Positions 1 through 64,000 of a stretch of DNA of 64,000 nucleotides are shown here, piece by piece. The notes under the pieces were generated by a model, which worked only from the letters and a program-made list of their open reading frames with translations, was not told the DNA's origin and did no database searches. The stretch covers positions 2,108,001 to 2,172,000 of the forward strand of contig MU008159.1 in assembly GCA_010909165.1 (NCBI GenBank), in the 5' to 3' direction. Position 1 is the first letter of the stretch, and the number at the start of each line of letters is the position of its first letter. This DNA comes from Anthoceros angustus (Eukaryota > Plantae > Anthocerotophyta). Made by a program: the position numbers and the translations under genes.

Positions 1-2950
1 GAAAAAATAAAATGCTAAATTGGATCATGCCACCGGAGCAACTGAGTTTGAAGATACCGCCCCTACATACATTTGCCTTGTTTGAATCGTGCTTTTCAGG
101 GCCTCGCCTTTTTAGGCATCTCCCGAGAAGCCCGCATGACGACGTTCGCCTTGCCTACTGGCTTCCTTTGGACCGCCTTGCGCTAGACCTTGGAGACGAG
201 GTGACTTGTACTCTGTTCCTTTTTCTCCCCCAGCGGTGTCTTCATCGCTCCAGGGGTGGTTCTTCTGGCCATAGGGAGGTGACGTCTCATCTCCGTCTGC
301 TCGGGGCTGGAAGCTTTGTAGAGGAGGCGCGGTGAGATCGGGCCAAGGCGCCAAAGTGGATCAGTTTATCAGACCCCACGGTGGCTCAAGAGGTGTCTCT
401 TGCTAGGCCGTGCAGGGGAATACGCCAGGGTTGCCTGGGCACTTCGCCCGGAGCCGGTGGCGCTAGTTTCCGAAAACACCAATTCTGCACTCTGTGCCCT
501 TCACCCGGCCCCAAATGACCTCATTCCACATGATATCCTGATTTATGTGTTGGAGGAGCCTTATTGTCTCGACAAGGCGGTCTTCGGTAGGGCTCTTACC
601 GCTGCCCTACGGCTTTCTTCGGGTGGTATGTTTAGGACAGTCTACGATTAGCTTCGGGATTACTTTGCTCCCAACGATCCTTCTAGCGGTTTCTCGGAGC
701 TCTTCGTTCTGGCAGCGGCAATGCCCAGGGATGAGACTCCCCACCAGATCTCTCGGGTGTTAGGGGCCAACAAGTTATTGGTTGTGGAGAAGCCCACGCC
801 TAGGGTACACCCTATCATCATTGGGGAGGCATTCTTACGCCTTATGGGTCACAGCATTGCTATCCAACTTCGGGAGTAGTTCTAGGCGCATCTTTGCCCC
901 CACCAATTTGGGATTGCCACTCCGGGGGGTTGTGAGTTGGCTGCGTTCGGTATTGCGGCGGTTCTGGAGTCACATCAAGATTGGGTCGCTCTGCAGGTGG
1001 ACATCGAGAACGCTTTCATCACGGTCTTTAGGACGGCAATCTTTATAGAATTCAAGGATGCTGGCGGGCACCTAGTAAGTCTTTCCCATTACGCACTTCA
1101 AGGCCTTGACCCTTACTATCGATGCAATCGAGGAGTGTCTCTTTCCGTTTGTGGCAGACAACACTCATATCTTAAGACCCAGGGGTTAGGTTAGAAAAGC
1201 TTCCACACTCTTCTCCTCAGAGCTCTCCCGCCTGGGTTTGAGGGTCAAGATTCTGAAGTGCAAGGTGTGGTCCCCGTCTGGCATTACTCCTTCTCTCAAT
1301 TCTTTGAGGGGGACATTGTTCCTTCTCAAGGGCTTCGCGTCTTGGGGGTCCCCGTGGGACTTCCGGCCTACATTCAAGGTTTTGTAGAGGAGGCTTTGAA
1401 GGAAGACTTGGCCCACGTCGGTGACCTATCTCTACTAGGGGACCCTCACGTGGCATTTGCCATCCTTTCGTCCTGCTTTGCGCATTGGCCGGGCTATCTC
1501 ACCACGACGGTGGCTCCCTCCTCATCTTTTCTATTAATCCTGCGGAATTTTGATCTACAAATTATGTAGGCACTTGGAGACATTATCGGGGTGGGGACTT
1601 GAAAGTGCTGCAGGGGCCTTTTCCCGGTGGCAGGTGTCTCTTCCTATCGCTTTTGGGGGCACAAGTCCGTTGGCCATGGAGGCCTTAGAGCCGGCGGCCT
1701 TTCTTGGGAGCTGGGCCCTCTCTGCCCCTGTCTTCACCGCTCGGTTCATAATCCGGGATGTTCCCATCTTGGAAGCCTTTGTCTCAGGCGTTGAGGAGGG
1801 GCCTTTCCTTTTGCAGGCTTCCCTTAAATTGGCCTGGGACTCCCTTTCCTCTGAGGCTAGGGTGGTCATGCATCCCTTTTCCTCATTTTCCGAGGAAGGG
1901 CTACGTGGCTTTTAGTCCTCTCTCCAGGAGAAGCAGTACGGGCAAGCGCAGCGGGCTATTCTTCTGGACTCTACTATTCCTCGGCCCGTTCATGCCCGTA
2001 TTCGCTCTTGCTCAGGGAAGGGAGCAGGCTCCTGGCTTCTGCTCGGCCTTGCATCTAGGCGTTCCAAATCACTCCAGCTTTTTTTTCTACTGCGATGAGG
2101 TTCCGCCTGGGTTAGGTCCAACCTCTGGCAATTTCTCACTCAGGGTCCCACCTGGCTCGCTGTCCAATTGGAGGGCAAAGTATCGCTACACATGATGCCG
2201 TTCGTGACGTCATGTTCTCAATGGCCAAGGAGAGTGTATATTTTTTATATAGGGAGCGTCCATATACCCTGCGCAATGGGGTGTTCCTGAGGACAAACCT
2301 ATTTCTAATCCAAGGGAGCATATCTCTATTGCAAATGTCGTCGTAACAAACCCTACCTGGAACTCCATTTGCGAGCATGTCATTATCAACCCTCCGTGCT
2401 GGGCGGTAAACTGCCAAGGTACACAAATACACTACACACCTTTGCAGGACGGCCACACTTTCATCCCCTCGCCATTGAGACTCATGGGGCTATAGGCAAG
2501 GATTTTTCCTGGCTCATTAGGGATTGTGCTAAAGCCTACCATAGTCCTCAGAACTGGGTGGGTCTCTCTCTTTCCTCGATGGTGGCTTTCTTTCAATAGC
2601 GGGTATCCATCGTCCTGCAGAGGGCACTGGCCAATGCTACTTACAAGACATCCATCGTCCTGCAGAGGGCACTGGCCAATGCTACTTACAAGACATCCAT
2701 CGTCCTGCGAGGGCACGCCAATGCTACTACAAGACATCCATCGCCCCTGCAGAGGGCCAATGCTGCCACAAGACATCCATCGTCTGCAGAGGCAGCCAAT
2801 GCTACTTACAAGACATCCATCGTCTGCAGAGGGCACTGGCCAATGCTACTTACAAGACATCCATCGTCCTGCAGAGGGCACTGGCCAATGCTACTTACAA
2901 GACATCCATCGTCCTGCAGAGGGCACTGGCCAATGCTACTTACAAGACGG
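1..2950 (+). mobile_element. Degenerate CRE-like non-LTR retrotransposon (RT + zinc knuckle + restriction-like endonuclease), with frameshifts, stops and an internal deletion
   Basis: Motifs occur in the expected order across frames: LCALHP, VEKPTPRVHPIIIGEAFLRL (~790-840), HQFGIATPGGCE (~900-935), VDIENAF (~997), GLRVKILKCKVW, GLRVLGVPVG, LPIAFGG..EPAAFLGSW, GSHLARCPIGG..THDAVRD (~2145-2210), and RLE-type FHPLAIETHGAIG (~2460) followed by SIVLQRALANA. The QGDP/YLDD core is not seen. Confidence 0.8.
2606..2948 (+). repeat. 45-bp tandem repeat, 8 copies (TCCATCGTCCTGCAGAGGGCACTGGCCAATGCTACTTACAAGACA)
   Basis: Read directly. Copies 1-2 and 7 match the consensus and copy 8 matches except at its end. 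Copies 3-6 carry small deletions. Confidence 0.95.
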
Positions 2951-4990
2951 CAACATGACGTCATCGGCACCAGTTGTAGGTAGGCCTTTCCTTGTCTCGA
3001 ACCATGACATAATTGGGGCGGTAGGTACCTACGGAGTTGGCATTCATGGGCTAGCCCCATGGCTCTTGGCCTTTTACTCCATTGTCCCCCCTCGGTTCGG
3101 GGTAGATGGATTCTTTTTAATTAAGTCTCCATTGAATCATATTTATGAGGGTGAGAAAGAGCTAGAACTCCATGCCTCCTGAATACTACTAAAACAAGCA
3201 CTGAGGCTGCTCCGTCTCCTCTCAATTGTTCTTCCAGCGTCCTCTTCCATAAAACAATCCTCCACAAACCGGTGTACTTCCCAGCCCTCCATCAAGCTTT
3301 ACGACAGCTAATCCTTTTTATACCGAGGAGCTTCTCATCAATAATGTCAAAGCTAGAACTTTGTGACATCCGACAATGGTTTGCACGTCGGCTATGGCCA
3401 CAATCCAGCCATTGACACCTAGTGTCTTCGTAGCAGTGATGTCGAGGTACTCTATTAGGATATTCTCTTAGGATGGCCTACCTCCCGACAGAGAGTGTGG
3501 AGATAAATATCGGCGTGGGGTGTGCCGAATCCAGGTACGTCAAGGGCTCTGAAGGCATCCTGTTGCCCTCGGGTCTTGGGATGCGCAGCAGGCTGAAAGG
3601 ATCCAGCCCAAAGCTCTTGCTGAGGCGATTTACGTCTGGGACCTCCAGGTCAGTCCAACTTGCCTCGTAGGCTACTCCCAGCAGAATGGAACCACCAACC
3701 AGCCTTGCAGAGCGCTCTGGAAAGGTCCAGGTCTCCCCCATGGTTTTACGCGCCCAGCTTTCCAGGATGGCAGAAACGAGGACCACGACGGTGCTAAAAG
3801 GGTGACCAGGCAGGTGAAGTATAACACGCTGCACTGCAACCGAGGCCTCCCTCTTTCCTATGGCTGAAGGGAGCACATACGAAACTGCGGCAGGGAAGCG
3901 CACCAACGGTCAATTGCAGCGCAGTCTTGCGCCGCCAGTTTAGCCTGAGGTTTACACACAGCTCTTTGGCGGCATTCAGCTCGTCCTTGAGCACTGGAAG
4001 GTGGAAACGCTAGTGGCAAGGCCAAGTTCCAAGGCTTCTTGAGGTGGTGAAGGGCTGTTCGATCCAAAGAATGTTGGGTATGTACATACGCACTTTGAGG
4101 CTGCTGAAGTTTCGTGTGCGATATTGCATCTGCTAGTGAATTCACAATCTGAGTGCGGTTGCCCACTGTCGGATGCCATGGCAGATGTTGCAAGTCGAGT
4201 CACAAATCAGCTCCACCACCGCCAGATGCCACATCAGCAGCCAAGTAATGCGCCGTGATGTATCCCTGTGATCCCTCCGACACACACAGTCCTTTCACGG
4301 GATCTCCCGCTCATCCGTCAAGTGTACAATACATCTTAGTCATCCTCCTCATGCGGTATTGCGTGGCCTTGCGGAAGCCGTTCCCAGTTTTACTCGTTGT
4401 TGGCTTGTCGCCACTCATTGTTAGTGGCACGCAACTTGCATCTTGCTGGTAGTTGTGTGCCCCTTTTTGGAATTGGCGGAGGCGTGTACGCCTGTAGCTC
4501 GATTTGAAGCACTGTGCAGAGGGGTCTCATACACATGACCAGGGAGAGGGAGTTTCATATGGGTTTCCACCCCACGATTCCCAGCAGTTCCTCTGCTGCT
4601 GTCTGCAAAAATTGCTTGGTGGACAGCAGAGAGTGATGAAAGGCTGGTCCCTGTCATCTACCACTCATTGACCTCACTGGAAATATAACAGAAGAGGAAA
4701 TGGATCAAATGAAGACACAGTCTTGGTCTTGGTCTCGGCCTCGTCCCTTACCACTTTGTCCTCCCCTTGGAACGTTGACAATCCCTTCAGCGTGAATCAA
4801 AATGTGACGAATGTTCAGTGGGATAGCTGTATTTCGATGTAAAATTACTCAGCCAATTACATGGTCCAAAAATCTGGAATATGAGAAGTTTCCAGAAAAG
4901 CTTGATCATGCTTGTGGGAAAAGGCCAACGCTGGACCTTGTGAAGATGCCTATCCAGTGGGGAGATCCATTTGGAATTTCCAGAGCTTCA

Positions 4991-7299
4991 CTAAGCTGAT
5001 ACCTCATCCTGATCCAGCAGATCAATAATTCTTGCAAGGACCCGGAAACCTTGCTGGAAATCCGACAACAAGCAGTACTCATTTTTCGCATGATAAGTGG
5101 CCATCACACCTGATCAGAGCAAGAATGGCTTCTTTAGTGTTATGGCCACCAAGCAGGGATGACTTGTCCAGTGTACAAGACGAAGGGGTTGAGGAGAATT
5201 GCACGAGGCAATAATTACTTACCATAACCAGCAGTTTGCACATCAAATCCTTCATCCTGGCAAGATACAGGCACTCCGTCAGCATACTGCAACCTCCTTT
5301 CACAGTTTTGTTGATAGGAAAACTGAAACAGGACACCTACCTGCAAATCTTTGATTAAAGGTAAGGACCCTGTTATTGAGTATGGTTTCACTACTCCAAT
5401 AACTTCTTCCGTGGCCTTGCATAAAGCATGGAAGCCCTTTGAGTCCAGCTTGCATGCTACTCCTCTCATCATCTCCTCCTCACAATCCCAAGCGATCCTG
5501 CAAGGACATGGAGTGGAGCTTCAGGAGTGTAACTTTTTACAGATCCCTTGCAAGCCAAGTCATCTACATCTAACTCGAACCTGGATATTCACCCACCTGC
5601 CTTTAAGTCCCTCCTCTGGAAGCTCGTACTTTGATACAGGACCACGAGTCGCCAACTTCTCTAGATTTGCATTGATGTCATCTACGTATGTTTTGATCTT
5701 CTTTGCAACAGCTGCAACACTGCAAAAGTTCTACCGTCATTTCATCTTTCTGTCTGTATTGACTGAAGTCCCAGCAGTTGTCATAATATCCTGTTCATCT
5801 CAGCTGTGTCCCTTCAGCGAGGTCAAATTAACGGGAAAGGTAGGAAGCGTGGAACGTCTTACTCATAGAATGGTGTTATCCTGCAGCCATCAAAAGCAAT
5901 CCCTGTCAGAGGAAAGGCTAAGATATGTCTGGCAATGATCTTTCGGGGGCATGATTTGCAAGCAAAGGCGACCAACCTGCAATCTCCAGAAATGGTGCAT
6001 TCTGCGGGAATCTGATTAATGCCGCCTCCTGGATCTGGACATGTACAAGCATTCACAAGTCAATGGCCTCGTATCAGACCACCGATTGTTACAGTGTGCT
6101 ACAGGACTTTGCTCCACTTACAAGTCCATTGTGTTGGCTTCATTGTTGATGGCGTTGCAAAACCATATCGAACCTCTTCAGGGTGAGGGGGGAAGTCAGT
6201 GTAGAAACGTGTTTGGATCTCTTTCAAAGCTTCCATGGCCAGCTCTAAGGGATTGATTGCCTGAAAACAAATAAATCTGCCCTTCAAATACGGTTCTGTG
6301 CGTTTGTGCCACAAAGTTACCAAGAGCCTCCTGATGTAAAAAGTCCAGCTTAACACCCTAGGCTCCGAAGTAAGCATTGGGGGACCTTATGGGCGAGACC
6401 GCTGTGGAAAAGCTTTCCTGTAGCCCGCAGCTTCCAAGCAATCATCGAGCCGGTACCTATGCATGGTTGCTTGTCGGCAGTGTCAATCCACATCCTGCCA
6501 AAGCCATAATAGCATGTCCCATGATGAATGTGCATTCAACGACAGTGACACATGAAACATATTACCTTGCAGTACAGTAGCCCCAGAACTCACAATGGGC
6601 CAGACTTCAGTTTGTCCAGAAGTCCGTCCTTAACAAGTGCGTCCACTCCAACACCTGCAATTGAAGAATTCTCTTCATTGGCAATGAATACTGCCACGAC
6701 TGAAGTCCTCAGCTTGGGTTTCTCTTGCCCCAGCTGCCGCATGAGCTCTGTCACCAAAGCCACATGCCCCAAGCAATCTGTTGTCCCACGACCACAAAGC
6801 TTATCGCCATCAATTTTCAAGGAAAATGGATCGAACTCCTGGAAAAAGTCGTGGCACTCATCAAAACTGACATCAGTGTAACAAGGGAGCAAGTTACCGT
6901 CATCAGAACCAGGAAACGTGGAGGCGACTGAAGCTACGAGACACTAAGCAAAGAAAGGCTTTGAACTGAGCTACAAATCACTCTCACCCAGTCCTCAGGA
7001 TTGGCAGTAACGACGTCCATGTGACAGCCCACGAATGACACAATCTTGCCCTCCTCGCTACCGGGGTATTCCACAATGATATTCCCTCGGCCCTCCACAT
7101 AGCTTACGTGCTTGACGATAAGCGGGCCGCCCTCCTCTACGCTCAGCGGGCTCAGAACCTCCAACACATGTCGGGCTGCACGATCTTCCTTGGGCACCAA
7201 CTCCGGGGGATTGTTCTGCAGATACTTGGCTTCTCCAATGAGCTTACCTAGTAGTGACACAAAGCGCTCCGACACCAGCTCCAGGTCCTTCACTGCCAT
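4991..7299 (-). CDS. NAOD: Acetylornithine deacetylase (M20 peptidase family), multi-exon
   Basis: Exons read MAVKDLELVSERFVSLLGKLIGEAKYLQNNPP..GCHMDVV, GRGTTDCLGHVA..ANEENS, WIDTADKQPCIGTG..HSGLAHK, AINPLELAMEAL..MKPTQW, PGGGINQIPAEC, PYSITGSLPLI and ATYHAKNEYCL. Splice sites checked were GT-AG. ATG at 7299, stop at 4991-4993. Confidence 0.92.
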
Positions 7300-8270
7300 G
7301 GTTGCGCCCCGCACTCTTCGGAAATGCGCAGTTGGGAATACTCTGAGTTTCCCTTGGCTTTCAGGTTATTTGGTGGCGGGATGGAAAAGGGGAAGTAGGT
7401 GGTCTGCTGATAAAGCCGGAGACCTCCTCAGAATGGTGAAAGCTTCTGCGGGTGCGTGTGTGCTGGAAGACCGGAATCGCATAGAGGGCATGGGTGACAT
7501 ACTCATTCAGTTTTGGGTGAGATTCTGTTTTTGGCAAGGGTTTAAGGAGTCCGCAGACTCTGCACTGTGCAGCATGGCCATTCTCGGTGCTCTGCAAGCA
7601 GTTCGGGGAGGGCTGCTGCTCTGGCATTGCTGCTCGGCAGGTGCATGCCCGAATGGTTGGTCCTACGAACGGATGGAACCTTCCTGCCATATGTACCATG
7701 TAGAAAGCCTGCCTTTCCAGCTTTGCATATGTAGGGCCATCCAAGTAAAGGCCGCTAAAAGTTTTCAATATTCAACAATGGTTTGAATGCCATGTTATGG
7801 CTATACTATAATCATATGAGTTAATATTATTATAAGTTATAATATTAATAGATAGATGACGTATATAGTATATGTCATATGATAGGTAGGTAGTGTGTTT
7901 GCATCCTCAAGTACTTGGTCATAAATTATATTTTATATCAATTTAGATATAATATAATATTTTATAAAATTTGAATATAGATCACTTCTCAACAATTTGG
8001 TACAATTTAGGTTTACCCCATCAATAGAGGTTATCATGGTGTAGATACTTACTTGCAAGTTGCAATCATATGGATGCATAGCACAGTAAAAACTTGCAAC
8101 CATCATGAATGTAGCAGAGTAAAGAATATAGACATTCGGACATGCTAAACTTAGTCTTTCACTTGTAAAATATATGGATATTTAAACAAGCTAAACTTGG
8201 TCTATTACTTATAAAGCATATCATTTATATCATCCCACTCCTATGAAAAAGAAATAAATTTAAGTTGTTG

Positions 8271-11200
8271 CTAGTCCTCATTCTGGCCTTCCTCTGCATC
8301 AAGCTTTTGAGGCAATTTGACAAGCTCGTATTCAAGCTGTTGAGGCATTAGAGATTTTCTCCAACCAGTTGCACCCGGTTGGGTAACCAAAATGGATCTT
8401 CTAGTAGGTGTTGGATTTGATAACTTTCTAGGCATTGATTGATTAAAGGAGGCCCTCGCGCTAGAACTGCCTGAACCACCAAGTGCATTCGTAGAGCTTC
8501 CATTGTTGAATGAACTACGCACACCATTAAAACCTTCTTGCATCATTGTGACAGATGGTTTTGAAAGATTAGACAATATTTCTCCTGCCTTTTCCGAACC
8601 TTCTTGGATAACTTGAATAGATTTTCTCGCTATTCTTGATACGGTTGTCATTGGTGATGGATTTACACCTGGATCATACCAAAAATACTGATTAATAAAT
8701 GGGGCATACATAATAAATTAAACTTAAAGAGATATTGAACATACCAAAACTAGCATCCGCTAAGTCCATGTCGTCTCCACTTCGTTGCCATACTTTAAAT
8801 GCTATAGTTGAAATAATCCCAAGCAAGGTTGCAGATCCTAGTGCGGAAGCAATTATGATAATATTTTTTTTGGAATTGATGTCGCTTTCTGGTGATGAGG
8901 AACCACTTCCTGGTGACGGGTTTATAAAGGCAGTTGCTAGTTTTTGGGTAATGTGTAAATCAGCAACCTTTCTACAAGTTCCGTTAACGTTTGAAACCCA
9001 TCCACTGGCACAATAACTACAATCAATGCCTGCATATCCTGCATAAACCGAAGACATAAATTGATATTAATTAATATTTATGAAGATGATATTATTTTGT
9101 GACAATTTATTGTATAGAGAAGGAGCTATACCCAAGAAGCAATCACATTGTCCACTTGCATCAAGACAATGTCCATTTGCAGCACATGCAATCCCTGTTT
9201 TTAGACCTGTGGTTGGTACTGGACATGGGTTTGGTACGTAAGGACAATCTTTTAAACAACAATATTGTTTGTCTGAACTTGCACTATTTCCTTGCTTATC
9301 ACATCTTTCCCCTTTTTCGCACATTCCATTTCCACAAAGGCCAAATCTTTGAATATTTATTACATCCGTAACTTGAATTGCGTCAAACATCTGTACCATG
9401 CTGATAATGATCTTAGGAAAAGAATTCTGTTAATTATTAATAAAAATAAAAAATAATTAAAATAAAAAATTAGAGTTTAAAATTTACATCATTGTCTTCA
9501 GACTCTAACAGAGTTGCTTGTATCAGTGAAGATCTTACGTCATTCTTTTTCACATGCATGTTTCTCAAAAAAGTCTATGAAGACAAAAAAAAAAAGTGAG
9601 TAAATATTAATCCTTAATATCTAAGTTTGATTATATATAATAATTTAATATAGTAAGCTCTTTGACTTCATATAATAGACTCTAGATTCATAGAAAATTG
9701 TCTTTAGAGGACTTTCACAAAATGTTTCTTCTTCCATGACAAGTAAATATTTAGTAGATGGTTCTTGAACATTGAATTATAATACTTTGAACTATCAAAG
9801 TAAAACCTACAATATTGTACCAGTGGAATTGGAAGAATTGTCAACTTAAAAACTCCTATGGACAAGGATGTTCCACCATTCATGCAGTTTTCCACAACTT
9901 CATTGTCAGAAGTACAATCCATGCTCAAACTATTGGAAATTTGCATTGAGTTCAACACCACTGCCGACGTCTGAATTCCTAGTCGAGAGGAAATCTAGCA
10001 ATTCATCAAAGCATAATACATCAAAATAGGGTAAATGAAATAGTATATATTATGTGTGCAGAAAATTAAGATTCACATGTTACATACACTTTGTACAAAA
10101 GATGTCATGAAGTCTTTCCAAATAGAGGATCCGTTTATTTGGAGAGACATTGTGGCATTTATAAATTCCGTAAGAATTGTCAAATTGGTTCCACAACTTG
10201 TACCATCTCCGTTGCAAATATGACATTCATCGAGGACACCACTCTGGCAACAAATTCCCTTTTCATCACGAATAGTAGGACAACATGTGTTTTGTGAATC
10301 CAGAGACCTGTATGCATGTAATAATTTTGTGCTTATATTGTAGCTGTTCATTTTTGAAGTGACCAATGAAGTATTCTATCTTGTATTAAAGGTTTAAAAA
10401 GAAATTCATACTTGGATTTCCCATCGCATACACCACAAGCATCTAGATTCCCACTCTCGCAACAAAATCCATTCTGCACAAGTTCATAAGGTAGATTTCA
10501 CTATGTTTTCTCAAATTATTTACGTATGTATTGGGTCTAAAGGAAGAATATTAAAGAAAATTTATCTAAGAGAATTCATACCCGATCAAGTTTTGAGGCA
10601 TTGTTTGTACAACAATGTTGATATGCATCTATGGTTTTAAACAGACAACAACTGACATTCCCATTTGGAAGATAACCCATTGGTTTCCCCTTACAGACTT
10701 TAGGTCTATCACAATATCGTCCTTCCCACTGCGATAAGCAAGTACATTGCCCTGCCTATATAGTCAAATCCATATATATGTTAAATTCATATAAAAGAGT
10801 AAAATATAATTAAACATTCTTTCCCATAAATGGTAAAAGTTTTTCAAGTTGATGGATATTGGTATAACTATTAGTAGCATAGAATTTTTCCTTACCAGAC
10901 ATTTCCCATTCCCAGAACAATTGTTGTAGTTGCAATTGTCACAATTTGGATCAACTTGTTCACAATTGGTTGATGAGGCTGGTTTTAACAATGGATCACA
11001 AAGTGACTCAACAACAGAATCTCCTTCTCCATCGACACACTAACAATATATTCACACAACAAAATCGTTGTTAATCCGTTAGACTAAATTATTCCAATCA
11101 TTTTTTAAGGGAAGAAAGAAAACAAATGTTTATTTTGTTACCTGAACAACACGGTAAACTGTAGCATTACACTCACTAGGGCATCTTGACCAATGACCGA

Positions 11201-14200
11201 CCAGCCAAGCATATGTTGCACAAGGCTGTAACACAAAAATATTATGGAAGGCTTTCTTCAGGGTCTATTTCTTGCAATTTGGCACTTTGATGTATACATA
11301 GAATTGGGATAAACAAGAGGGAACATGCATACTAAAAAATTAAAAAATATGATAAAACCTTAGACAGTAATATGTGTACCTGGTCATCAAAATGTGTACC
11401 TGGTCATTACATCGTGATTGCACTCTTGGAGGTTCACCACTACATAAGGTATCATCCACGATTGTATCATTTTGCATACAAATACTATCTCGAAATCGAA
11501 ATCCTCCAGCACAAGGCACGTTGCAAAAGTTCCAGTTTGGAACTTTCCAATATGTGCTATTGCATGCTTGTGGATTACAATGTCGAGTCTCAGTATCTAA
11601 AGTGACCTTTGAACACATAGAAATATCTGCTATATTTCCAAAATTGTCGACGCAAACCAATTCCCTGTGAATCCTAAAGTTAGGCTTTTGTTATATAGGA
11701 ATTTTGTGATATCGCTTAACAAAAAATGATTGCAAGTTTGATCCAATCATACAACCTGTTTTGAGTGCCAGAGCCACAAGTCTGGTTACACTCACTCCAA
11801 GGACCTTTAAACATCTTGTAAATTTGGCACGCCACATTATTGCAACTCTATTGAGAAAAAAAAAGGTACTATAAAGTAACTGATATAAAATTTTACAGTA
11901 TCAACACAAGCTTCATGATTATATCTCACTTGATTTAATTGCGGAATACTTAGATAGTCACAGAAACTTGCATTTACCGCCACAAAATCTTTATCGTAAC
12001 ATTGCATAAGTGCATGCTGCTCACAGTGATGTTCCAAAAGAAGGAAGATTAAATAGTTAACAGTCATATAAGATAATTTTTAAAAATGGTATAAAATAAA
12101 ATTACACATACACCTTATTTCCTCCCCCACATGGTTTGTCACATTGACTCCAACCAATAGGGCTCCAAGAATATTCAGATGTTGTATCTTGTACCAATAT
12201 TGGTGGTTGTGATTCCATCTCACAACTACTTGTAAATTTCCAGTTAGTACAAACAACTTCTGGCTCTGCTTGCATGGCAGTATGTATTTTTGAAGTAGAA
12301 TAAGCAGCAAACTTATTTGTTGATTTCCTTTTATCTAGACACAAATTTAGTGTTATCCAATTTTTGTTTTCATGTGATACGATGTATTTAGCACCAAACA
12401 AAAAATCCTTTCTATGAACTTAAAAAAACTATTAAAATTGGGCTACTACTGTATTCCATGAGGTGGTTCAATGGGGTAGTGCCTAAGTTTTGTCGGGTGA
12501 GGTATCAAAGTTTTTCATATAGAGTAAAACATAAGATTTTAAACTATGATGGATAACGGTGATGGATAATAGCTTACCATTTGGTCCTTTGACATAAATA
12601 TTGAATGCACCTTGATCTCCTCCGAAACCATCAACCATCTAATATTAAAGCAATAAAACCAAAATAAATATGAAGACATTTATGTGTGCGATGTGTCATT
12701 AATTATATCACAGCAGATGTACTTAAGCAATTTCATTTTTCATAATGGTTTATAATATAAGTTTTAAAACAAAAATATTCAACAGTTAAATATAGATAGA
12801 GCAAACAAATCTATGACACCAAAGTTCATCAATGTCTATCTAAGAACTCACAATTATATACACATGACCCTTCACAAATGAAATTTGTGGAATCATCGAT
12901 TGGGCATTACAAGCATCGTCGTTGCAAGCTAACTGATGCACAGTTTGAGTTGTTTTTTCATAAACTGATAATAATGTATCAAACTCTGTATCTCCACACA
13001 ACGAAATATTTACTACCTGTAAAGCAAGTTGATTGATTGATTCACAAAACTGTCCATAAGAGAACTAAAACTTTTCAGCCATTAGATAGGCACATTCAAA
13101 TTTCAAATTTGCATACTTCGACTAGATAAAATGCTCAAGTTAGATGGACTTGAGGCTATCTTCTATCATGGGTAGATTTGATACCTTAGGTGGAACAATA
13201 GTAATGAAAAATAGTTATATGTATCGAATGCTCAATCTAAGAAAATAATAACATAAGTGACATGATTCAAACTTAAACTAATGAATATGTACCATTGTTT
13301 CATCTGCAGTGAATTGAAATACAGTATCCGGTCCAGAACTATGACAAGAGTCAAAATCAGAATCATATATGTTGTTATAGTTTGATGTGTCGTCCACGTA
13401 GTAAAAGGGAAGACTTGGAATTATTTTTGGTTGTGCAATTGATTGACCGCAAGGATTATTAGGTGTCTGTCTACACACCGCTATCCATTGAAGAAAATAT
13501 AAAATCTTAGAAAGAGCATGTTATATAGTAGCATACATTTTTGCAGGTGAAAATTAAAACCTGTATCTATAGAAGTAAGAAAGCCTTCAGGAGTCACTAC
13601 GAACCGTCCATCAGTACTAGTAAATGCCCATCTAATCATTGCAGAATGATCTAAAAAATCTGTACCCACATGATAAAAGTTTATTATGTCAAATCAACCT
13701 TTTTGTGCTAGTGTTAGTATGTCAAATTGACCTGGTGTGGAAGTTCCCCTTCTGAACGTCTTATGATGTACATATAAAAACTAGACCAAGATTATGTTTC
13801 TATCTTTTTATAAAATTAATATAACACTGTAAGACAAGATATGTAATACTATCTAGTTCATGTACCAAAAATGATGCACCTGGAATAACGTAAAGAACCA
13901 AAGTAATAGTTTGTGTATCACTCCATCTTGCACTGGTCCCAAATGTTAATTGAGCTGGCTGAAACCGTCCTATGTGGCAAAACAATCAACTTAATTAGGA
14001 TTTCACTTCAATTGTATAATGTGCCTCCAAATCAAGTCAATCCATTTTTTCCCTTGCAACGAGGAAATATGAGTAATAATCCATGATTCTTTTAGTTTTC
14101 CTGTACAAATATTTAAATGCAAACAATAACTTAATCACATAAGTAAGTAACTTTCATATGATTTTTTTTAAAGGGATAGTACCTAGGGTATGATCACTTA

Positions 14201-16815
14201 ATGTAGGTGTAACGATGACATTAGCATTGGGTTTCACACGTAAGCTTATTGTAGCTGGTAATGAAGTGCCTTCGGATGCGTTATAAAATGAAGCTGGATG
14301 AATATCTACAAGTGGATCTTTGAAGTTCACATTCAAAAGCTTTCTTGAAGTATCAGGCTTTGTATTAGAAATAGCGTTTGACTCCGCAGCATCCATAATA
14401 GCTTTTCTAACCTCTGAAGGTCTTGCATCTGGATTTTTTTGCAAGTAAAGAGCTGATGCTCCAGCCTAGCATGATCAAACTTTTAAAACTAAAATGAGAG
14501 AACAATTCAAATGCAGGTTATTAACTGACAAGGAATTTATTTTACTAAGAAGACTTGTAGGGGCGTAGCAAAATAAATGTATCTATAATACATGTACATG
14601 TCTTTACATTATGTATTTAAGAACATAAATTCATATATAAAGTACAACAAAAAGTTAGAAGAACAAAATACCACGTGAGGACATGCCATTGAAGTTCCGG
14701 ATAGAATTGTGTAGGCCGTATCGCTGTCTTTATAGGAACTTACAATCAATTCTCCCTGTATATACCAAAGCAAAGTTTCTTCTTGTAGTATAAATTCAAC
14801 ATCACTTAAACTCAACAATTAGACCCCATCTATATAATCTAAATTATAATATTTTCAAGCGAGTCATAGATCAATTAGTCTTGTGGTTTTCATGGATATT
14901 TCCTTCTACATCTTGGATAGGTAGTCCTTAGATATATATCATAAATATTGATATATATTTTTATATATATTAATATATTTTTAATGATAATAATAATATA
15001 TGTTATCAATAGAATGACAAACTATACTTACAGGTGCAAAGATTGTCATACATGTTCCAAAGTTGGAGAACCAACTCATTGTGTTGGTTTTTGTTGAGGA
15101 CCCCACAGAAATCACTGAAGATGCTCGTGATGGTGAATAGTTACATGCAGCTTGGACAAAATTCCCCGATGCAGCAATCTGTGTGAATTGATTTTAAAAA
15201 ATTAAAAAATGAGTTTTGAGCATGATCAATATTAGTGGTCATTATGTTCTTAGAAGAAACTATTTTAGTGGAATAATCTTTTTTATATATCATAAGATTG
15301 GAAAAAGGGCAAGCACACAAAACACCCAGCTAATCTAACATTTATAAAAGAAAAAACTCTTACAGCGATTATTCCAGTGTGATTCACCAGGTTGTTGACT
15401 GCTTGATCAATACTTATGGAAGCTTGAGTGGCTATTGACATGGATACCACCGCAGGACGTATTTGATTTTTTCCTATCCATTCCAAAGCTGCCATAATTG
15501 CTCCATATCCTCCGCTTCCATCACACCCCATAGCCCGAACGGGATGTACAAAGGCATGTTTAGCAACTCCATTTCGTAATCCCACGGCAATTCCTAGATT
15601 CAACATTTTCAACATGAAACATGGAAGCAACAATATATTCTGTTCATATTTGATACGACGAAATATGTTTCACTCATTTCTTACATATGTTATCTAGACA
15701 TATTCATATAACGAAAAATGTATCTAACCTGCACAATGGGTCCCGTGTCCATTACAATCATTTGTGCCTTGGCCATCACCAATTCCATCAAATCCAGAGA
15801 GACATCTTCGCAAGGGTGTCCCACTCTTGTCTTTCCTACCATCTTGATAAAGGAATTCTTGATGAGAACATCTAATTCCCTACATATAATTATAATTATT
15901 ATTGAGTTATAATTATGTTGTTGCTTGTAATATCAAATACAGTGTTCATATATGTAAAGTACATACCGTGTCTAAAACATATATGTGTACACCTTCTCCA
16001 GTAGCTGTAACATTATAGAGCTGATCTAGATAACTCTCCCCAATTTGATGATCAATTCTATCAAGACCCCAATTAGCTGGGTTTTTTTGAACTACACCCG
16101 CAGCTAGTCTTAGAGTACCCTCAACTTCAACTTGATCAATCTCATCACCCTTCACATTTAATAATTGAACTAGATGTTCCCCACTAATTACTATTAACAT
16201 ACCAAGCCAAACTTTCTTAAATCTGCAAAGAGTTTAGTTTGTTCATTTGAAATTTTAAACAATATTTTTTATTTTTACTTCCTCATATATGAAGTAAGAG
16301 CTAATTTGAGGACTAATATAAAAAAATAAAATCTTGCCTTAGAAGAAAATTAAAAATATATAATGACAGTCAAAAACATACTTTTGAGAGCAATAGCCTG
16401 AGTATGTCGTATCAGCTTCGACTAGATTACATATGTCATCAACTTCACTAGAAGCTACTCCATTTTTCAGCCTTATGAGATAGCTACAAGAATATTTCAG
16501 CTATATATTTTAGCACATGTTTTTTTTCCCCCTCTTTGAACTTAAAAAACACAGATGCCATATTTTGCATTCAATCACAAACCTAGTTGGTGTTGTTTGC
16601 TGTTCAAGATTAGATTGATCATTGCCATCATTATACTTTGTTCCACAATTATAGAGCTTGGAACTTATACCCTTTCCCAGAGTACACTTGGTATAACCTC
16701 CTTGCACTAGACCAATATATCCAAATGTGATGGAGACAATTGTGAATGAGATGAGTGCAACTATGATTCTGAAAATTGTTGCACCACTCATTCCAACAAT
16801 AATAGTCTTAACCAT
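8271..16815 (-). CDS. Large membrane-anchored proteinase K-type (S8A) subtilase with I9-like prodomain, PPC-like domain, four TSP1-like repeats, Cys-rich/EGF-like repeats, TM helix and cytoplasmic tail; about 25 exons
   Basis: Catalytic triad motifs: [17 protein letters not shown] (Asp, ~15970-16080), [11 protein letters not shown] (His, ~15730-15765) and [10 protein letters not shown] (Ser, ~14672-14705), plus the oxyanion motif ASGN (~15165). TSP1-like [45 protein letters not shown] and [15 protein letters not shown] helix [22 protein letters not shown] (~8800-8870). Confidence 0.85.
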
Positions 16816-17702
16816 ATTCGTGTCATGTATAGCAATATAGGTGTTCCACGGAACATGCTTGACCCCTTAAATATCTTTTTATGGTTTTAGAGCTTCTTTG
16901 TTAAACCTTTCCATGTTGGCCCAAGTAGCTGCATATCCTACTTTATGGACCCAATCTTAATTGATTCCATACTAAAATGACCACATCATTGGTTTTAAAT
17001 CTTACTGAGCCAAGTAAGGTCTTGTATTTTGACTACCCAAATTTGACACTTCCATGAATTTCCAATATGCACATCAAATACTGTTGGTTCTACAATTTGG
17101 TGCAATAAAAACGTACCAGTCAACTCATTTGATTTGTGTTTTCCGATTATCAGTCTAAATGTTGATGAGAAAAGATTACTAAGCTCATTTCTCATCAACA
17201 TATGTCTCTCAACCATCAACTGGATTTAAACAACGTTATGTCATTCATGTAGTTAATTTAGCAGACAATGATGAAAAGCTCCTATATTGAAGAAAAATGA
17301 TAGTTTTGAGGTTTGTTCCTGCCTCTTTATTACAACTATTTAATATTTAGCATAAGTTATATTCAAAACCAACAAAATCTACCTCTTTTCATATGGGCTG
17401 CCTTGGTGGAGTGGTAGAGGCAAACCCACACTATTTTTCCTCAACAATAGGTACTCAGAGTCCTAAATCACATCTTGCTAGTAGTGGAAGGAGCTAGTAG
17501 GTATATAAAAGAACTAGTTGGGTTTGGTGCTATACTTTAGTACCTATGGATATTCAAACTTTACTTCACTTCACTTTTAAGCCATTGGATAAAAGGTTTT
17601 TCCCTTGAGCTTAATTTATAAAATCTAGATATAATTTTAATAAAAATATATTTTTTGTTAAATTTTCTTGTCCTTATTCAATGTATGTAATAAGGTATGA
17701 TA

Positions 17703-17765
17703 GAAGAAGAAAAATTCTATATTGAAGTCATTGATTTCATTTAAGTCACGGATTTCCGCCATGAA
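17703..17765 (-). repeat. Diverged copy A of the (GAA)n-tailed short element
   Basis: GAAGAAGAAAATT..TTTAAGTCACGGATTTCCGCCATG shares the tail and the hairpin core with copies B and C. Confidence 0.45.
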
Positions 17766-17980
17766 CTGGGCTCGGTACTGAAAACCGATACGTGTAGAGA
17801 GTAAACCGGCATGTGTAGAGCACTCATATGCTTTGGGCATTTGAGTATAGAGTCTACGCAGGTACCTATTTGCTTTCGTGGCAAAAGGGGTTGACTAGTT
17901 AATGTTTATTTTGTTGGTGTGGAACGGAAGATCGGTGCGTGCAGCGCTTTCCATCTTTGTGCCGCTGCGAGGAAGGTGAG

Positions 17981-19141
17981 ATGGATTCCAGTATGTCTGA
18001 GGAAATGCGGGAAGACTGCGTGCTTTTACTGTTGCTGAAGGCTGATCCGAAGCCTTCTCCAGAGAGAAGCGGGGAAATGGATCCAAATGTATGGAGCAGA
18101 CTTCCCGACAATTTGTTGGAGGAGGTGGTAAGACGACTGCAGACCCCATCATATTTCAGATTCCGCGCAGTCTCCAAACCGTGGGCAGCACTGCTCTCTT
18201 CTCCCGAGTTTCTGCGTCGCACCACAGCAGGCTGCCATCCGCCCCGCAGCCTGTCCATTTGTGGATCTGTAGTGAGCCTTTCTAAGGATGTGGTGAGACC
18301 TGGCAACGTTCGCAAACTCCGGCTCCCTTACTCTCCCAATCTTTACCCTTGCTGTACAGGGGGAGGGCTCATTTGCTTCCGCAGTACGTCGGTCAGTTTC
18401 CAGCTGCATGTTTGCAACCCTCTAATAAGGACATGGAGGCAACTGCCAGAGTATGAAACCCTGTATCACTGTGTCACCAGGACCACTTTGATTTTCGACA
18501 GGGATTTCAAGACATACAAGATTCAGGTCACATGTCGAAAGGAAGGAGCACATGAGAATGAGTGGGCCATTTGCATCTACGACTCTAGCCAAAATTCTTG
18601 GAAGACAGTGCCATTGCAACCATGCCGGGGCATGGAGTTTGCCCATGTGTTCTGCAACGGGATGATTTATTGTATTGACTCACAGTTGATGTTGTGGTCC
18701 CATGACATAGCCGAGGGGGTTTGGAGGCAACTCCCAGTTCGGCGGCCAGCAAATGTGTTTGAAAGGCATATTTCTCTTGAGGAGCACTGCGGGTCTCTTT
18801 TGCTGGTTGGCTTTCTAAGCAACTCTCTCACCAGCTATGCAATATGGAAGTTGGAGGAGACTCACGGGGCTTGGATTGAGGTGGCTGTGTTACACAAAGA
18901 GCAAATGATGGACCTCTTCGTTCCTTCTGCTGAGCGTGAACAATGCTGGAACTCCATATCATTGGGGGATTGTTTTTTCCTGCATATTTGGATCAGTGTC
19001 CCTAGAAGTCGCAGCAAGGGCATGTTAGTCTTCAACTTTGAGCAAAACATGTGGCTGGCTTGGGCGATTGATTTCGGAGAAAAGAGTACGAGTCTCCGAT
19101 TCTTTTATCCTTGCGATCCGAGGCTGGACCATGTTCCATGA
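17981..19141 (+). CDS. F-box protein (F-box/kelch-like C-terminus), intronless
   Basis: 400-aa ORF containing WSRLPDNLLEEVVRRL..FRFRAVSKPW (F-box), then GGLICF..VCNPLIRTWRQLP and YDSSQNSWK repeats. First in-frame ATG at 17981. Confidence 0.88.
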   Translation: MDSSMSEEMREDCVLLLLLKADPKPSPERSGEMDPNVWSRLPDNLLEEVVRRLQTPSYFRFRAVSKPWAALLSSPEFLRRTTAGCHPPRSLSICGSVVSLSKDVVRPGNVRKLRLPYSPNLYPCCTGGGLICFRSTSVSFQLHVCNPLIRTWRQLPEYETLYHCVTRTTLIFDRDFKTYKIQVTCRKEGAHENEWAICIYDSSQNSWKTVPLQPCRGMEFAHVFCNGMIYCIDSQLMLWSHDIAEGVWRQLPVRRPANVFERHISLEEHCGSLLLVGFLSNSLTSYAIWKLEETHGAWIEVAVLHKEQMMDLFVPSAEREQCWNSISLGDCFFLHIWISVPRSRSKGMLVFNFEQNMWLAWAIDFGEKSTSLRFFYPCDPRLDHVP

Positions 19142-20184
19142 ATGCAACTAGTTACTCACTGGAAGTATTGGCTGCAGGTGGATGGGGTTCAATGTGGTTG
19201 AGTGTGTGCCTACCCTGCCATCCAAGGCTATGTTAATATAGTTTCCTCCAATCTTGTAAATATTGTGATATCAATACACGGCGTGATTACTCTGTGCAGG
19301 AATGGGCAAGGATGCGGTCTGCGCTTCAGTGTTGGTGAACTCAGACCTATGAAAGCGACTGGTCATTTTCGTGAACGAGCACCCGAAGAGCAGCAGAAGC
19401 TCCCAAAGCCGGAAGCTTTCCAGATTCATTCAATTGTACAGAACTTCATACCTATCAATAAGAATCATCAGCCAATGCGTAATCCTACAGTATCATGGTA
19501 GTACAACAGCCTTCAGGATGCGGCTTGGGGTTTCCCTGCCACATGCACATCAGGTCAGTCACAAGAAAGTGATGGTTGGCAACGCCGCGCTGCCATGAGC
19601 AGGCACTCGGGCAGCTACTAAACATTACAGACTGCGACATGATACTGCTAGAGGAGGATAGGAAAGTTGTTCGTGAGAATATTGCATTGGCTGTGTTCCA
19701 AGACACCATGGATGACATGACCTCATTTTCTTTCAAACCAAACTTGAAACTCTTCAATTTCTTACAGTGAGCCGACGGCACATGGTTAAGTCTGGTTGTC
19801 ATGAACATCAAAGCCAGCACCAGTCCATGCATCCTCGAGTGCCCTGTGCCTGGACTGCACAAGTACACCCTTGGCTCGTCCAACTCCACGTCCTCGGCCC
19901 CTGATTGACACATGTTGTCCAGGGCTGACTCTCTTCCCAGATCCTGGTGAGTTGATAGGGCTGTCGAAGGCCGACGGTTCTTGAAGGTCATGGGGGGTTG
20001 ATACTCCTGTGGCAGTATCGCCATCAATTTGAGTATTCGCATTTCCAGATCCATTTCCTTGAGGAGTATTCCTCGTTTTAACATCAACTTCCTCCTGCGA
20101 ATGTGGTAATATGCAGCACTGAGTCAGCTCCTGGACGTCACCGAAGTCATGTTGGGCACTGCCGACAAAGGCCCTCCTTATGAA

Positions 20185-21481
20185 TCTACTGAATAGAGCA
20201 TGCGACTCTGGGAGACCGACTCATCTCACTCGATCCTGCAAGTGATTTCGTTTCTCATGAGAGTCATGAGAAGACTATTAAGCAGACACACCTACACGAG
20301 AAGAAGAGAAACTGGCTCTAACCGTACTCTTGCTGTTGTCCTGCGCCACCTGCTCAGTGGCAGCGACATGAGGCTGGATGCCGTTGCCAAAGATCTGCTC
20401 CGTAGCCCCACCCAGACCCGGGTTCAAAGCCTCAAGCCTTCTAGTGAGATCTTCTAATCTCGAGTACTGAGCGGCGGCACTTTCTTGTACCTGGGAAAGG
20501 GAAAATCAGAGCATCAGCAGTCTCCAATGACATGAACTTAACAGGACAAGAAAGCCAGAAAGGGATGAAGGGAAAGTACCAGGCGGTTAAGATCATCGCA
20601 GAGTGTAGCTTTGTAGTGCTCCTCGTCTTGCAGTACTTTGGCTGCTGCTTCCCAAGCCTGTGACAGCAGAGTGGCTTGACCTGAATTTCCACAACGCTCA
20701 ACTTACTCTTGCTGCAAATTTCACGAAGACACTTGCCTTCTTAGCCTGTGTTTCTTTAAGTTTTGCTGCTTTGATTCTGTCGGCAGATTGCTCTATCTTT
20801 TTGCGCATATGCTCAAGAGCTGGCAGTTGGTCACACTCCAACAGACCGTCAGACATTCCAGCAGGCTGCCATTTTGTACTGGAAACATCAACTCGATTCA
20901 ACAAAACGCACCTGCTTTCTTGGGCCCAGCAGTAAGCTTGACTTCCATAGCCAAACCCGACAGCTCTCTCTCCACATCTCGAATCTTTGAGTAGTTATCC
21001 TGAATATATCTGGCAAACCGTCCGTCAGGTCAGCACTCAGATCTCATCCGACAAGTTGGCTTTGCCAGGACTTGTTGGGCCAACCAGGACTCACTTTCTT
21101 AATTGCTGCTCCTTCTCTTCCAGAATCTGCCACGGAATAGCAACTCAGCTAGGCTTTCTGGATAAAACAATGTAGGTAGCACACGACACTTGCCATCAAA
21201 CACGATCTGCAACAGACAGGCCACACATGGGAGAGATCACAAGTAAAGCACGAAATACCTACTCTCCCGCTGGGGATAGCAGAACTGGTAGGTCTCAAAT
21301 CTTCAATCAAGCAAAAAGATCGTATTTTCATACACGTCCCACACCTCCAGAATCATGAGCATCACACACTGCCCGCAATGCAGAGCAGGGAACCCACCTT
21401 CTCTGTCAAGGCGATGATCGGAGCCTCTGTGGCAATGCCATCCGCGCCCATCCCCGGCGTCAGCCCCGGATTGGAGCCCAT
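20185..21481 (-). CDS. Coiled-coil protein, DUF662/RAB6-interacting golgin (GORAB)-like; 3' end approximate
   Basis: Spliced reading: MGSNPG..EAPIIALTEK / ILEEKEQQLRK / IQDNYSKIRDVERELSGLAMEVKLTAGPKKA / LEHMRKKIEQSADRIKAAKLKE / AWEAAAKVLQDEE..LCDDLNRL / VQESAAAQYSRLEDLTRRLEAL. This resembles a conserved plant coiled-coil family recalled from memory. Confidence 0.7.
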
Positions 21482-23021
21482 CGCCCCCAGATCCGCCCAC
21501 CGGCCTCAACCAAAATGAACTAGTTGAGTAGCAGCATCGGCACGAGGTACACGCCACAGTCTGTCAATGCGAGAAACTGTGTGGGCCGGCCGGAAGAAGC
21601 ATGTCACGCAGTTAGCTTAGGCAAAGCTTTGCCCTTTGCCTGTTAACTTAACCCTGAAGCCACGAGCAGGAGCAACGAAGCTCCCGAGCCCCCCGAGCCT
21701 TGTTATGGCTTCGTCACACTGTCAGTGGATTTTCGCGGCAGTTGCTCGGACTGCGATGTGATCCTCTTTCTGGCTCACTTGCAACGGATAGTCTAGGTCG
21801 TGCGGGTGCGATATGGCTCAGGACCGGTCAGGTTAGTTGAAATTGAGGTGCTTTTGGGGCAAGCTACACATTGTTTTATCGGGCTGCCCTCCTTCTGACT
21901 GTAGTCTTCCTGTGGTGGCAGCTTGATTGTTTGGTCACAGAAAGAAAACCTGCACCGGAAGAAGACCTGCACCCTTCGCTCTCTTCTGGCACACAGCCGA
22001 GGGCAAGCTTTGAGCAATCATAGGGATGCGATGAGCATGGATGCCTTAAGCACGCCCCGCCCCGTCGAGGTAGGGTTCTGCCGAGGAACACCTGTGGAGA
22101 GTTTCATCTTGGGCTTGTTTTGTCTTTAAAGAAGTTCACAAGCTTTACAGTTGAGAGTTTTTTTTTGGTTCTTTCTTTGGTGCTGTGGTTTGTGGGTTTA
22201 GTTCAGGTGACACTCCACACCCAGGGGTCACCGGCTAGTCGTAAGCTCAGTGCTTCGTTGTCTTCTTGATGAACACGATGGTGTCCGCAAGTATGTCCGT
22301 GCCTCAGAGATTTCCTGTGAGTGATGAACTATCTTGTGGTGTCCTATGGCATCCAAGGCTGAAGCTTCCGCCTTCAAATGATTCAAGTTTGCAGGGCTGT
22401 GTGAGTTTCCTAGAGTCAGCCCTGTGGATTTCAGCATCAGGATGTTGGCAAATCAGTCTACAGCATCTTCAAAAGATGGTGAAATCTTTTGGTATGCACA
22501 CGTACAGACTAGCTAATACCCGATAATGTGGTGTTTCCTTGCTATCCGGAATAGCAAACTAGCTGAAGATGTCTCTACCCACAGCTGAAGATTGTCCAGA
22601 ATACACCTCTGCGAAAAAATGCAAACAAGCCAGTGTTGTGTCTGTCGTTCACCTGGTGACACTTCGTAAACACTTCCAAGGTGCAAAACTTGTGAGAAGT
22701 GGAGTAGCTGGCCCAGCGTCTGTGAAAGAAGGGTGGGGAGCAACTGGCAGGAACGTAAATATGGTACAAGGAAACTACCTACCATCTACAGTATTTATAC
22801 AGCCAGGGCCGTCGAGTCCGTGCGTTACGCTACGCTACCCACTACCCACTATGTGTACCAGGCTATTACCTACCCCCAGCTCCAACGGCTCCCTCTGATA
22901 ACATCAGCCAAGACTGTTTGTTAGCAAGCCCTGCAGCCCTGCCTCTTCTGTGGCTTTGTCTGTCTTCTTTCGTGTCAGTTGCTCACCACCCCCATCCCAT
23001 GGCCTCGCATCGCAGTTCAAA

Positions 23022-24884
23022 TCACGCCCTTCCTCGCCTGCTCCTTGTCGCTACTCCAGCTGTAGCCCCACCTGCTGACGCTAATGCTACTGCAGCTGCC
23101 TCCACCTTCTCCCACTCGAAACGGCCCGGAAGTGGCACCTCGTTCACGGGATCAAAATTGTATCTGCACGAACGCACGCCCGCAAGTGGCAAAATTTTCA
23201 AAACACGGACGCGTCAGTGCAAGCAGAATTGGAAACGGAAGCGGAAACAGAAGAACCCAAAGGCGAGACTGACAACTGACTAGTGCCCAACAACTCACTC
23301 ACCCTTGGGAGAAGCGTTGACGCTCCCGGTCCTCGGCCGCAGCGAAAAAGTCCTCCAGCTCGGAAGCGGATGGAGCTTCGAAGAGGCGGCGGTGCGAGGC
23401 GGGTCGCCAATCGGCAGCCCCGTTCCCGATCCCGTTCCCGTTCCCGTCCTCGTCCCCGTCCCTGTCTCCGTTCCCGTCCTCGTCCCCGTCACGGGAAGTG
23501 CGCAGGCGAGAGCAGGACTGCGGGGCGTCGCCGTCCTGCTCTTTCCGGTAACTGGTGGGCGTGCGTTCCCGAACGTTCCTGGACCTGGCGCTGCTGCGTG
23601 TCCACGGCCGCGATCTGTCAGCCACCACACGAACTCAAGAAAGGAAAAGGAAAGGAAGGGAAGAGAAGGGCAAGCAAGGAAAGGCAAGCGAAGGCAAGGC
23701 AAGGAAAGGCAAGCGAAGGCAAGGCAAGGGCACACACACACAACATACTTGGCAGCAACTGCAACTGCATCGAATTGCGCAAACCCGTGTACCTGGCAAG
23801 GTCCATGGCAGAGTATCCGTCCTGCTCGGCGTTGTCACCAATTGCGTTCTCCCCGCAAGACACCTCCACCTCCACCTCCACCTGATGAAGAAGAAGCCAG
23901 GTCATAGATGGGGAGAATTCTCAGAACACGCATTTGCTTCTGTCTGCCTTTCTCGGACAAGGCCAAGTGACAGCTCAATCGTTCGGACAGCAACAGCAGG
24001 GAAAAAAAGGAAGTTGTGTGCAACAAGTTTCCTTGTAGAGAGAAAGGAAGCATGGGGCCCGCTGCGCTGCCTTGCGCCCACAACTCAAAAAATCAGGTTC
24101 AGATTGGGCGAGAGCCTAGCACCGAACCCGAACACCCGAACACCCGAACACCCGAACACCCGAACCCGGCCAAAATGCCACTAACCTCAGGGCTTTGGAG
24201 ATGAGCATCCGGCACGGCCTCCTCCTGCTGTCGCTCTTGCTGATGCTGGAGCTCTCTGGCTTTGTCTACTTTGCTTCTCGCATTGCTGCGGGTGTTGGGG
24301 GCTTTCCGCTTTGGCTCAGGCTCAGGCTCCGGCTCGGGCTCGGGCTCGGGCTCAGGCTCCGCCGCTTCCCCGCCTTCCGCGGCTATGGAGTCCCTGGCTG
24401 ATGCGGCGGCCGGCCTGGTTCTTGGGTGCCTGGCTTCCTTCAATTGGGCGTTGCCGCTGCTTCTGGCCTCTGAAATTACTCTGGCTTCTGCGGAAGCGCG
24501 GCGTCTGATGTTCATTGGCCTGTCCGGCGCTTCGCTGGCCTTGTCCGCCTGACTCTTCCTGCTGCGCAACAGGTAGCAGGTGGAAGTGGAATTGGGCTCC
24601 CCAGGCTGCTTCCGCTTCTGCTTTTGCTTCTGCTTCTGCTTCTGCTTCTGCTGCGGCTGAGCCTGCGTGGGCGTCGGCGGCTGATCGTCCGTCGGAACCG
24701 GAACCGGAACCGGAACCGGAGCATCCTGTCCGGCGGACCCCTTGGCTGCCTCCTCCTGCTGCTTGCGATCCAGTTCCAAGGCCAGAGTTCTGGCTCGAGT
24801 TCGCACCCCCGTCGTCCCTTGTTGCGTCACATCCATCACGGCCACTTCTTCCACGCTTTTCTGCTTCCTCATATACTTGCCCAT
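23022..24884 (-). CDS. KRP: Cyclin-dependent kinase inhibitor, ICK/KRP family, 4 exons
   Basis: N-terminal MGKYMRK..GVRTRAR, YLLRSR and VEVSCGEN motifs, RERTP, and C-terminal PSASELEDFFAAAE..RFSQ/GYNFDPVNEVPLPGRFEW. Exons ~24884-24186, 23886-23789, 23617-23304 and 23164-23022 have compatible phases. Confidence 0.9.
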
Positions 24885-26439
24885 GCTAGCTCGTCATCCA
24901 CACTCTCCAATTGCACCGCCCACAATGCGCAAATCGGCAAGCAAGCTACGTGTCGTCCCACATCTCTAGCTGCAAGCCCTTGGCTACGGACATGAACCCT
25001 CGCCGCCTCCAATCTGCTCGCCTGTTATCCTGGCCACGCAGGGTGTCGCACACGAGAGTTAATCGACAAGCCGCCGGGAAGCGAGCACGGGCTTTGTAAG
25101 CAGACGAGGGAGGAGAAGGAAGTGCAGCCGGTGTTGATGTCCGGATCATGACGCACTCACGCACCCTAGGCTCGAGCTTGCAAGATACACCTCCTCACAG
25201 CAGTCCTGCCCCTGCTCATACGCAACACAAGCAGCGGTGCGTCAGTCCAAGGAAATCGGACAACACACAGACCAGTGCGACGCTCAACAAAAAACCACAA
25301 GATACCTTCCGATGCCCAATTGGCCATGGGCAGAGACGCCGAACACAGGGACAGCTCCAGATGACTGATTGCTACTTGAACCCAGAAAGCGACCGCGAGA
25401 GCTAGCCCAGCTGGAAGCCTGAGAAGCACCTGCAGGGCGAGGGCGATGAAGCAGGCGGGTGAGGGCAGCCCAATTCGAAGCTCCCGACATCGGGAGCCGG
25501 GCAAAGAAGGCAAGCAGGGCCGTAAGCAGGAACAGAGAACGTTCGCAGAAATGACGACATGGTGGATCACGCAAGAGATGTACAAACGGGGAGGTGGCCC
25601 ACGCCTCCCATGCACGCGCACAGCAGCAGGCAGGACACTAACTGCCCAAGCAAATCCAAGGACCACAGCGATCGATCCCATCGCCCGACGCACAGGAGGC
25701 AGACATGGACTTGGACACAAATTCAAAAAGCACAGCAGCATCCGCAACCGCGGCACTGACCCGAAGCAGCCGCACCAAACGGACGCGAGTGAAGGAGGCA
25801 GGAGGCGGGAGATTGTCCCGGGCCCGGGCCCAGCTACAGCTACAGAGCTTCAGCTTCAGCTTCAGCTTCAGGTAAAGCTTGAAAAGCCCATTCAAGGCCG
25901 AAGCTGCAGGGCGAAGGGAAGAGAAAGGAAAAACAGAAATGCTTGGACAGGAAAGGCAAGGCAAGGCCAGGCAAAGGCAAGGCGAGGCCGAGGCCAAGGA
26001 GGAAGAGGAGGAGGAGGAGAAGGCGCCCGGGGCGGGGCCAGGCAGGCTCCGCTCCCCTTCCCTCTCCTCCCCTCCCCTCCCCTCCAGAGCCGGCTCCAGT
26101 CCCAGCGCCCGGTCTAGACGTGGCCGCCGCCTGCGCGCAGGCGCACGGTAGCTGGGGGAAGGTGTAGAGCGGGCGGTCCCAGCCACCAGCGCGTGGGCCT
26201 ACAGACGTGATACGTTACATCATAGTCGTACACACAAACGGCTCTCTTCTGCCGGGTCCCATCACCGCCGCTTTCTTCATTAATGAGACGCCTAGGTGAA
26301 ACGCGTTTCACCCAGCCCGGCCCCGGTTAATGCCTCGCCTCTGGTTCGCGTCCGGAATGCCCCGAGGCTGGGCTGGGCCGGGTATTTCTTCCCGTTGGCG
26401 CCATTAAGAGGCCCCTCCCTCGGCCAGGGAATCTCCTAC

Positions 26440-26448
26440 CGCGCCAAA
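26440..26448 (-). promoter_or_regulatory. E2F-consensus site (TTTGGCGCG) upstream of the KRP transcription unit
   Basis: CGCGCCAAA on the + strand lies ~1.55 kb upstream of the KRP ATG in a GC-rich promoter-like block that also has TGGGCY site II-like motifs. This is a motif match only. Confidence 0.35.
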
Positions 26449-26831
26449 TTCAGTGCCCAAACTCCTCGAATCATTCCACAATATTAATTTCGTCTTCAGG
26501 GACGGGGACGGGGACGGGGACGGGGACTCCTCTGGCTCTGGCTCCTCGCTCCCTCGCTCCCTCGCTCCACTCCGCAGCAGCACGTCAAAGGAGTAAGGCC
26601 ATCGGGCCAACACTCTGAATATAATAATACGATGTTATCGATTTGGGTTTGGATTTGATTTGATTTGAGTTGAGTTGAGTTCGTACGGGTCTGGGTAATG
26701 GGTTTGGGTCTGAGATTCCGATTTCAGCTACGCCGCCCACCCATTTTTTATACGATTAGTACCACTTTTTGCCCAAGCTACATTCTTGAAACTCTGTTAT
26801 TTGCCGTGGTCTAGGATAAGATAAAAATATA

Positions 26832-27361
26832 CAGTCCACCCCCCCTAATTGGGACTGGTTCGGAGTGCCTTTAGAGGTCCCATTAAGGGAGGTGTCCCGA
26901 TTATATTTTCTCTATTTAAAAATAATAAAAATATTATAAAATCTAAAAAATCAAAAAATATCCAAAAACAAAGAAAATTTTAAATTTTGATTGATAGGTT
27001 TCACTAAAATAACTTTTACCACTTTTCTATATAGTTGTTTGAAAGCTAGCGCTTTCTCTAAGCAACATAAAAAACCTATACCTATCATAAAGGAAAAAGC
27101 TTAGCTTAAGAGTCTTCAATCACACCTAAAAGTCTATTGTGCTCAAATAATCGATTCTTTTTCTTTCTTTTTAATTTTTAGTAAAAAAATAGAAATCCCA
27201 TTTAGGAGGTGAAACTAACATGAATGTATGTTTCAAAAGATCCCAATTATCATTTAGGGAAAATCCCATTTATTACATTGTAAACTAAAGGGAGTAGGAT
27301 GGGAGGTCCCATTTAGAGAGGAATCCCATTTATAGAGTTCCCAATTAGGGGGGGCCGACTG
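26832..27361. mobile_element. MITE, Tc1/mariner-pogo type, 530 bp
   Basis: Left end CAGTCCACCCCCCCTAATTGGGA. The right end reverse-complemented is CAGTCGGCCCCCCCTAATTGGGA. TA flanks both ends (26830-31 and 27362-63), and the interior is AT-rich and non-coding. Confidence 0.85.
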
Positions 27362-28369
27362 TAGATAGGATAATTCCCTCTATCCACCATAGACAATACC
27401 ATAGGTCCCATCTATGTACGGATTTGCTCAAGTATGGCTTGGCTTTTAGAAGTGAGGGTTTTCCCATCCAATCTTCCTTCGATGGCACTTGTTGATTTGC
27501 TCAAGCTCTTTGACTGCCCATTTGAAGTGAAAGTCTTCCCGAGTTTTCCCTCCTCCGGTCTCCCACTCAACTTGCTCATTTGGTCGAAGCTATGATATGC
27601 CAATAGAAGTAATCTCCCCGCTCGACTAAAATCAACAACAAAGGTGAAAGAAATTGAAAATAGCATTTGAGACTTGGAGAGCCCAAATCCTTAGAAACAC
27701 AGGACTGACATTTCACAGGTGTGAAATGTACATAGCTAACACATTTTAAGAAGTTATTGTTACAGTAGCCATAATCTGAGATGTGCAGTCCGAGGAATAC
27801 GGTATAGAAAAGGTGGAAAATTATGTGACAAGGGCCCGTTGGACCCCTCGAGAGCGATTCCCGATCTTGTGGTGCGTGCAGGAAGGCGCCTGGACGCCTG
27901 GCCTGTCCCTGCTACCTGGTAACCTGACAGCCGCGGCTGCCAACCGTGCTTCGTCGACGATCAGAGTTTGTAGTTTATAGACGTCTGACTTGTCCCCTCG
28001 CCGCACGCTCATGAGACAACATGGCCTGGAGGCTCCCAGCTCCGACGAATGATTTGACCCCTTCATTCCCTTTCTCGGAGACCCCACCTGTTACATACAT
28101 GTACATCCAGCCACTCCCGGTACACATGCGGTACAAGCTGCGCTGCAAGCGTTGCATTCCAAGACCCCACTTCCAGGAGTGTGAGGACACAGCGTCCGGG
28201 TGGAACAATCTACAAAAGCGTGCGTCTAAGTTCCAGCTCTTCCCTGTGGCTTCCCGGGGGCCATTGTTTTCCTTCCGTCTCGTCCAGTTTAAGTTACCAG
28301 GCGATGTACATATGTAGGTAGGTCTTCGTCGGGAACAAAAAGGGAAGCAAACTTAAGGTCCGGAATTAA

Positions 28370-28441
28370 AGGCCCCACCGAGATTCGAACTCGGGCTCTT
28401 GGATTCAAAGTCCAATGTCGTAACCACTAGACTATGGGGCC
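28370..28441 (-). tRNA. tRNA-Gln (anticodon TTG)
   Basis: 72-nt GGCCCCATAGTCTAGTGGTTACGACATTGGACTTTGAATCCAAGAGCCCGAGTTCGAATCTCGGTGGGGCCT, with a 7-bp acceptor stem, TTGGA/TCCAA anticodon stem and TTCGAAT T-loop. Confidence 0.95.
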
Positions 28442-28497
28442 GGGCTCGAACATATCAAGTTCTATTTTTTAATTTCTATCTGTTATACAAGACAGTA

Positions 28498-28555
28498 GAA
28501 GAAGAAGAAGAAGAATTTTATTTAAGTCCACTAGACGGATTTCGTCATGGGACTG
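28498..28555 (-). repeat. Short dispersed element with stem-loop, A-rich motif and (TTC)n tail (retroposon 3' end), copy B
   Basis: (GAA)6 followed by TTTTATTTAAGTCCACTAGACGGATTTCGTCATGGGAC. Near-identical to 45883-45945. Confidence 0.65.
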
Positions 28556-29676
28556 ATTTGTCATACATACAAAGAAAGTATATTGAAAAATTAACCGCTA
28601 TTCTGAATCTGGCCTGAGAACTAGTGACGTGAACCATTATGTAAGTCGAGTAACGCTAAGGGGAAAGAAGCTGGAGTGCAGATTTTAACAGCCCCCCTTT
28701 GTTATAAACTTCAGCTTGACCATTCCTAACAAATTCAGCATAGAGATACTTCCAAAGGCTTTCACCTTCAATAGCTTCACTGTATAGTCCCCTTAGCGAT
28801 GGTGAGCTTTGGCGACCTTAGGGGTCTCCTCTAGTCGGTCCCATCTCAACGACCCATCTCTAGTAGGTACTCAAACTTGTAGTCTCGTTAGCAACTGCAA
28901 CGGGCAACTTCAGGTTTGCTTGTTTCTTGCATCGGGCAGGTACGCGGATTGAGACACAGCCCCTCATTGACGCGATCCACACTGCCCACGCTCTTTCTGC
29001 CGATTCCTGGCTCCGGGCTGCTGGTGTGCTGGTGTGCTGGGCACCTCATCCAATGCACCCTTGTTGGAAACCGGAATAATCAATGTCATGTAGGATAGCT
29101 TGGTTACGAAGAGAGTGACGACATCACAGACTTCCCAAGTGCCCACTCCCTTTCACCACCATGGAGGCTACAAATGTCTGCTCTGCAGACTCCCTTCCAC
29201 CACCATGGAAACTACGAAAGTCTGCTCTGCCCACCATGTAGACTACGAGTCTCCGACCTGCAACGTACGGTACGACGAATGTATTGACGCCAGTAAAGAG
29301 TGGCAGGGCAAGTGGAGAACTGTGGAGCTTATATGTGATGTATCTGGATGGGGGGTGTTCTTGGTCACCAGTCACCAGGACTCCGGGCTCCGGAGGGCCC
29401 ATTGTAAGGACGGTGCGAGGCCATGTGGGCAGTCAAAACAGGCCGCACTGCACACTCTCTCTGATTGCCACGAGTTGGCATGAATTGCGGGCAAGCGGCG
29501 ACCGGAAGCACTCGCGCAGAGCCAACGGGAGGAGCATTACCAGGAGGAAGCGGAGGCCGGGTGTGCTGAGGAGAGAAGCGCTCCAGATCGATGTCTGCCA
29601 GAAAGCGCTGCTTCAACACTGAGTCGCCAGGATCCTCAGTTCCAGATCCCTCCAGGGGCTTGCAGAAGCCGGGGAG

Positions 29677-32103
29677 ATGCGCGCCTCCGCAAGCTGGATG
29701 CAAGTGACAGGCATCTTCACCTTCCTGCTTGCATTGCAGGCTGCGCCACCGGGGGCGCTGGCTGTTTCCTGCCCCGGTTGCGGGGAGCTGGTGGTGCCGT
29801 ATCCGCTCAGCACAGGGGCGGGGTGCGGGCAGCCGCAGTACGGGCTCCTGTGCCTCAACGGCAGCCTCGTCTTCCCGGCCAAGTCCGGGAACTACAGCGT
29901 GCTCAGCGTCCACGGGCCGTCCCGGACCCTGGTGCTGGAGTCGCCCCGCATCTTGGGGCCGGGCTGTTCGTCCCCGGATCTGCTCCGGGGTGGCCTCACC
30001 ATTGACGCCGCCGCCCCCTTCGTGCTTTCTGCTTCCAACACCATCTTCCTGCTCAACTGCACGGAACAGATATTTCTGTCCCCGCTCAACTGCTCCTCCG
30101 CCAGCCTGTGCCATTCGTATCTGTCTCAGGTGAGGTATGGTACCGGTGATGGCATCCGTTCGATGCTCGATTTGCAGCAGCACCAGATCTGATGTGGGCT
30201 GGAGTGGTGAGTCTGGGGCCAACGCTGCAGTGGGCTGTGACAGGGCCCGGGCCCGTCCCTGTCGGAAGGTTGCTCCACGGACCTCATCTGCTGCACCTTC
30301 GAGTCCGGGGGTCCGACTACCTCCAACGGCATCCCCTTCCAAGAAGGAGTCTGTTCTGCCTACGTGAGCGTCGTCGACCTCAACAGCACCCAGAGCCCCG
30401 CCTCCTGGGAGTATGGCATTCAGCTCACCTGGAGCCCCGCGCCGTTGCCTCCCTGCACCTTGGGGACGCCTGGCCAGTGCGGCCAGCACTCGCAGTGCGT
30501 GAGCGTCGGGAGCAACTCCAGCAGGGGGGCTGCCTCCTCTGCTGTCTGCCAGTGTGATTCAGGATTTGTCTGGACTGATGGTGCATGCGTTCCCGGTGAG
30601 CTCACATCACTTGCAACTCTGCGATGGCGCAACAGTTTGGAAATCCGCATTGCCCATGCCTGCTAACCATGTGCGTGGCTGCTGCCTCTGGTTTTGCTCC
30701 TGCCAGGCTGCACAAATGGATCCTGCTCCACACGCAAGCGGCATCTCGCTCTTTCCATTGCAGGTAAGCTCATTGAGCAACATGCTATGATTCTCTGGCA
30801 AATGCCGGGCGTTGAGCCTACCTGCCTAACCGTATGTGTTGCCAGCAGCAGTGTCGCTGGCAGCCGTGCTGTTCCTGGCAGTGGGCGGAGTGGTGTCCAC
30901 CCTCGCGTGCCGGCGGCGGCGGTTTGCCAAGCAGGTGGAGTCGGCCAGGATAAAGGAGCTGTCGGACCTGCTCAGCCAGGGCAGCATCGGGAGGGCGGCC
31001 AAGCTGTACACGGCCAAGGAGATGAAGCGGGCCACCAACGGGTTCGCGCCGGACTGCGTGCTGGGGGTGGGCGGCTTCGGGGAGGTATACAAGGGCCGCC
31101 TGGACGACGGCACTCTGGTGGCCGTGAAGACGGCCAAGATCGGCAACATACGAGGCGAGGAGCAGGTGGTGAACGAGGTGCGCATTCTGTCGCAGGTCAA
31201 TCATCGGAACCTGGTCCGGCTGCTGGGCTGCTGCGTGGAGATGGCGCAGCCGCTGCTGGTGTACGAGTTCGTGCCCAACGGCGCGCTGGTGGACCACCTC
31301 AGGCCCAACAAGGCGAGTGCCCATGGTGGGCAGGTTCGGGACGCCATCGTCCTCCCCTGGGGCGCCCGTCTGCGCATCGCGCTGCAGACAGCAGAGGCCC
31401 TGGCTTACCTCCACTCGGCGGCCTCCACGCCCATCTACCATCGAGACGTTAAGTCTTCCAACATTCTGCTCGACCGGGACCGCAACGCCAAGGTCTCCGA
31501 TTTCGGCATCTCCCGCCTCGCATCCCTCGACCTCACCCACGTCTCCACCTGCGCGCAAGGAACCCTCGGGTGTGTGTTAATCTCATGCTTGCGTTTGTGG
31601 GTACCATGGGCGTGATGATGTGCTGTTTCAACAAGCTTGACATAACAGTGGGTGCCTTCTGCCTGTTGTGTAGGTATCTGGATCCCGAGTACTACAGGAA
31701 CTACCAGCTCACGGACAAGAGCGATGTCTACTCCTTCGGTGTGGTGCTCCTGGAGCTGGTGAGCTCTCAGCAGGTCATCGACTTTTCCAGGGACCAGGAT
31801 GATGTGAACCTGGCCATGTACGCTCTCCGCCAGAATGAGGCCGGGAAGCTCATGGACTTTGTCGACCCCAAGCTGCGAGACGCCGCCTCTCCTACTAGGG
31901 ACGACACAATTTTGGCAGTGACGCTGCTGGCTCTGCGCTGCCTGCAACAGTCGCGGCTGGACAGGCCTTCCATGAAGGAGGTTGTGGAGGAGCTGCAGCA
32001 TCTGGAGGATGTGGAGTTGTGTGGGCACCCGCTCCCCTGGGGGCCTCTGCCGTCCCGACTCACCACCACCTTCCCCGACTCACCCTACGATTCCGATCCC
32101 TGA
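29677..32103 (+). CDS. Wall-associated receptor kinase-like protein (WAKL15/20-type), 5 exons
   Basis: Signal peptide, GUB-WAK-like CPGCG..PYPLST..GCG, EGF-like CQCDSGF, TM helix, and kinase motifs LGVGGFGEVYKG, VAVK, HRDVKSSNILL, DFG, GT.GYLDPEY and DVYSFGV. Exons ~29677-30129, 30244-30595, 30707-30762, 30846-31570 and 31674-32103. Confidence 0.92.
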
Positions 32104-32971
32104 CAAACCTCTCCACCTCCGGTTTACTGCGCCTCGTGTGCAAAATGGCACCGCAGTGGCTGAAGGATGTACAAACTGTGAAGCACATTCGCTCTCGCAT
32201 TTAACCTAGACATTCATCCTTCTAGATGCCCTCTCTCGTGACTCCGCCTTGCAACGCTCTCGGACGGTCTTCTAGTACAGATAAGCCTGGGCTAGGGTTT
32301 GGATTGTCCTGCCCTGCAGAAGGTCGATGTAATGTTCTCGCGAGTGGGGAACGAGTACCAGCGCGGATGACGAACAGATGCCGCATCAGAGGCCACTTGA
32401 GCCTGTTGTACAAAAATTCCATTGTCCAACGTGCCACGAAGGGTTGGAGCAAACCTCTCACATCCTTGGTGGGCGCAGCCGAGGCATCCACATCGAGCAG
32501 GCCAGGTGAATGTTTACATGCCTTGTGTTTGTTGAGCAACTGTAGAGGCAGTGTTTGGTTGGCTTACCGAGGATCATTTGCAGGGCAGGCTTTATGGCGA
32601 AAGTCCGATCCTACGAAGTGGTGGTGGGAGCACAGGTTCACCAAGGTAGTATATTTTTCTCTAAGGCATCTGGAACGGAGTTGGGCGGGACATTGAATCC
32701 TTGCAACGTTGCAGATCGACCGGAATATTTCGGACAACACAACAGAGGAAGGCTTGTCGCAGGCGGCGTGGGTTGATGGCGGATTGGGGGTGCCCGGGTC
32801 TCTTGGTCCATGGAAAGCATCAAATCAGCTTGAGTTCGACAGTGGAGCGGATTTGAAGAGTCAGAGGTTCAAGCTTCTGACCCCGCCCATTTCCCACACT
32901 GTATATTCAACCCAGCAGATTGGGTTGTGCTTGTGCAAGGGTCTTGTTTCACCAGTCCTTGACTCTGCAGA

Positions 32972-35425
32972 GTGGCAAGGCGTAAGATTGCGGCGGAAGA
33001 GATTGAGAACTGGAGCAGATTGTGTGATAGACAGCTCAATGAGGCCGTGGATGTGCTGGACCGCTTGGTGCTGGGAGGTTCTCCTGTCCCTGACATTGTA
33101 TACTATCATGCCATCAAGGGATGCATTATAAACAGAGATCTGGTGGCTGGCAGGCGTGTTCATGCTCTTACTCATGAGAGTGGTAACGAGTCAAAGACAT
33201 ACGTGGCCAACAATGTCATACGGATGTATGCGTCTCTTGGAAGGTTGGGGGAAGCCATGCAGGTGTTCACCAAGTTGGCAGAACCAGACACCTTTTCATG
33301 GTTTTTCATTATTTTGGCCCACACTGACCATGGAAAGCCTGAAGAAGCTATAAAACTTTATCACGAGATGCGGCGCTCGACTGTTAAGCCAGACAACCAT
33401 ACTTTTGTGGCAGTCCTTAAGGCATGCTCCAGTCTTGCAGATTTGACATCCGGCACGCAGGTCCATGCTGATCTTTTGGGGAGTGTGGTGAAGCCGGATG
33501 TGTTTGTTGGCAATAGCTTGGTCGACATGTACGCCAAATGTGGCAAAGTGGAAGATGCTCGTGAAGTCTTTGACAAGATGCCGACAAAGAATGTGGTGAC
33601 TTGGAATGCGTTGCTTGGAGGCTATGTACAGCAGGGACTTGCTCAAGAAGCCCTTGCCCTTTATGCTTGTATGCAGGAGCAGGACATAACATCAGCCAAT
33701 CACCTCACGTTTGTGTGTTTGTTGAAAGCTTGTGCTAGCATTGGAGCCCTTCGAGAAGGGAAAGAGCTCCATGTTCAGATCCAGAAAGAGGGATTTGAAG
33801 CTGATGTTATGGTGGGCAGCAGCCTGGTGGACATGTATGCAAAATGTGGGAGCTTAAGTTGTGCCCGACAGGTGTTTGATATGCTGCCTACGAGAAATGT
33901 GGTGACCTGGACTGCCATGATTGCAGGATACGCCCAGCATGGGTTAAGTCAGGAAGCCATAGCCCTTTATGCAGAAATGCAGCAGGAGGGCCTCGCTGCA
34001 GGCAATCTTGCCACATTTGTTTCCCTGCTGAAGGCGTTCACAAACATTAGAGCTTTGCAACAGGGCAAGGATCTCCATCTGCAAATACAGAAAAGAGGGC
34101 TGGAGGGCAATATGGTTATCGGGAGTTGCCTGGTAGACATGTATGCAAGATGTGGTAGCCTAGATGATGCCCGCAGGTTGTTTGACAGATTGCCCTCAAG
34201 AGACATAGTGACATGGAATTCTATGATCTCTGGGTATGCAGAGCAGGGACTTGGCCAAGAAGCTCTTGATCTTTATCAAAGCATGCAACAGGAGTGCACG
34301 AGTACACCCAGTCAAGTGACGTACGTCTGCCTGCTCAAAGCATGTGCCAGTGTTGGAGCTCTAAACCTGGGTAAGCACATCCATTCAAAAATTCAACAAA
34401 GTTCAATTGAAACTGACCTGGTTGTCGGCAACTGCCTGGTGGACATGTACGGAAAATGTGGAAGCTTGGAGGATGCTCGCAAAGTGTTTGACAGATTGCC
34501 TAAAAAGGACGTGATCACATGGACTGCTCTTCTGAATGCTTATGGGCAACATAATGAAGGCTTAAGGGCCATGCAGTGCTTCAGAGAGATGCAGCAATCG
34601 GGGCTCATACCCAATGATGCCACTTTCACTTGTCTTCTCTGTGCATGCAGTCATGAAGGCCTGGTAATTGAGGGTCGGCGTTATTTCAAAATGATGGTTG
34701 AAGACTATGGCATTGCACCCACTGTTGACCAGTACAATTGCATGGTCGATCTTCTTGGGCGGTCAGGCTACCTTGATGATGCAGAGAATATGTTGCAGAC
34801 CATGCCATTGAAGACCGACGTTGTGGGGTGGAGATCTTTGCTAAATGCGTGTAAAATGTATGTTGATGTGGAGCGGGCAGAGCGGTGCTTCAAACATCTT
34901 GTGAAATTGGAACCCAAAGCAGCAGCATCTTACGTGCTCCTAGCAAACATCTACGCAAATGCTGGTAGGTGGAGGGATGCAGAGCGCGTCGAAAGCCTGC
35001 GGAAGTCAGTAGGTGCTGGCAAGAAGCCTGCAAAGGCCTGGATTGAGGTAAACAACGAAGTCCATGGCTTCGTCGTCGGGCAGGAAAGGGACGACATTTC
35101 TTCGAAGTTAAGGAGTGTGAATGACAGGTTAAAGGATGAAGGCGGCCACGTCCCACAAACGGAGTTGGTGCTGAAGCCGTTGTCTGACAGAGAGAAAGAA
35201 GATGCCCTGTGCGGACACGCGGAGAAACTAGCATTGGCTTACGGCCTTCTGAACACCCCAGACGGCACACCTCTGCTTGTCACAAAAAATCTTCGCATGT
35301 GCGACGACTGCCACACGGGGACGAAGACCATGTCAAGGACTGAACAGCGAGAGATCATAGTTCGAGATGCACACCGTGTCCACCGTTTTGTGAACGGGTT
35401 TTGTTCATGTGGAGACCGGCATTGA
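32972..35425 (+). CDS. PLS-class PPR protein with E1-E2 and DYW:KP-type deaminase-like domain ending in DRH; 5' end uncertain
   Basis: 17 PLS motifs (L-S-(P-L-S)x4-P2-L2-S2), E1, E2, then KKPAKAWIEV, HAEKLA, NLRMCDDCH and FCSCGDRH*. The ORF starts at a GTG just after a CAG acceptor, so an upstream exon is likely. Confidence 0.93.
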   Translation: MARRKIAAEEIENWSRLCDRQLNEAVDVLDRLVLGGSPVPDIVYYHAIKGCIINRDLVAGRRVHALTHESGNESKTYVANNVIRMYASLGRLGEAMQVFTKLAEPDTFSWFFIILAHTDHGKPEEAIKLYHEMRRSTVKPDNHTFVAVLKACSSLADLTSGTQVHADLLGSVVKPDVFVGNSLVDMYAKCGKVEDAREVFDKMPTKNVVTWNALLGGYVQQGLAQEALALYACMQEQDITSANHLTFVCLLKACASIGALREGKELHVQIQKEGFEADVMVGSSLVDMYAKCGSLSCARQVFDMLPTRNVVTWTAMIAGYAQHGLSQEAIALYAEMQQEGLAAGNLATFVSLLKAFTNIRALQQGKDLHLQIQKRGLEGNMVIGSCLVDMYARCGSLDDARRLFDRLPSRDIVTWNSMISGYAEQGLGQEALDLYQSMQQECTSTPSQVTYVCLLKACASVGALNLGKHIHSKIQQSSIETDLVVGNCLVDMYGKCGSLEDARKVFDRLPKKDVITWTALLNAYGQHNEGLRAMQCFREMQQSGLIPNDATFTCLLCACSHEGLVIEGRRYFKMMVEDYGIAPTVDQYNCMVDLLGRSGYLDDAENMLQTMPLKTDVVGWRSLLNACKMYVDVERAERCFKHLVKLEPKAAASYVLLANIYANAGRWRDAERVESLRKSVGAGKKPAKAWIEVNNEVHGFVVGQERDDISSKLRSVNDRLKDEGGHVPQTELVLKPLSDREKEDALCGHAEKLALAYGLLNTPDGTPLLVTKNLRMCDDCHTGTKTMSRTEQREIIVRDAHRVHRFVNGFCSCGDRH

Positions 35426-35931
35426 TGAGTTGTGACTATTCCAACGTCCGTAGCGGTCGTGGCGGTATTGGTACGAATTTCACAGTTCAAAATGTACGAC
35501 AGAGTAGCGGTGAGAGAGAGAGAGAGTGTAATTGTGGTTGCCTGTTAGTGAAGTGAAGAGTATATTGGCTTATGTCCAAGATTTGTTTTCTTTTTTTGTG
35601 CAATTTTGCAGACGAGGGGTGTGAGGGAAATGTTGGCCATTGGTATGAATTGGAAAGTGACTATATCGTGCATTTCGCAATTACGAGGCTGGTGCCTTCA
35701 TTGACAATTAGAAGGATTGGGAGCAGTTGGTCTCAGTCGATTGTTTCAACAATGCTTGCTCCGGGTGCAGGTAGGGAAGAGACATCCAAGAGGAAAAGGA
35801 CATTTGCACAAAAAATTTCTTCGGAAGAAAACACAGTGGACTAGAAGCTATTTGTACACGGCATCACATTGCAGAGATTTAAACTAGCGCAGTGAGGAAG
35901 ACCGGCCAGTGCAGTCACGGGGACTAGTAGT

Positions 35932-36816
35932 CTAGGCACCAGGGGTGAAGTTGGTGGCGTATGCCCAGGCATTGTTCACAGTCGGGTCGGCCAAGTGGTC
36001 GGACAGGTTCTCAATGGGGCCCTTGCCGGTAACGATGGCCTGGACGTAGAAGCCGAACATGGAAAACATGGCGAGTCTGCCATTCTTGAGCTCCTTCACC
36101 TTAAGCTCGGCGAAGGTGTCGGGGTCGTCGGCCAGGCCGAGGGGGTCGAAGGAGCCGCCGGGGTACAGGGGGTCGGAGACATCGCCCAGGGGTCCTCCAG
36201 CGACGCGGTACGCCTCCACAGCTCCCATGAGAATCACCTGGGTGGCCCAGATGGCAAGGATGCTCTGCGCGTGCACCAAGCTCGGGTTGCCGAGGTAGTC
36301 CAGACCTCCGTCGGAAAAGATCTGGGATCCAGCCTTGAACCACACGCACTCTCCGAAGGGGACCCCGTTCTTGGCCAGCAGCTCGGGGGTCACGCACCCG
36401 AGTGTGCCGAGCATGGCCCAGCGGGCGTGGATCACCTCCAGTTCCCTATTCCTGGCGAAGGTCTCGGGGTCGGCCGACAGCCCGGCGGTGTCCCAGCCGT
36501 AGTCGCCGGGGAACTCTCCCTTCAGGTACGAGGGCGTTTCGCCCGAGAACGGGCCCAGCCAGAGTGGGCGGTCGGCGCCATACCTGCACCATGTCCCACT
36601 TCAGGCACCCAACACAGGCACCGCCCCGACTAGACAGACAGAATGCCGAATACAATGTACTACAACCCACCAGATGCTGGAGCTGCTGCTGCTCGACTTC
36701 CGCATCTGCAGCTTAGACTCGCTAGAGCCGGCGGCGCTGAGGATCTCGCTGCGCTGCCTGAAGACGCTCTGCCCGGCCAGGGCGGCGCTAGAGGCGCATG
36801 CTGTGGCGGCGGCCAT
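35932..36816 (-). CDS. Lhcb: Major light-harvesting chlorophyll a/b-binding protein of PSII (Lhcb1/2-type), 2 exons
   Basis: Transit peptide [16 protein letters not shown], then [39 protein letters not shown] and [14 protein letters not shown]. Intron at 36670-36584. Confidence 0.96.
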
Positions 36817-37520
36817 TGCTAGCTTCTGCAGAGCGGATCGAAGGTGTGGGGAAAAGGAAGAGCCGGCGACCAAGCTAGCGAGCAACAAGTGTAATTCCGA
36901 TACCCCGGCGTAGCCCGGGTGCCCGATTTTGTACTCTCCGGCGCGGTAAGCTTTCCGGGAAATCCGAGCTTTATCCATGTAGGATAGTAAAACGTTCACA
37001 ATCCTGCCAAGCCTGTGAGACGGCGTTCGTGGGATATGCTGTCAGGCGATGCAGCGCTGGTTGGTTCATGGCCAGGTCCGCATTGCATTCCTACCACAAG
37101 AAGAGATTCGTGACAAGTGGCCCGCTGCGCCAGCCAGTAGGCCGGCCTCTCAAAATCAAGCCTTCCAATCACAGCTTTCGCTCGGCCAGGGTAATTCCAC
37201 TCCACGCGAATCCCACGACGCAATGCATGCTCATGTATGCAGCCCACGAGCAAAACTTGTTGCGCCATGCGTTTGGTGCGTTACATCGCTGCAGCCTGCA
37301 GACACACGTTGTACAGACACACACGGTGTTCAAACACCCACGGCAATGTCTCGAGTATAGGCACATCGTGATCTAACCCGCGACAAATACCCTGTATGAT
37401 GCTGCATTTGAGAGTGCAGACAGGGACGCTCCTTTGGAAACGGCAACCAGGGAGGCCTATGGGGGTCTGCGATGTTATCCCGATTGGCCGTGTGAGTAAT
37501 AGGGAATCTTGGGTTTCTGA

Positions 37521-40500
37521 TCAACGTAATTCCAAAGCGTAGACATGGTCATCTCTGCAACCTACAAACACACGCCCTCCCACCATCACTGGAGACGAGA
37601 ATACTTCTCCCGGAAGCTGGAGTCTAGCTATCTCATGGGCTTTCATGACATTGCTGGATGGGCTCCCTGTTTGCTGGGATTCCAAAGAACGCCCTGTACT
37701 GACGTTCAGCTTGTCAGCTCTTGTAGACTCAGAACCGGCCTTCGCTTCCTGTAAGCCGTCTGTAACGATTCGCAGCAGCGAGACAATGCCTCCGGTAGTG
37801 CATACGCAGATCAACCTGCCACTAGGCAACTGTCAGTGGAACTTGCAACCGTTGCAGGGATCATGCCTAGACAGTACGTGCTTAACGGCCCACAGAGCTA
37901 GAACTTACTCACCTGGATGATTTGTTAGCATGTTTGGACAACAGCTGAAGGCTGTCGTCCACACAGCAGGAGGCAGTTACGGGATCGTCGACGCACTGCT
38001 TCCACAGAAAGTGTCCCGTACCCTGCAGACCAACAAGCAGAAATACAAGATGGTCAAAGGGAGTTGAGAAGGCCGTCAAAAGCGTGCAAAAAGCGAGGGA
38101 AACTGCAGTCTTGGTATTGTGTCGCCTTTACTTAACTGGTGTGATGGCGTATATAAATCCGCTTCTACAGCACACCAGCAACTGCAGGACCACCACCCAA
38201 GCGCTCTTCAGAATTCCAATCCTGTCGATGGAAGCGAAAGGGACGGTATAGAAACACTGATTTATTTTACCTGGCCAGGCAGACAAGCTGATAAGCAGGC
38301 ACCACCAAACACCGGCCCCTTCACGGTCACCTGTATCCAGTGACGAGATTTGTCAGGTCCTTCAGAAGAGCCACTCATCCCGACAACTCTAAGAGAGAGA
38401 CAGCATGTTTGCATGGTGGGACGATGCACCTTCCATGCTATTTCTCCGTCTGGAGTAAAGGCTGTCACAAATCCACTGACTAAAACACAGATAACTGCAC
38501 ACAGAGGAAAAAGGTTAAGATGAAATTTCTTCCTACTGCTTCTAGCCTTCAAATTGCAATATCACCAAGACACAGGGAAGATAATACACGAAAATGTGAA
38601 GCTGTGTCCACGACAGGTGACCCAAAGACTGCTGCACCACATGTGTTTGTCCATAGCAGCGAAGGAGATGGCTGAACAGCGTGCATTAAGGGTCAGCTGT
38701 CGGCAATATGAACTGAAGCATGTGCAAACAACAAGGCATTTGGACACTCTTTTTAACTGCAAGCCTACTTCCATTTGGATGGCGCTGATTATCCCGCTGG
38801 TGGAGGCAACGTATAGCCGTCTCATGACCTGCAGTGCCATAGCTCACAAAGACGATGAATGACATTAGCATGCCAAGCTACAGAGGGAGCAGATTGAGCA
38901 GAAGAAGATTAGTTGCCACACCATATCACAAGCAGGAGCACCGAAAACGCTACCCCCACAAGCATGTTGCCAGACACAGCACTGTTGTACGCTGTCAAGG
39001 GCATATATATTATGATCATGTGATCCACACCTGCAGTAAGCAGCGAATAGTAGAGATGAAGCAATGCACAGGAACAAAACAAAGTATCAAAAGGAAATGA
39101 GAATGTACCATATCAAGCCACTGCAAGGATCCAGAGTTGGCTGGCATTTCACCTGTCAAACCATTCAACGCCCATTGAAGCATGCACAATTTGAAGCACA
39201 AGGTATATAATATGGAAATTTTCAGGAAGAACTTACTTGAGGTCATTCCTACCTCGCCCCCTGTCTGAAATGTCCAAACTATCCTGCCGTCCCAGAAGTC
39301 AAAGAAGTAGATGAGCCCATCATAGCATCCAACAATCACCTGGAGGGCAGAAGGATCATCGCCATAGTTAAGGGCATAGACATCAATCATAACGCATGTT
39401 AGAGATGCAACAGAATACAAGTACCTGATTAAAGTCATGACTCACAGCTGCTGTTGACTCTATCCGCCCTCCTACTTGTGTCTCCCACAGCAACTCACCA
39501 CTGCATCAGGCATAAGGTCTTTAATAAATATAGAACATCTTCCATACACAACAAAAAGCTTTCTTGTAAGCTGATCGACTCACCTTGCAGCATCGATGCA
39601 CACAAAACGTTTTGCATGTGAGCCAATGAACAATCTCCATTTATCTGCGGTATGCACTAGAAGAGGCGATCCATCTACACAAGAATTGAGTGAGACTCTC
39701 CAGCATTGCTGCAGCTGCCTTGAATCAAGCCCGTGTACTTCGAGAGTTGGGAGTACTAGAGAACCATGTGAAAGTTTTCGGACCAGGATGTTATTACATC
39801 TAGTAAGCGCAAGTGGCCCTGCAAAATCAAGATGGAAGGGCCACAATAGCTCTCCCCTTCTTTTCACAGTCTCCACAGAAGATGTGTTGCCACTAGTTGC
39901 TCTGCGAATGAGCCTATGCTCCAGTGAACCTGTCAACCTTGATGGTTCCAGAGCAGCTGTCTTGGTCCAAGTAGTAGACTCATGCATTGCATTGATAGCC
40001 GAGCAAAGCTCCTTCGCTGTGGGGTATGAATATAGGAGTAGCATGTCAATGCTCAAAAAGTGTGCTACATGAGCAGCTGACACTGATGTTCCGCCAAGTG
40101 CAAAGAAGTCAGCAGAAGAAGAGACGCGTTCCAAGTTCAGAACGCGGGCAAAGACCTGGAAGAAGCAGAATTAAGATGGAATCAATTACAAACTCTACGC
40201 ATCCAATTTGCAAGAATTGCTGGCTAATAAAGCAGAACCATGCCTGTAGGATTTTATTGACGGTATCACAATCACGCTGTGTATCCGGAGCTGCCGCATA
40301 AACATTCGTATAATTTGTAGAAAGAGTGGCGTAATCCACCTTCCCAGAACTGGTAACTGGCATGGCTCTCAGTACCTCTAGTTGCTGAGGAACCATGAAA
40401 GATGGTAGCCTCTCAGCTAACCAGTTTCTTAGCTCATCAGGGTGCTTTTCATCATCGAGAACAACAAATGCTACAAGATGCAGTTCCCCATTGGGCCAAG

Positions 40501-42563
40501 TTCGAGTCAAAACTGCAGCATGTTGTACAGCAGCATGTGACTGGAGAAGTGCTTCTACTTCTTCAAGCTGTATGCGCTGTCCATGAACCTTGACTAACCG
40601 ATCCTTTCTTCCAAGCAACGAGAAGTTGCCATCTGCCAGTAGAGTCACACGATCCCCTGTTTTGAACAAAGCACATTGTTCAGCAGAACCCTGAGACTGT
40701 GGGAACCAAGCATCCAAAAACTTTCTGTTGGTCTCCTGTGGGTCATTCAGATAGCCTAGGGCAACGCCACATCCAGCCACCCACAACTCTCCTTCTCCTG
40801 ATGTCACAACGGAGTCATTTTCAGAAACTACAAATGCCTGTAGTCCAGATATTGGCCTGCCAATGGGGACTGTAGACGTCTTCAATTGAGTGGCATGAAG
40901 TAAGCTGACCTCAAAGTAAGTACAGTCCCCAGACACCTGAAGGACAAAACCACGACAGAGACAAATCAGCAAAAGAGGTTAGCATACAAATCACATATTA
41001 CATCAGGTTGGAGTTATTTATGATGTCAAGAAGAGCACAGTCGATCTCACCTCTGTACTACCGTAAAGGTTGAGAATAGTTGTTGTCACCAAGAGCCGGT
41101 CAAGAGCTTGCCATAACCAGGTTTGCAATTGTTCCCCACTGAGCACTAGAATGCGTAAATTCAAAGCCGTTGACTCTTCTTGCAGTCGGGGCAAAAGTGC
41201 ATGCAAAAAGGATGGAACAGCAATCAGCCTCGTGATGTGATAGTCCTACAGCAAACCAGAAACTCAATGAGCAGTCAAAGCTACAACCACTGCCACGTTT
41301 GCAGCAAATGCTCTTGTACGCCAAGAGTTTACTGTTCAACCTTCAATACATCAAAAAGGATGAGGGGATTTCTTGATATCTGACTTCTTGGCGGAACAAC
41401 CAAAAGACTAGCAGTAAGCAGCGGGCCCAGTGCTTCGGTCAAATGATCCACAAAGGCAGTAGCAGTCTTAAAGCATCCCACATCCCCATCCAAATGTGGA
41501 TAACTATCTTCCATCCATCTCAACCGATTCATCAAACCTGCAACGCCGTAAGAAGGACATGCAGTACATGCTTAAAACGAAGGAACTCTGAATCCTTCAC
41601 AAAGTGACACAGCAGCAGCTTGGTTCTTGGATTGACACCTGTCTCCGTGCCACATACCCCCCTTGGGGTGCCTGTTGACCCTGATGTGTACATAACGTAC
41701 AAATATGAAGCCTTGCGTGAACTGCTAGGCCTTGCTGGACAAGTCTTTGCCTGCAAGCCCTTCACAAATCCCTCTTGCACCGAAAGCACTGGGCAAGAAA
41801 ACGTGCTGGCAATCTTTGTCACATCCATTCCATCTCTTTGGGGGGACCAAAACAAGTGGTGGCAACAAATGACCAGACATGGCTTGCAGCTAAGTGCCAC
41901 AGCTTCAAGTCTTTTTAGAGGCCAAGACAAGTCCAGTGGAACGAAGGCCGCCCCAATTTTCACAACAGACAAAAGACAAACCAGATACTCCGCCGAATTA
42001 ACCATCATAAGTCCAATCCTCCTCTCGCAATCTCCACTTTCAGAAGTGGCACGGTCTGCGCCTATTGCAATTCCAGGGGATTCGAGACGCGCATCACCTT
42101 CCCAACCTGTTCCTGCCCATCTAGAGGAATTCAGTTTAAGTCCCAATGCAGTCCAAGCCCATGAGCATGAAATTAGTGTTGCACCTAAACATGCGTCCTG
42201 CCTCAGCTGGCAATCAAGACCAAACGTACCCTCGAGTACAGCAGCAACGTCACAGCTTCTGCCCACAACATGCTCCAGAAGAGCTGCCAGCAAGTCAACA
42301 GCCAGAAGAAGTTCTCCATAGGTGTGCCCCACATCTGAGCTCCTGCAATTCACTCCTTCCGAAACTGCCAATGAGCACTCCAATCCATTACCGCCTGCTG
42401 AAGCTTCAGCCTTGGAACCAGCGGATGACTGCTGAGAGGCGTCTGTCGGAGAAGTAAAGCGAGTGGAGACATGCAGCACAGCAATCCTCTCCGAAAAGCG
42501 GGAAGCCACAGACTGGAAAGCATGCAGCAAAGACGGCTGCTCAGAACAACCAGCAATCGGCAT
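37521..42563 (-). CDS. AAE19: Acyl-activating enzyme 19 / AASDH (ACSF4)-like: adenylation + phosphopantetheine carrier + PQQ-type beta-propeller, multi-exon
   Basis: [14 protein letters not shown] (A3), [25 protein letters not shown] (A8), TSSGKVD (A10), carrier motif DFFALGGTS, and propeller repeats ending [23 protein letters not shown]. Confidence 0.88.
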
Positions 42564-42933
42564 GGAATCGGACTCCAACTTGCGTCCAGCTCCTTCTTAG
42601 CAAGCTCAATTCCATAACGCGAGCAGACTAAAGTCTGAACTTGAAACAGTTTCACTATGTACGTGAAGAAATTTAAACAAGCACGGTCTGGCAGCATGGA
42701 GTGCTGCCATCGCTGCCATGGAGTGCAGCTGCTGCCAGGCAGGAACGGTTTGCAGCTTGGATGTGTTGTGGTGCATGCAAAAGTGTGGCAGTCATCCCGA
42801 CTTCAGGCACAAGAGGTGGAACCAGGCCCTGTGGCTACATGGTGCTTGGGTGGATTCCCAAGATGCTCGGCTGCAGGTTGCAACCAGGGACATTCCTGGT
42901 TCTGTTTCTCCGTTCAACGCGTCTCCAAGGTAG

Positions 42934-45615
42934 ATGGGCTTCGTGTTTCAGACTAATTTTTGTGTCATTGTGCTGCGCTGCTTTGTGAGATGTCGGGACG
43001 TTTGCAATTGCAGAGAGCCATGCACGTCTCTGGACGCGCATGAATTGGAGACTTTATGTAGGAAGGGGCGGCTGCGCGAGGCACTGCTCCGCTTGGACCA
43101 GCAGGGAGTCGTGCCCTCGGAGCGGGTGTACAAGGATTTGCTGCAGGCCTGTGGCAAAAGGAAGGCCGTCGTAGAGGCAAAGCGGGTACATGCTCATTTG
43201 GCAAAGCATGGACTAGAGTCCAACAGGGTGTTGGGCGACCTTCTAGTCACCACGCTGGTCACCTGCGGGATCTTTGAGGATGGGCTTGAGGTCTTCAAGA
43301 AATTGCGCTATCGGACTGTTTATTCTTGGACAGCTATCATTTCAGGGTATAGCAATGCTGGACAGTGTCGCCAGGCTCTGGCATGTTATGAGGAGATGCT
43401 ACAGTACGGTGTGGAGCCTGATAAATATACGTTTGTTGCCTTGCTTAAAACTTGCAGCAGGTTGGAGGAACTGGAAAAGGGCCAGCGGATTCATGCTGAT
43501 ATCGTCAGACGTGGGCTTGAAACTGATGTCTTTATCGGGAACACGCTAGTTAGTATGTATGCAAAGTGTGGGAGCATCCTGACTGCACAGCAGGTGTTTG
43601 ATGGTTTGTCGAAACGCAATGTGGTGTCGTGGAGTGCCATGATCTCGGCGTATGCTAAGCATGGCCAAGGGGAGCAAGCTCTAAAGGTTTATGAGCAGAT
43701 GCAACACGAAGGGATCAAAGCTGATGCTCGAACCTTTGTCAGCGTTTTCCAAGCATGTGGCATGATTGCAGAAAGTGAGGAAAGTGTGTGCGTGAATGAG
43801 GAGCACGTCAAGGTGGGGTTATTGCGACAGGGGAAGGAAGTACATGCTGCAGCAGCAGGGAGAGGGTGTGACTTGGACATCTTTGTTGGCAACAGTCTGG
43901 TCTCCATGTATGCAAAGTGTGGGAGCATTGAGAATTCGCACCATGTGTTTGATAGATTGTCTCAGCGAGATGTGGTGTCATGGAATGCACTGCTTGCAGC
44001 GCATGCTCAGCAGGGTCAGGGAGAAACAGCGTTGCACATCTATGGCCGGATGGAACAGGAAGGTATAAAGCCAACTGCACGGACTTTTGCTAGTGCTCTA
44101 CAGTCGTGCAGCACCCTTGCAGAAAGGGAGGACGCCATGTATCTGGATGGGGGAGATGTGAAGGTGGAGTCTCTGCAGAAGGGGAAGGAGATTCACGCGG
44201 ATGCCACTGGAAGTGGTTGTGAATTAGATGCCATTGTTGGTAACGCTTTGGTGACTATGTATGCAAAATGTGGGAGCATCATGGATGCGCAGCAAATATT
44301 TGACGGGTTACATAAACATGATGTTGTAACATGGACAGCAATTATCGCAGCTTATGTACAGCAGGATCAAGGGGACAAGGCTCTAGAGTGCTTTTGGCGG
44401 ATGCAAGAGAAAGGCATCAGGCCAAACGCCCGGACATTTGTTAGTGCTCTGCAAGCTTGTTGTGTGATGGCAGAAGAGGAGAAAGTTGCACTCGTGGATG
44501 GACAGAATGTGAAAGATGATTCACTCCGTAGAGGAAGGGAACTACATGCTGAAGCTGCGGGCATGGGCTTCGAATCGGATGTGTTTGTGGGTAGCACTTT
44601 GGTTACAATGTACGCAAAGTGCGGGAGCATAAGGGACGCAGAACAGGTGTTCAATAGATTGGCTGAGCGTGATGTGGTTTCGTGGACTGCCATGATTGCA
44701 GCGTATGCTCAGCAGGATCAAGGAGAAAAGGCTCTGCAGCTGTTTGCCCGCATGTCAGAAGAAGGGGTGACTGGCCATGAGGCGACATTTCTCTCTGTCC
44801 TGGAGGCGTGCAGCAGTACAGGAGCTTTAGATGTTTGTCTTCACATTCATAGAATTATAATGAAATGTGGCTTCCAGTCTAACGTTCCTGTAGCAAACAG
44901 TCTTATTTATACATTCGGCAAATGTGGAAGCATGGCTCATGCTCAACAAACTTTCGACTCACTGCCCGAGCCCGATGTGGTGTCATGGACGGCACTAATC
45001 GCTGGGTATGCCCGACTTGGAGATGGCCATATGAGTGTGCAGTGCTTTGAGAGCATGTGTATGTCAGGTGTGAATCCTAATAACGTTACCTTTCTGGCAC
45101 TGCTCTCTGCATGCAGTCATGCTGGCATGGTGGAGCAAGGCTTAGAGTACTTTGGACGTATGAAAGGGAAATACGGCATTTGTCCGGAGCTGGAGCATTA
45201 CGCTAGTGTAATTGATCTTGTTGGTCGCGCAGGACTCCTCACAAAGGCAGAAGAGCTGCTTTTACAAATGCCAATGCAGCCTGATTCATCAATTTGGTTG
45301 AGCTTGCTGGGTGCTTGTCGGAAACACGGTGACGTCGAGCGGGCACGGCGGGCTTTTCATGGTGCTGTCAGCTTAGATTCAACAATATCTGCACCATATG
45401 TCCTCATGTCAAGTACTTATGCTGATGCTGGTATGTGGCACAATGCACGAGAGGTAGATCAATTGAGGCACAGTGCAAGTGCATGGAAGAGGGAGCCAGG
45501 CCAAAGCTGGATAGAACATGATGGAGAAGTTCACACGTTTTTAGTAGGAGACTGCAGACACGGATCGAGAGCAGATCTTAATAGACTGCTGCAACAAATG
45601 AGTGCAGTCCTGTGA
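42934..45615 (+). CDS. PLS-class PPR protein, E+ subclass (no complete DYW), with extended long-L motifs; a short upstream exon is possible
   Basis: 893-aa ORF of P-L-S repeats and E1/E2 motifs, with PG box KREPGQSWIE followed by a stop about 35 aa later. No HxE/CxxC motif. Confidence 0.92.
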   Translation: MGFVFQTNFCVIVLRCFVRCRDVCNCREPCTSLDAHELETLCRKGRLREALLRLDQQGVVPSERVYKDLLQACGKRKAVVEAKRVHAHLAKHGLESNRVLGDLLVTTLVTCGIFEDGLEVFKKLRYRTVYSWTAIISGYSNAGQCRQALACYEEMLQYGVEPDKYTFVALLKTCSRLEELEKGQRIHADIVRRGLETDVFIGNTLVSMYAKCGSILTAQQVFDGLSKRNVVSWSAMISAYAKHGQGEQALKVYEQMQHEGIKADARTFVSVFQACGMIAESEESVCVNEEHVKVGLLRQGKEVHAAAAGRGCDLDIFVGNSLVSMYAKCGSIENSHHVFDRLSQRDVVSWNALLAAHAQQGQGETALHIYGRMEQEGIKPTARTFASALQSCSTLAEREDAMYLDGGDVKVESLQKGKEIHADATGSGCELDAIVGNALVTMYAKCGSIMDAQQIFDGLHKHDVVTWTAIIAAYVQQDQGDKALECFWRMQEKGIRPNARTFVSALQACCVMAEEEKVALVDGQNVKDDSLRRGRELHAEAAGMGFESDVFVGSTLVTMYAKCGSIRDAEQVFNRLAERDVVSWTAMIAAYAQQDQGEKALQLFARMSEEGVTGHEATFLSVLEACSSTGALDVCLHIHRIIMKCGFQSNVPVANSLIYTFGKCGSMAHAQQTFDSLPEPDVVSWTALIAGYARLGDGHMSVQCFESMCMSGVNPNNVTFLALLSACSHAGMVEQGLEYFGRMKGKYGICPELEHYASVIDLVGRAGLLTKAEELLLQMPMQPDSSIWLSLLGACRKHGDVERARRAFHGAVSLDSTISAPYVLMSSTYADAGMWHNAREVDQLRHSASAWKREPGQSWIEHDGEVHTFLVGDCRHGSRADLNRLLQQMSAVL

Positions 45616-45882
45616 CGTGGATACAGACGTGCTTCTGGCACGTCGAGGTATATAATATGGCTTAACCCCATAATGGTCACGAGTCTGAGTCTTTGAAGGT
45701 ACTTTCTCGATTTATAATGGAATGACATACTGAAAGTTTCTGATGCTTGTACAAACGTTCGCCATGTTGCGCTCTGTCAAGAATTTTGTGTTGAAGTGAT
45801 AGAAGCGGCCGTCCAGTCTCAACTCACCATGGCATTCGTTTTGTTGAGCCCCAGGTTTTTCACGCGCGCCTCTCTCTTCACT

Positions 45883-45945
45883 GAAGAAGAAGAAGAAGAA
45901 GAATTTTATCTAAGTCCACTGAGGACGGATTTCCGTCATGGGACT
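45883..45945 (-). repeat. Short dispersed element with stem-loop, A-rich motif and (TTC)n tail, copy C
   Basis: (GAA)7 followed by TTTTATCTAAGTCCACTGAGGACGGATTTCCGTCATGGGAC. Confidence 0.65.
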
Positions 45946-47728
45946 TGGTACTTAACAACTTGTACCATGGTGTGCCTAAGCTACTTGCACCAAGGGCATC
46001 CACTCCCTTTAGGATCTAAGCTCAGGATGCTTAATCACGGCGTTCTTGTAAATGTGTGTCCATTTGGCCTAAGGGCCTCTATGTCTACAGCCACGGTGGA
46101 GGTCACTTTCCCGGCAATCAGCCGGTGAAAGTCGGTCTTCAAAGTGCCTCGCCTCACGGGCAGACAGTTCCCTAGGTTCTACGGCCAACCGGCTGCAGTC
46201 ACGTCCCAGGAAAAGGGACAAACCGTGACTTTCTGTCCTAAACCAAGGGAGAGGCGGGGAACCGTTTTTTAGAGTGAAGCGGGTTCTGTTTTCTCCAAGG
46301 TTCGGCGAGGCGGATTTTGATATGTAATCGGAACCCAATGTGTAATGAAGGCCGTGGGGCCTGGTCTTTGGTTCACGGGTTTCCCACAGTCTGCCGGATC
46401 GATTGCGTGGCGAGGCCAGTAGTCGGAGTGACTATTGCTAGCAAACCAGACCGAAATGCCCACCGTCAAAAGAATCGTAGTGAAAGAACGGCAGCCGATG
46501 GTCGCCTATGTGCAAGTCAGCTTGCAAACGAGATCTGACGCTGACGAGGGTGAGTGCCTCAGCGAGGTCTATCATCCGGTACTGAGCTCGTGAATTTCGA
46601 GGCAACCAGCAAATTTCTACGAATTGCAAGAATAATATTAATTCAATTTCAGAATAACTCCAGAAACAATCTGACCATTTTGGGTTAAGATCCTCTCTTT
46701 AGACATGGCTGAACCGTCATGTTTTAGGTAGAAATCAAGGCTACTTGCTAAGAAACCCCTGTAGGTAGAAATCAAGGCTACTTGCTAAGAATCCCCTTTT
46801 GTGTACACAAGCCCCTTTGTGGCGGCTCGGCGCAGCACTTTGTTTAACGAAGATGATGTTCTTAAAACGAAATTGGGCCAGCTGGAGAAAACTCTGTGAG
46901 ACTCATATCCCAGCAAGTTGATATATTGGTTCAAATGAATATCTACTATGGTTATAATGTATGCTATAATGTAATGTAATGAATGGGACTTCTCTACTAT
47001 GGTTATAGTGTGTGTCGGAATGTAATGAATGGGACTTCCAATGCCTTCTACGTATCTTGAATATCAAAGCTTCATTAACCTAGACTTATGGAGGAAAGTG
47101 GAGTAGGCATGAGTTCAGAACACAAAGGACCTGTTTTATCAAGCTATGAAACGGTTGTCTTATAGAAGATATGTATAGATGATTATTCTTTTGGGTTATC
47201 TATGCTGTCCATGTGATGGGGCCCTTCACATCCAAAACTTCAAATCATACTGCATCATTCGCAATTTCTTCCGTCAAGAACGGCTCTGGCATATTTTTTA
47301 GACGTCTTTTCCGGGGCTTGAACTATCTCCTCACCGCGCATTTCGCACCGCAGTATGGGTACACGGCGGATGCCTATGGACTTGCCTAATCCGAGATCAG
47401 CATGGTAAACATGCATGGCAAGCGTGGGAGCCTAGAGGATGCCCCTGGCGTATTTGACGGACTTGGTGACAGACTGTGGTGACATGGAATGCCATGAGGT
47501 ACTGCCAGCTTTGCATACTATTATGGCTTGTGGACATACCCTATGGATTTTATCCATGGATTTGGATGTCCTGTACAGCATCTCATTAGGTTATGGTTGT
47601 CCTGCTCAAGGCTATTTCACATGCACGGCTGATTGTCAAGTCCCTAAAACAAACTTGTATCAGCGAAAAAAATGATAAAAATGGCTTAAGTTTCAAATCA
47701 GGTCCGCACTTGGGAATAAATTCAGAAA

Positions 47729-50700
47729 TCATAACTTGAACAATGGAGTGATGCCAAGGAGATTGAAGCACTCGCGCATAATGAGGGCAGTGGCTTCACA
47801 AATCAACAATCTGCTGGTCTCTTCTTCCGAATTCAGCACCTGAAGAAGTGTCAGCCACAGACAATCAGTACCTCAACAGACTACCTTGTCAAAACAACCT
47901 TTCCTCGGAGCCTGAAAGGTACCTTGCAATTTGTGTAGAAGTCTGTGAAAATCTGAGAAAGGTTGTATAGATACTCGCAAAGAGTGTTAGGCTGCAACGT
48001 ACTAATGCAGTCCTCAACAACCTGAAAGACATGCAGGGTTAAAAAGGGAGTTATCAAACGAGCTCAAAAGGACAAAACTGACTCCTTCTGCAATACGCAC
48101 CTCGGCAAATCGAATGAGATGAAGGCCGAGCTTCCTTTCGCTTACATGATCCAGTTTAATAGCTCCAGTCTGCACACGTTTAACACACATCAGTATCCCA
48201 AATTGAAGACATATCCGAACATCCACTACAAAAATCAGGATGGCGATCACCTTCTTAAGCACTTCAATGTCCTTCCCCGACTTTCTGATAATAGAGCATA
48301 TCCTTGCGTGAGCATATAAGAGATAGACAGCAGTGTTGCCCTGCACAGGAGAGTGAAATTAATTAAGAAAAGATCCCAAGACGAGCAGGCTGGTCTGACA
48401 AAGCTGAGGAAGATTTAAGATAGCTCACCCGATCATCGAGCATTTGATCATAGTTGAACACGTAGTTGGTCGAACGATTGTTCTTCAAATCAGCATATCT
48501 GTAACATGCACAGCCAACCTCAGAGACATGCTCCGTAAACGAGTCCTACATGTGATGCCAACAGTCCTAGAGTGCATAGGGTGTCCATGGGCGCACTTAA
48601 CAGCTCCATAGCCTACAGCTTCAGCAGCATACTCAAGCTCCTCTGGAGTCCATTCATCTTCTCGGCCTGAGAGAACCTTGTATTAGAGGGTAGCAAATGC
48701 ACAGGCTGAAAGTCCAGGCTTTGGGTCAAAGACGGATACCTCGTTCAATAAGAGCATCCTTGCTCCTAGTTTTGGCTTCATCAAGAAGCTCTACAAGGCG
48801 CACTACTTCACCAGCTCTTGTTCGAAACTTCTTACCATCTTGCCCGAGTACCAGGCCAAAGCCAATGTGCCTCACTTGGGGGTATGCCCCATCCACTGGA
48901 ATCCAGCCTGCTAATTTGGCAGCCTGCATGTTGACAAGTACACAGCATCAGTGATTGGACACAATAACCCCCACCAGTTTCCGATAAGAGCGATCTCAGC
49001 ATACTTACTTTAAACACCATTTCAAAATGCAGAGCCTGCCCTGCATCTGTTATATATATGATCCACTGGGCTTTCTCCACATTCAACCGATACCTAGAGC
49101 AACAGGGAGACTCTCTCATTATCGAGGGCTTCAGAAGTGCAAAATCTGACTGCACCTTCAGAGGCTGCATGCAAGGGATCCTTGGTAAAGGAAAGGATCG
49201 TCTCACCACATTGCTGTCAAATCAGTACTTGCATAATTGTAGCCACCATCTCTCTTTACTACAATCAATGGGATATCATGCCCCTCCAGAACTATCACTT
49301 TTGCTTCATCGCTCTCTTGTACAAGTTTCTTCTCATCTAGCTGTCCAATAACATCTGGGATGTAACCATTGTAGAAGCTCTCACCCTACAACCATAAGAA
49401 ATCACAAATTGCAGATGATCAGGGTGCAGAAATCACGTAAAGCAGCAAAGTCCTCAACACACCTGCGGATTTAAGAAAAAATATAGATAAGGCAGCATAC
49501 CTTTTCCTCTATTACAACCTTCAACCTATCATAAACTTGCTGAAACTCCCTGCGACTCACATCACATATGCCTGACCATGCTGCTCGATAACTTGGATCA
49601 CCACTCTGCCACATGACAGACAAGTCACAATTCTCTCATTGAACAGTTCACCCGAGCGAAACAAGAACTTCCAATCTCAAATTCATAAACTAGGATCACT
49701 GGGTGATAACTCACTTGAAGCTTAACTACAGCTCTCTGGGCCTTCTCCTTAAAGGCAGCGTCCTCATCAAATTTCTTCTTAGCAGCTTTGTAGAAAGCCT
49801 GCACATATCCACACGGAATTCTCAGCGACCAGGCAGGTGCCACGGACGACAGGAGTGGCAACATAAATAAACCTTACCTGTAGGTCGCCAATGGCTTGAT
49901 CACCAATTTCTTCCCAGTTTGGAAATTGTTCGAACAAATATTCAATAAGCATCCCAAACTGCAGATCCAACCACTAACTATAAATGCAACGTAAAGACGA
50001 AAAACCGGCTGCGCAGAAATCTCTTGATTATGAAGAGAGACAGATAGCAAGGCTATGGCAGTACGTGTTGGTACAAACCTGTGTACCCCAGTCCCCAACA
50101 TGATTTCGGCGCAGCACATCAACCTTACAGTACTCCAGCATACGGCTAATGGAGTCCCCAATAATGGTGGAACGCAGATGGCCAACATGCATCTCTTTTG
50201 CAATATTTGGTGAAGAGAAGTCCACCACTGCTCTCTTAACTGGAAGCACTGGTGCCCAGGATCCCACTCCACTTTTCAGGACATTTTCCAGTCTCTGGAT
50301 TCCCCCAAGTGACCCAAGTGTAAGGCAAACACACCGATATACATCAAAGGGAAGGACTAACCAGTGCTGGCATGTTGAAACAAATAACGCTATCACTTGC
50401 TGTGCTGTACCTCTTCAATCCATCTGTTTGACAGAACGATGTTGATGAATCCGGGTCCCGCGACACTTGTTCTCTCTATGATTAGTGAGGAGGGAATATT
50501 CGCTGCCAGTCCCTGAAACATGAAACGGATGGAAATGCATAACGAAGTGTAGAAGCTAAGGTAACGGTCACTACACAGCATTCCCAAATTGGCAGCGTCG
50601 GCCGAACTTGTTCAGACGGTCTACTGAGCACGGCACCGGACGCATTAGCGGGGACATTTCTTCGCTAACCTGTCCGACCGCGTTGGGGTTCTTGAATGTG

Positions 50701-51472
50701 GTCTTCCCACGAATCTTGGACCATATTCCCATGGCGTTGTTGCTTCACGCACCATGGAAGAAATTAGAACGGGAGAAGCTCACCTCACCTCACATCACCT
50801 CAACCTCGAGGCAACCGCTTCAGTGAAGGAACACAAGGCCAGCGGTTGGACAACATGCACATTCCACTCCAAGGAGCTGACCACAGATCCCGTACCGTAC
50901 CACTGATAGTCGCCATGAGCAGCATTACTGCAAGGCGTAACCTGAGGTTCCAGGTCCGCCTCAGACGGCACCGTAGCAGCCAAGGACTGCTTCACCAGCT
51001 TGGCGATCTGCTGCCTCACACTCCCGCCTCCCTCCAAGCTCTGCCACACCCAGAATTTCCTTGAATGCACAACCGGGAGCTTCAGACAGGGAGATCCACA
51101 ACGCGTCCGACCCCAACACTCACCAAAGCCTCCGCCCCGTCCGCCAGCACCGCAACATCCTCCACTAGAGCCATCCTCGGCCCAGCCACCTTCCCAACAA
51201 ATCTCCTCCAATTACCACCACGCGACGCGCACAGCCTGCCCCCCCGGCCGCGGGGAAGAAAATGCTGCGGCAGGCTGCAAAATCGGGGCGCCCCCGCCAA
51301 TCCCCCGCTGCCCACAGCCCGGCGAAGGCTGCTCCCCAGCTGCCCCCTCCAACAAGAACGATCTGTAGCAGGCGCAAATCTCTCAGAGCCCGGGCGGGCC
51401 AGAATTCACAAACACGGCACAGGGTTCCCACACAATAATGTTACCGGCACAATACAGCCGGGAGTTCATCAT
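47729..51472 (-). CDS. ArgRS: Arginyl-tRNA synthetase (class I), multi-exon, with predicted N-terminal organellar presequence
   Basis: [36 protein letters not shown] (HIGH), [49 protein letters not shown] and C-terminal [10 protein letters not shown]. Confidence 0.95.
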
Positions 51473-52572
51473 GGCGATGCCGGAAATACCAGGAAATGGG
51501 AGAAACCCGAGGCCTGCAGCGCCCGCAACCTTCTCCCTTCTCCCTTCTCCCTTCTCTTCTCCCCTGCTTAAACCCTACGATGGATCCATGTGCGTTCCAA
51601 GCCTTCGCTGGCCCTATTCCACATTATCAGTGAACAGCAGAAGCGATTCATCAGGCATGCGTTGAACCAAGATAGAGGATAGAGGGCGGGACTGCGGGCC
51701 TGATCCCATGGGGAAGCGGACCCGGTGTCGGCCGAACGGGGGAGCGAGAGGTCCACGACGGGGGTCAACGACGGCATGACCGGCGGTGGGCGGTGGGCGG
51801 TGGGAAACTCCAAACCTAGACACGAGCGGGCTCCGCAAAAGGGGCTGGTGACTGCGTCAAGCCGCGTTGGCAACTGGGCAAGCGAGTTGCTCATGCTGTG
51901 TGACGGGCATGTGTGAACAGGGCCAGGCCGATGGAGGCGTTTTAGTATGTAATAGGCACGCCATGTTCTGCTCCCGTCTCTCTCCTCACTTCGGAGGTTG
52001 CAGAATTCGGTGGCCGCTGCTGCTGCCCGCTGCCCGCAGCTCGCTGCCCCTGGCTGGCTCCCGCGAGCCCCATCCGGCCAGCATCACCGCCGTGTGCTCG
52101 CCGCGTGGGCGGCAGGCTTCGCCGTTGCCGCCAGCGGCCTTCCTCTGCTGCTTTGCTGCTGCAACGCCGGCTGTGTGCGGTTTTGCTGGAGCGGGAGAGA
52201 TGTGCTGGGAAGGCGAGCGCCAGGAATTCTTCCTCACACTGTGTACATTCCGGTCGTGAGCTCTGCTTGCCCGTTCCGTTGTGAGATCCACGCTCAGGCT
52301 GGGAGCAGGAGAATGTGCTTGCTGATCGCAGCGGCATCTCGGGAGGGATATGTGTGTGTGGCGCCCGAGAGGATCCGCAGGGTTCGAACCAGTTGACGAA
52401 GCGCAGATCCAGGTGCGGGGGCCGGCTGCGTAGACTTGGATTGTGCAGGAGCGTGTTGTCCGCCAACCCTGGCCGGGTGAGATGAGATTCTCATAAGGCG
52501 GAGAAGGTTATAGATATCTGGCCGTTGAGGTGGATAGCCGGGCTGAAATCGATGTGAGCTGAAGCATTGGCG

Positions 52573-53154
52573 ATGAGGGGTGGTATGCAGCACGAGTTTG
52601 GCGGAGTGCGGCACACATTCCGTTCCGCAGTGCTTCATAGATTCCGATCCTGCCTGCTGCTCCTTTCCATCTTTGCACTGCTTGCTTCGTCCAGATTCTC
52701 TCTATGCGCTGGTGCAAGTGCGGAGCCCATCTCTCATAGCCAGCCCCCGGGTAATGGCCTCCCTCCCGGGCAGATGTTTCCCGTGAATTCTCCCGAGTCG
52801 ATTCCTCCCTCGGCCCCGGTTGCGAGTCAACGAGATCCTTCCCCTGCCCCGGCCCCATCCCCGGCCCCGGCCCCGGCCCCGGCTGCGAGTCTACGAGATC
52901 CTTCCCCTGCCCCTGCTCCTTCAGCAGGCTCTTCCAGACCGGAGCCTGGGGAGTTGCCTGCTCCGTCTCCAAGTCTACCAGGGAGGAAAGCAGGCATGAC
53001 GGATGGGGCCAAAGCGGGTGTAGCTTTGGCTTCCTTGGCAGGACTGCTGCAGCTGGTGGTGGTGATTTTTCTCATGGCTAGACGGAGGCAACTGATGAGG
53101 GGCATCAATCAGCCTGCGGACTGGGCTCAGGGGAGGCATTCACAAATTCTGTAG
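52573..53154 (+). CDS. Pro/Ala/Ser-rich (AGP-like) single-pass membrane protein
   Basis: Hydrophobic signal-like segment LLLLSIFALLAS, then AP/SP/PA glycomodule repeats (PSPAPAPSPAPAPAP, twice RDPSPAPAPS), TM helix AGVALASLAGLLQLVVVIFLM, stop-transfer RRR and a short tail. Confidence 0.65.
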   Translation: MRGGMQHEFGGVRHTFRSAVLHRFRSCLLLLSIFALLASSRFSLCAGASAEPISHSQPPGNGLPPGQMFPVNSPESIPPSAPVASQRDPSPAPAPSPAPAPAPAASLRDPSPAPAPSAGSSRPEPGELPAPSPSLPGRKAGMTDGAKAGVALASLAGLLQLVVVIFLMARRRQLMRGINQPADWAQGRHSQIL

Positions 53155-54896
53155 GAAGCCACCATATGTGTAGCAGCATCGCAGGAATACCGTCCCGTAC
53201 AGGAGGGTATAATGGCGACCGTCGGGTCATCACCAGCTGGATCTGGCCTCCATTCAACATCTGAGTTTTGTCCTGAAATAGGGCTGTGTAGGGCAGGGTT
53301 ATTGTGATTGTAGATGTGAGTGAGCTTGGATTCTGCTTTTCATCCCAGCTGCCATACTACTGTGAGATGCCCGCAAGTGGTGGCTATGCGCTCCTGACAT
53401 ACTTCTTCTATATCAGTACGTATCCTGCGCTGTGTGGTGTCATCATCTGGTCAGGCAGGAGGAGGTGAGTAGAGGTTTTGTTTGTCATCATCTGCTGATG
53501 AGTACACACAAGGGTGGCCTGCCTTCTTGGGAATGCATCCACCACCTTCTCAACTTCTCCTTCCTTCAAGGTCACCACTGCCCGCGAGGTTGGCATCCGG
53601 ATCCAGTCGGCACTGAAGGTCTGCAGGGTGGTTGAGGAATCTGCAAATCGGACCTATGTGGAACATATGCTACCAATTACACGAAGGATTTTCATTCACC
53701 GAGCCACCGGATTTTGTTGCCATGACCTCCTCCAGAAAGTGTACTTTGTGTAAGACACCGTCAGTGTGGATAATGGATTAGTAATACGCCGAAGATACAT
53801 AAATTTGTTCCGACTCCAAATCCGATCTGTGCTTGCTGACTGTAGTCGAAGTCAAGCATTAGGTACGACGGAGCCGGTTGATCCGAAACACGGTTGAGCC
53901 TCGGTACAAGCAACATCGGGATGACACGATCCCCGGGCCACACGCTAGGAAGATGCAGCATGGTAGGGACATCCTCTTTTGAAGTCATTTCACATGATAA
54001 AATCCTGGGAGCGCACATCCGATTTCACAGTCACGGGCAACGCAACTCTCCAGAGTGCACCATTGCGAAGCCCGTCATGCACCTACAACCCACGACTTTG
54101 TCGCTCACGCCACGATGATTCCTGACCAGGCGATAAAAGAATGATCCCGCATCCGCCCACGGTACGCCCACCAGTGGCCGACACCAGACAATCCGCACAC
54201 TCTGCAGTCCCGCAACAAACTCCTACATCATCCTGACTTCATCGCCGATCGCTGTCTGCAGATGGCAGCACTGGCTAAGCCAGCCTCATTCACTCACATT
54301 TAGCGCCTCATCGCATTCGCCCTGCGCCACATCCGGTCACTGCAAACACACAACTCACCGTGAGGGTTTCGGTATCAAACAAAGATCACAATCATGCGGA
54401 AGCCGTCACCCCGCTGGGAGCGCTGTCCGTCTCTTGGATGGACTGAATCACGAATGCCGGCTTCCCCCCCGTCATTACAGCCTCAGGTGAACAGAGCCAG
54501 GCTGCCAGAGCGAATGCCATGGATCCAGCTGCCGCGCCCGCGCGCTCAGGGCATGAGTGCGTGGCATGGACGTCCATGTATGTATGTACATACCCAGCCC
54601 TCGTGCATAGTTAGAAAGTGGCGTTGTAATGCCACAAATTGCAGCAAAGCGAAACCCGAAACGGGAAAGAGTAAAATAATACTATAAGACATGATACTAT
54701 AAGACAAGTACAGTATGTACTGTTGTGTGAAGTGTTTTCCCTTTCGCTTTACCCTGAGGAACGCGCCAAAGGGTATAAGAAAAGGGTCGAGCCGCGCAAG
54801 ACACTTCCCCTCCTGCCTCCTGCTGCTGCTGCTGCTGCGGCGCCCACCGTGCCTTCTTTCTCTCCCGCCGGGGACGCCACCACAGCGGCCAGGGCC

Positions 54897-56145
54897 ATGG
54901 CGGACGAAGCCTCCTCTTCGGATGACGACAAGGACTATGATCCCTTGCAGGACATGACCGCCAAGCAAGGTCCCCTCCTTACTCCCCTCTCTGCTCCTCC
55001 TCGCATCTGTCCTTTCTCTGTCCAGTTTACCGAAATGCGGAGCGGCAGCGCCGCGACGGGGCGGCGCAGCGTTGCGCCTTTTGTGTTGCGTCCGGAATTT
55101 TTTGCCTTGTTGCTTGTCTGCGCATCTGGCTGATTTTGATTCTGCTGGCTGCCTCGGATGAATCGCAGTGAAGAAGGCCAAAATTAATGCTATCTGGGAG
55201 GAGATGAATGCGAAGAGCTGTGCTACGGCAGCGCAAGAGTCTGCGCGGGCGTCCTCGTTGGCAGCTGGAGGTAAAACTTGGTTTTGTCAGTGCAGTTTAA
55301 GGACACATTGTACCTCTTCTCGGTCTGAGATGGCGCAGCGTGGGGATGCGGGAAGGATTGGTTTGCTGCGGTTGTGATCAGGCTTTTTGCCGGCCGGTGT
55401 GGGAGGGATTTGGCTCGCATCAATTTTGGAGCTATTGCATGCCAATTACGGACCCTGTTTGTTTACTTACTATTGTGATTTGGACTGCTGCAGCAAACAA
55501 AGCCAAAATTTCCGCTATCTGGGAGCAGATGAATGCCAGGAGCAATTCCACACTTGTTCAGAAATTTACAAAGCCAGCAGCATCCGGAGCTGGTGGACGA
55601 AGCAAAGTGAGCGAGGAAATTGCTGCTGCAGCGAAAGCAGCAGCGGCATTAGTGAAGACTGAGGTGCGCACTCTCTCTATTCTCGGCGGTCTATGCTGGA
55701 AATGGAAATTGGTTGTTGCCGAAAGCGTGATCAGCATAAGTCACGATTATGCTCTGAGCTTGTCACGTTTTTGCAGCCCAAAGCACCTGCGGCGGAGCAG
55801 GCGAATGTGTCAAAATCCTCGGATCTGCAATCAAAAGCAGCTGAAGCCGCAGAACGGAAGGCTAAAATGGTGGCATCATCTTCAAGAGGCTTGGATGCGC
55901 TCCTTCAGCAGATATCGAAAAAGCCTAAGATCAGTGTTCTAGATAAGTCCAGACAGGACTGGGGCCAATTCAAGGAGGAAAAGGGACTAGAGGACGAGCT
56001 GGAGGCTTACAAAAAAAGCGGAGACAAGTATTTAGACAAGGTGGCTTTCCTACAGCGGGCTGATGTCAGAGAGTACGAGAAAGAACGGGAAGTTAGGTTA
56101 GCTATGCAAGCAAAGAGGCGGAATGAAGCATCGTACAGGGAATGA
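54897..56145 (+). CDS. SWC5: SWR1-complex subunit SWC5 / CFDP1 (BCNT-C domain), 4 predicted exons
   Basis: Acidic N-terminus SSSDDDKDYDP, and BCNT-C-like KISVLDKSRQDWGQFKEEKGLEDELEAYKKSGDKYLDKVAFLQRADVREYEKER. Confidence 0.88.
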
Positions 56146-56628
56146 CATGTACATCGTCACAGAGTGCAGGGTTTTAGAAATAGCATTGCATGATCATACC
56201 CAAGTGCAGCAGGTTGCAGCCGGCCAGGTTGATACGAGCGCCATCTGCCTTTCATTCCAAGAGGCAGTTGCCTCAACTGGGCTGACATGTATTTACTGAC
56301 CAGGGATTTCGCCCCAAGGCTACTGACACGAACCTCAAAAATAACCACACAGTTTTGATGGCATTTTCCGCGTTAACGCAGGCAGGATGGATGACTTTGG
56401 GCAACAGCTTACTTATGTGCACTGTGTGTCTGCTTTTGCAAGCCTTCAGCTGGCTTGAAGCACCTGACAGACTGTGATGTTCGAATTTTTTGTCATCGGC
56501 CATACGGGACCGTCAGTGTACCAGACTGCCAGTCGGCAGGGCGACAGAACTCAGAGTAAGGAAAACAATAACGTTGTGGCTTATAGTACAAGAGGTTACA
56601 ATGACCTAGTATACAAAATGGAAAAGCA

Positions 56629-59600
56629 TCACTTCTGTTTTTGCCTATTGCTCAGAACTAGGCAAAAGAGGGCCACGACGCGTGCAACCGCACCGTAGGC
56701 AAACAGAATACTAAGGCACAGGGGCAAGTGGTCCAGCCGATACCGTCCCTTGAACAGGACCTGACACCGAGTGATTAACCACACCCCCGAGTACCTGTCC
56801 CGAATTCGGCCACCCAATGTAAGAAACGGCATGCGAGCCAGGCGCAGGAAAATGGAGGAAAAGAAACTTCCGGTATTCAAGGCTGTGTGTGGTGTACCTT
56901 TCAGCATTGACGAGGACATAAGCCTCCAGCGCCCAACGTGCAAAGCTACCGTATGCTATGTAGCGGATGTAGCCTGCCGTTTTGGTAGCAAGAAGTGTCC
57001 CAAGAATGGACACAAACACGGACCACTGCAAAGAACAACCACAGGATGAAGCACACCAGACGCGGCAGGCGCAGTGAACCGGGATGCTGAAGAGGTAGCC
57101 TGATACTCACCAACTGTGCAGGGCCCGGCTGAAGAAGAATTGCAAAAATGTAGCCAATTCCAGTCACACAGTATACTAGAGCTAGAGTCACAACGAAGTT
57201 CCACAGGAATGTAGACCGTGGATCGTTGAAAAAATAAAACAAGGCAAGATAAACAAGAGGCTTGATGACGACGTTGAAGAGATCAACAGCATCCTTGGCG
57301 AGGAAGAAGGCATATCTGTTGATTCCAGATGCACTTTCTCGCCAGTACTGAAGCTTGTCGTTGGAGAAGGTTCTCAATGATGCAATCATGCACAGAAGAG
57401 CTGCACAGATGAACGGCAACAGTTAGCTGCAACTGAGAGTCTCTGGTTTCGAGTCCCTTCAACATACAATGCACTGGCTCTCAGGCAGGCCACAGCACTT
57501 ACCGACGGCTATGACGGTGTAAGTGTACCCCGTTGAACCCAAATTCGTATCCTTGACATCAGACAGAAATCCTAGGCTGGCACCCGCCAAAAGCAAGATA
57601 ACATAGTCTTGTGCCTGTAGTCGAGCTTCTCGAAATCTTTGTAATGCAACGCTGGAAACACAAGATTTGGCATGACCGTTAGAACTCAGACGAAACGCCA
57701 CGAAATGTAGATCGAGCAGAGAAACAACAGAGTGACTTACCGCCTCAAAATCACATCAAATTGATTGAAAAAGCCCGGTGTCTCCCGTCCCGAATGATCC
57801 TCTACCTTTGTGAATGCACTCTTAATATTGTCCAAATTCACAGCCACATACACCCTCAGCTCTTGGTAAAGCTCATGAGTAAAGCTTGTAGTCTTGTCCA
57901 TTATTCCCGGAGATCCCTGCGATTTGCTTCGCTTGGAAGGAGTGGCATCAGGTGCCAGACCTTGCAAGTCCTCTGGGATTCGGTAACCATTATGTGTCAT
58001 CCACAGCACTGGAAGGATAGTTTGGTCAAAATTTGGATCTCCTGTTAAGCATCAACATCCAAGTTATTTTGCTTGACTGTGAAGGACGCAGGACACGGAA
58101 TAACGTGTACACCAGCAAATATTAAGGGAGATGTACCAAGCCCTCACATCCAATGTTGCGTGACACCACCGTACTTACCATCGGGCTTCACAACTCCCGC
58201 AAGAATGTCAAGGAAATGGTCAGGCGGATTAATTCGTTCTGGTACAACGACTCCAAGATCTGCAAAATATTCTTCAACATCCGCAACTGGACCCAAGTAC
58301 ACGGTCCGTCCACCTTTGGCTAAGAACATCACGTCGTCAAACATCCTAAACAGCCCATAGCTGCAACATGCAATATGATATGTGTGAGCAACAACAGTGA
58401 TCCTAAGTGGCTGCAGAGGCTGGTAAGAAGGTGAAGCCTTAAGCGAAAACAGCTACCTGGGTTGATGAAGGACAACCGCAACATTCACTCCAACCAACGC
58501 TTCTCGCCTTAGAGCTTGGAGCACCAATCGTGAGGATGTACTGTCCAGGCCTGAGGTAGGTTCATCAAGGATTAGCAAGGACGGTTCCATCACCATCTCG
58601 AGGCCAACATTTACCCTCTTCCGCTGGCCACCTGAAATACCACGCTTCTCCACAGTTCCCACGCGAGAGTCCCTGATATTGCCCAAACCTAGTGCATTTA
58701 TGATTCTTTCAACAACAAAAACTTTCTCTCGCTTCGGCATGTCGATAGGGAGCCTGCAGGAATGACACGCAGGTGAGTGTCCCGCTCAAAATGCACAGGA
58801 CAAAGGGGCTGTCACGAAGACATTTAACAATAATGGTCTTCCACAAAAAAGTTCACAACGCGTCATACCTATACTTGGCACTGAACCACAGATTCTCTTC
58901 CACAGTCAAGCTCCCATGGACGATATCATCTTGTGGTACGAAGCCGATGATCCGTCTATATCCCTGAATTGAACCTGGCTGACCGTTGATCCTAACATGG
59001 CCCGTGGTATAGCTGTGGTTTGCTTTCCCAGCAATTGCATTAAGAAAAACGGTCTTTCCAGCACCAGATGGACCCATCACCGCTGTTATCCGGCCAGGGG
59101 ACAACTTCCCTGTGACATTAGACAGAATTTTCTTTCCACTGCCTTTGAGGATAAGACAAAGATCCTCAAAAACGAGCTCAATGGGGGGCCGTCGGCTTCC
59201 TTGAAGCATCTCTGCATACTCTTTCTGTGCTAAGACATCCCCCATCGTAAACTTTTCACGTTCAATCTGCCCATAAGCATACTTGAAGATTTGACTGCGA
59301 CTGTGATTCAAATTAGGACTATTCTTCACAGCTCGTTCTGCCTGACGGTCTTCCACATAGCCATCCGTAGGGATGTTAACTGGTGGGGCTTCAATACTTG
59401 GATATAGATCCTCATAGTCTGTCTGAAAATCAACTGAGGAAAAATCAGTGACACTTTGCCCAAGAGATTCATCCTCATTGATTGTTGCAGAAGCTAGCAT
59501 GCTGAGCTCGCGCGATTTGGCTGCTGCTGATGCAGATTTGAAACTCCTCCCATCCGAATCAGGACTGTCATTGAACTTTGCAGGTTTGGTGCGCCTGGAG

Positions 59601-61643
59601 AAAGTCCGACTGAGCTGGCCAGAGAAGTTCTTCGCCTGGCGCTTTGCTAAACTCTTCCATCTCTCGCCAGCTGATATATACTGTCGGGCTTGATACGCAG
59701 CTGTTTCACGAGCTTTAGCTCGGCGCCTTTCCCGGAGATGCATGACATGATCGGAGCAATTATACATAAGGAGGAGCATCAGAGCGAGCACAATCTGCAA
59801 AGCATTTTCAGAAGTGAGATGAAACAGTGAACCCGACCTACGAGGCAAAACCACCCAGCATGAGAAAAGCTGGTAGAGTGAGCATGAGAAAAGCTGGTAG
59901 AGTGCTTACAATCAATAACAGGCCGTATCCATGGAGATTCTCACTACTCTGCTTTGCACCACACTTGGTCAAGCGTGAGCACGCTGCAAAGAAGCACCAA
60001 AGACAGCAGCAGAGTGTGAAATGCGGTAGACTGGTGTGATCACCCAAGCTTGACAAACAGCAAGTGAGCCAGATCCAAGGTCGAAGGGCAAATAGCTTCT
60101 TACCACTCTGGTGAGTGGACCCTTGTCTGCAGTAGTGCCTGTGTAGGTCGCGTAAACAAGGACAGCACAGCTCAGGATACAACAGAAAGTTGCAACAACA
60201 GGTCATCGATGGAAGCGAACAGAGAACTGGAAAACCTCTAAGATGACGACTTGCTCACCCTTCCTCACATTCGAGCTTTTCCGTGGTGGCAGGGCAGTAA
60301 TGTCCACCCTCACAAAAGATGCCAGGAGTAAAATTGACTCCACCCCACATGTCTGCACCACCACAGGACTGGTTGCCATGCGCAGGAGACATCTGGTATC
60401 CATACCTGGACAAAGCCAACCCCAAATGCCGTGAGGTAGCTACCACAGGAGCACCTTCCTGTTCGTCCGACACGAAAGGGTGCGAGCATACTTACGGTAG
60501 GCATAGACCACCAGCCTCCCAAAAAAATGCCAAGGGGCAATAGGCGCCCAGAGGACAAGCTACAAGCAGGACGTTTAAAGCTGTCAGGGCCTGTGAGACA
60601 GAGCCCGGAAGGTCCGACATGCAAAAAGCAGCGCAGCTCACTTACGGATCATGCATGTGAGCCCTTTGGGACAGAAGAAGCCTGCACAACATGGCTGCGG
60701 GTCGAACAGCCGCAGAGGGAGCGAGTTGGGAGCGGCCTGCGGCGAGGGGGCTAGGTCGTCGTTAGGGTCAGACGAGGAGGCTGCCCATCCAGGCTCGCAG
60801 GCCAGAGGCCAGGAGGTGTGATTACAGTTGGAATTGAAGGGAGGAAATGCCGGGTTGGGAATGGCCGCCAAGTAGGCTTGCAGCTCCGACTCCCCGCACA
60901 ACCGAGTGTTGATATCGGCTGCACAAGGGCCACCACTGCCAGCATTCAACCCCCAAAAGAAAAGGCCACAGGGCGATAAGAGCGCAGACGCGCAGGAGAC
61001 GGGAAGGAAGAGCTTGCCGTACTGTATTCGCTGTAGCACTCCTCCAGGAAGCCCACGTTTTGCGAGAAGTCGAACGCATTGTTCCTGTCCCGGATGCTGC
61101 ACTCACAGCCAACCACCCGGCCCGGAGCCTGGGAAATGTCAGCCCTGTCCGAGCCCTACCCAAGAAGCGAATCAAGGAGATCACGAAACGCAACGCCCGT
61201 CACCTGTCGATGATGCAGAAGCTGTACTGCTCCGCTACCTTCCGAGTGAGGGTATCCGCACGAGCTTTGAGCTGGTCCGCGAGCGCAGGCGGCGGGCGGG
61301 CGGGAGAACTGGTGGCGGATACCCGAGCCCGAGCCCCGGCGGGACCTGCAGTCCTGGGGACCACGTTGCCCACTCCCGGAGGAGCACGCAGCGGCGGGAC
61401 GCCATTCACGGGCAGCCGGGGAGCCGGCGGCGTAGAGATTCCTATGCCCTGGGAGCCGGCGGATCTGACGAGCAGGAAGAGATGAAGCAGCAACAACACG
61501 TTAGCTCTGCTGCGCCACAATCTCCAATACCGCCTCGGCTCCCGCCGGATCTCCTGGATCCCGCGAGCTGCCCAATTCCGAATCCGAATCCGAATCCCGC
61601 TTCCCGTCACTCTGCGGCAGCCTGCGTCAGGATCCTCATCCAT
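56629..61643 (-). CDS. Half-size ABCG transporter, ABCG24/ABCG28/NAP12 subfamily with Cys-rich N-terminal ectodomain, multi-exon
   Basis: Ectodomain [16 protein letters not shown] and FCPKGLTCM, Walker [20 protein letters not shown], signature ISGGQRKRV, Walker [13 protein letters not shown]-loop VLHQP and C-terminal TM helices. Start codon approximate. Confidence 0.92.
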
Positions 61644-62529
61644 TGCAGGCAGAATCCGGCAAAGGAATGCGTGGTACTGCGGCCTGCCTCTCTGCCGGGG
61701 ATGCTTACATGCCACCACTGCTGCCGTGCTTGGAGCCCAGTGCCCGCATTCCGAGGGGAAGCCGAAGGGGAGCAGAGCGGCTGCACCCACCAGCAGCTTC
61801 CGCAGCGAGCACCGGAGATGATAATGACGCAAGATGAAGGCCAGGCCAGGCCAGGCCCCAGCCGCCGGTCTCGGACAGGACAGCCGTCGCCGCCTTCCTG
61901 GATGGAGATGTGGGCGGGGGTTAACAGGACTGGGGGGCACGCCGTGGGCGTAACAGGAGGAGGCGGCAATGCGAAGGCACAGCGCCCAGCAGTACGCTGC
62001 AGCACTCTACCGCACTGCACTGCGCGCTGCTCTGGACTGCACTGCACTGCACTGCACTGCTCTGCAACCAGGTTGCCGCGGTTCCCGCGAATCTGCGGAT
62101 GCGGCGGCTTCTGCGAAATGGGCCAACATGAGCGGGGTGAGAAAAGCGCTCCATACGTGTAGCAGGCCAGTGGGAGGCAAATTTTGGCGTCCACGGGACT
62201 CCGGCTGGATTGACGATTGACGCGGCGAGGCGGGCGGGCTGCCCCCAAGGCGTTTTGTGGGTCCTTGTTGGGTTGACCCGACGCCACCCTGTTGGCCGCC
62301 CATGAATTTGCCCTCCTCCGCATGACATAAACGCAGGCTATTGCTATTGCCATTGCATAACCCGAGTCTTTCTTTGACTGCGTTCCGTTATGGCGGTTGC
62401 GGGAGCCGGGTCCCGGGACCCGCGCCACAGCTTAAGTTAGGGCGAACGGACGGAGTTACCTGCCGCTTCGCTTCGTCTTGCTTCTAGGGTTTCACGGCTG
62501 GACGCTAAGCTCAGTGCTCGGGCGCGCGC

Positions 62530-63838
62530 ATGGCTGTCGCCGCCGCAGGCTGCGCATGGCGGCACCCGGCGCAGCAGCAGCAGCGGCACGGGGAGGAGAC
62601 GCTGCTCGGGCGGGTTGCTGCGCGCAGGATTCGCGCTTGCGCTTGCGTCGGCGGCGGCGTGGTGGTGGAGGAGGAGGATGAGGTGTTTCGGGGATTCACC
62701 AAGGGGAGGCTGCTCAGCGAAGTGAGTACGTGGGGGATCGGGGGGCCTGCGACCTACTTTGCGGAGGTGACGGATTCGGTGCGCTTGGCTGCTTGTTTGA
62801 GGTGAGGGTTTTTCCGTGCTTCAAGACTTGGTTAGGTTTTCGGATTTGGAGTTGGTGACGTGAGTTGAATGAATGAGAGCGGTTTCGGTTGGCGTCCAGA
62901 TACTGCCAAAGGCACAACCTTCGGTATTTTGTGTTAGGAAAGGGCTCCAATTGTCTGTTTGATGACCGTGGATTTGATGGATTAGTGCTGCTCAACCGGA
63001 TCGACTTCGTCCAGAGCTCCGGGGCAGGGATATACCGCGTGGGTAGTGGCCACGCCTTCAACCTGCTGGGGATCCGCTGCTCCAAGGAAGGGTTTTCTGG
63101 GTTGGAGTTTGCATGTGGGATCCCTGGCACTGTGGGAGGAGCCGTGTATATGAACGCTGGGGCGGACGGGCAGGTGGGTGGTTCTTGACTGCCGTGAATG
63201 GAAGGGTTGCGTTGCCGTGGTGGCTCCTCTGCCCTCACACCCGTGTGGTCTGCCTTGCAGCAAACTTCGGATGCTCTCACAGCTGTAGAAGTGGTGACTG
63301 GAGACGGGGAGGTTCGTGTCCTGTCCAAAGAAAAGGGCCAGCTTCAGTATGGATATCGGTCGTCACCTTTCCAGCAAATGCAGGGCTTCTGTGCCATCAC
63401 TGCTGCTACTTTCCAGTTGTCCGTAAGCGTCAGTGCCAGAGAGAGACAAAGGTCGTACCTAGACAGGTACGTCCCTGGGCTGCTGTCGCTGTCATGAACC
63501 TGCCCGAGTCTCATCCCTCTCGTCACTAAAGTCCCTCCCCTTCTTTCAGGAGAAAGAGATCCCAGCCCGTGACTGAGCGCACTGCTGGCTGTGTGTTCCG
63601 GAATCCCGGCGTCGGGGGGCTCTCTGCCGGGGCCCTCATCGACCAGGCTGGTCTCAAGGGTGTCCGAGTTGGTGAGGCAGCGGTTTCAGAGTTGCATGCC
63701 AACTTTCTGGTGAACCTAGGGAGCTCCAAGGCTGCCGATATGCTGTCCCTGATCTCGCTTGTCAAAGAGCGGGTTCGCGAGACATCTGGAGTAGATCTGC
63801 ACGAGGAAATTATCTTTGTACCTTACACTCTCGTGTAG
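62530..63838 (+). CDS. MurB: UDP-N-acetylenolpyruvoylglucosamine reductase (MurB), predicted plastid-targeted, 4 exons
   Basis: TWGIGGPA, VLGKGSNCL, GLEFACGIPGTVGGAVYMNAGA, YGYRSSPF, QP..RTAGCVFRNP, AGALIDQAGLKG, HANFLVN and LHEEI, preceded by an Ala/Arg-rich N-terminal extension. Confidence 0.95.
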
Positions 63839-64000
63839 TTTACAAGAATCGTAAATCGCTGAGACTTGCTGTGTCTGCTACTTGTCGTCAGGTAGTGGGT
63901 GGTTTGAGGGTGTGCTCCAGTTCTGCAACTTGTTTGAAGGTCCTATGGGAGGTGGAATGTTCAAAGTTTCCTCTTGCCAAGTTACCTTCAGAAAGCAAAG

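What the first reader, a model, noticed from the sequence alone, without database searches (positions are those of the whole stretch)
8271..16815. Mosaic membrane-anchored proteinase K-type subtilase with ADAMTS-like TSP1 and Cys-rich modules in a land plant genome
Seen in sequence, by manual exon assembly on the minus strand: an N-terminal hydrophobic segment; an I9-like prodomain (YLIRLK..); an S8 domain with intact Asp/His/Ser motifs of the proteinase K/aqualysin style ([26 protein letters not shown]) and no PA-domain insertion; a PPC-like beta-sandwich ([42 protein letters not shown]); four TSP1-like repeats with C..D...V.D.LC spacers; D.C..C.G motifs ([23 protein letters not shown]) resembling the ADAMTS Cys-rich domain; EGF-like repeats; a TM helix; and a Ser-rich cytoplasmic tail. 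Established knowledge: typical land-plant subtilases are soluble pyrolysin-type SBTs with a PA domain, and TSP1 repeats are characteristic of animal and protist adhesion and matrix proteins. Inference: this is a cell-surface protease/adhesin, possibly retained for flagellated sperm, gamete release or matrix remodelling in seed-free plants, or acquired by ancient lateral transfer. It is the best candidate here for an undescribed system.
Basis: partly seen in the sequence, partly recalled or inferred. Interest (0 to 1): 0.85.

Follow-up and report, generated by a model that had tools for sequence, protein, structure and literature searches.

The report
Membrane-anchored subtilase with thrombospondin repeats
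This is a real, intact 26-exon plant gene for a membrane-anchored, proteinase-K-type serine protease carrying thrombospondin, EGF and other surface modules; it belongs to an old gene family already annotated but never studied in green algae, mosses, liverworts, lycophytes and ferns and not found in seed plants.

Summary
On the minus strand, 26 exons (25 GT-AG introns) join into one ORF of 1,510 aa from the ATG at 16815 to the stop at 8271. Domain order: signal/anchor, I9-like propeptide, proteinase-K/aqualysin-type S8 domain with intact Asp/His/Asn/Ser and no PA insert, Ig-like sandwich, PPC-fold domain, four ADAMTS-type TSP1 repeats, EGF, conserved CC...LD.C..C.G modules, a tentative SEA-like domain, EGF, TM helix, Ser-rich tail.

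It is not unique. Collinear orthologues occur in Klebsormidium (annotated "Subtilisin-related protease with thrombospondin repeats"), Closterium, Mesotaenium, Chara, liverworts, mosses, Diphasiastrum and ferns. No seed plant appeared in three searches. The gene tree follows the species tree, so descent is vertical; lateral transfer is not supported. The sperm link is weakened because unflagellated Zygnematophyceae keep the gene. Homology to the ADAMTS Cys-rich domain was not supported.

Unexplained: the whole locus is a sharply bounded AT-rich island (CDS GC 0.40, GC3 0.28) among plant genes of about 0.50 GC. A DNA contig bridges the left edge, and a related species holds the orthologue under purifying selection. 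No RNA evidence was obtained.

Verdict: new member of a known, functionally uncharacterised family. Earlier notes of this scan held no record of it.

The parts
8271..16815 (-). Whole coding region: 26 exons, 25 GT-AG introns of 76-394 nt, 1,510 aa. Exons: 16815-16583, 16483-16382, 16222-15967, 15879-15729, 15593-15364, 15178-15032, 14755-14672, 14465-14183, 13969-13880, 13659-13561, 13480-13293, 13016-12852, 12638-12578, 12265-12114, 12016-11930, 11847-11753, 11664-11400, 11225-11142, 11039-10896, 10755-10582, 10473-10412, 10307-10088, 9994-9821, 9426-9132, 9038-8745, 8668-8271.
   Evidence: Splice-site scoring plus alignment to orthologues. tblastn collinearity with the Marchantia and Calypogeia proteins. 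25 of 25 introns are GT-AG.
16705..16815 (-). N-terminal hydrophobic segment (aa 4-37), a signal peptide or signal anchor.
   Evidence: Kyte-Doolittle window. Several orthologues have shorter hydrophobic N-termini of signal-peptide length at the same place.
16096..16584 (-). I9-like propeptide (aa about 78-154, YLIRLK...TLRLAAG), spanning exons 1-3.
   Evidence: hhalign of the family propeptide alignment against propeptides of I9-bearing relatives: probability 88%, E 3e-6, 70 columns. No direct Pfam I9 hit.
14340..16074 (-). S8A catalytic domain of proteinase-K/aqualysin type (aa about 162-443). Asp196 lies in VLDTGI, which is split across the exon 3/4 junction (15978-15967 and 15879-15874). 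His242 lies in HGTHCAG, split across the exon 4/5 junction (15747-15729 and 15593-15592). Asn330 lies in AASGN (15161-15175). Ser395 lies in GTSMACPH (14675-14698). There is no PA insertion.
   Evidence: Pfam PF00082 pieces in profile order. Best solved relatives are 8c4z, 5wsl, aqualysin 4dzt and 2b6n. The four catalytic motifs are conserved in nearly all aligned orthologues.
13562..14339 (-). Ig-like (PapD/MSP-type) beta-sandwich, aa 444-558.
   Evidence: AlphaFold model of the orthologous Diphasiastrum region, pLDDT 87.8. VIA-align Z 10-11 to MSP/PapD-like domains.
12582..13561 (-). PPC / collagen-binding-domain-fold beta-sandwich, aa 559-695.
   Evidence: VIA-align Z 13.2 and 12.7 to ColG CBD, 11.8 to ColH CBD and 11.2 to the B. 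anthracis collagenase PPC domain; rmsd 2.1-3.1 A over 105-116 residues. No Pfam PPC hit.
10956..12176 (-). Four TSP1 repeats of ADAMTS type, aa 727-952.
   Evidence: PF19030 at 42.3 and 27.5 bits against a cut-off of 23.8 on exon pieces. Three to four stretches in orthologues. W..C..C..G pattern count.
10702..10943 (-). First EGF-like domain, aa 957-990.
   Evidence: EGF_Teneurin and EGF_2 hits at the homologous place in orthologues. The window piece alone gives only a weak hit.
10187..10656 (-). Three Cys-rich modules, aa 1006-1091: CC-x10-CC, then [15 protein letters not shown], then [27 protein letters not shown].
   Evidence: Invariant columns across nine orthologues. No Pfam family at E<=1 and no fold match.
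9334..10186 (-). Alpha/beta domain (beta-alpha-beta-beta-alpha-beta), tentatively SEA-like, aa 1092-1213.
   Evidence: Model of the Marchantia orthologue, about pLDDT 65-75 in this part. Top matches are Gpr126 ECR Z 9.1, MUC16 SEA Z 8.1 and 7.2, and TMPRSS6 Z 7.0. This is only suggestive.
8968..9336 (-). [12 protein letters not shown] motif, CC..DCPYV..CP module and second EGF-like domain, aa 1213-1304.
   Evidence: Weak EGF_2 hit on the window piece. EGF_Teneurin at 33.9 bits and EGF_laminin in orthologues. Conservation shown.
8797..8862 (-). Transmembrane helix, aa 1340-1361.
   Evidence: Hydropathy analysis; a TM helix lies at the same place in Marchantia, Riccia, Calypogeia, Physcomitrium and Klebsormidium orthologues.
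8271..8796 (-). Cytoplasmic tail of 149 aa (14.7% Ser) with an RKSLMP motif (8343-8360) shared with liverwort orthologues, then the stop codon.
   Evidence: Alignment and composition.
7800..17790 (.). AT-rich compositional island that contains the gene and its flanks.
   Evidence: GC 0.27-0.40 against 0.47-0.60 outside. CDS GC 0.399, GC3 0.281 and introns 0.272, against neighbouring ORFs at GC about 0.50 and GC3 0.47-0.56. The left edge is bridged by a DNA contig.

Best explanation
The locus is an intact, vertically inherited gene of a seed-free land plant. The gene encodes a type-I membrane-anchored subtilase of the proteinase-K/aqualysin (S8A) type.

Shown: the 26-exon ORF; the domain order (signal/anchor, I9-like propeptide, S8 with a complete Asp/His/Asn/Ser set, Ig-like domain, PPC-fold domain, four TSRs, EGF, Cys-rich modules, alpha/beta domain, EGF, TM, tail); and membership of a streptophyte-wide orthologue family that was not found in seed plants.

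Inferred mechanism: the protein enters the secretory pathway. The propeptide acts as folding chaperone and inhibitor and is cut off autocatalytically, which also frees the enzyme from any N-terminal anchor. The active protease then stays tethered by its C-terminal helix at the plasma membrane/cell wall interface or in an endomembrane compartment. The long ancillary stalk positions the enzyme and selects its extracellular matrix or wall substrates, as ancillary domains do in ADAMTS enzymes. That similarity would be convergence, because the catalytic class differs. The conserved Ser-rich tail (RKSLMP) would serve sorting or regulation. Substrates and biological role are unknown.
For: - Gene model and ORF.
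- S8 identity and subfamily.
- Catalytic residues conserved across orthologues.
- Propeptide.
- Ig-like and PPC folds.
- TSRs. EGF. TM and tail conservation.
- Orthologues with the same architecture in Marchantia, Riccia, Calypogeia, Physcomitrium, Sphagnum, Klebsormidium and Closterium.
- Monophyly of the family and a topology like the species tree.
- Purifying selection against a related species: 12 synonymous to 5 nonsynonymous among the listed exon differences.
- The island edge is bridged by a DNA contig, and the plant-specific F-box/DUF295 gene starts about 150 bp beyond the right edge.
Against: - No transcript evidence for this copy. The only putative RNA contig lies on the flank at 7400-7643.
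- The locus composition (GC3 0.28) is unlike its neighbours and unlike the 53% mean reported for A. angustus genes (PMC7027989). This is unexplained.
- The assembled protein could not be sent to the remote tools, so the fold assignments rest on orthologues.
- The functional mechanism is inference from domain content. No member of the family has been studied.
- The N-terminal hydrophobic stretch is long for a cleavable signal peptide.
- Fern models stop after the PPC domain, so the TSR half may not be universal in the family.
Confidence: 0.65

Rival explanations
1. The AT-rich island is foreign DNA. It would be either a contaminant or chimeric join in the assembly, or a lateral acquisition of a whole intron-bearing gene from a low-GC eukaryote, for example another seed-free plant.
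For: The 10-kb island has sharp edges and GC 0.33 against about 0.50. GC3 is 0.28 against 0.47-0.56 in neighbouring genes. It is the only such stretch in 64 kb. In the tree the protein sits beside vascular plants rather than with other bryophytes (90/93 support), and bryophyte monophyly has AU p = 0.046.
Against: A 2,983-nt DNA contig runs across the left edge. A related species holds the orthologue at 90-95% identity with part of the introns replaced by unlike sequence. There are no terminal repeats or target-site duplications. The protein is not nested in any sampled lineage: best identity is 61% over the N-terminal 620 columns. The AU result is borderline and the clade was named after the tree had been seen. 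The family is vertically distributed. Another AT-rich gene among GC-rich neighbours was noted elsewhere in this genome (unchecked).
Confidence: 0.1
2. The copy is a silent relic, an unexpressed or decaying gene, rather than a working protease gene.
For: No RNA contig lies on the gene in the one putative RNA run available. AT-rich, CpG-poor composition (CpG o/e 0.43) can accompany silenced chromatin. The end branch is rather long, 0.42.
Against: There are 4.5 kb of coding sequence in 26 exons without a single stop or frame break. All catalytic residues and most invariant cysteines are kept. Listed exon differences to the related species are 12 synonymous to 5 nonsynonymous. The RNA run held only 2% of the sampled words and consists of contigs, so absence means little.
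Confidence: 0.1
3. The protein is chiefly an adhesion or recognition molecule of gametes (motile sperm, gamete release), with the protease domain serving shedding or activation.
For: TSR/EGF/TM architecture is typical of adhesion proteins in animals and apicomplexans (established knowledge). The family was found only in plants and algae outside the seed plants.
Against: Closterium and Mesotaenium are Zygnematophyceae, which have no flagellated cells at all by established knowledge, and they keep the gene. No expression data were available. The catalytic site is conserved in nearly all members, which argues that proteolysis is central.
Confidence: 0.12

Closest known systems
Streptophyte 'subtilisin-related protease with thrombospondin repeats' family: Klebsormidium nitens P0162/P0164; Marchantia polymorpha Mp3g13090 (P0156) and OAE28250 (P0005); Riccia; Calypogeia; Physcomitrium patens (P0159); Sphagnum; Closterium.
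   Same: The same domain order holds from the N-terminus to the TM helix. The window protein aligns in one HSP over about 1,200-1,340 residues at 39-48% identity. It shares the catalytic motifs, Cys-rich modules, CGNGxCExGERC motif and tail motif, and the family forms one clade.
   Different: This copy sits on its own deep embryophyte branch and in an AT-rich island. It was not among the proteins returned by the protein searches. None of the family has a published function in the library searched.
Bacterial proteinase-K/aqualysin-type S8A subtilases with an I9 propeptide and C-terminal beta-sandwich or PPC domains (aqualysin-1 4dzt, 8c4z, keratinase 5wsl, Tk-SP 3afg).
   Same: The catalytic domain is about 44-49% identical by BLASTP to the nearest prokaryotic relatives identified, and bacterial proteinase-K/aqualysin-type enzymes are the best PDB matches. 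An I9-type propeptide and a PPC-fold domain follow the same order.
   Different: The bacterial enzymes are soluble and secreted. They have no TSR, EGF or Cys-rich stalk, no TM helix and no introns.
ADAMTS proteases (animal).
   Same: The logic of the architecture is the same: a zymogen protease followed by TSP1 repeats of the ADAMTS subtype (PF19030) and Cys-rich parts carrying a D.C..C.G motif.
   Different: The catalytic class differs (M12B metalloprotease against S8 serine protease). ADAMTS are secreted and not membrane-anchored. No ADAMTS Cys-rich or spacer domain was detected. This is an analogy and not membership.
Type-I membrane-anchored subtilases: plant S1P/SBT6.1, furin/kexin, Plasmodium SUB2 (from established knowledge).
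   Same: A propeptide-activated S8 ectodomain tethered by a C-terminal TM helix with a cytosolic tail.
   Different: They belong to other S8 subfamilies (SKI-1 or kexin with a P domain), have different ancillary domains and are not specifically related in the searches here.
Ordinary land-plant subtilases SBT1-5 (pyrolysin type, e.g. tomato SBT3, 3i6s).
   Same: The S8 fold and a C-terminal Fn3/Ig-like sandwich (SBT3 matches the Ig-like domain at Z 8.8).
   Different: The window protein has no PA-domain insertion between His and Ser (153 residues here). It belongs to a different S8A cluster and has TSR/EGF/TM parts. Xu et al. 2019 (PMC6713707) place the proteinase-K cluster apart from SBT1-7.

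Membership tests
Peptidase S8A, proteinase-K/aqualysin subfamily | Asp-His-Ser triad in subtilisin order with the oxyanion Asn | tested here: met
   D196 (VLDTGI), H242 (HGTHCAG), N330 (AASGN) and S395 (GTSMACPH), conserved in nearly all aligned orthologues.
Peptidase S8A, proteinase-K/aqualysin subfamily | Sequence closest to proteinase-K/aqualysin-type enzymes rather than pyrolysin, kexin or SKI-1 types | tested here: met
   The best PDB matches are 8c4z, 5wsl, 4dzt, 8c4x and 2b6n. Pfam PF00082 pieces are collinear. The mature N-terminus motif WGLDRID is as in aqualysin.
Peptidase inhibitor I9 propeptide | N-terminal propeptide homologous to PF05922 | tested here: inconclusive
   hhalign against propeptides of I9-bearing relatives gives probability 88% and E 3e-6. 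There is no direct Pfam hit at E<=1 on Marchantia residues 1-180 or at E<=0.1 on the window exon pieces.
PPC (pre-peptidase C-terminal) / collagenase collagen-binding domain superfamily | Beta-sandwich fold of the PPC/CBD type following the protease domain | tested here: met
   Z 11.2-13.2 and rmsd 2.1-3.1 A over 105-116 residues to ColG/ColH CBD and the B. anthracis PPC domain. The model is of the orthologous Diphasiastrum region, pLDDT 87.8. Sequence-level Pfam PPC is not met.
TSP1 repeat (ADAMTS subtype, PF19030) | Score above Pfam's gathering threshold, with repeated units | tested here: met
   42.3 and 27.5 bits against 23.8 on two exon pieces. Orthologues give 73.9-96.5 bits with 2-4 stretches. 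Four units were counted by pattern.
ADAMTS protease family | Reprolysin (M12B) metalloprotease and disintegrin-like domains | tested here: not met
   No such Pfam hit anywhere in the window pieces or the orthologues. The catalytic domain is S8.
ADAMTS protease family | ADAMTS Cys-rich and spacer domains | tested here: not met
   No ADAMTS_CR or spacer family at E<=1 in three orthologue C-terminal regions. No ADAMTS chain among the Foldseek or VIA-align matches. Only the short D.C..C.G motif is shared.
EGF-like domains | Pfam EGF family above threshold | tested here: met
   EGF_Teneurin 33.9 bits (cut-off 24.3), EGF_laminin 27.8 (21) and EGF_2 30.4 (22.1) at homologous places in orthologues. 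The window pieces alone are below threshold.
SEA domain | Ferredoxin-like alpha/beta fold next to the membrane, often with a G/SVVV autocleavage site | tested here: inconclusive
   The top structural matches are SEA-containing chains at Z 7-9.1, but the model confidence is middling and such Z values are common. No Pfam SEA hit. No GSVVV motif was seen.
Land-plant SBT1-5 (pyrolysin-type subtilases) | PA-domain insertion between the catalytic His and Ser | tested here: not met
   His242 to Ser395 is 153 residues with no insertion. No PA Pfam hit. The nearest relatives are green-algal, echinoderm and bacterial proteinase-K-type S8 proteins and not SBTs.
Streptophyte S8-TSR membrane protease family | End-to-end collinear homology and placement inside the family clade | tested here: met
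   Single HSPs over 1,200-1,340 residues. Family clade at SH-aLRT 99; embryophyte clade at 100/99.

The most novel reading that the evidence does not exclude
Streptophytes evolved, independently of animals, an ADAMTS-like solution. It is a zymogen protease (serine rather than metallo) fused to TSP1, EGF, Cys-rich and SEA-like modules and tethered to the membrane. It remodels or senses the extracellular matrix or wall, was present in the algal ancestors of land plants, and was lost in seed plants. The hornwort copy also lies in a gene-sized AT-rich island, which points to a special chromatin or mutational regime, or to an old plant-to-plant transfer, at this locus.
Probability: 0.25. Interest if true: 0.65.

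Novelty: new member of a known kind. Interest (0 to 1): 0.4.

Why it matters
TSP1 repeats and ADAMTS-style protease architectures are usually treated as animal and protist inventions. This family shows that a comparable design has been conserved from Klebsormidium to ferns and then apparently dropped in seed plants. It also corrects the statement in PMC6713707 that proteinase-K-type S8 genes are absent from vascular plants, because Ceratopteris, Adiantum and Diphasiastrum have them. The family has tractable members in Marchantia and Physcomitrium, so its role at the membrane/wall interface could be tested directly. The finding itself adds one more member, probably from a hornwort, plus an unexplained compositional island. 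It does not add a new kind of system.

Tried and rejected
- **Contaminant or chimera:** rejected. A DNA contig bridges 7400-8084, a related species holds the orthologue, and plant-specific genes flank the island.
- **Mobile element insertion:** no LTRs, TIRs, TSDs or tRNA genes at the island edges.
- **RNA support:** the single read-laying run showed the putative RNA contig only on the left flank, so nothing can be said about expression.
- **X1 differences:** they include adjacent double changes, many gaps and one apparent stop. I read them as noise in contigs from an error-prone run and did not interpret them.
- **ADAMTS Cys-rich homology:** no Pfam or fold support.
- **Cys-rich modules in the ESM Atlas:** no usable hit by features or by shape.
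- **C-terminal ancillary region as query:** it found only family members.
- **TSP1 exons downstream of the fern model:** none within 10 kb, but fern introns reach 27 kb, so this is unresolved. The Diphasiastrum gene spans 173 kb and no DNA was returned.
- **Host identity by exact look-up of a PPR ORF:** not on record.
- **Literature:** no paper in the library joins thrombospondin repeats with these plant proteases.
- **Tool limit:** the assembled 1,510-aa protein has no reference, so it was analysed only in local scripts. Remote tools received exon pieces or orthologues.

Full report
**1. Observation**

Pfam scans of these segments, given by reference, find Peptidase_S8 in four of them in profile order (positions 45-62, 147-204, 218-246, 247-276). 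They also find TSP1_ADAMTS above its gathering score in two (42.3 and 27.5 bits against 23.8), plus weak EGF hits.

I scored all frame-compatible GT..AG pairs between neighbouring segments and re-scored them with alignment to orthologues. The final model has 26 exons and 25 GT-AG introns of 76-394 nt. It gives one ORF of 1,510 aa from the ATG at 16815 to the stop at 8271-8273.

The longer exon 20 (ending at 10582) is preferred because it restores a CC-x10-CC module present in the orthologue consensus. The start of exon 14 and the exon 23/24 boundaries remain ambiguous.

**2. Anatomy** (residue numbers of the 1,510-aa model)

- Hydrophobic N-terminus, aa 4-37.
- Conserved Y..C.LGKG..LYNC motif.
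- Propeptide, aa 78-154.
- S8 domain with D196, H242, N330 and S395. There are 153 residues between His and Ser, so there is no PA insert.
- Ig-like sandwich, aa 444-558.
- PPC-fold sandwich, aa 559-695.
- Four TSRs, aa 727-952.
- EGF, aa 957-990.
- Three Cys-rich modules, aa 1006-1091.
- Alpha/beta domain, aa 1092-1213.
- [12 protein letters not shown] motif, a CC..DCPYV..CP module and a second EGF, up to aa 1304.
- TM helix, aa 1340-1361.
- A 149-aa tail with 14.7% Ser and an RKSLMP motif.

The S8 exons match aqualysin-type and proteinase-K-type solved enzymes best: 8c4z at 5e-15, 5wsl, 4dzt and 2b6n.

The propeptide gives no Pfam I9 hit. A profile of the family's propeptide does align to propeptides of I9-bearing relatives, with hhalign probability 88% and E 3e-6.

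The assembled protein has no reference, so I folded orthologue regions instead. The Diphasiastrum region after S8 folds at pLDDT 87.8 into two sandwiches. The second matches clostridial collagenase collagen-binding and PPC domains at Z 11.2-13.2. The first matches PapD/MSP-like domains at Z 10-11.

The Marchantia region after the TSRs folds less well, at pLDDT 65.6. Its alpha/beta core has SEA-containing chains as top matches at Z 7-9.1, which is only suggestive. The Cys-rich modules match no Pfam family at E<=1 and no solved fold, ADAMTS included.

**3. Relatives**

An exhaustive phmmer search with the S8 core exon found 14 hits from 4.5e-30 to 2.4e-14 at 49-71% identity, clearly separated from a mass of about 45% hits. 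The named members of this group are from Marchantia, Calypogeia, Ceratopteris, Ceratodon, Mesotaenium, Closterium and Chara. The long ones carry S8 plus 2-4 TSP1_ADAMTS repeats, and one also carries EGF.

A search with the Marchantia protein added Mp3g13090, two Riccia species, Physcomitrium, Sphagnum, Diphasiastrum, another Closterium, and two Klebsormidium proteins that their source names "Subtilisin-related protease with thrombospondin repeats". A search with the fern protein added a second Ceratopteris paralogue and Adiantum.

In all three searches the next-best hits are echinoderm, green-algal or bacterial S8 domains without TSRs (identities of some checked). No seed plant appears. The window protein aligns with the long orthologues in a single HSP over 1,200-1,340 residues at 39-48% identity. 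The catalytic motifs, most cysteines, the TM helix and the tail motif are conserved.

**4. Origin**

In an S8 tree of 67 sequences the streptophyte proteins form one clade (SH-aLRT 99), with land plants inside it (99). The weakly supported neighbours are Cymbomonas, Asterochloris and echinoderm proteins.

A careful tree on 623 columns recovers liverworts (100/100), mosses (97/96) and vascular plants (95/90). It places the window protein as a lone branch beside the vascular clade (90/93). Forcing it together with liverworts and mosses costs 6.8 log-likelihood units, AU p = 0.046. That is borderline, and the group was named after the tree had been seen.

The protein is not nested in any sampled lineage, and its best identity is 61% over those columns. 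This is what a deep embryophyte lineage such as a hornwort would give under vertical descent.

Host identity rests on three things:
- a plant-specific F-box/KIB1-4 gene starting about 150 bp beyond the island's right edge, and PPR-DYW genes further on;
- a first-reader note of a DYW:KP domain in this window;
- an earlier follow-up note naming Anthoceros angustus.

I could not verify the species myself.

**5. The compositional island**

GC drops from about 0.50 to about 0.33 between 7800 and 17790, with sharp edges. CDS GC is 0.399, GC3 is 0.281 and introns are 0.272. Four neighbouring ORFs have GC about 0.50 and GC3 0.47-0.56. Zhang et al. 2020 give 53.26% as the mean for non-HGT genes of A. 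angustus (PMC7027989).

The island is not an assembly artefact. A 2,983-nt DNA contig of organism A covers 7400-8084 without a break. A contig of a second organism matches 10994-12030 at 90-95% identity, with part of the two introns it crosses replaced by unlike sequence. Of the listed differences to that species that fall in exons, 12 are synonymous and 5 are not. There are no terminal repeats.

I have no tested explanation. Another AT-rich gene among GC-rich neighbours was noted elsewhere in this genome (unchecked), so it may be a recurring feature.

**6. Expression**

The single reads call found the one putative RNA contig only on the left flank (7400-7643), and none on the gene. That run held 2% of the sampled words and consists of contigs, so this says little either way.

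**7. Mechanism**

Shown: an intact gene whose product has everything needed for a propeptide-activated S8 protease, a long modular ectodomain, one C-terminal TM helix and a conserved tail.

Inferred: secretory entry, autocatalytic propeptide removal, tethering at the membrane/wall interface or in an endomembrane compartment, and substrate selection by the PPC/TSR/EGF/Cys-rich stalk. This parallels ADAMTS enzymes, membrane-anchored subtilases (S1P, furin, SUB2) and SEA-bearing membrane serine proteases. These are resemblances in working logic and not memberships.

**8. Literature and novelty**

Xu et al. 2019 (PMC6713707) report a proteinase-K cluster in Archaeplastida that includes Marchantia and Physcomitrella "but not in vascular plants". 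They do not mention thrombospondin repeats. The fern and lycophyte members found here contradict the "not in vascular plants" part.

Five further searches found no paper that treats the architecture or any member. The family is therefore annotated but functionally unstudied. This locus is a new member of it, interesting mainly as a pointer to the family and for its odd composition.

Fern gene models end right after the PPC domain, at 689-728 aa. With 84-kb genes I could not tell whether the TSR half is missing or lies further downstream.

Noticed in passing
window 7800-17790: The gene and its flanks form a sharply bounded AT-rich island (GC about 0.33, GC3 0.28, CpG o/e 0.43) among plant genes of about 0.50 GC. 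It is the only such stretch in the 64-kb window and its cause is unknown.
   Followed up: partly
window 17939-19141 (+): An intronless ORF of 400 aa with an F-box and a KIB1-4/DUF295-type beta-propeller starts about 150 bp beyond the island's right edge.
   Followed up: partly
window 32972-35425 (+) and 42934-45615 (+): Two long intronless PPR genes. The first has E and DYW deaminase domains and the second has an E motif only. The first is the subject of another first-reader note (DYW:KP).
   Followed up: no
window 41532-42578 (-): An ORF fragment with an AMP-binding enzyme domain, probably one exon of a multi-exon host gene with normal GC (0.51).
   Followed up: no
window 7400-7643: A 1,841-nt contig of the putative RNA run ends at 7643 and extends leftwards beyond 7400. 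A transcribed unit therefore seems to end just outside the island's left edge.
   Followed up: no
L001 (Ceratopteris richardii CM035416.1), gene at 10001-93945: The fern orthologue spans 84 kb, with gaps of up to about 30 kb between matched exons. All three fern models (689-728 aa) stop after the PPC domain. No TSP1 exon was seen in the 10 kb downstream, so ferns may have a shortened protein or split annotation. The Diphasiastrum gene spans 173 kb.
   Followed up: partly
P0011 (Chara braunii GBG84564.1): The Chara gene model fuses a retrotransposon polyprotein (zf-CCHC, RNase H, RT) to the S8 domain of this family. This is most likely an annotation merger.
   Followed up: no
window 8343-8360 (aa 1482-1487): The cytoplasmic tail motif RKSLMP is shared with liverwort orthologues, and Klebsormidium has RKSDNP at the same place. 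It may be a sorting or phosphorylation signal.
   Followed up: no
window 8089-12922 (run X1 contigs): The organism A DNA contigs differ from the window by many small gaps and adjacent double substitutions, including an apparent stop at 8889. The pattern looks like sequencing noise rather than alleles.
   Followed up: partly
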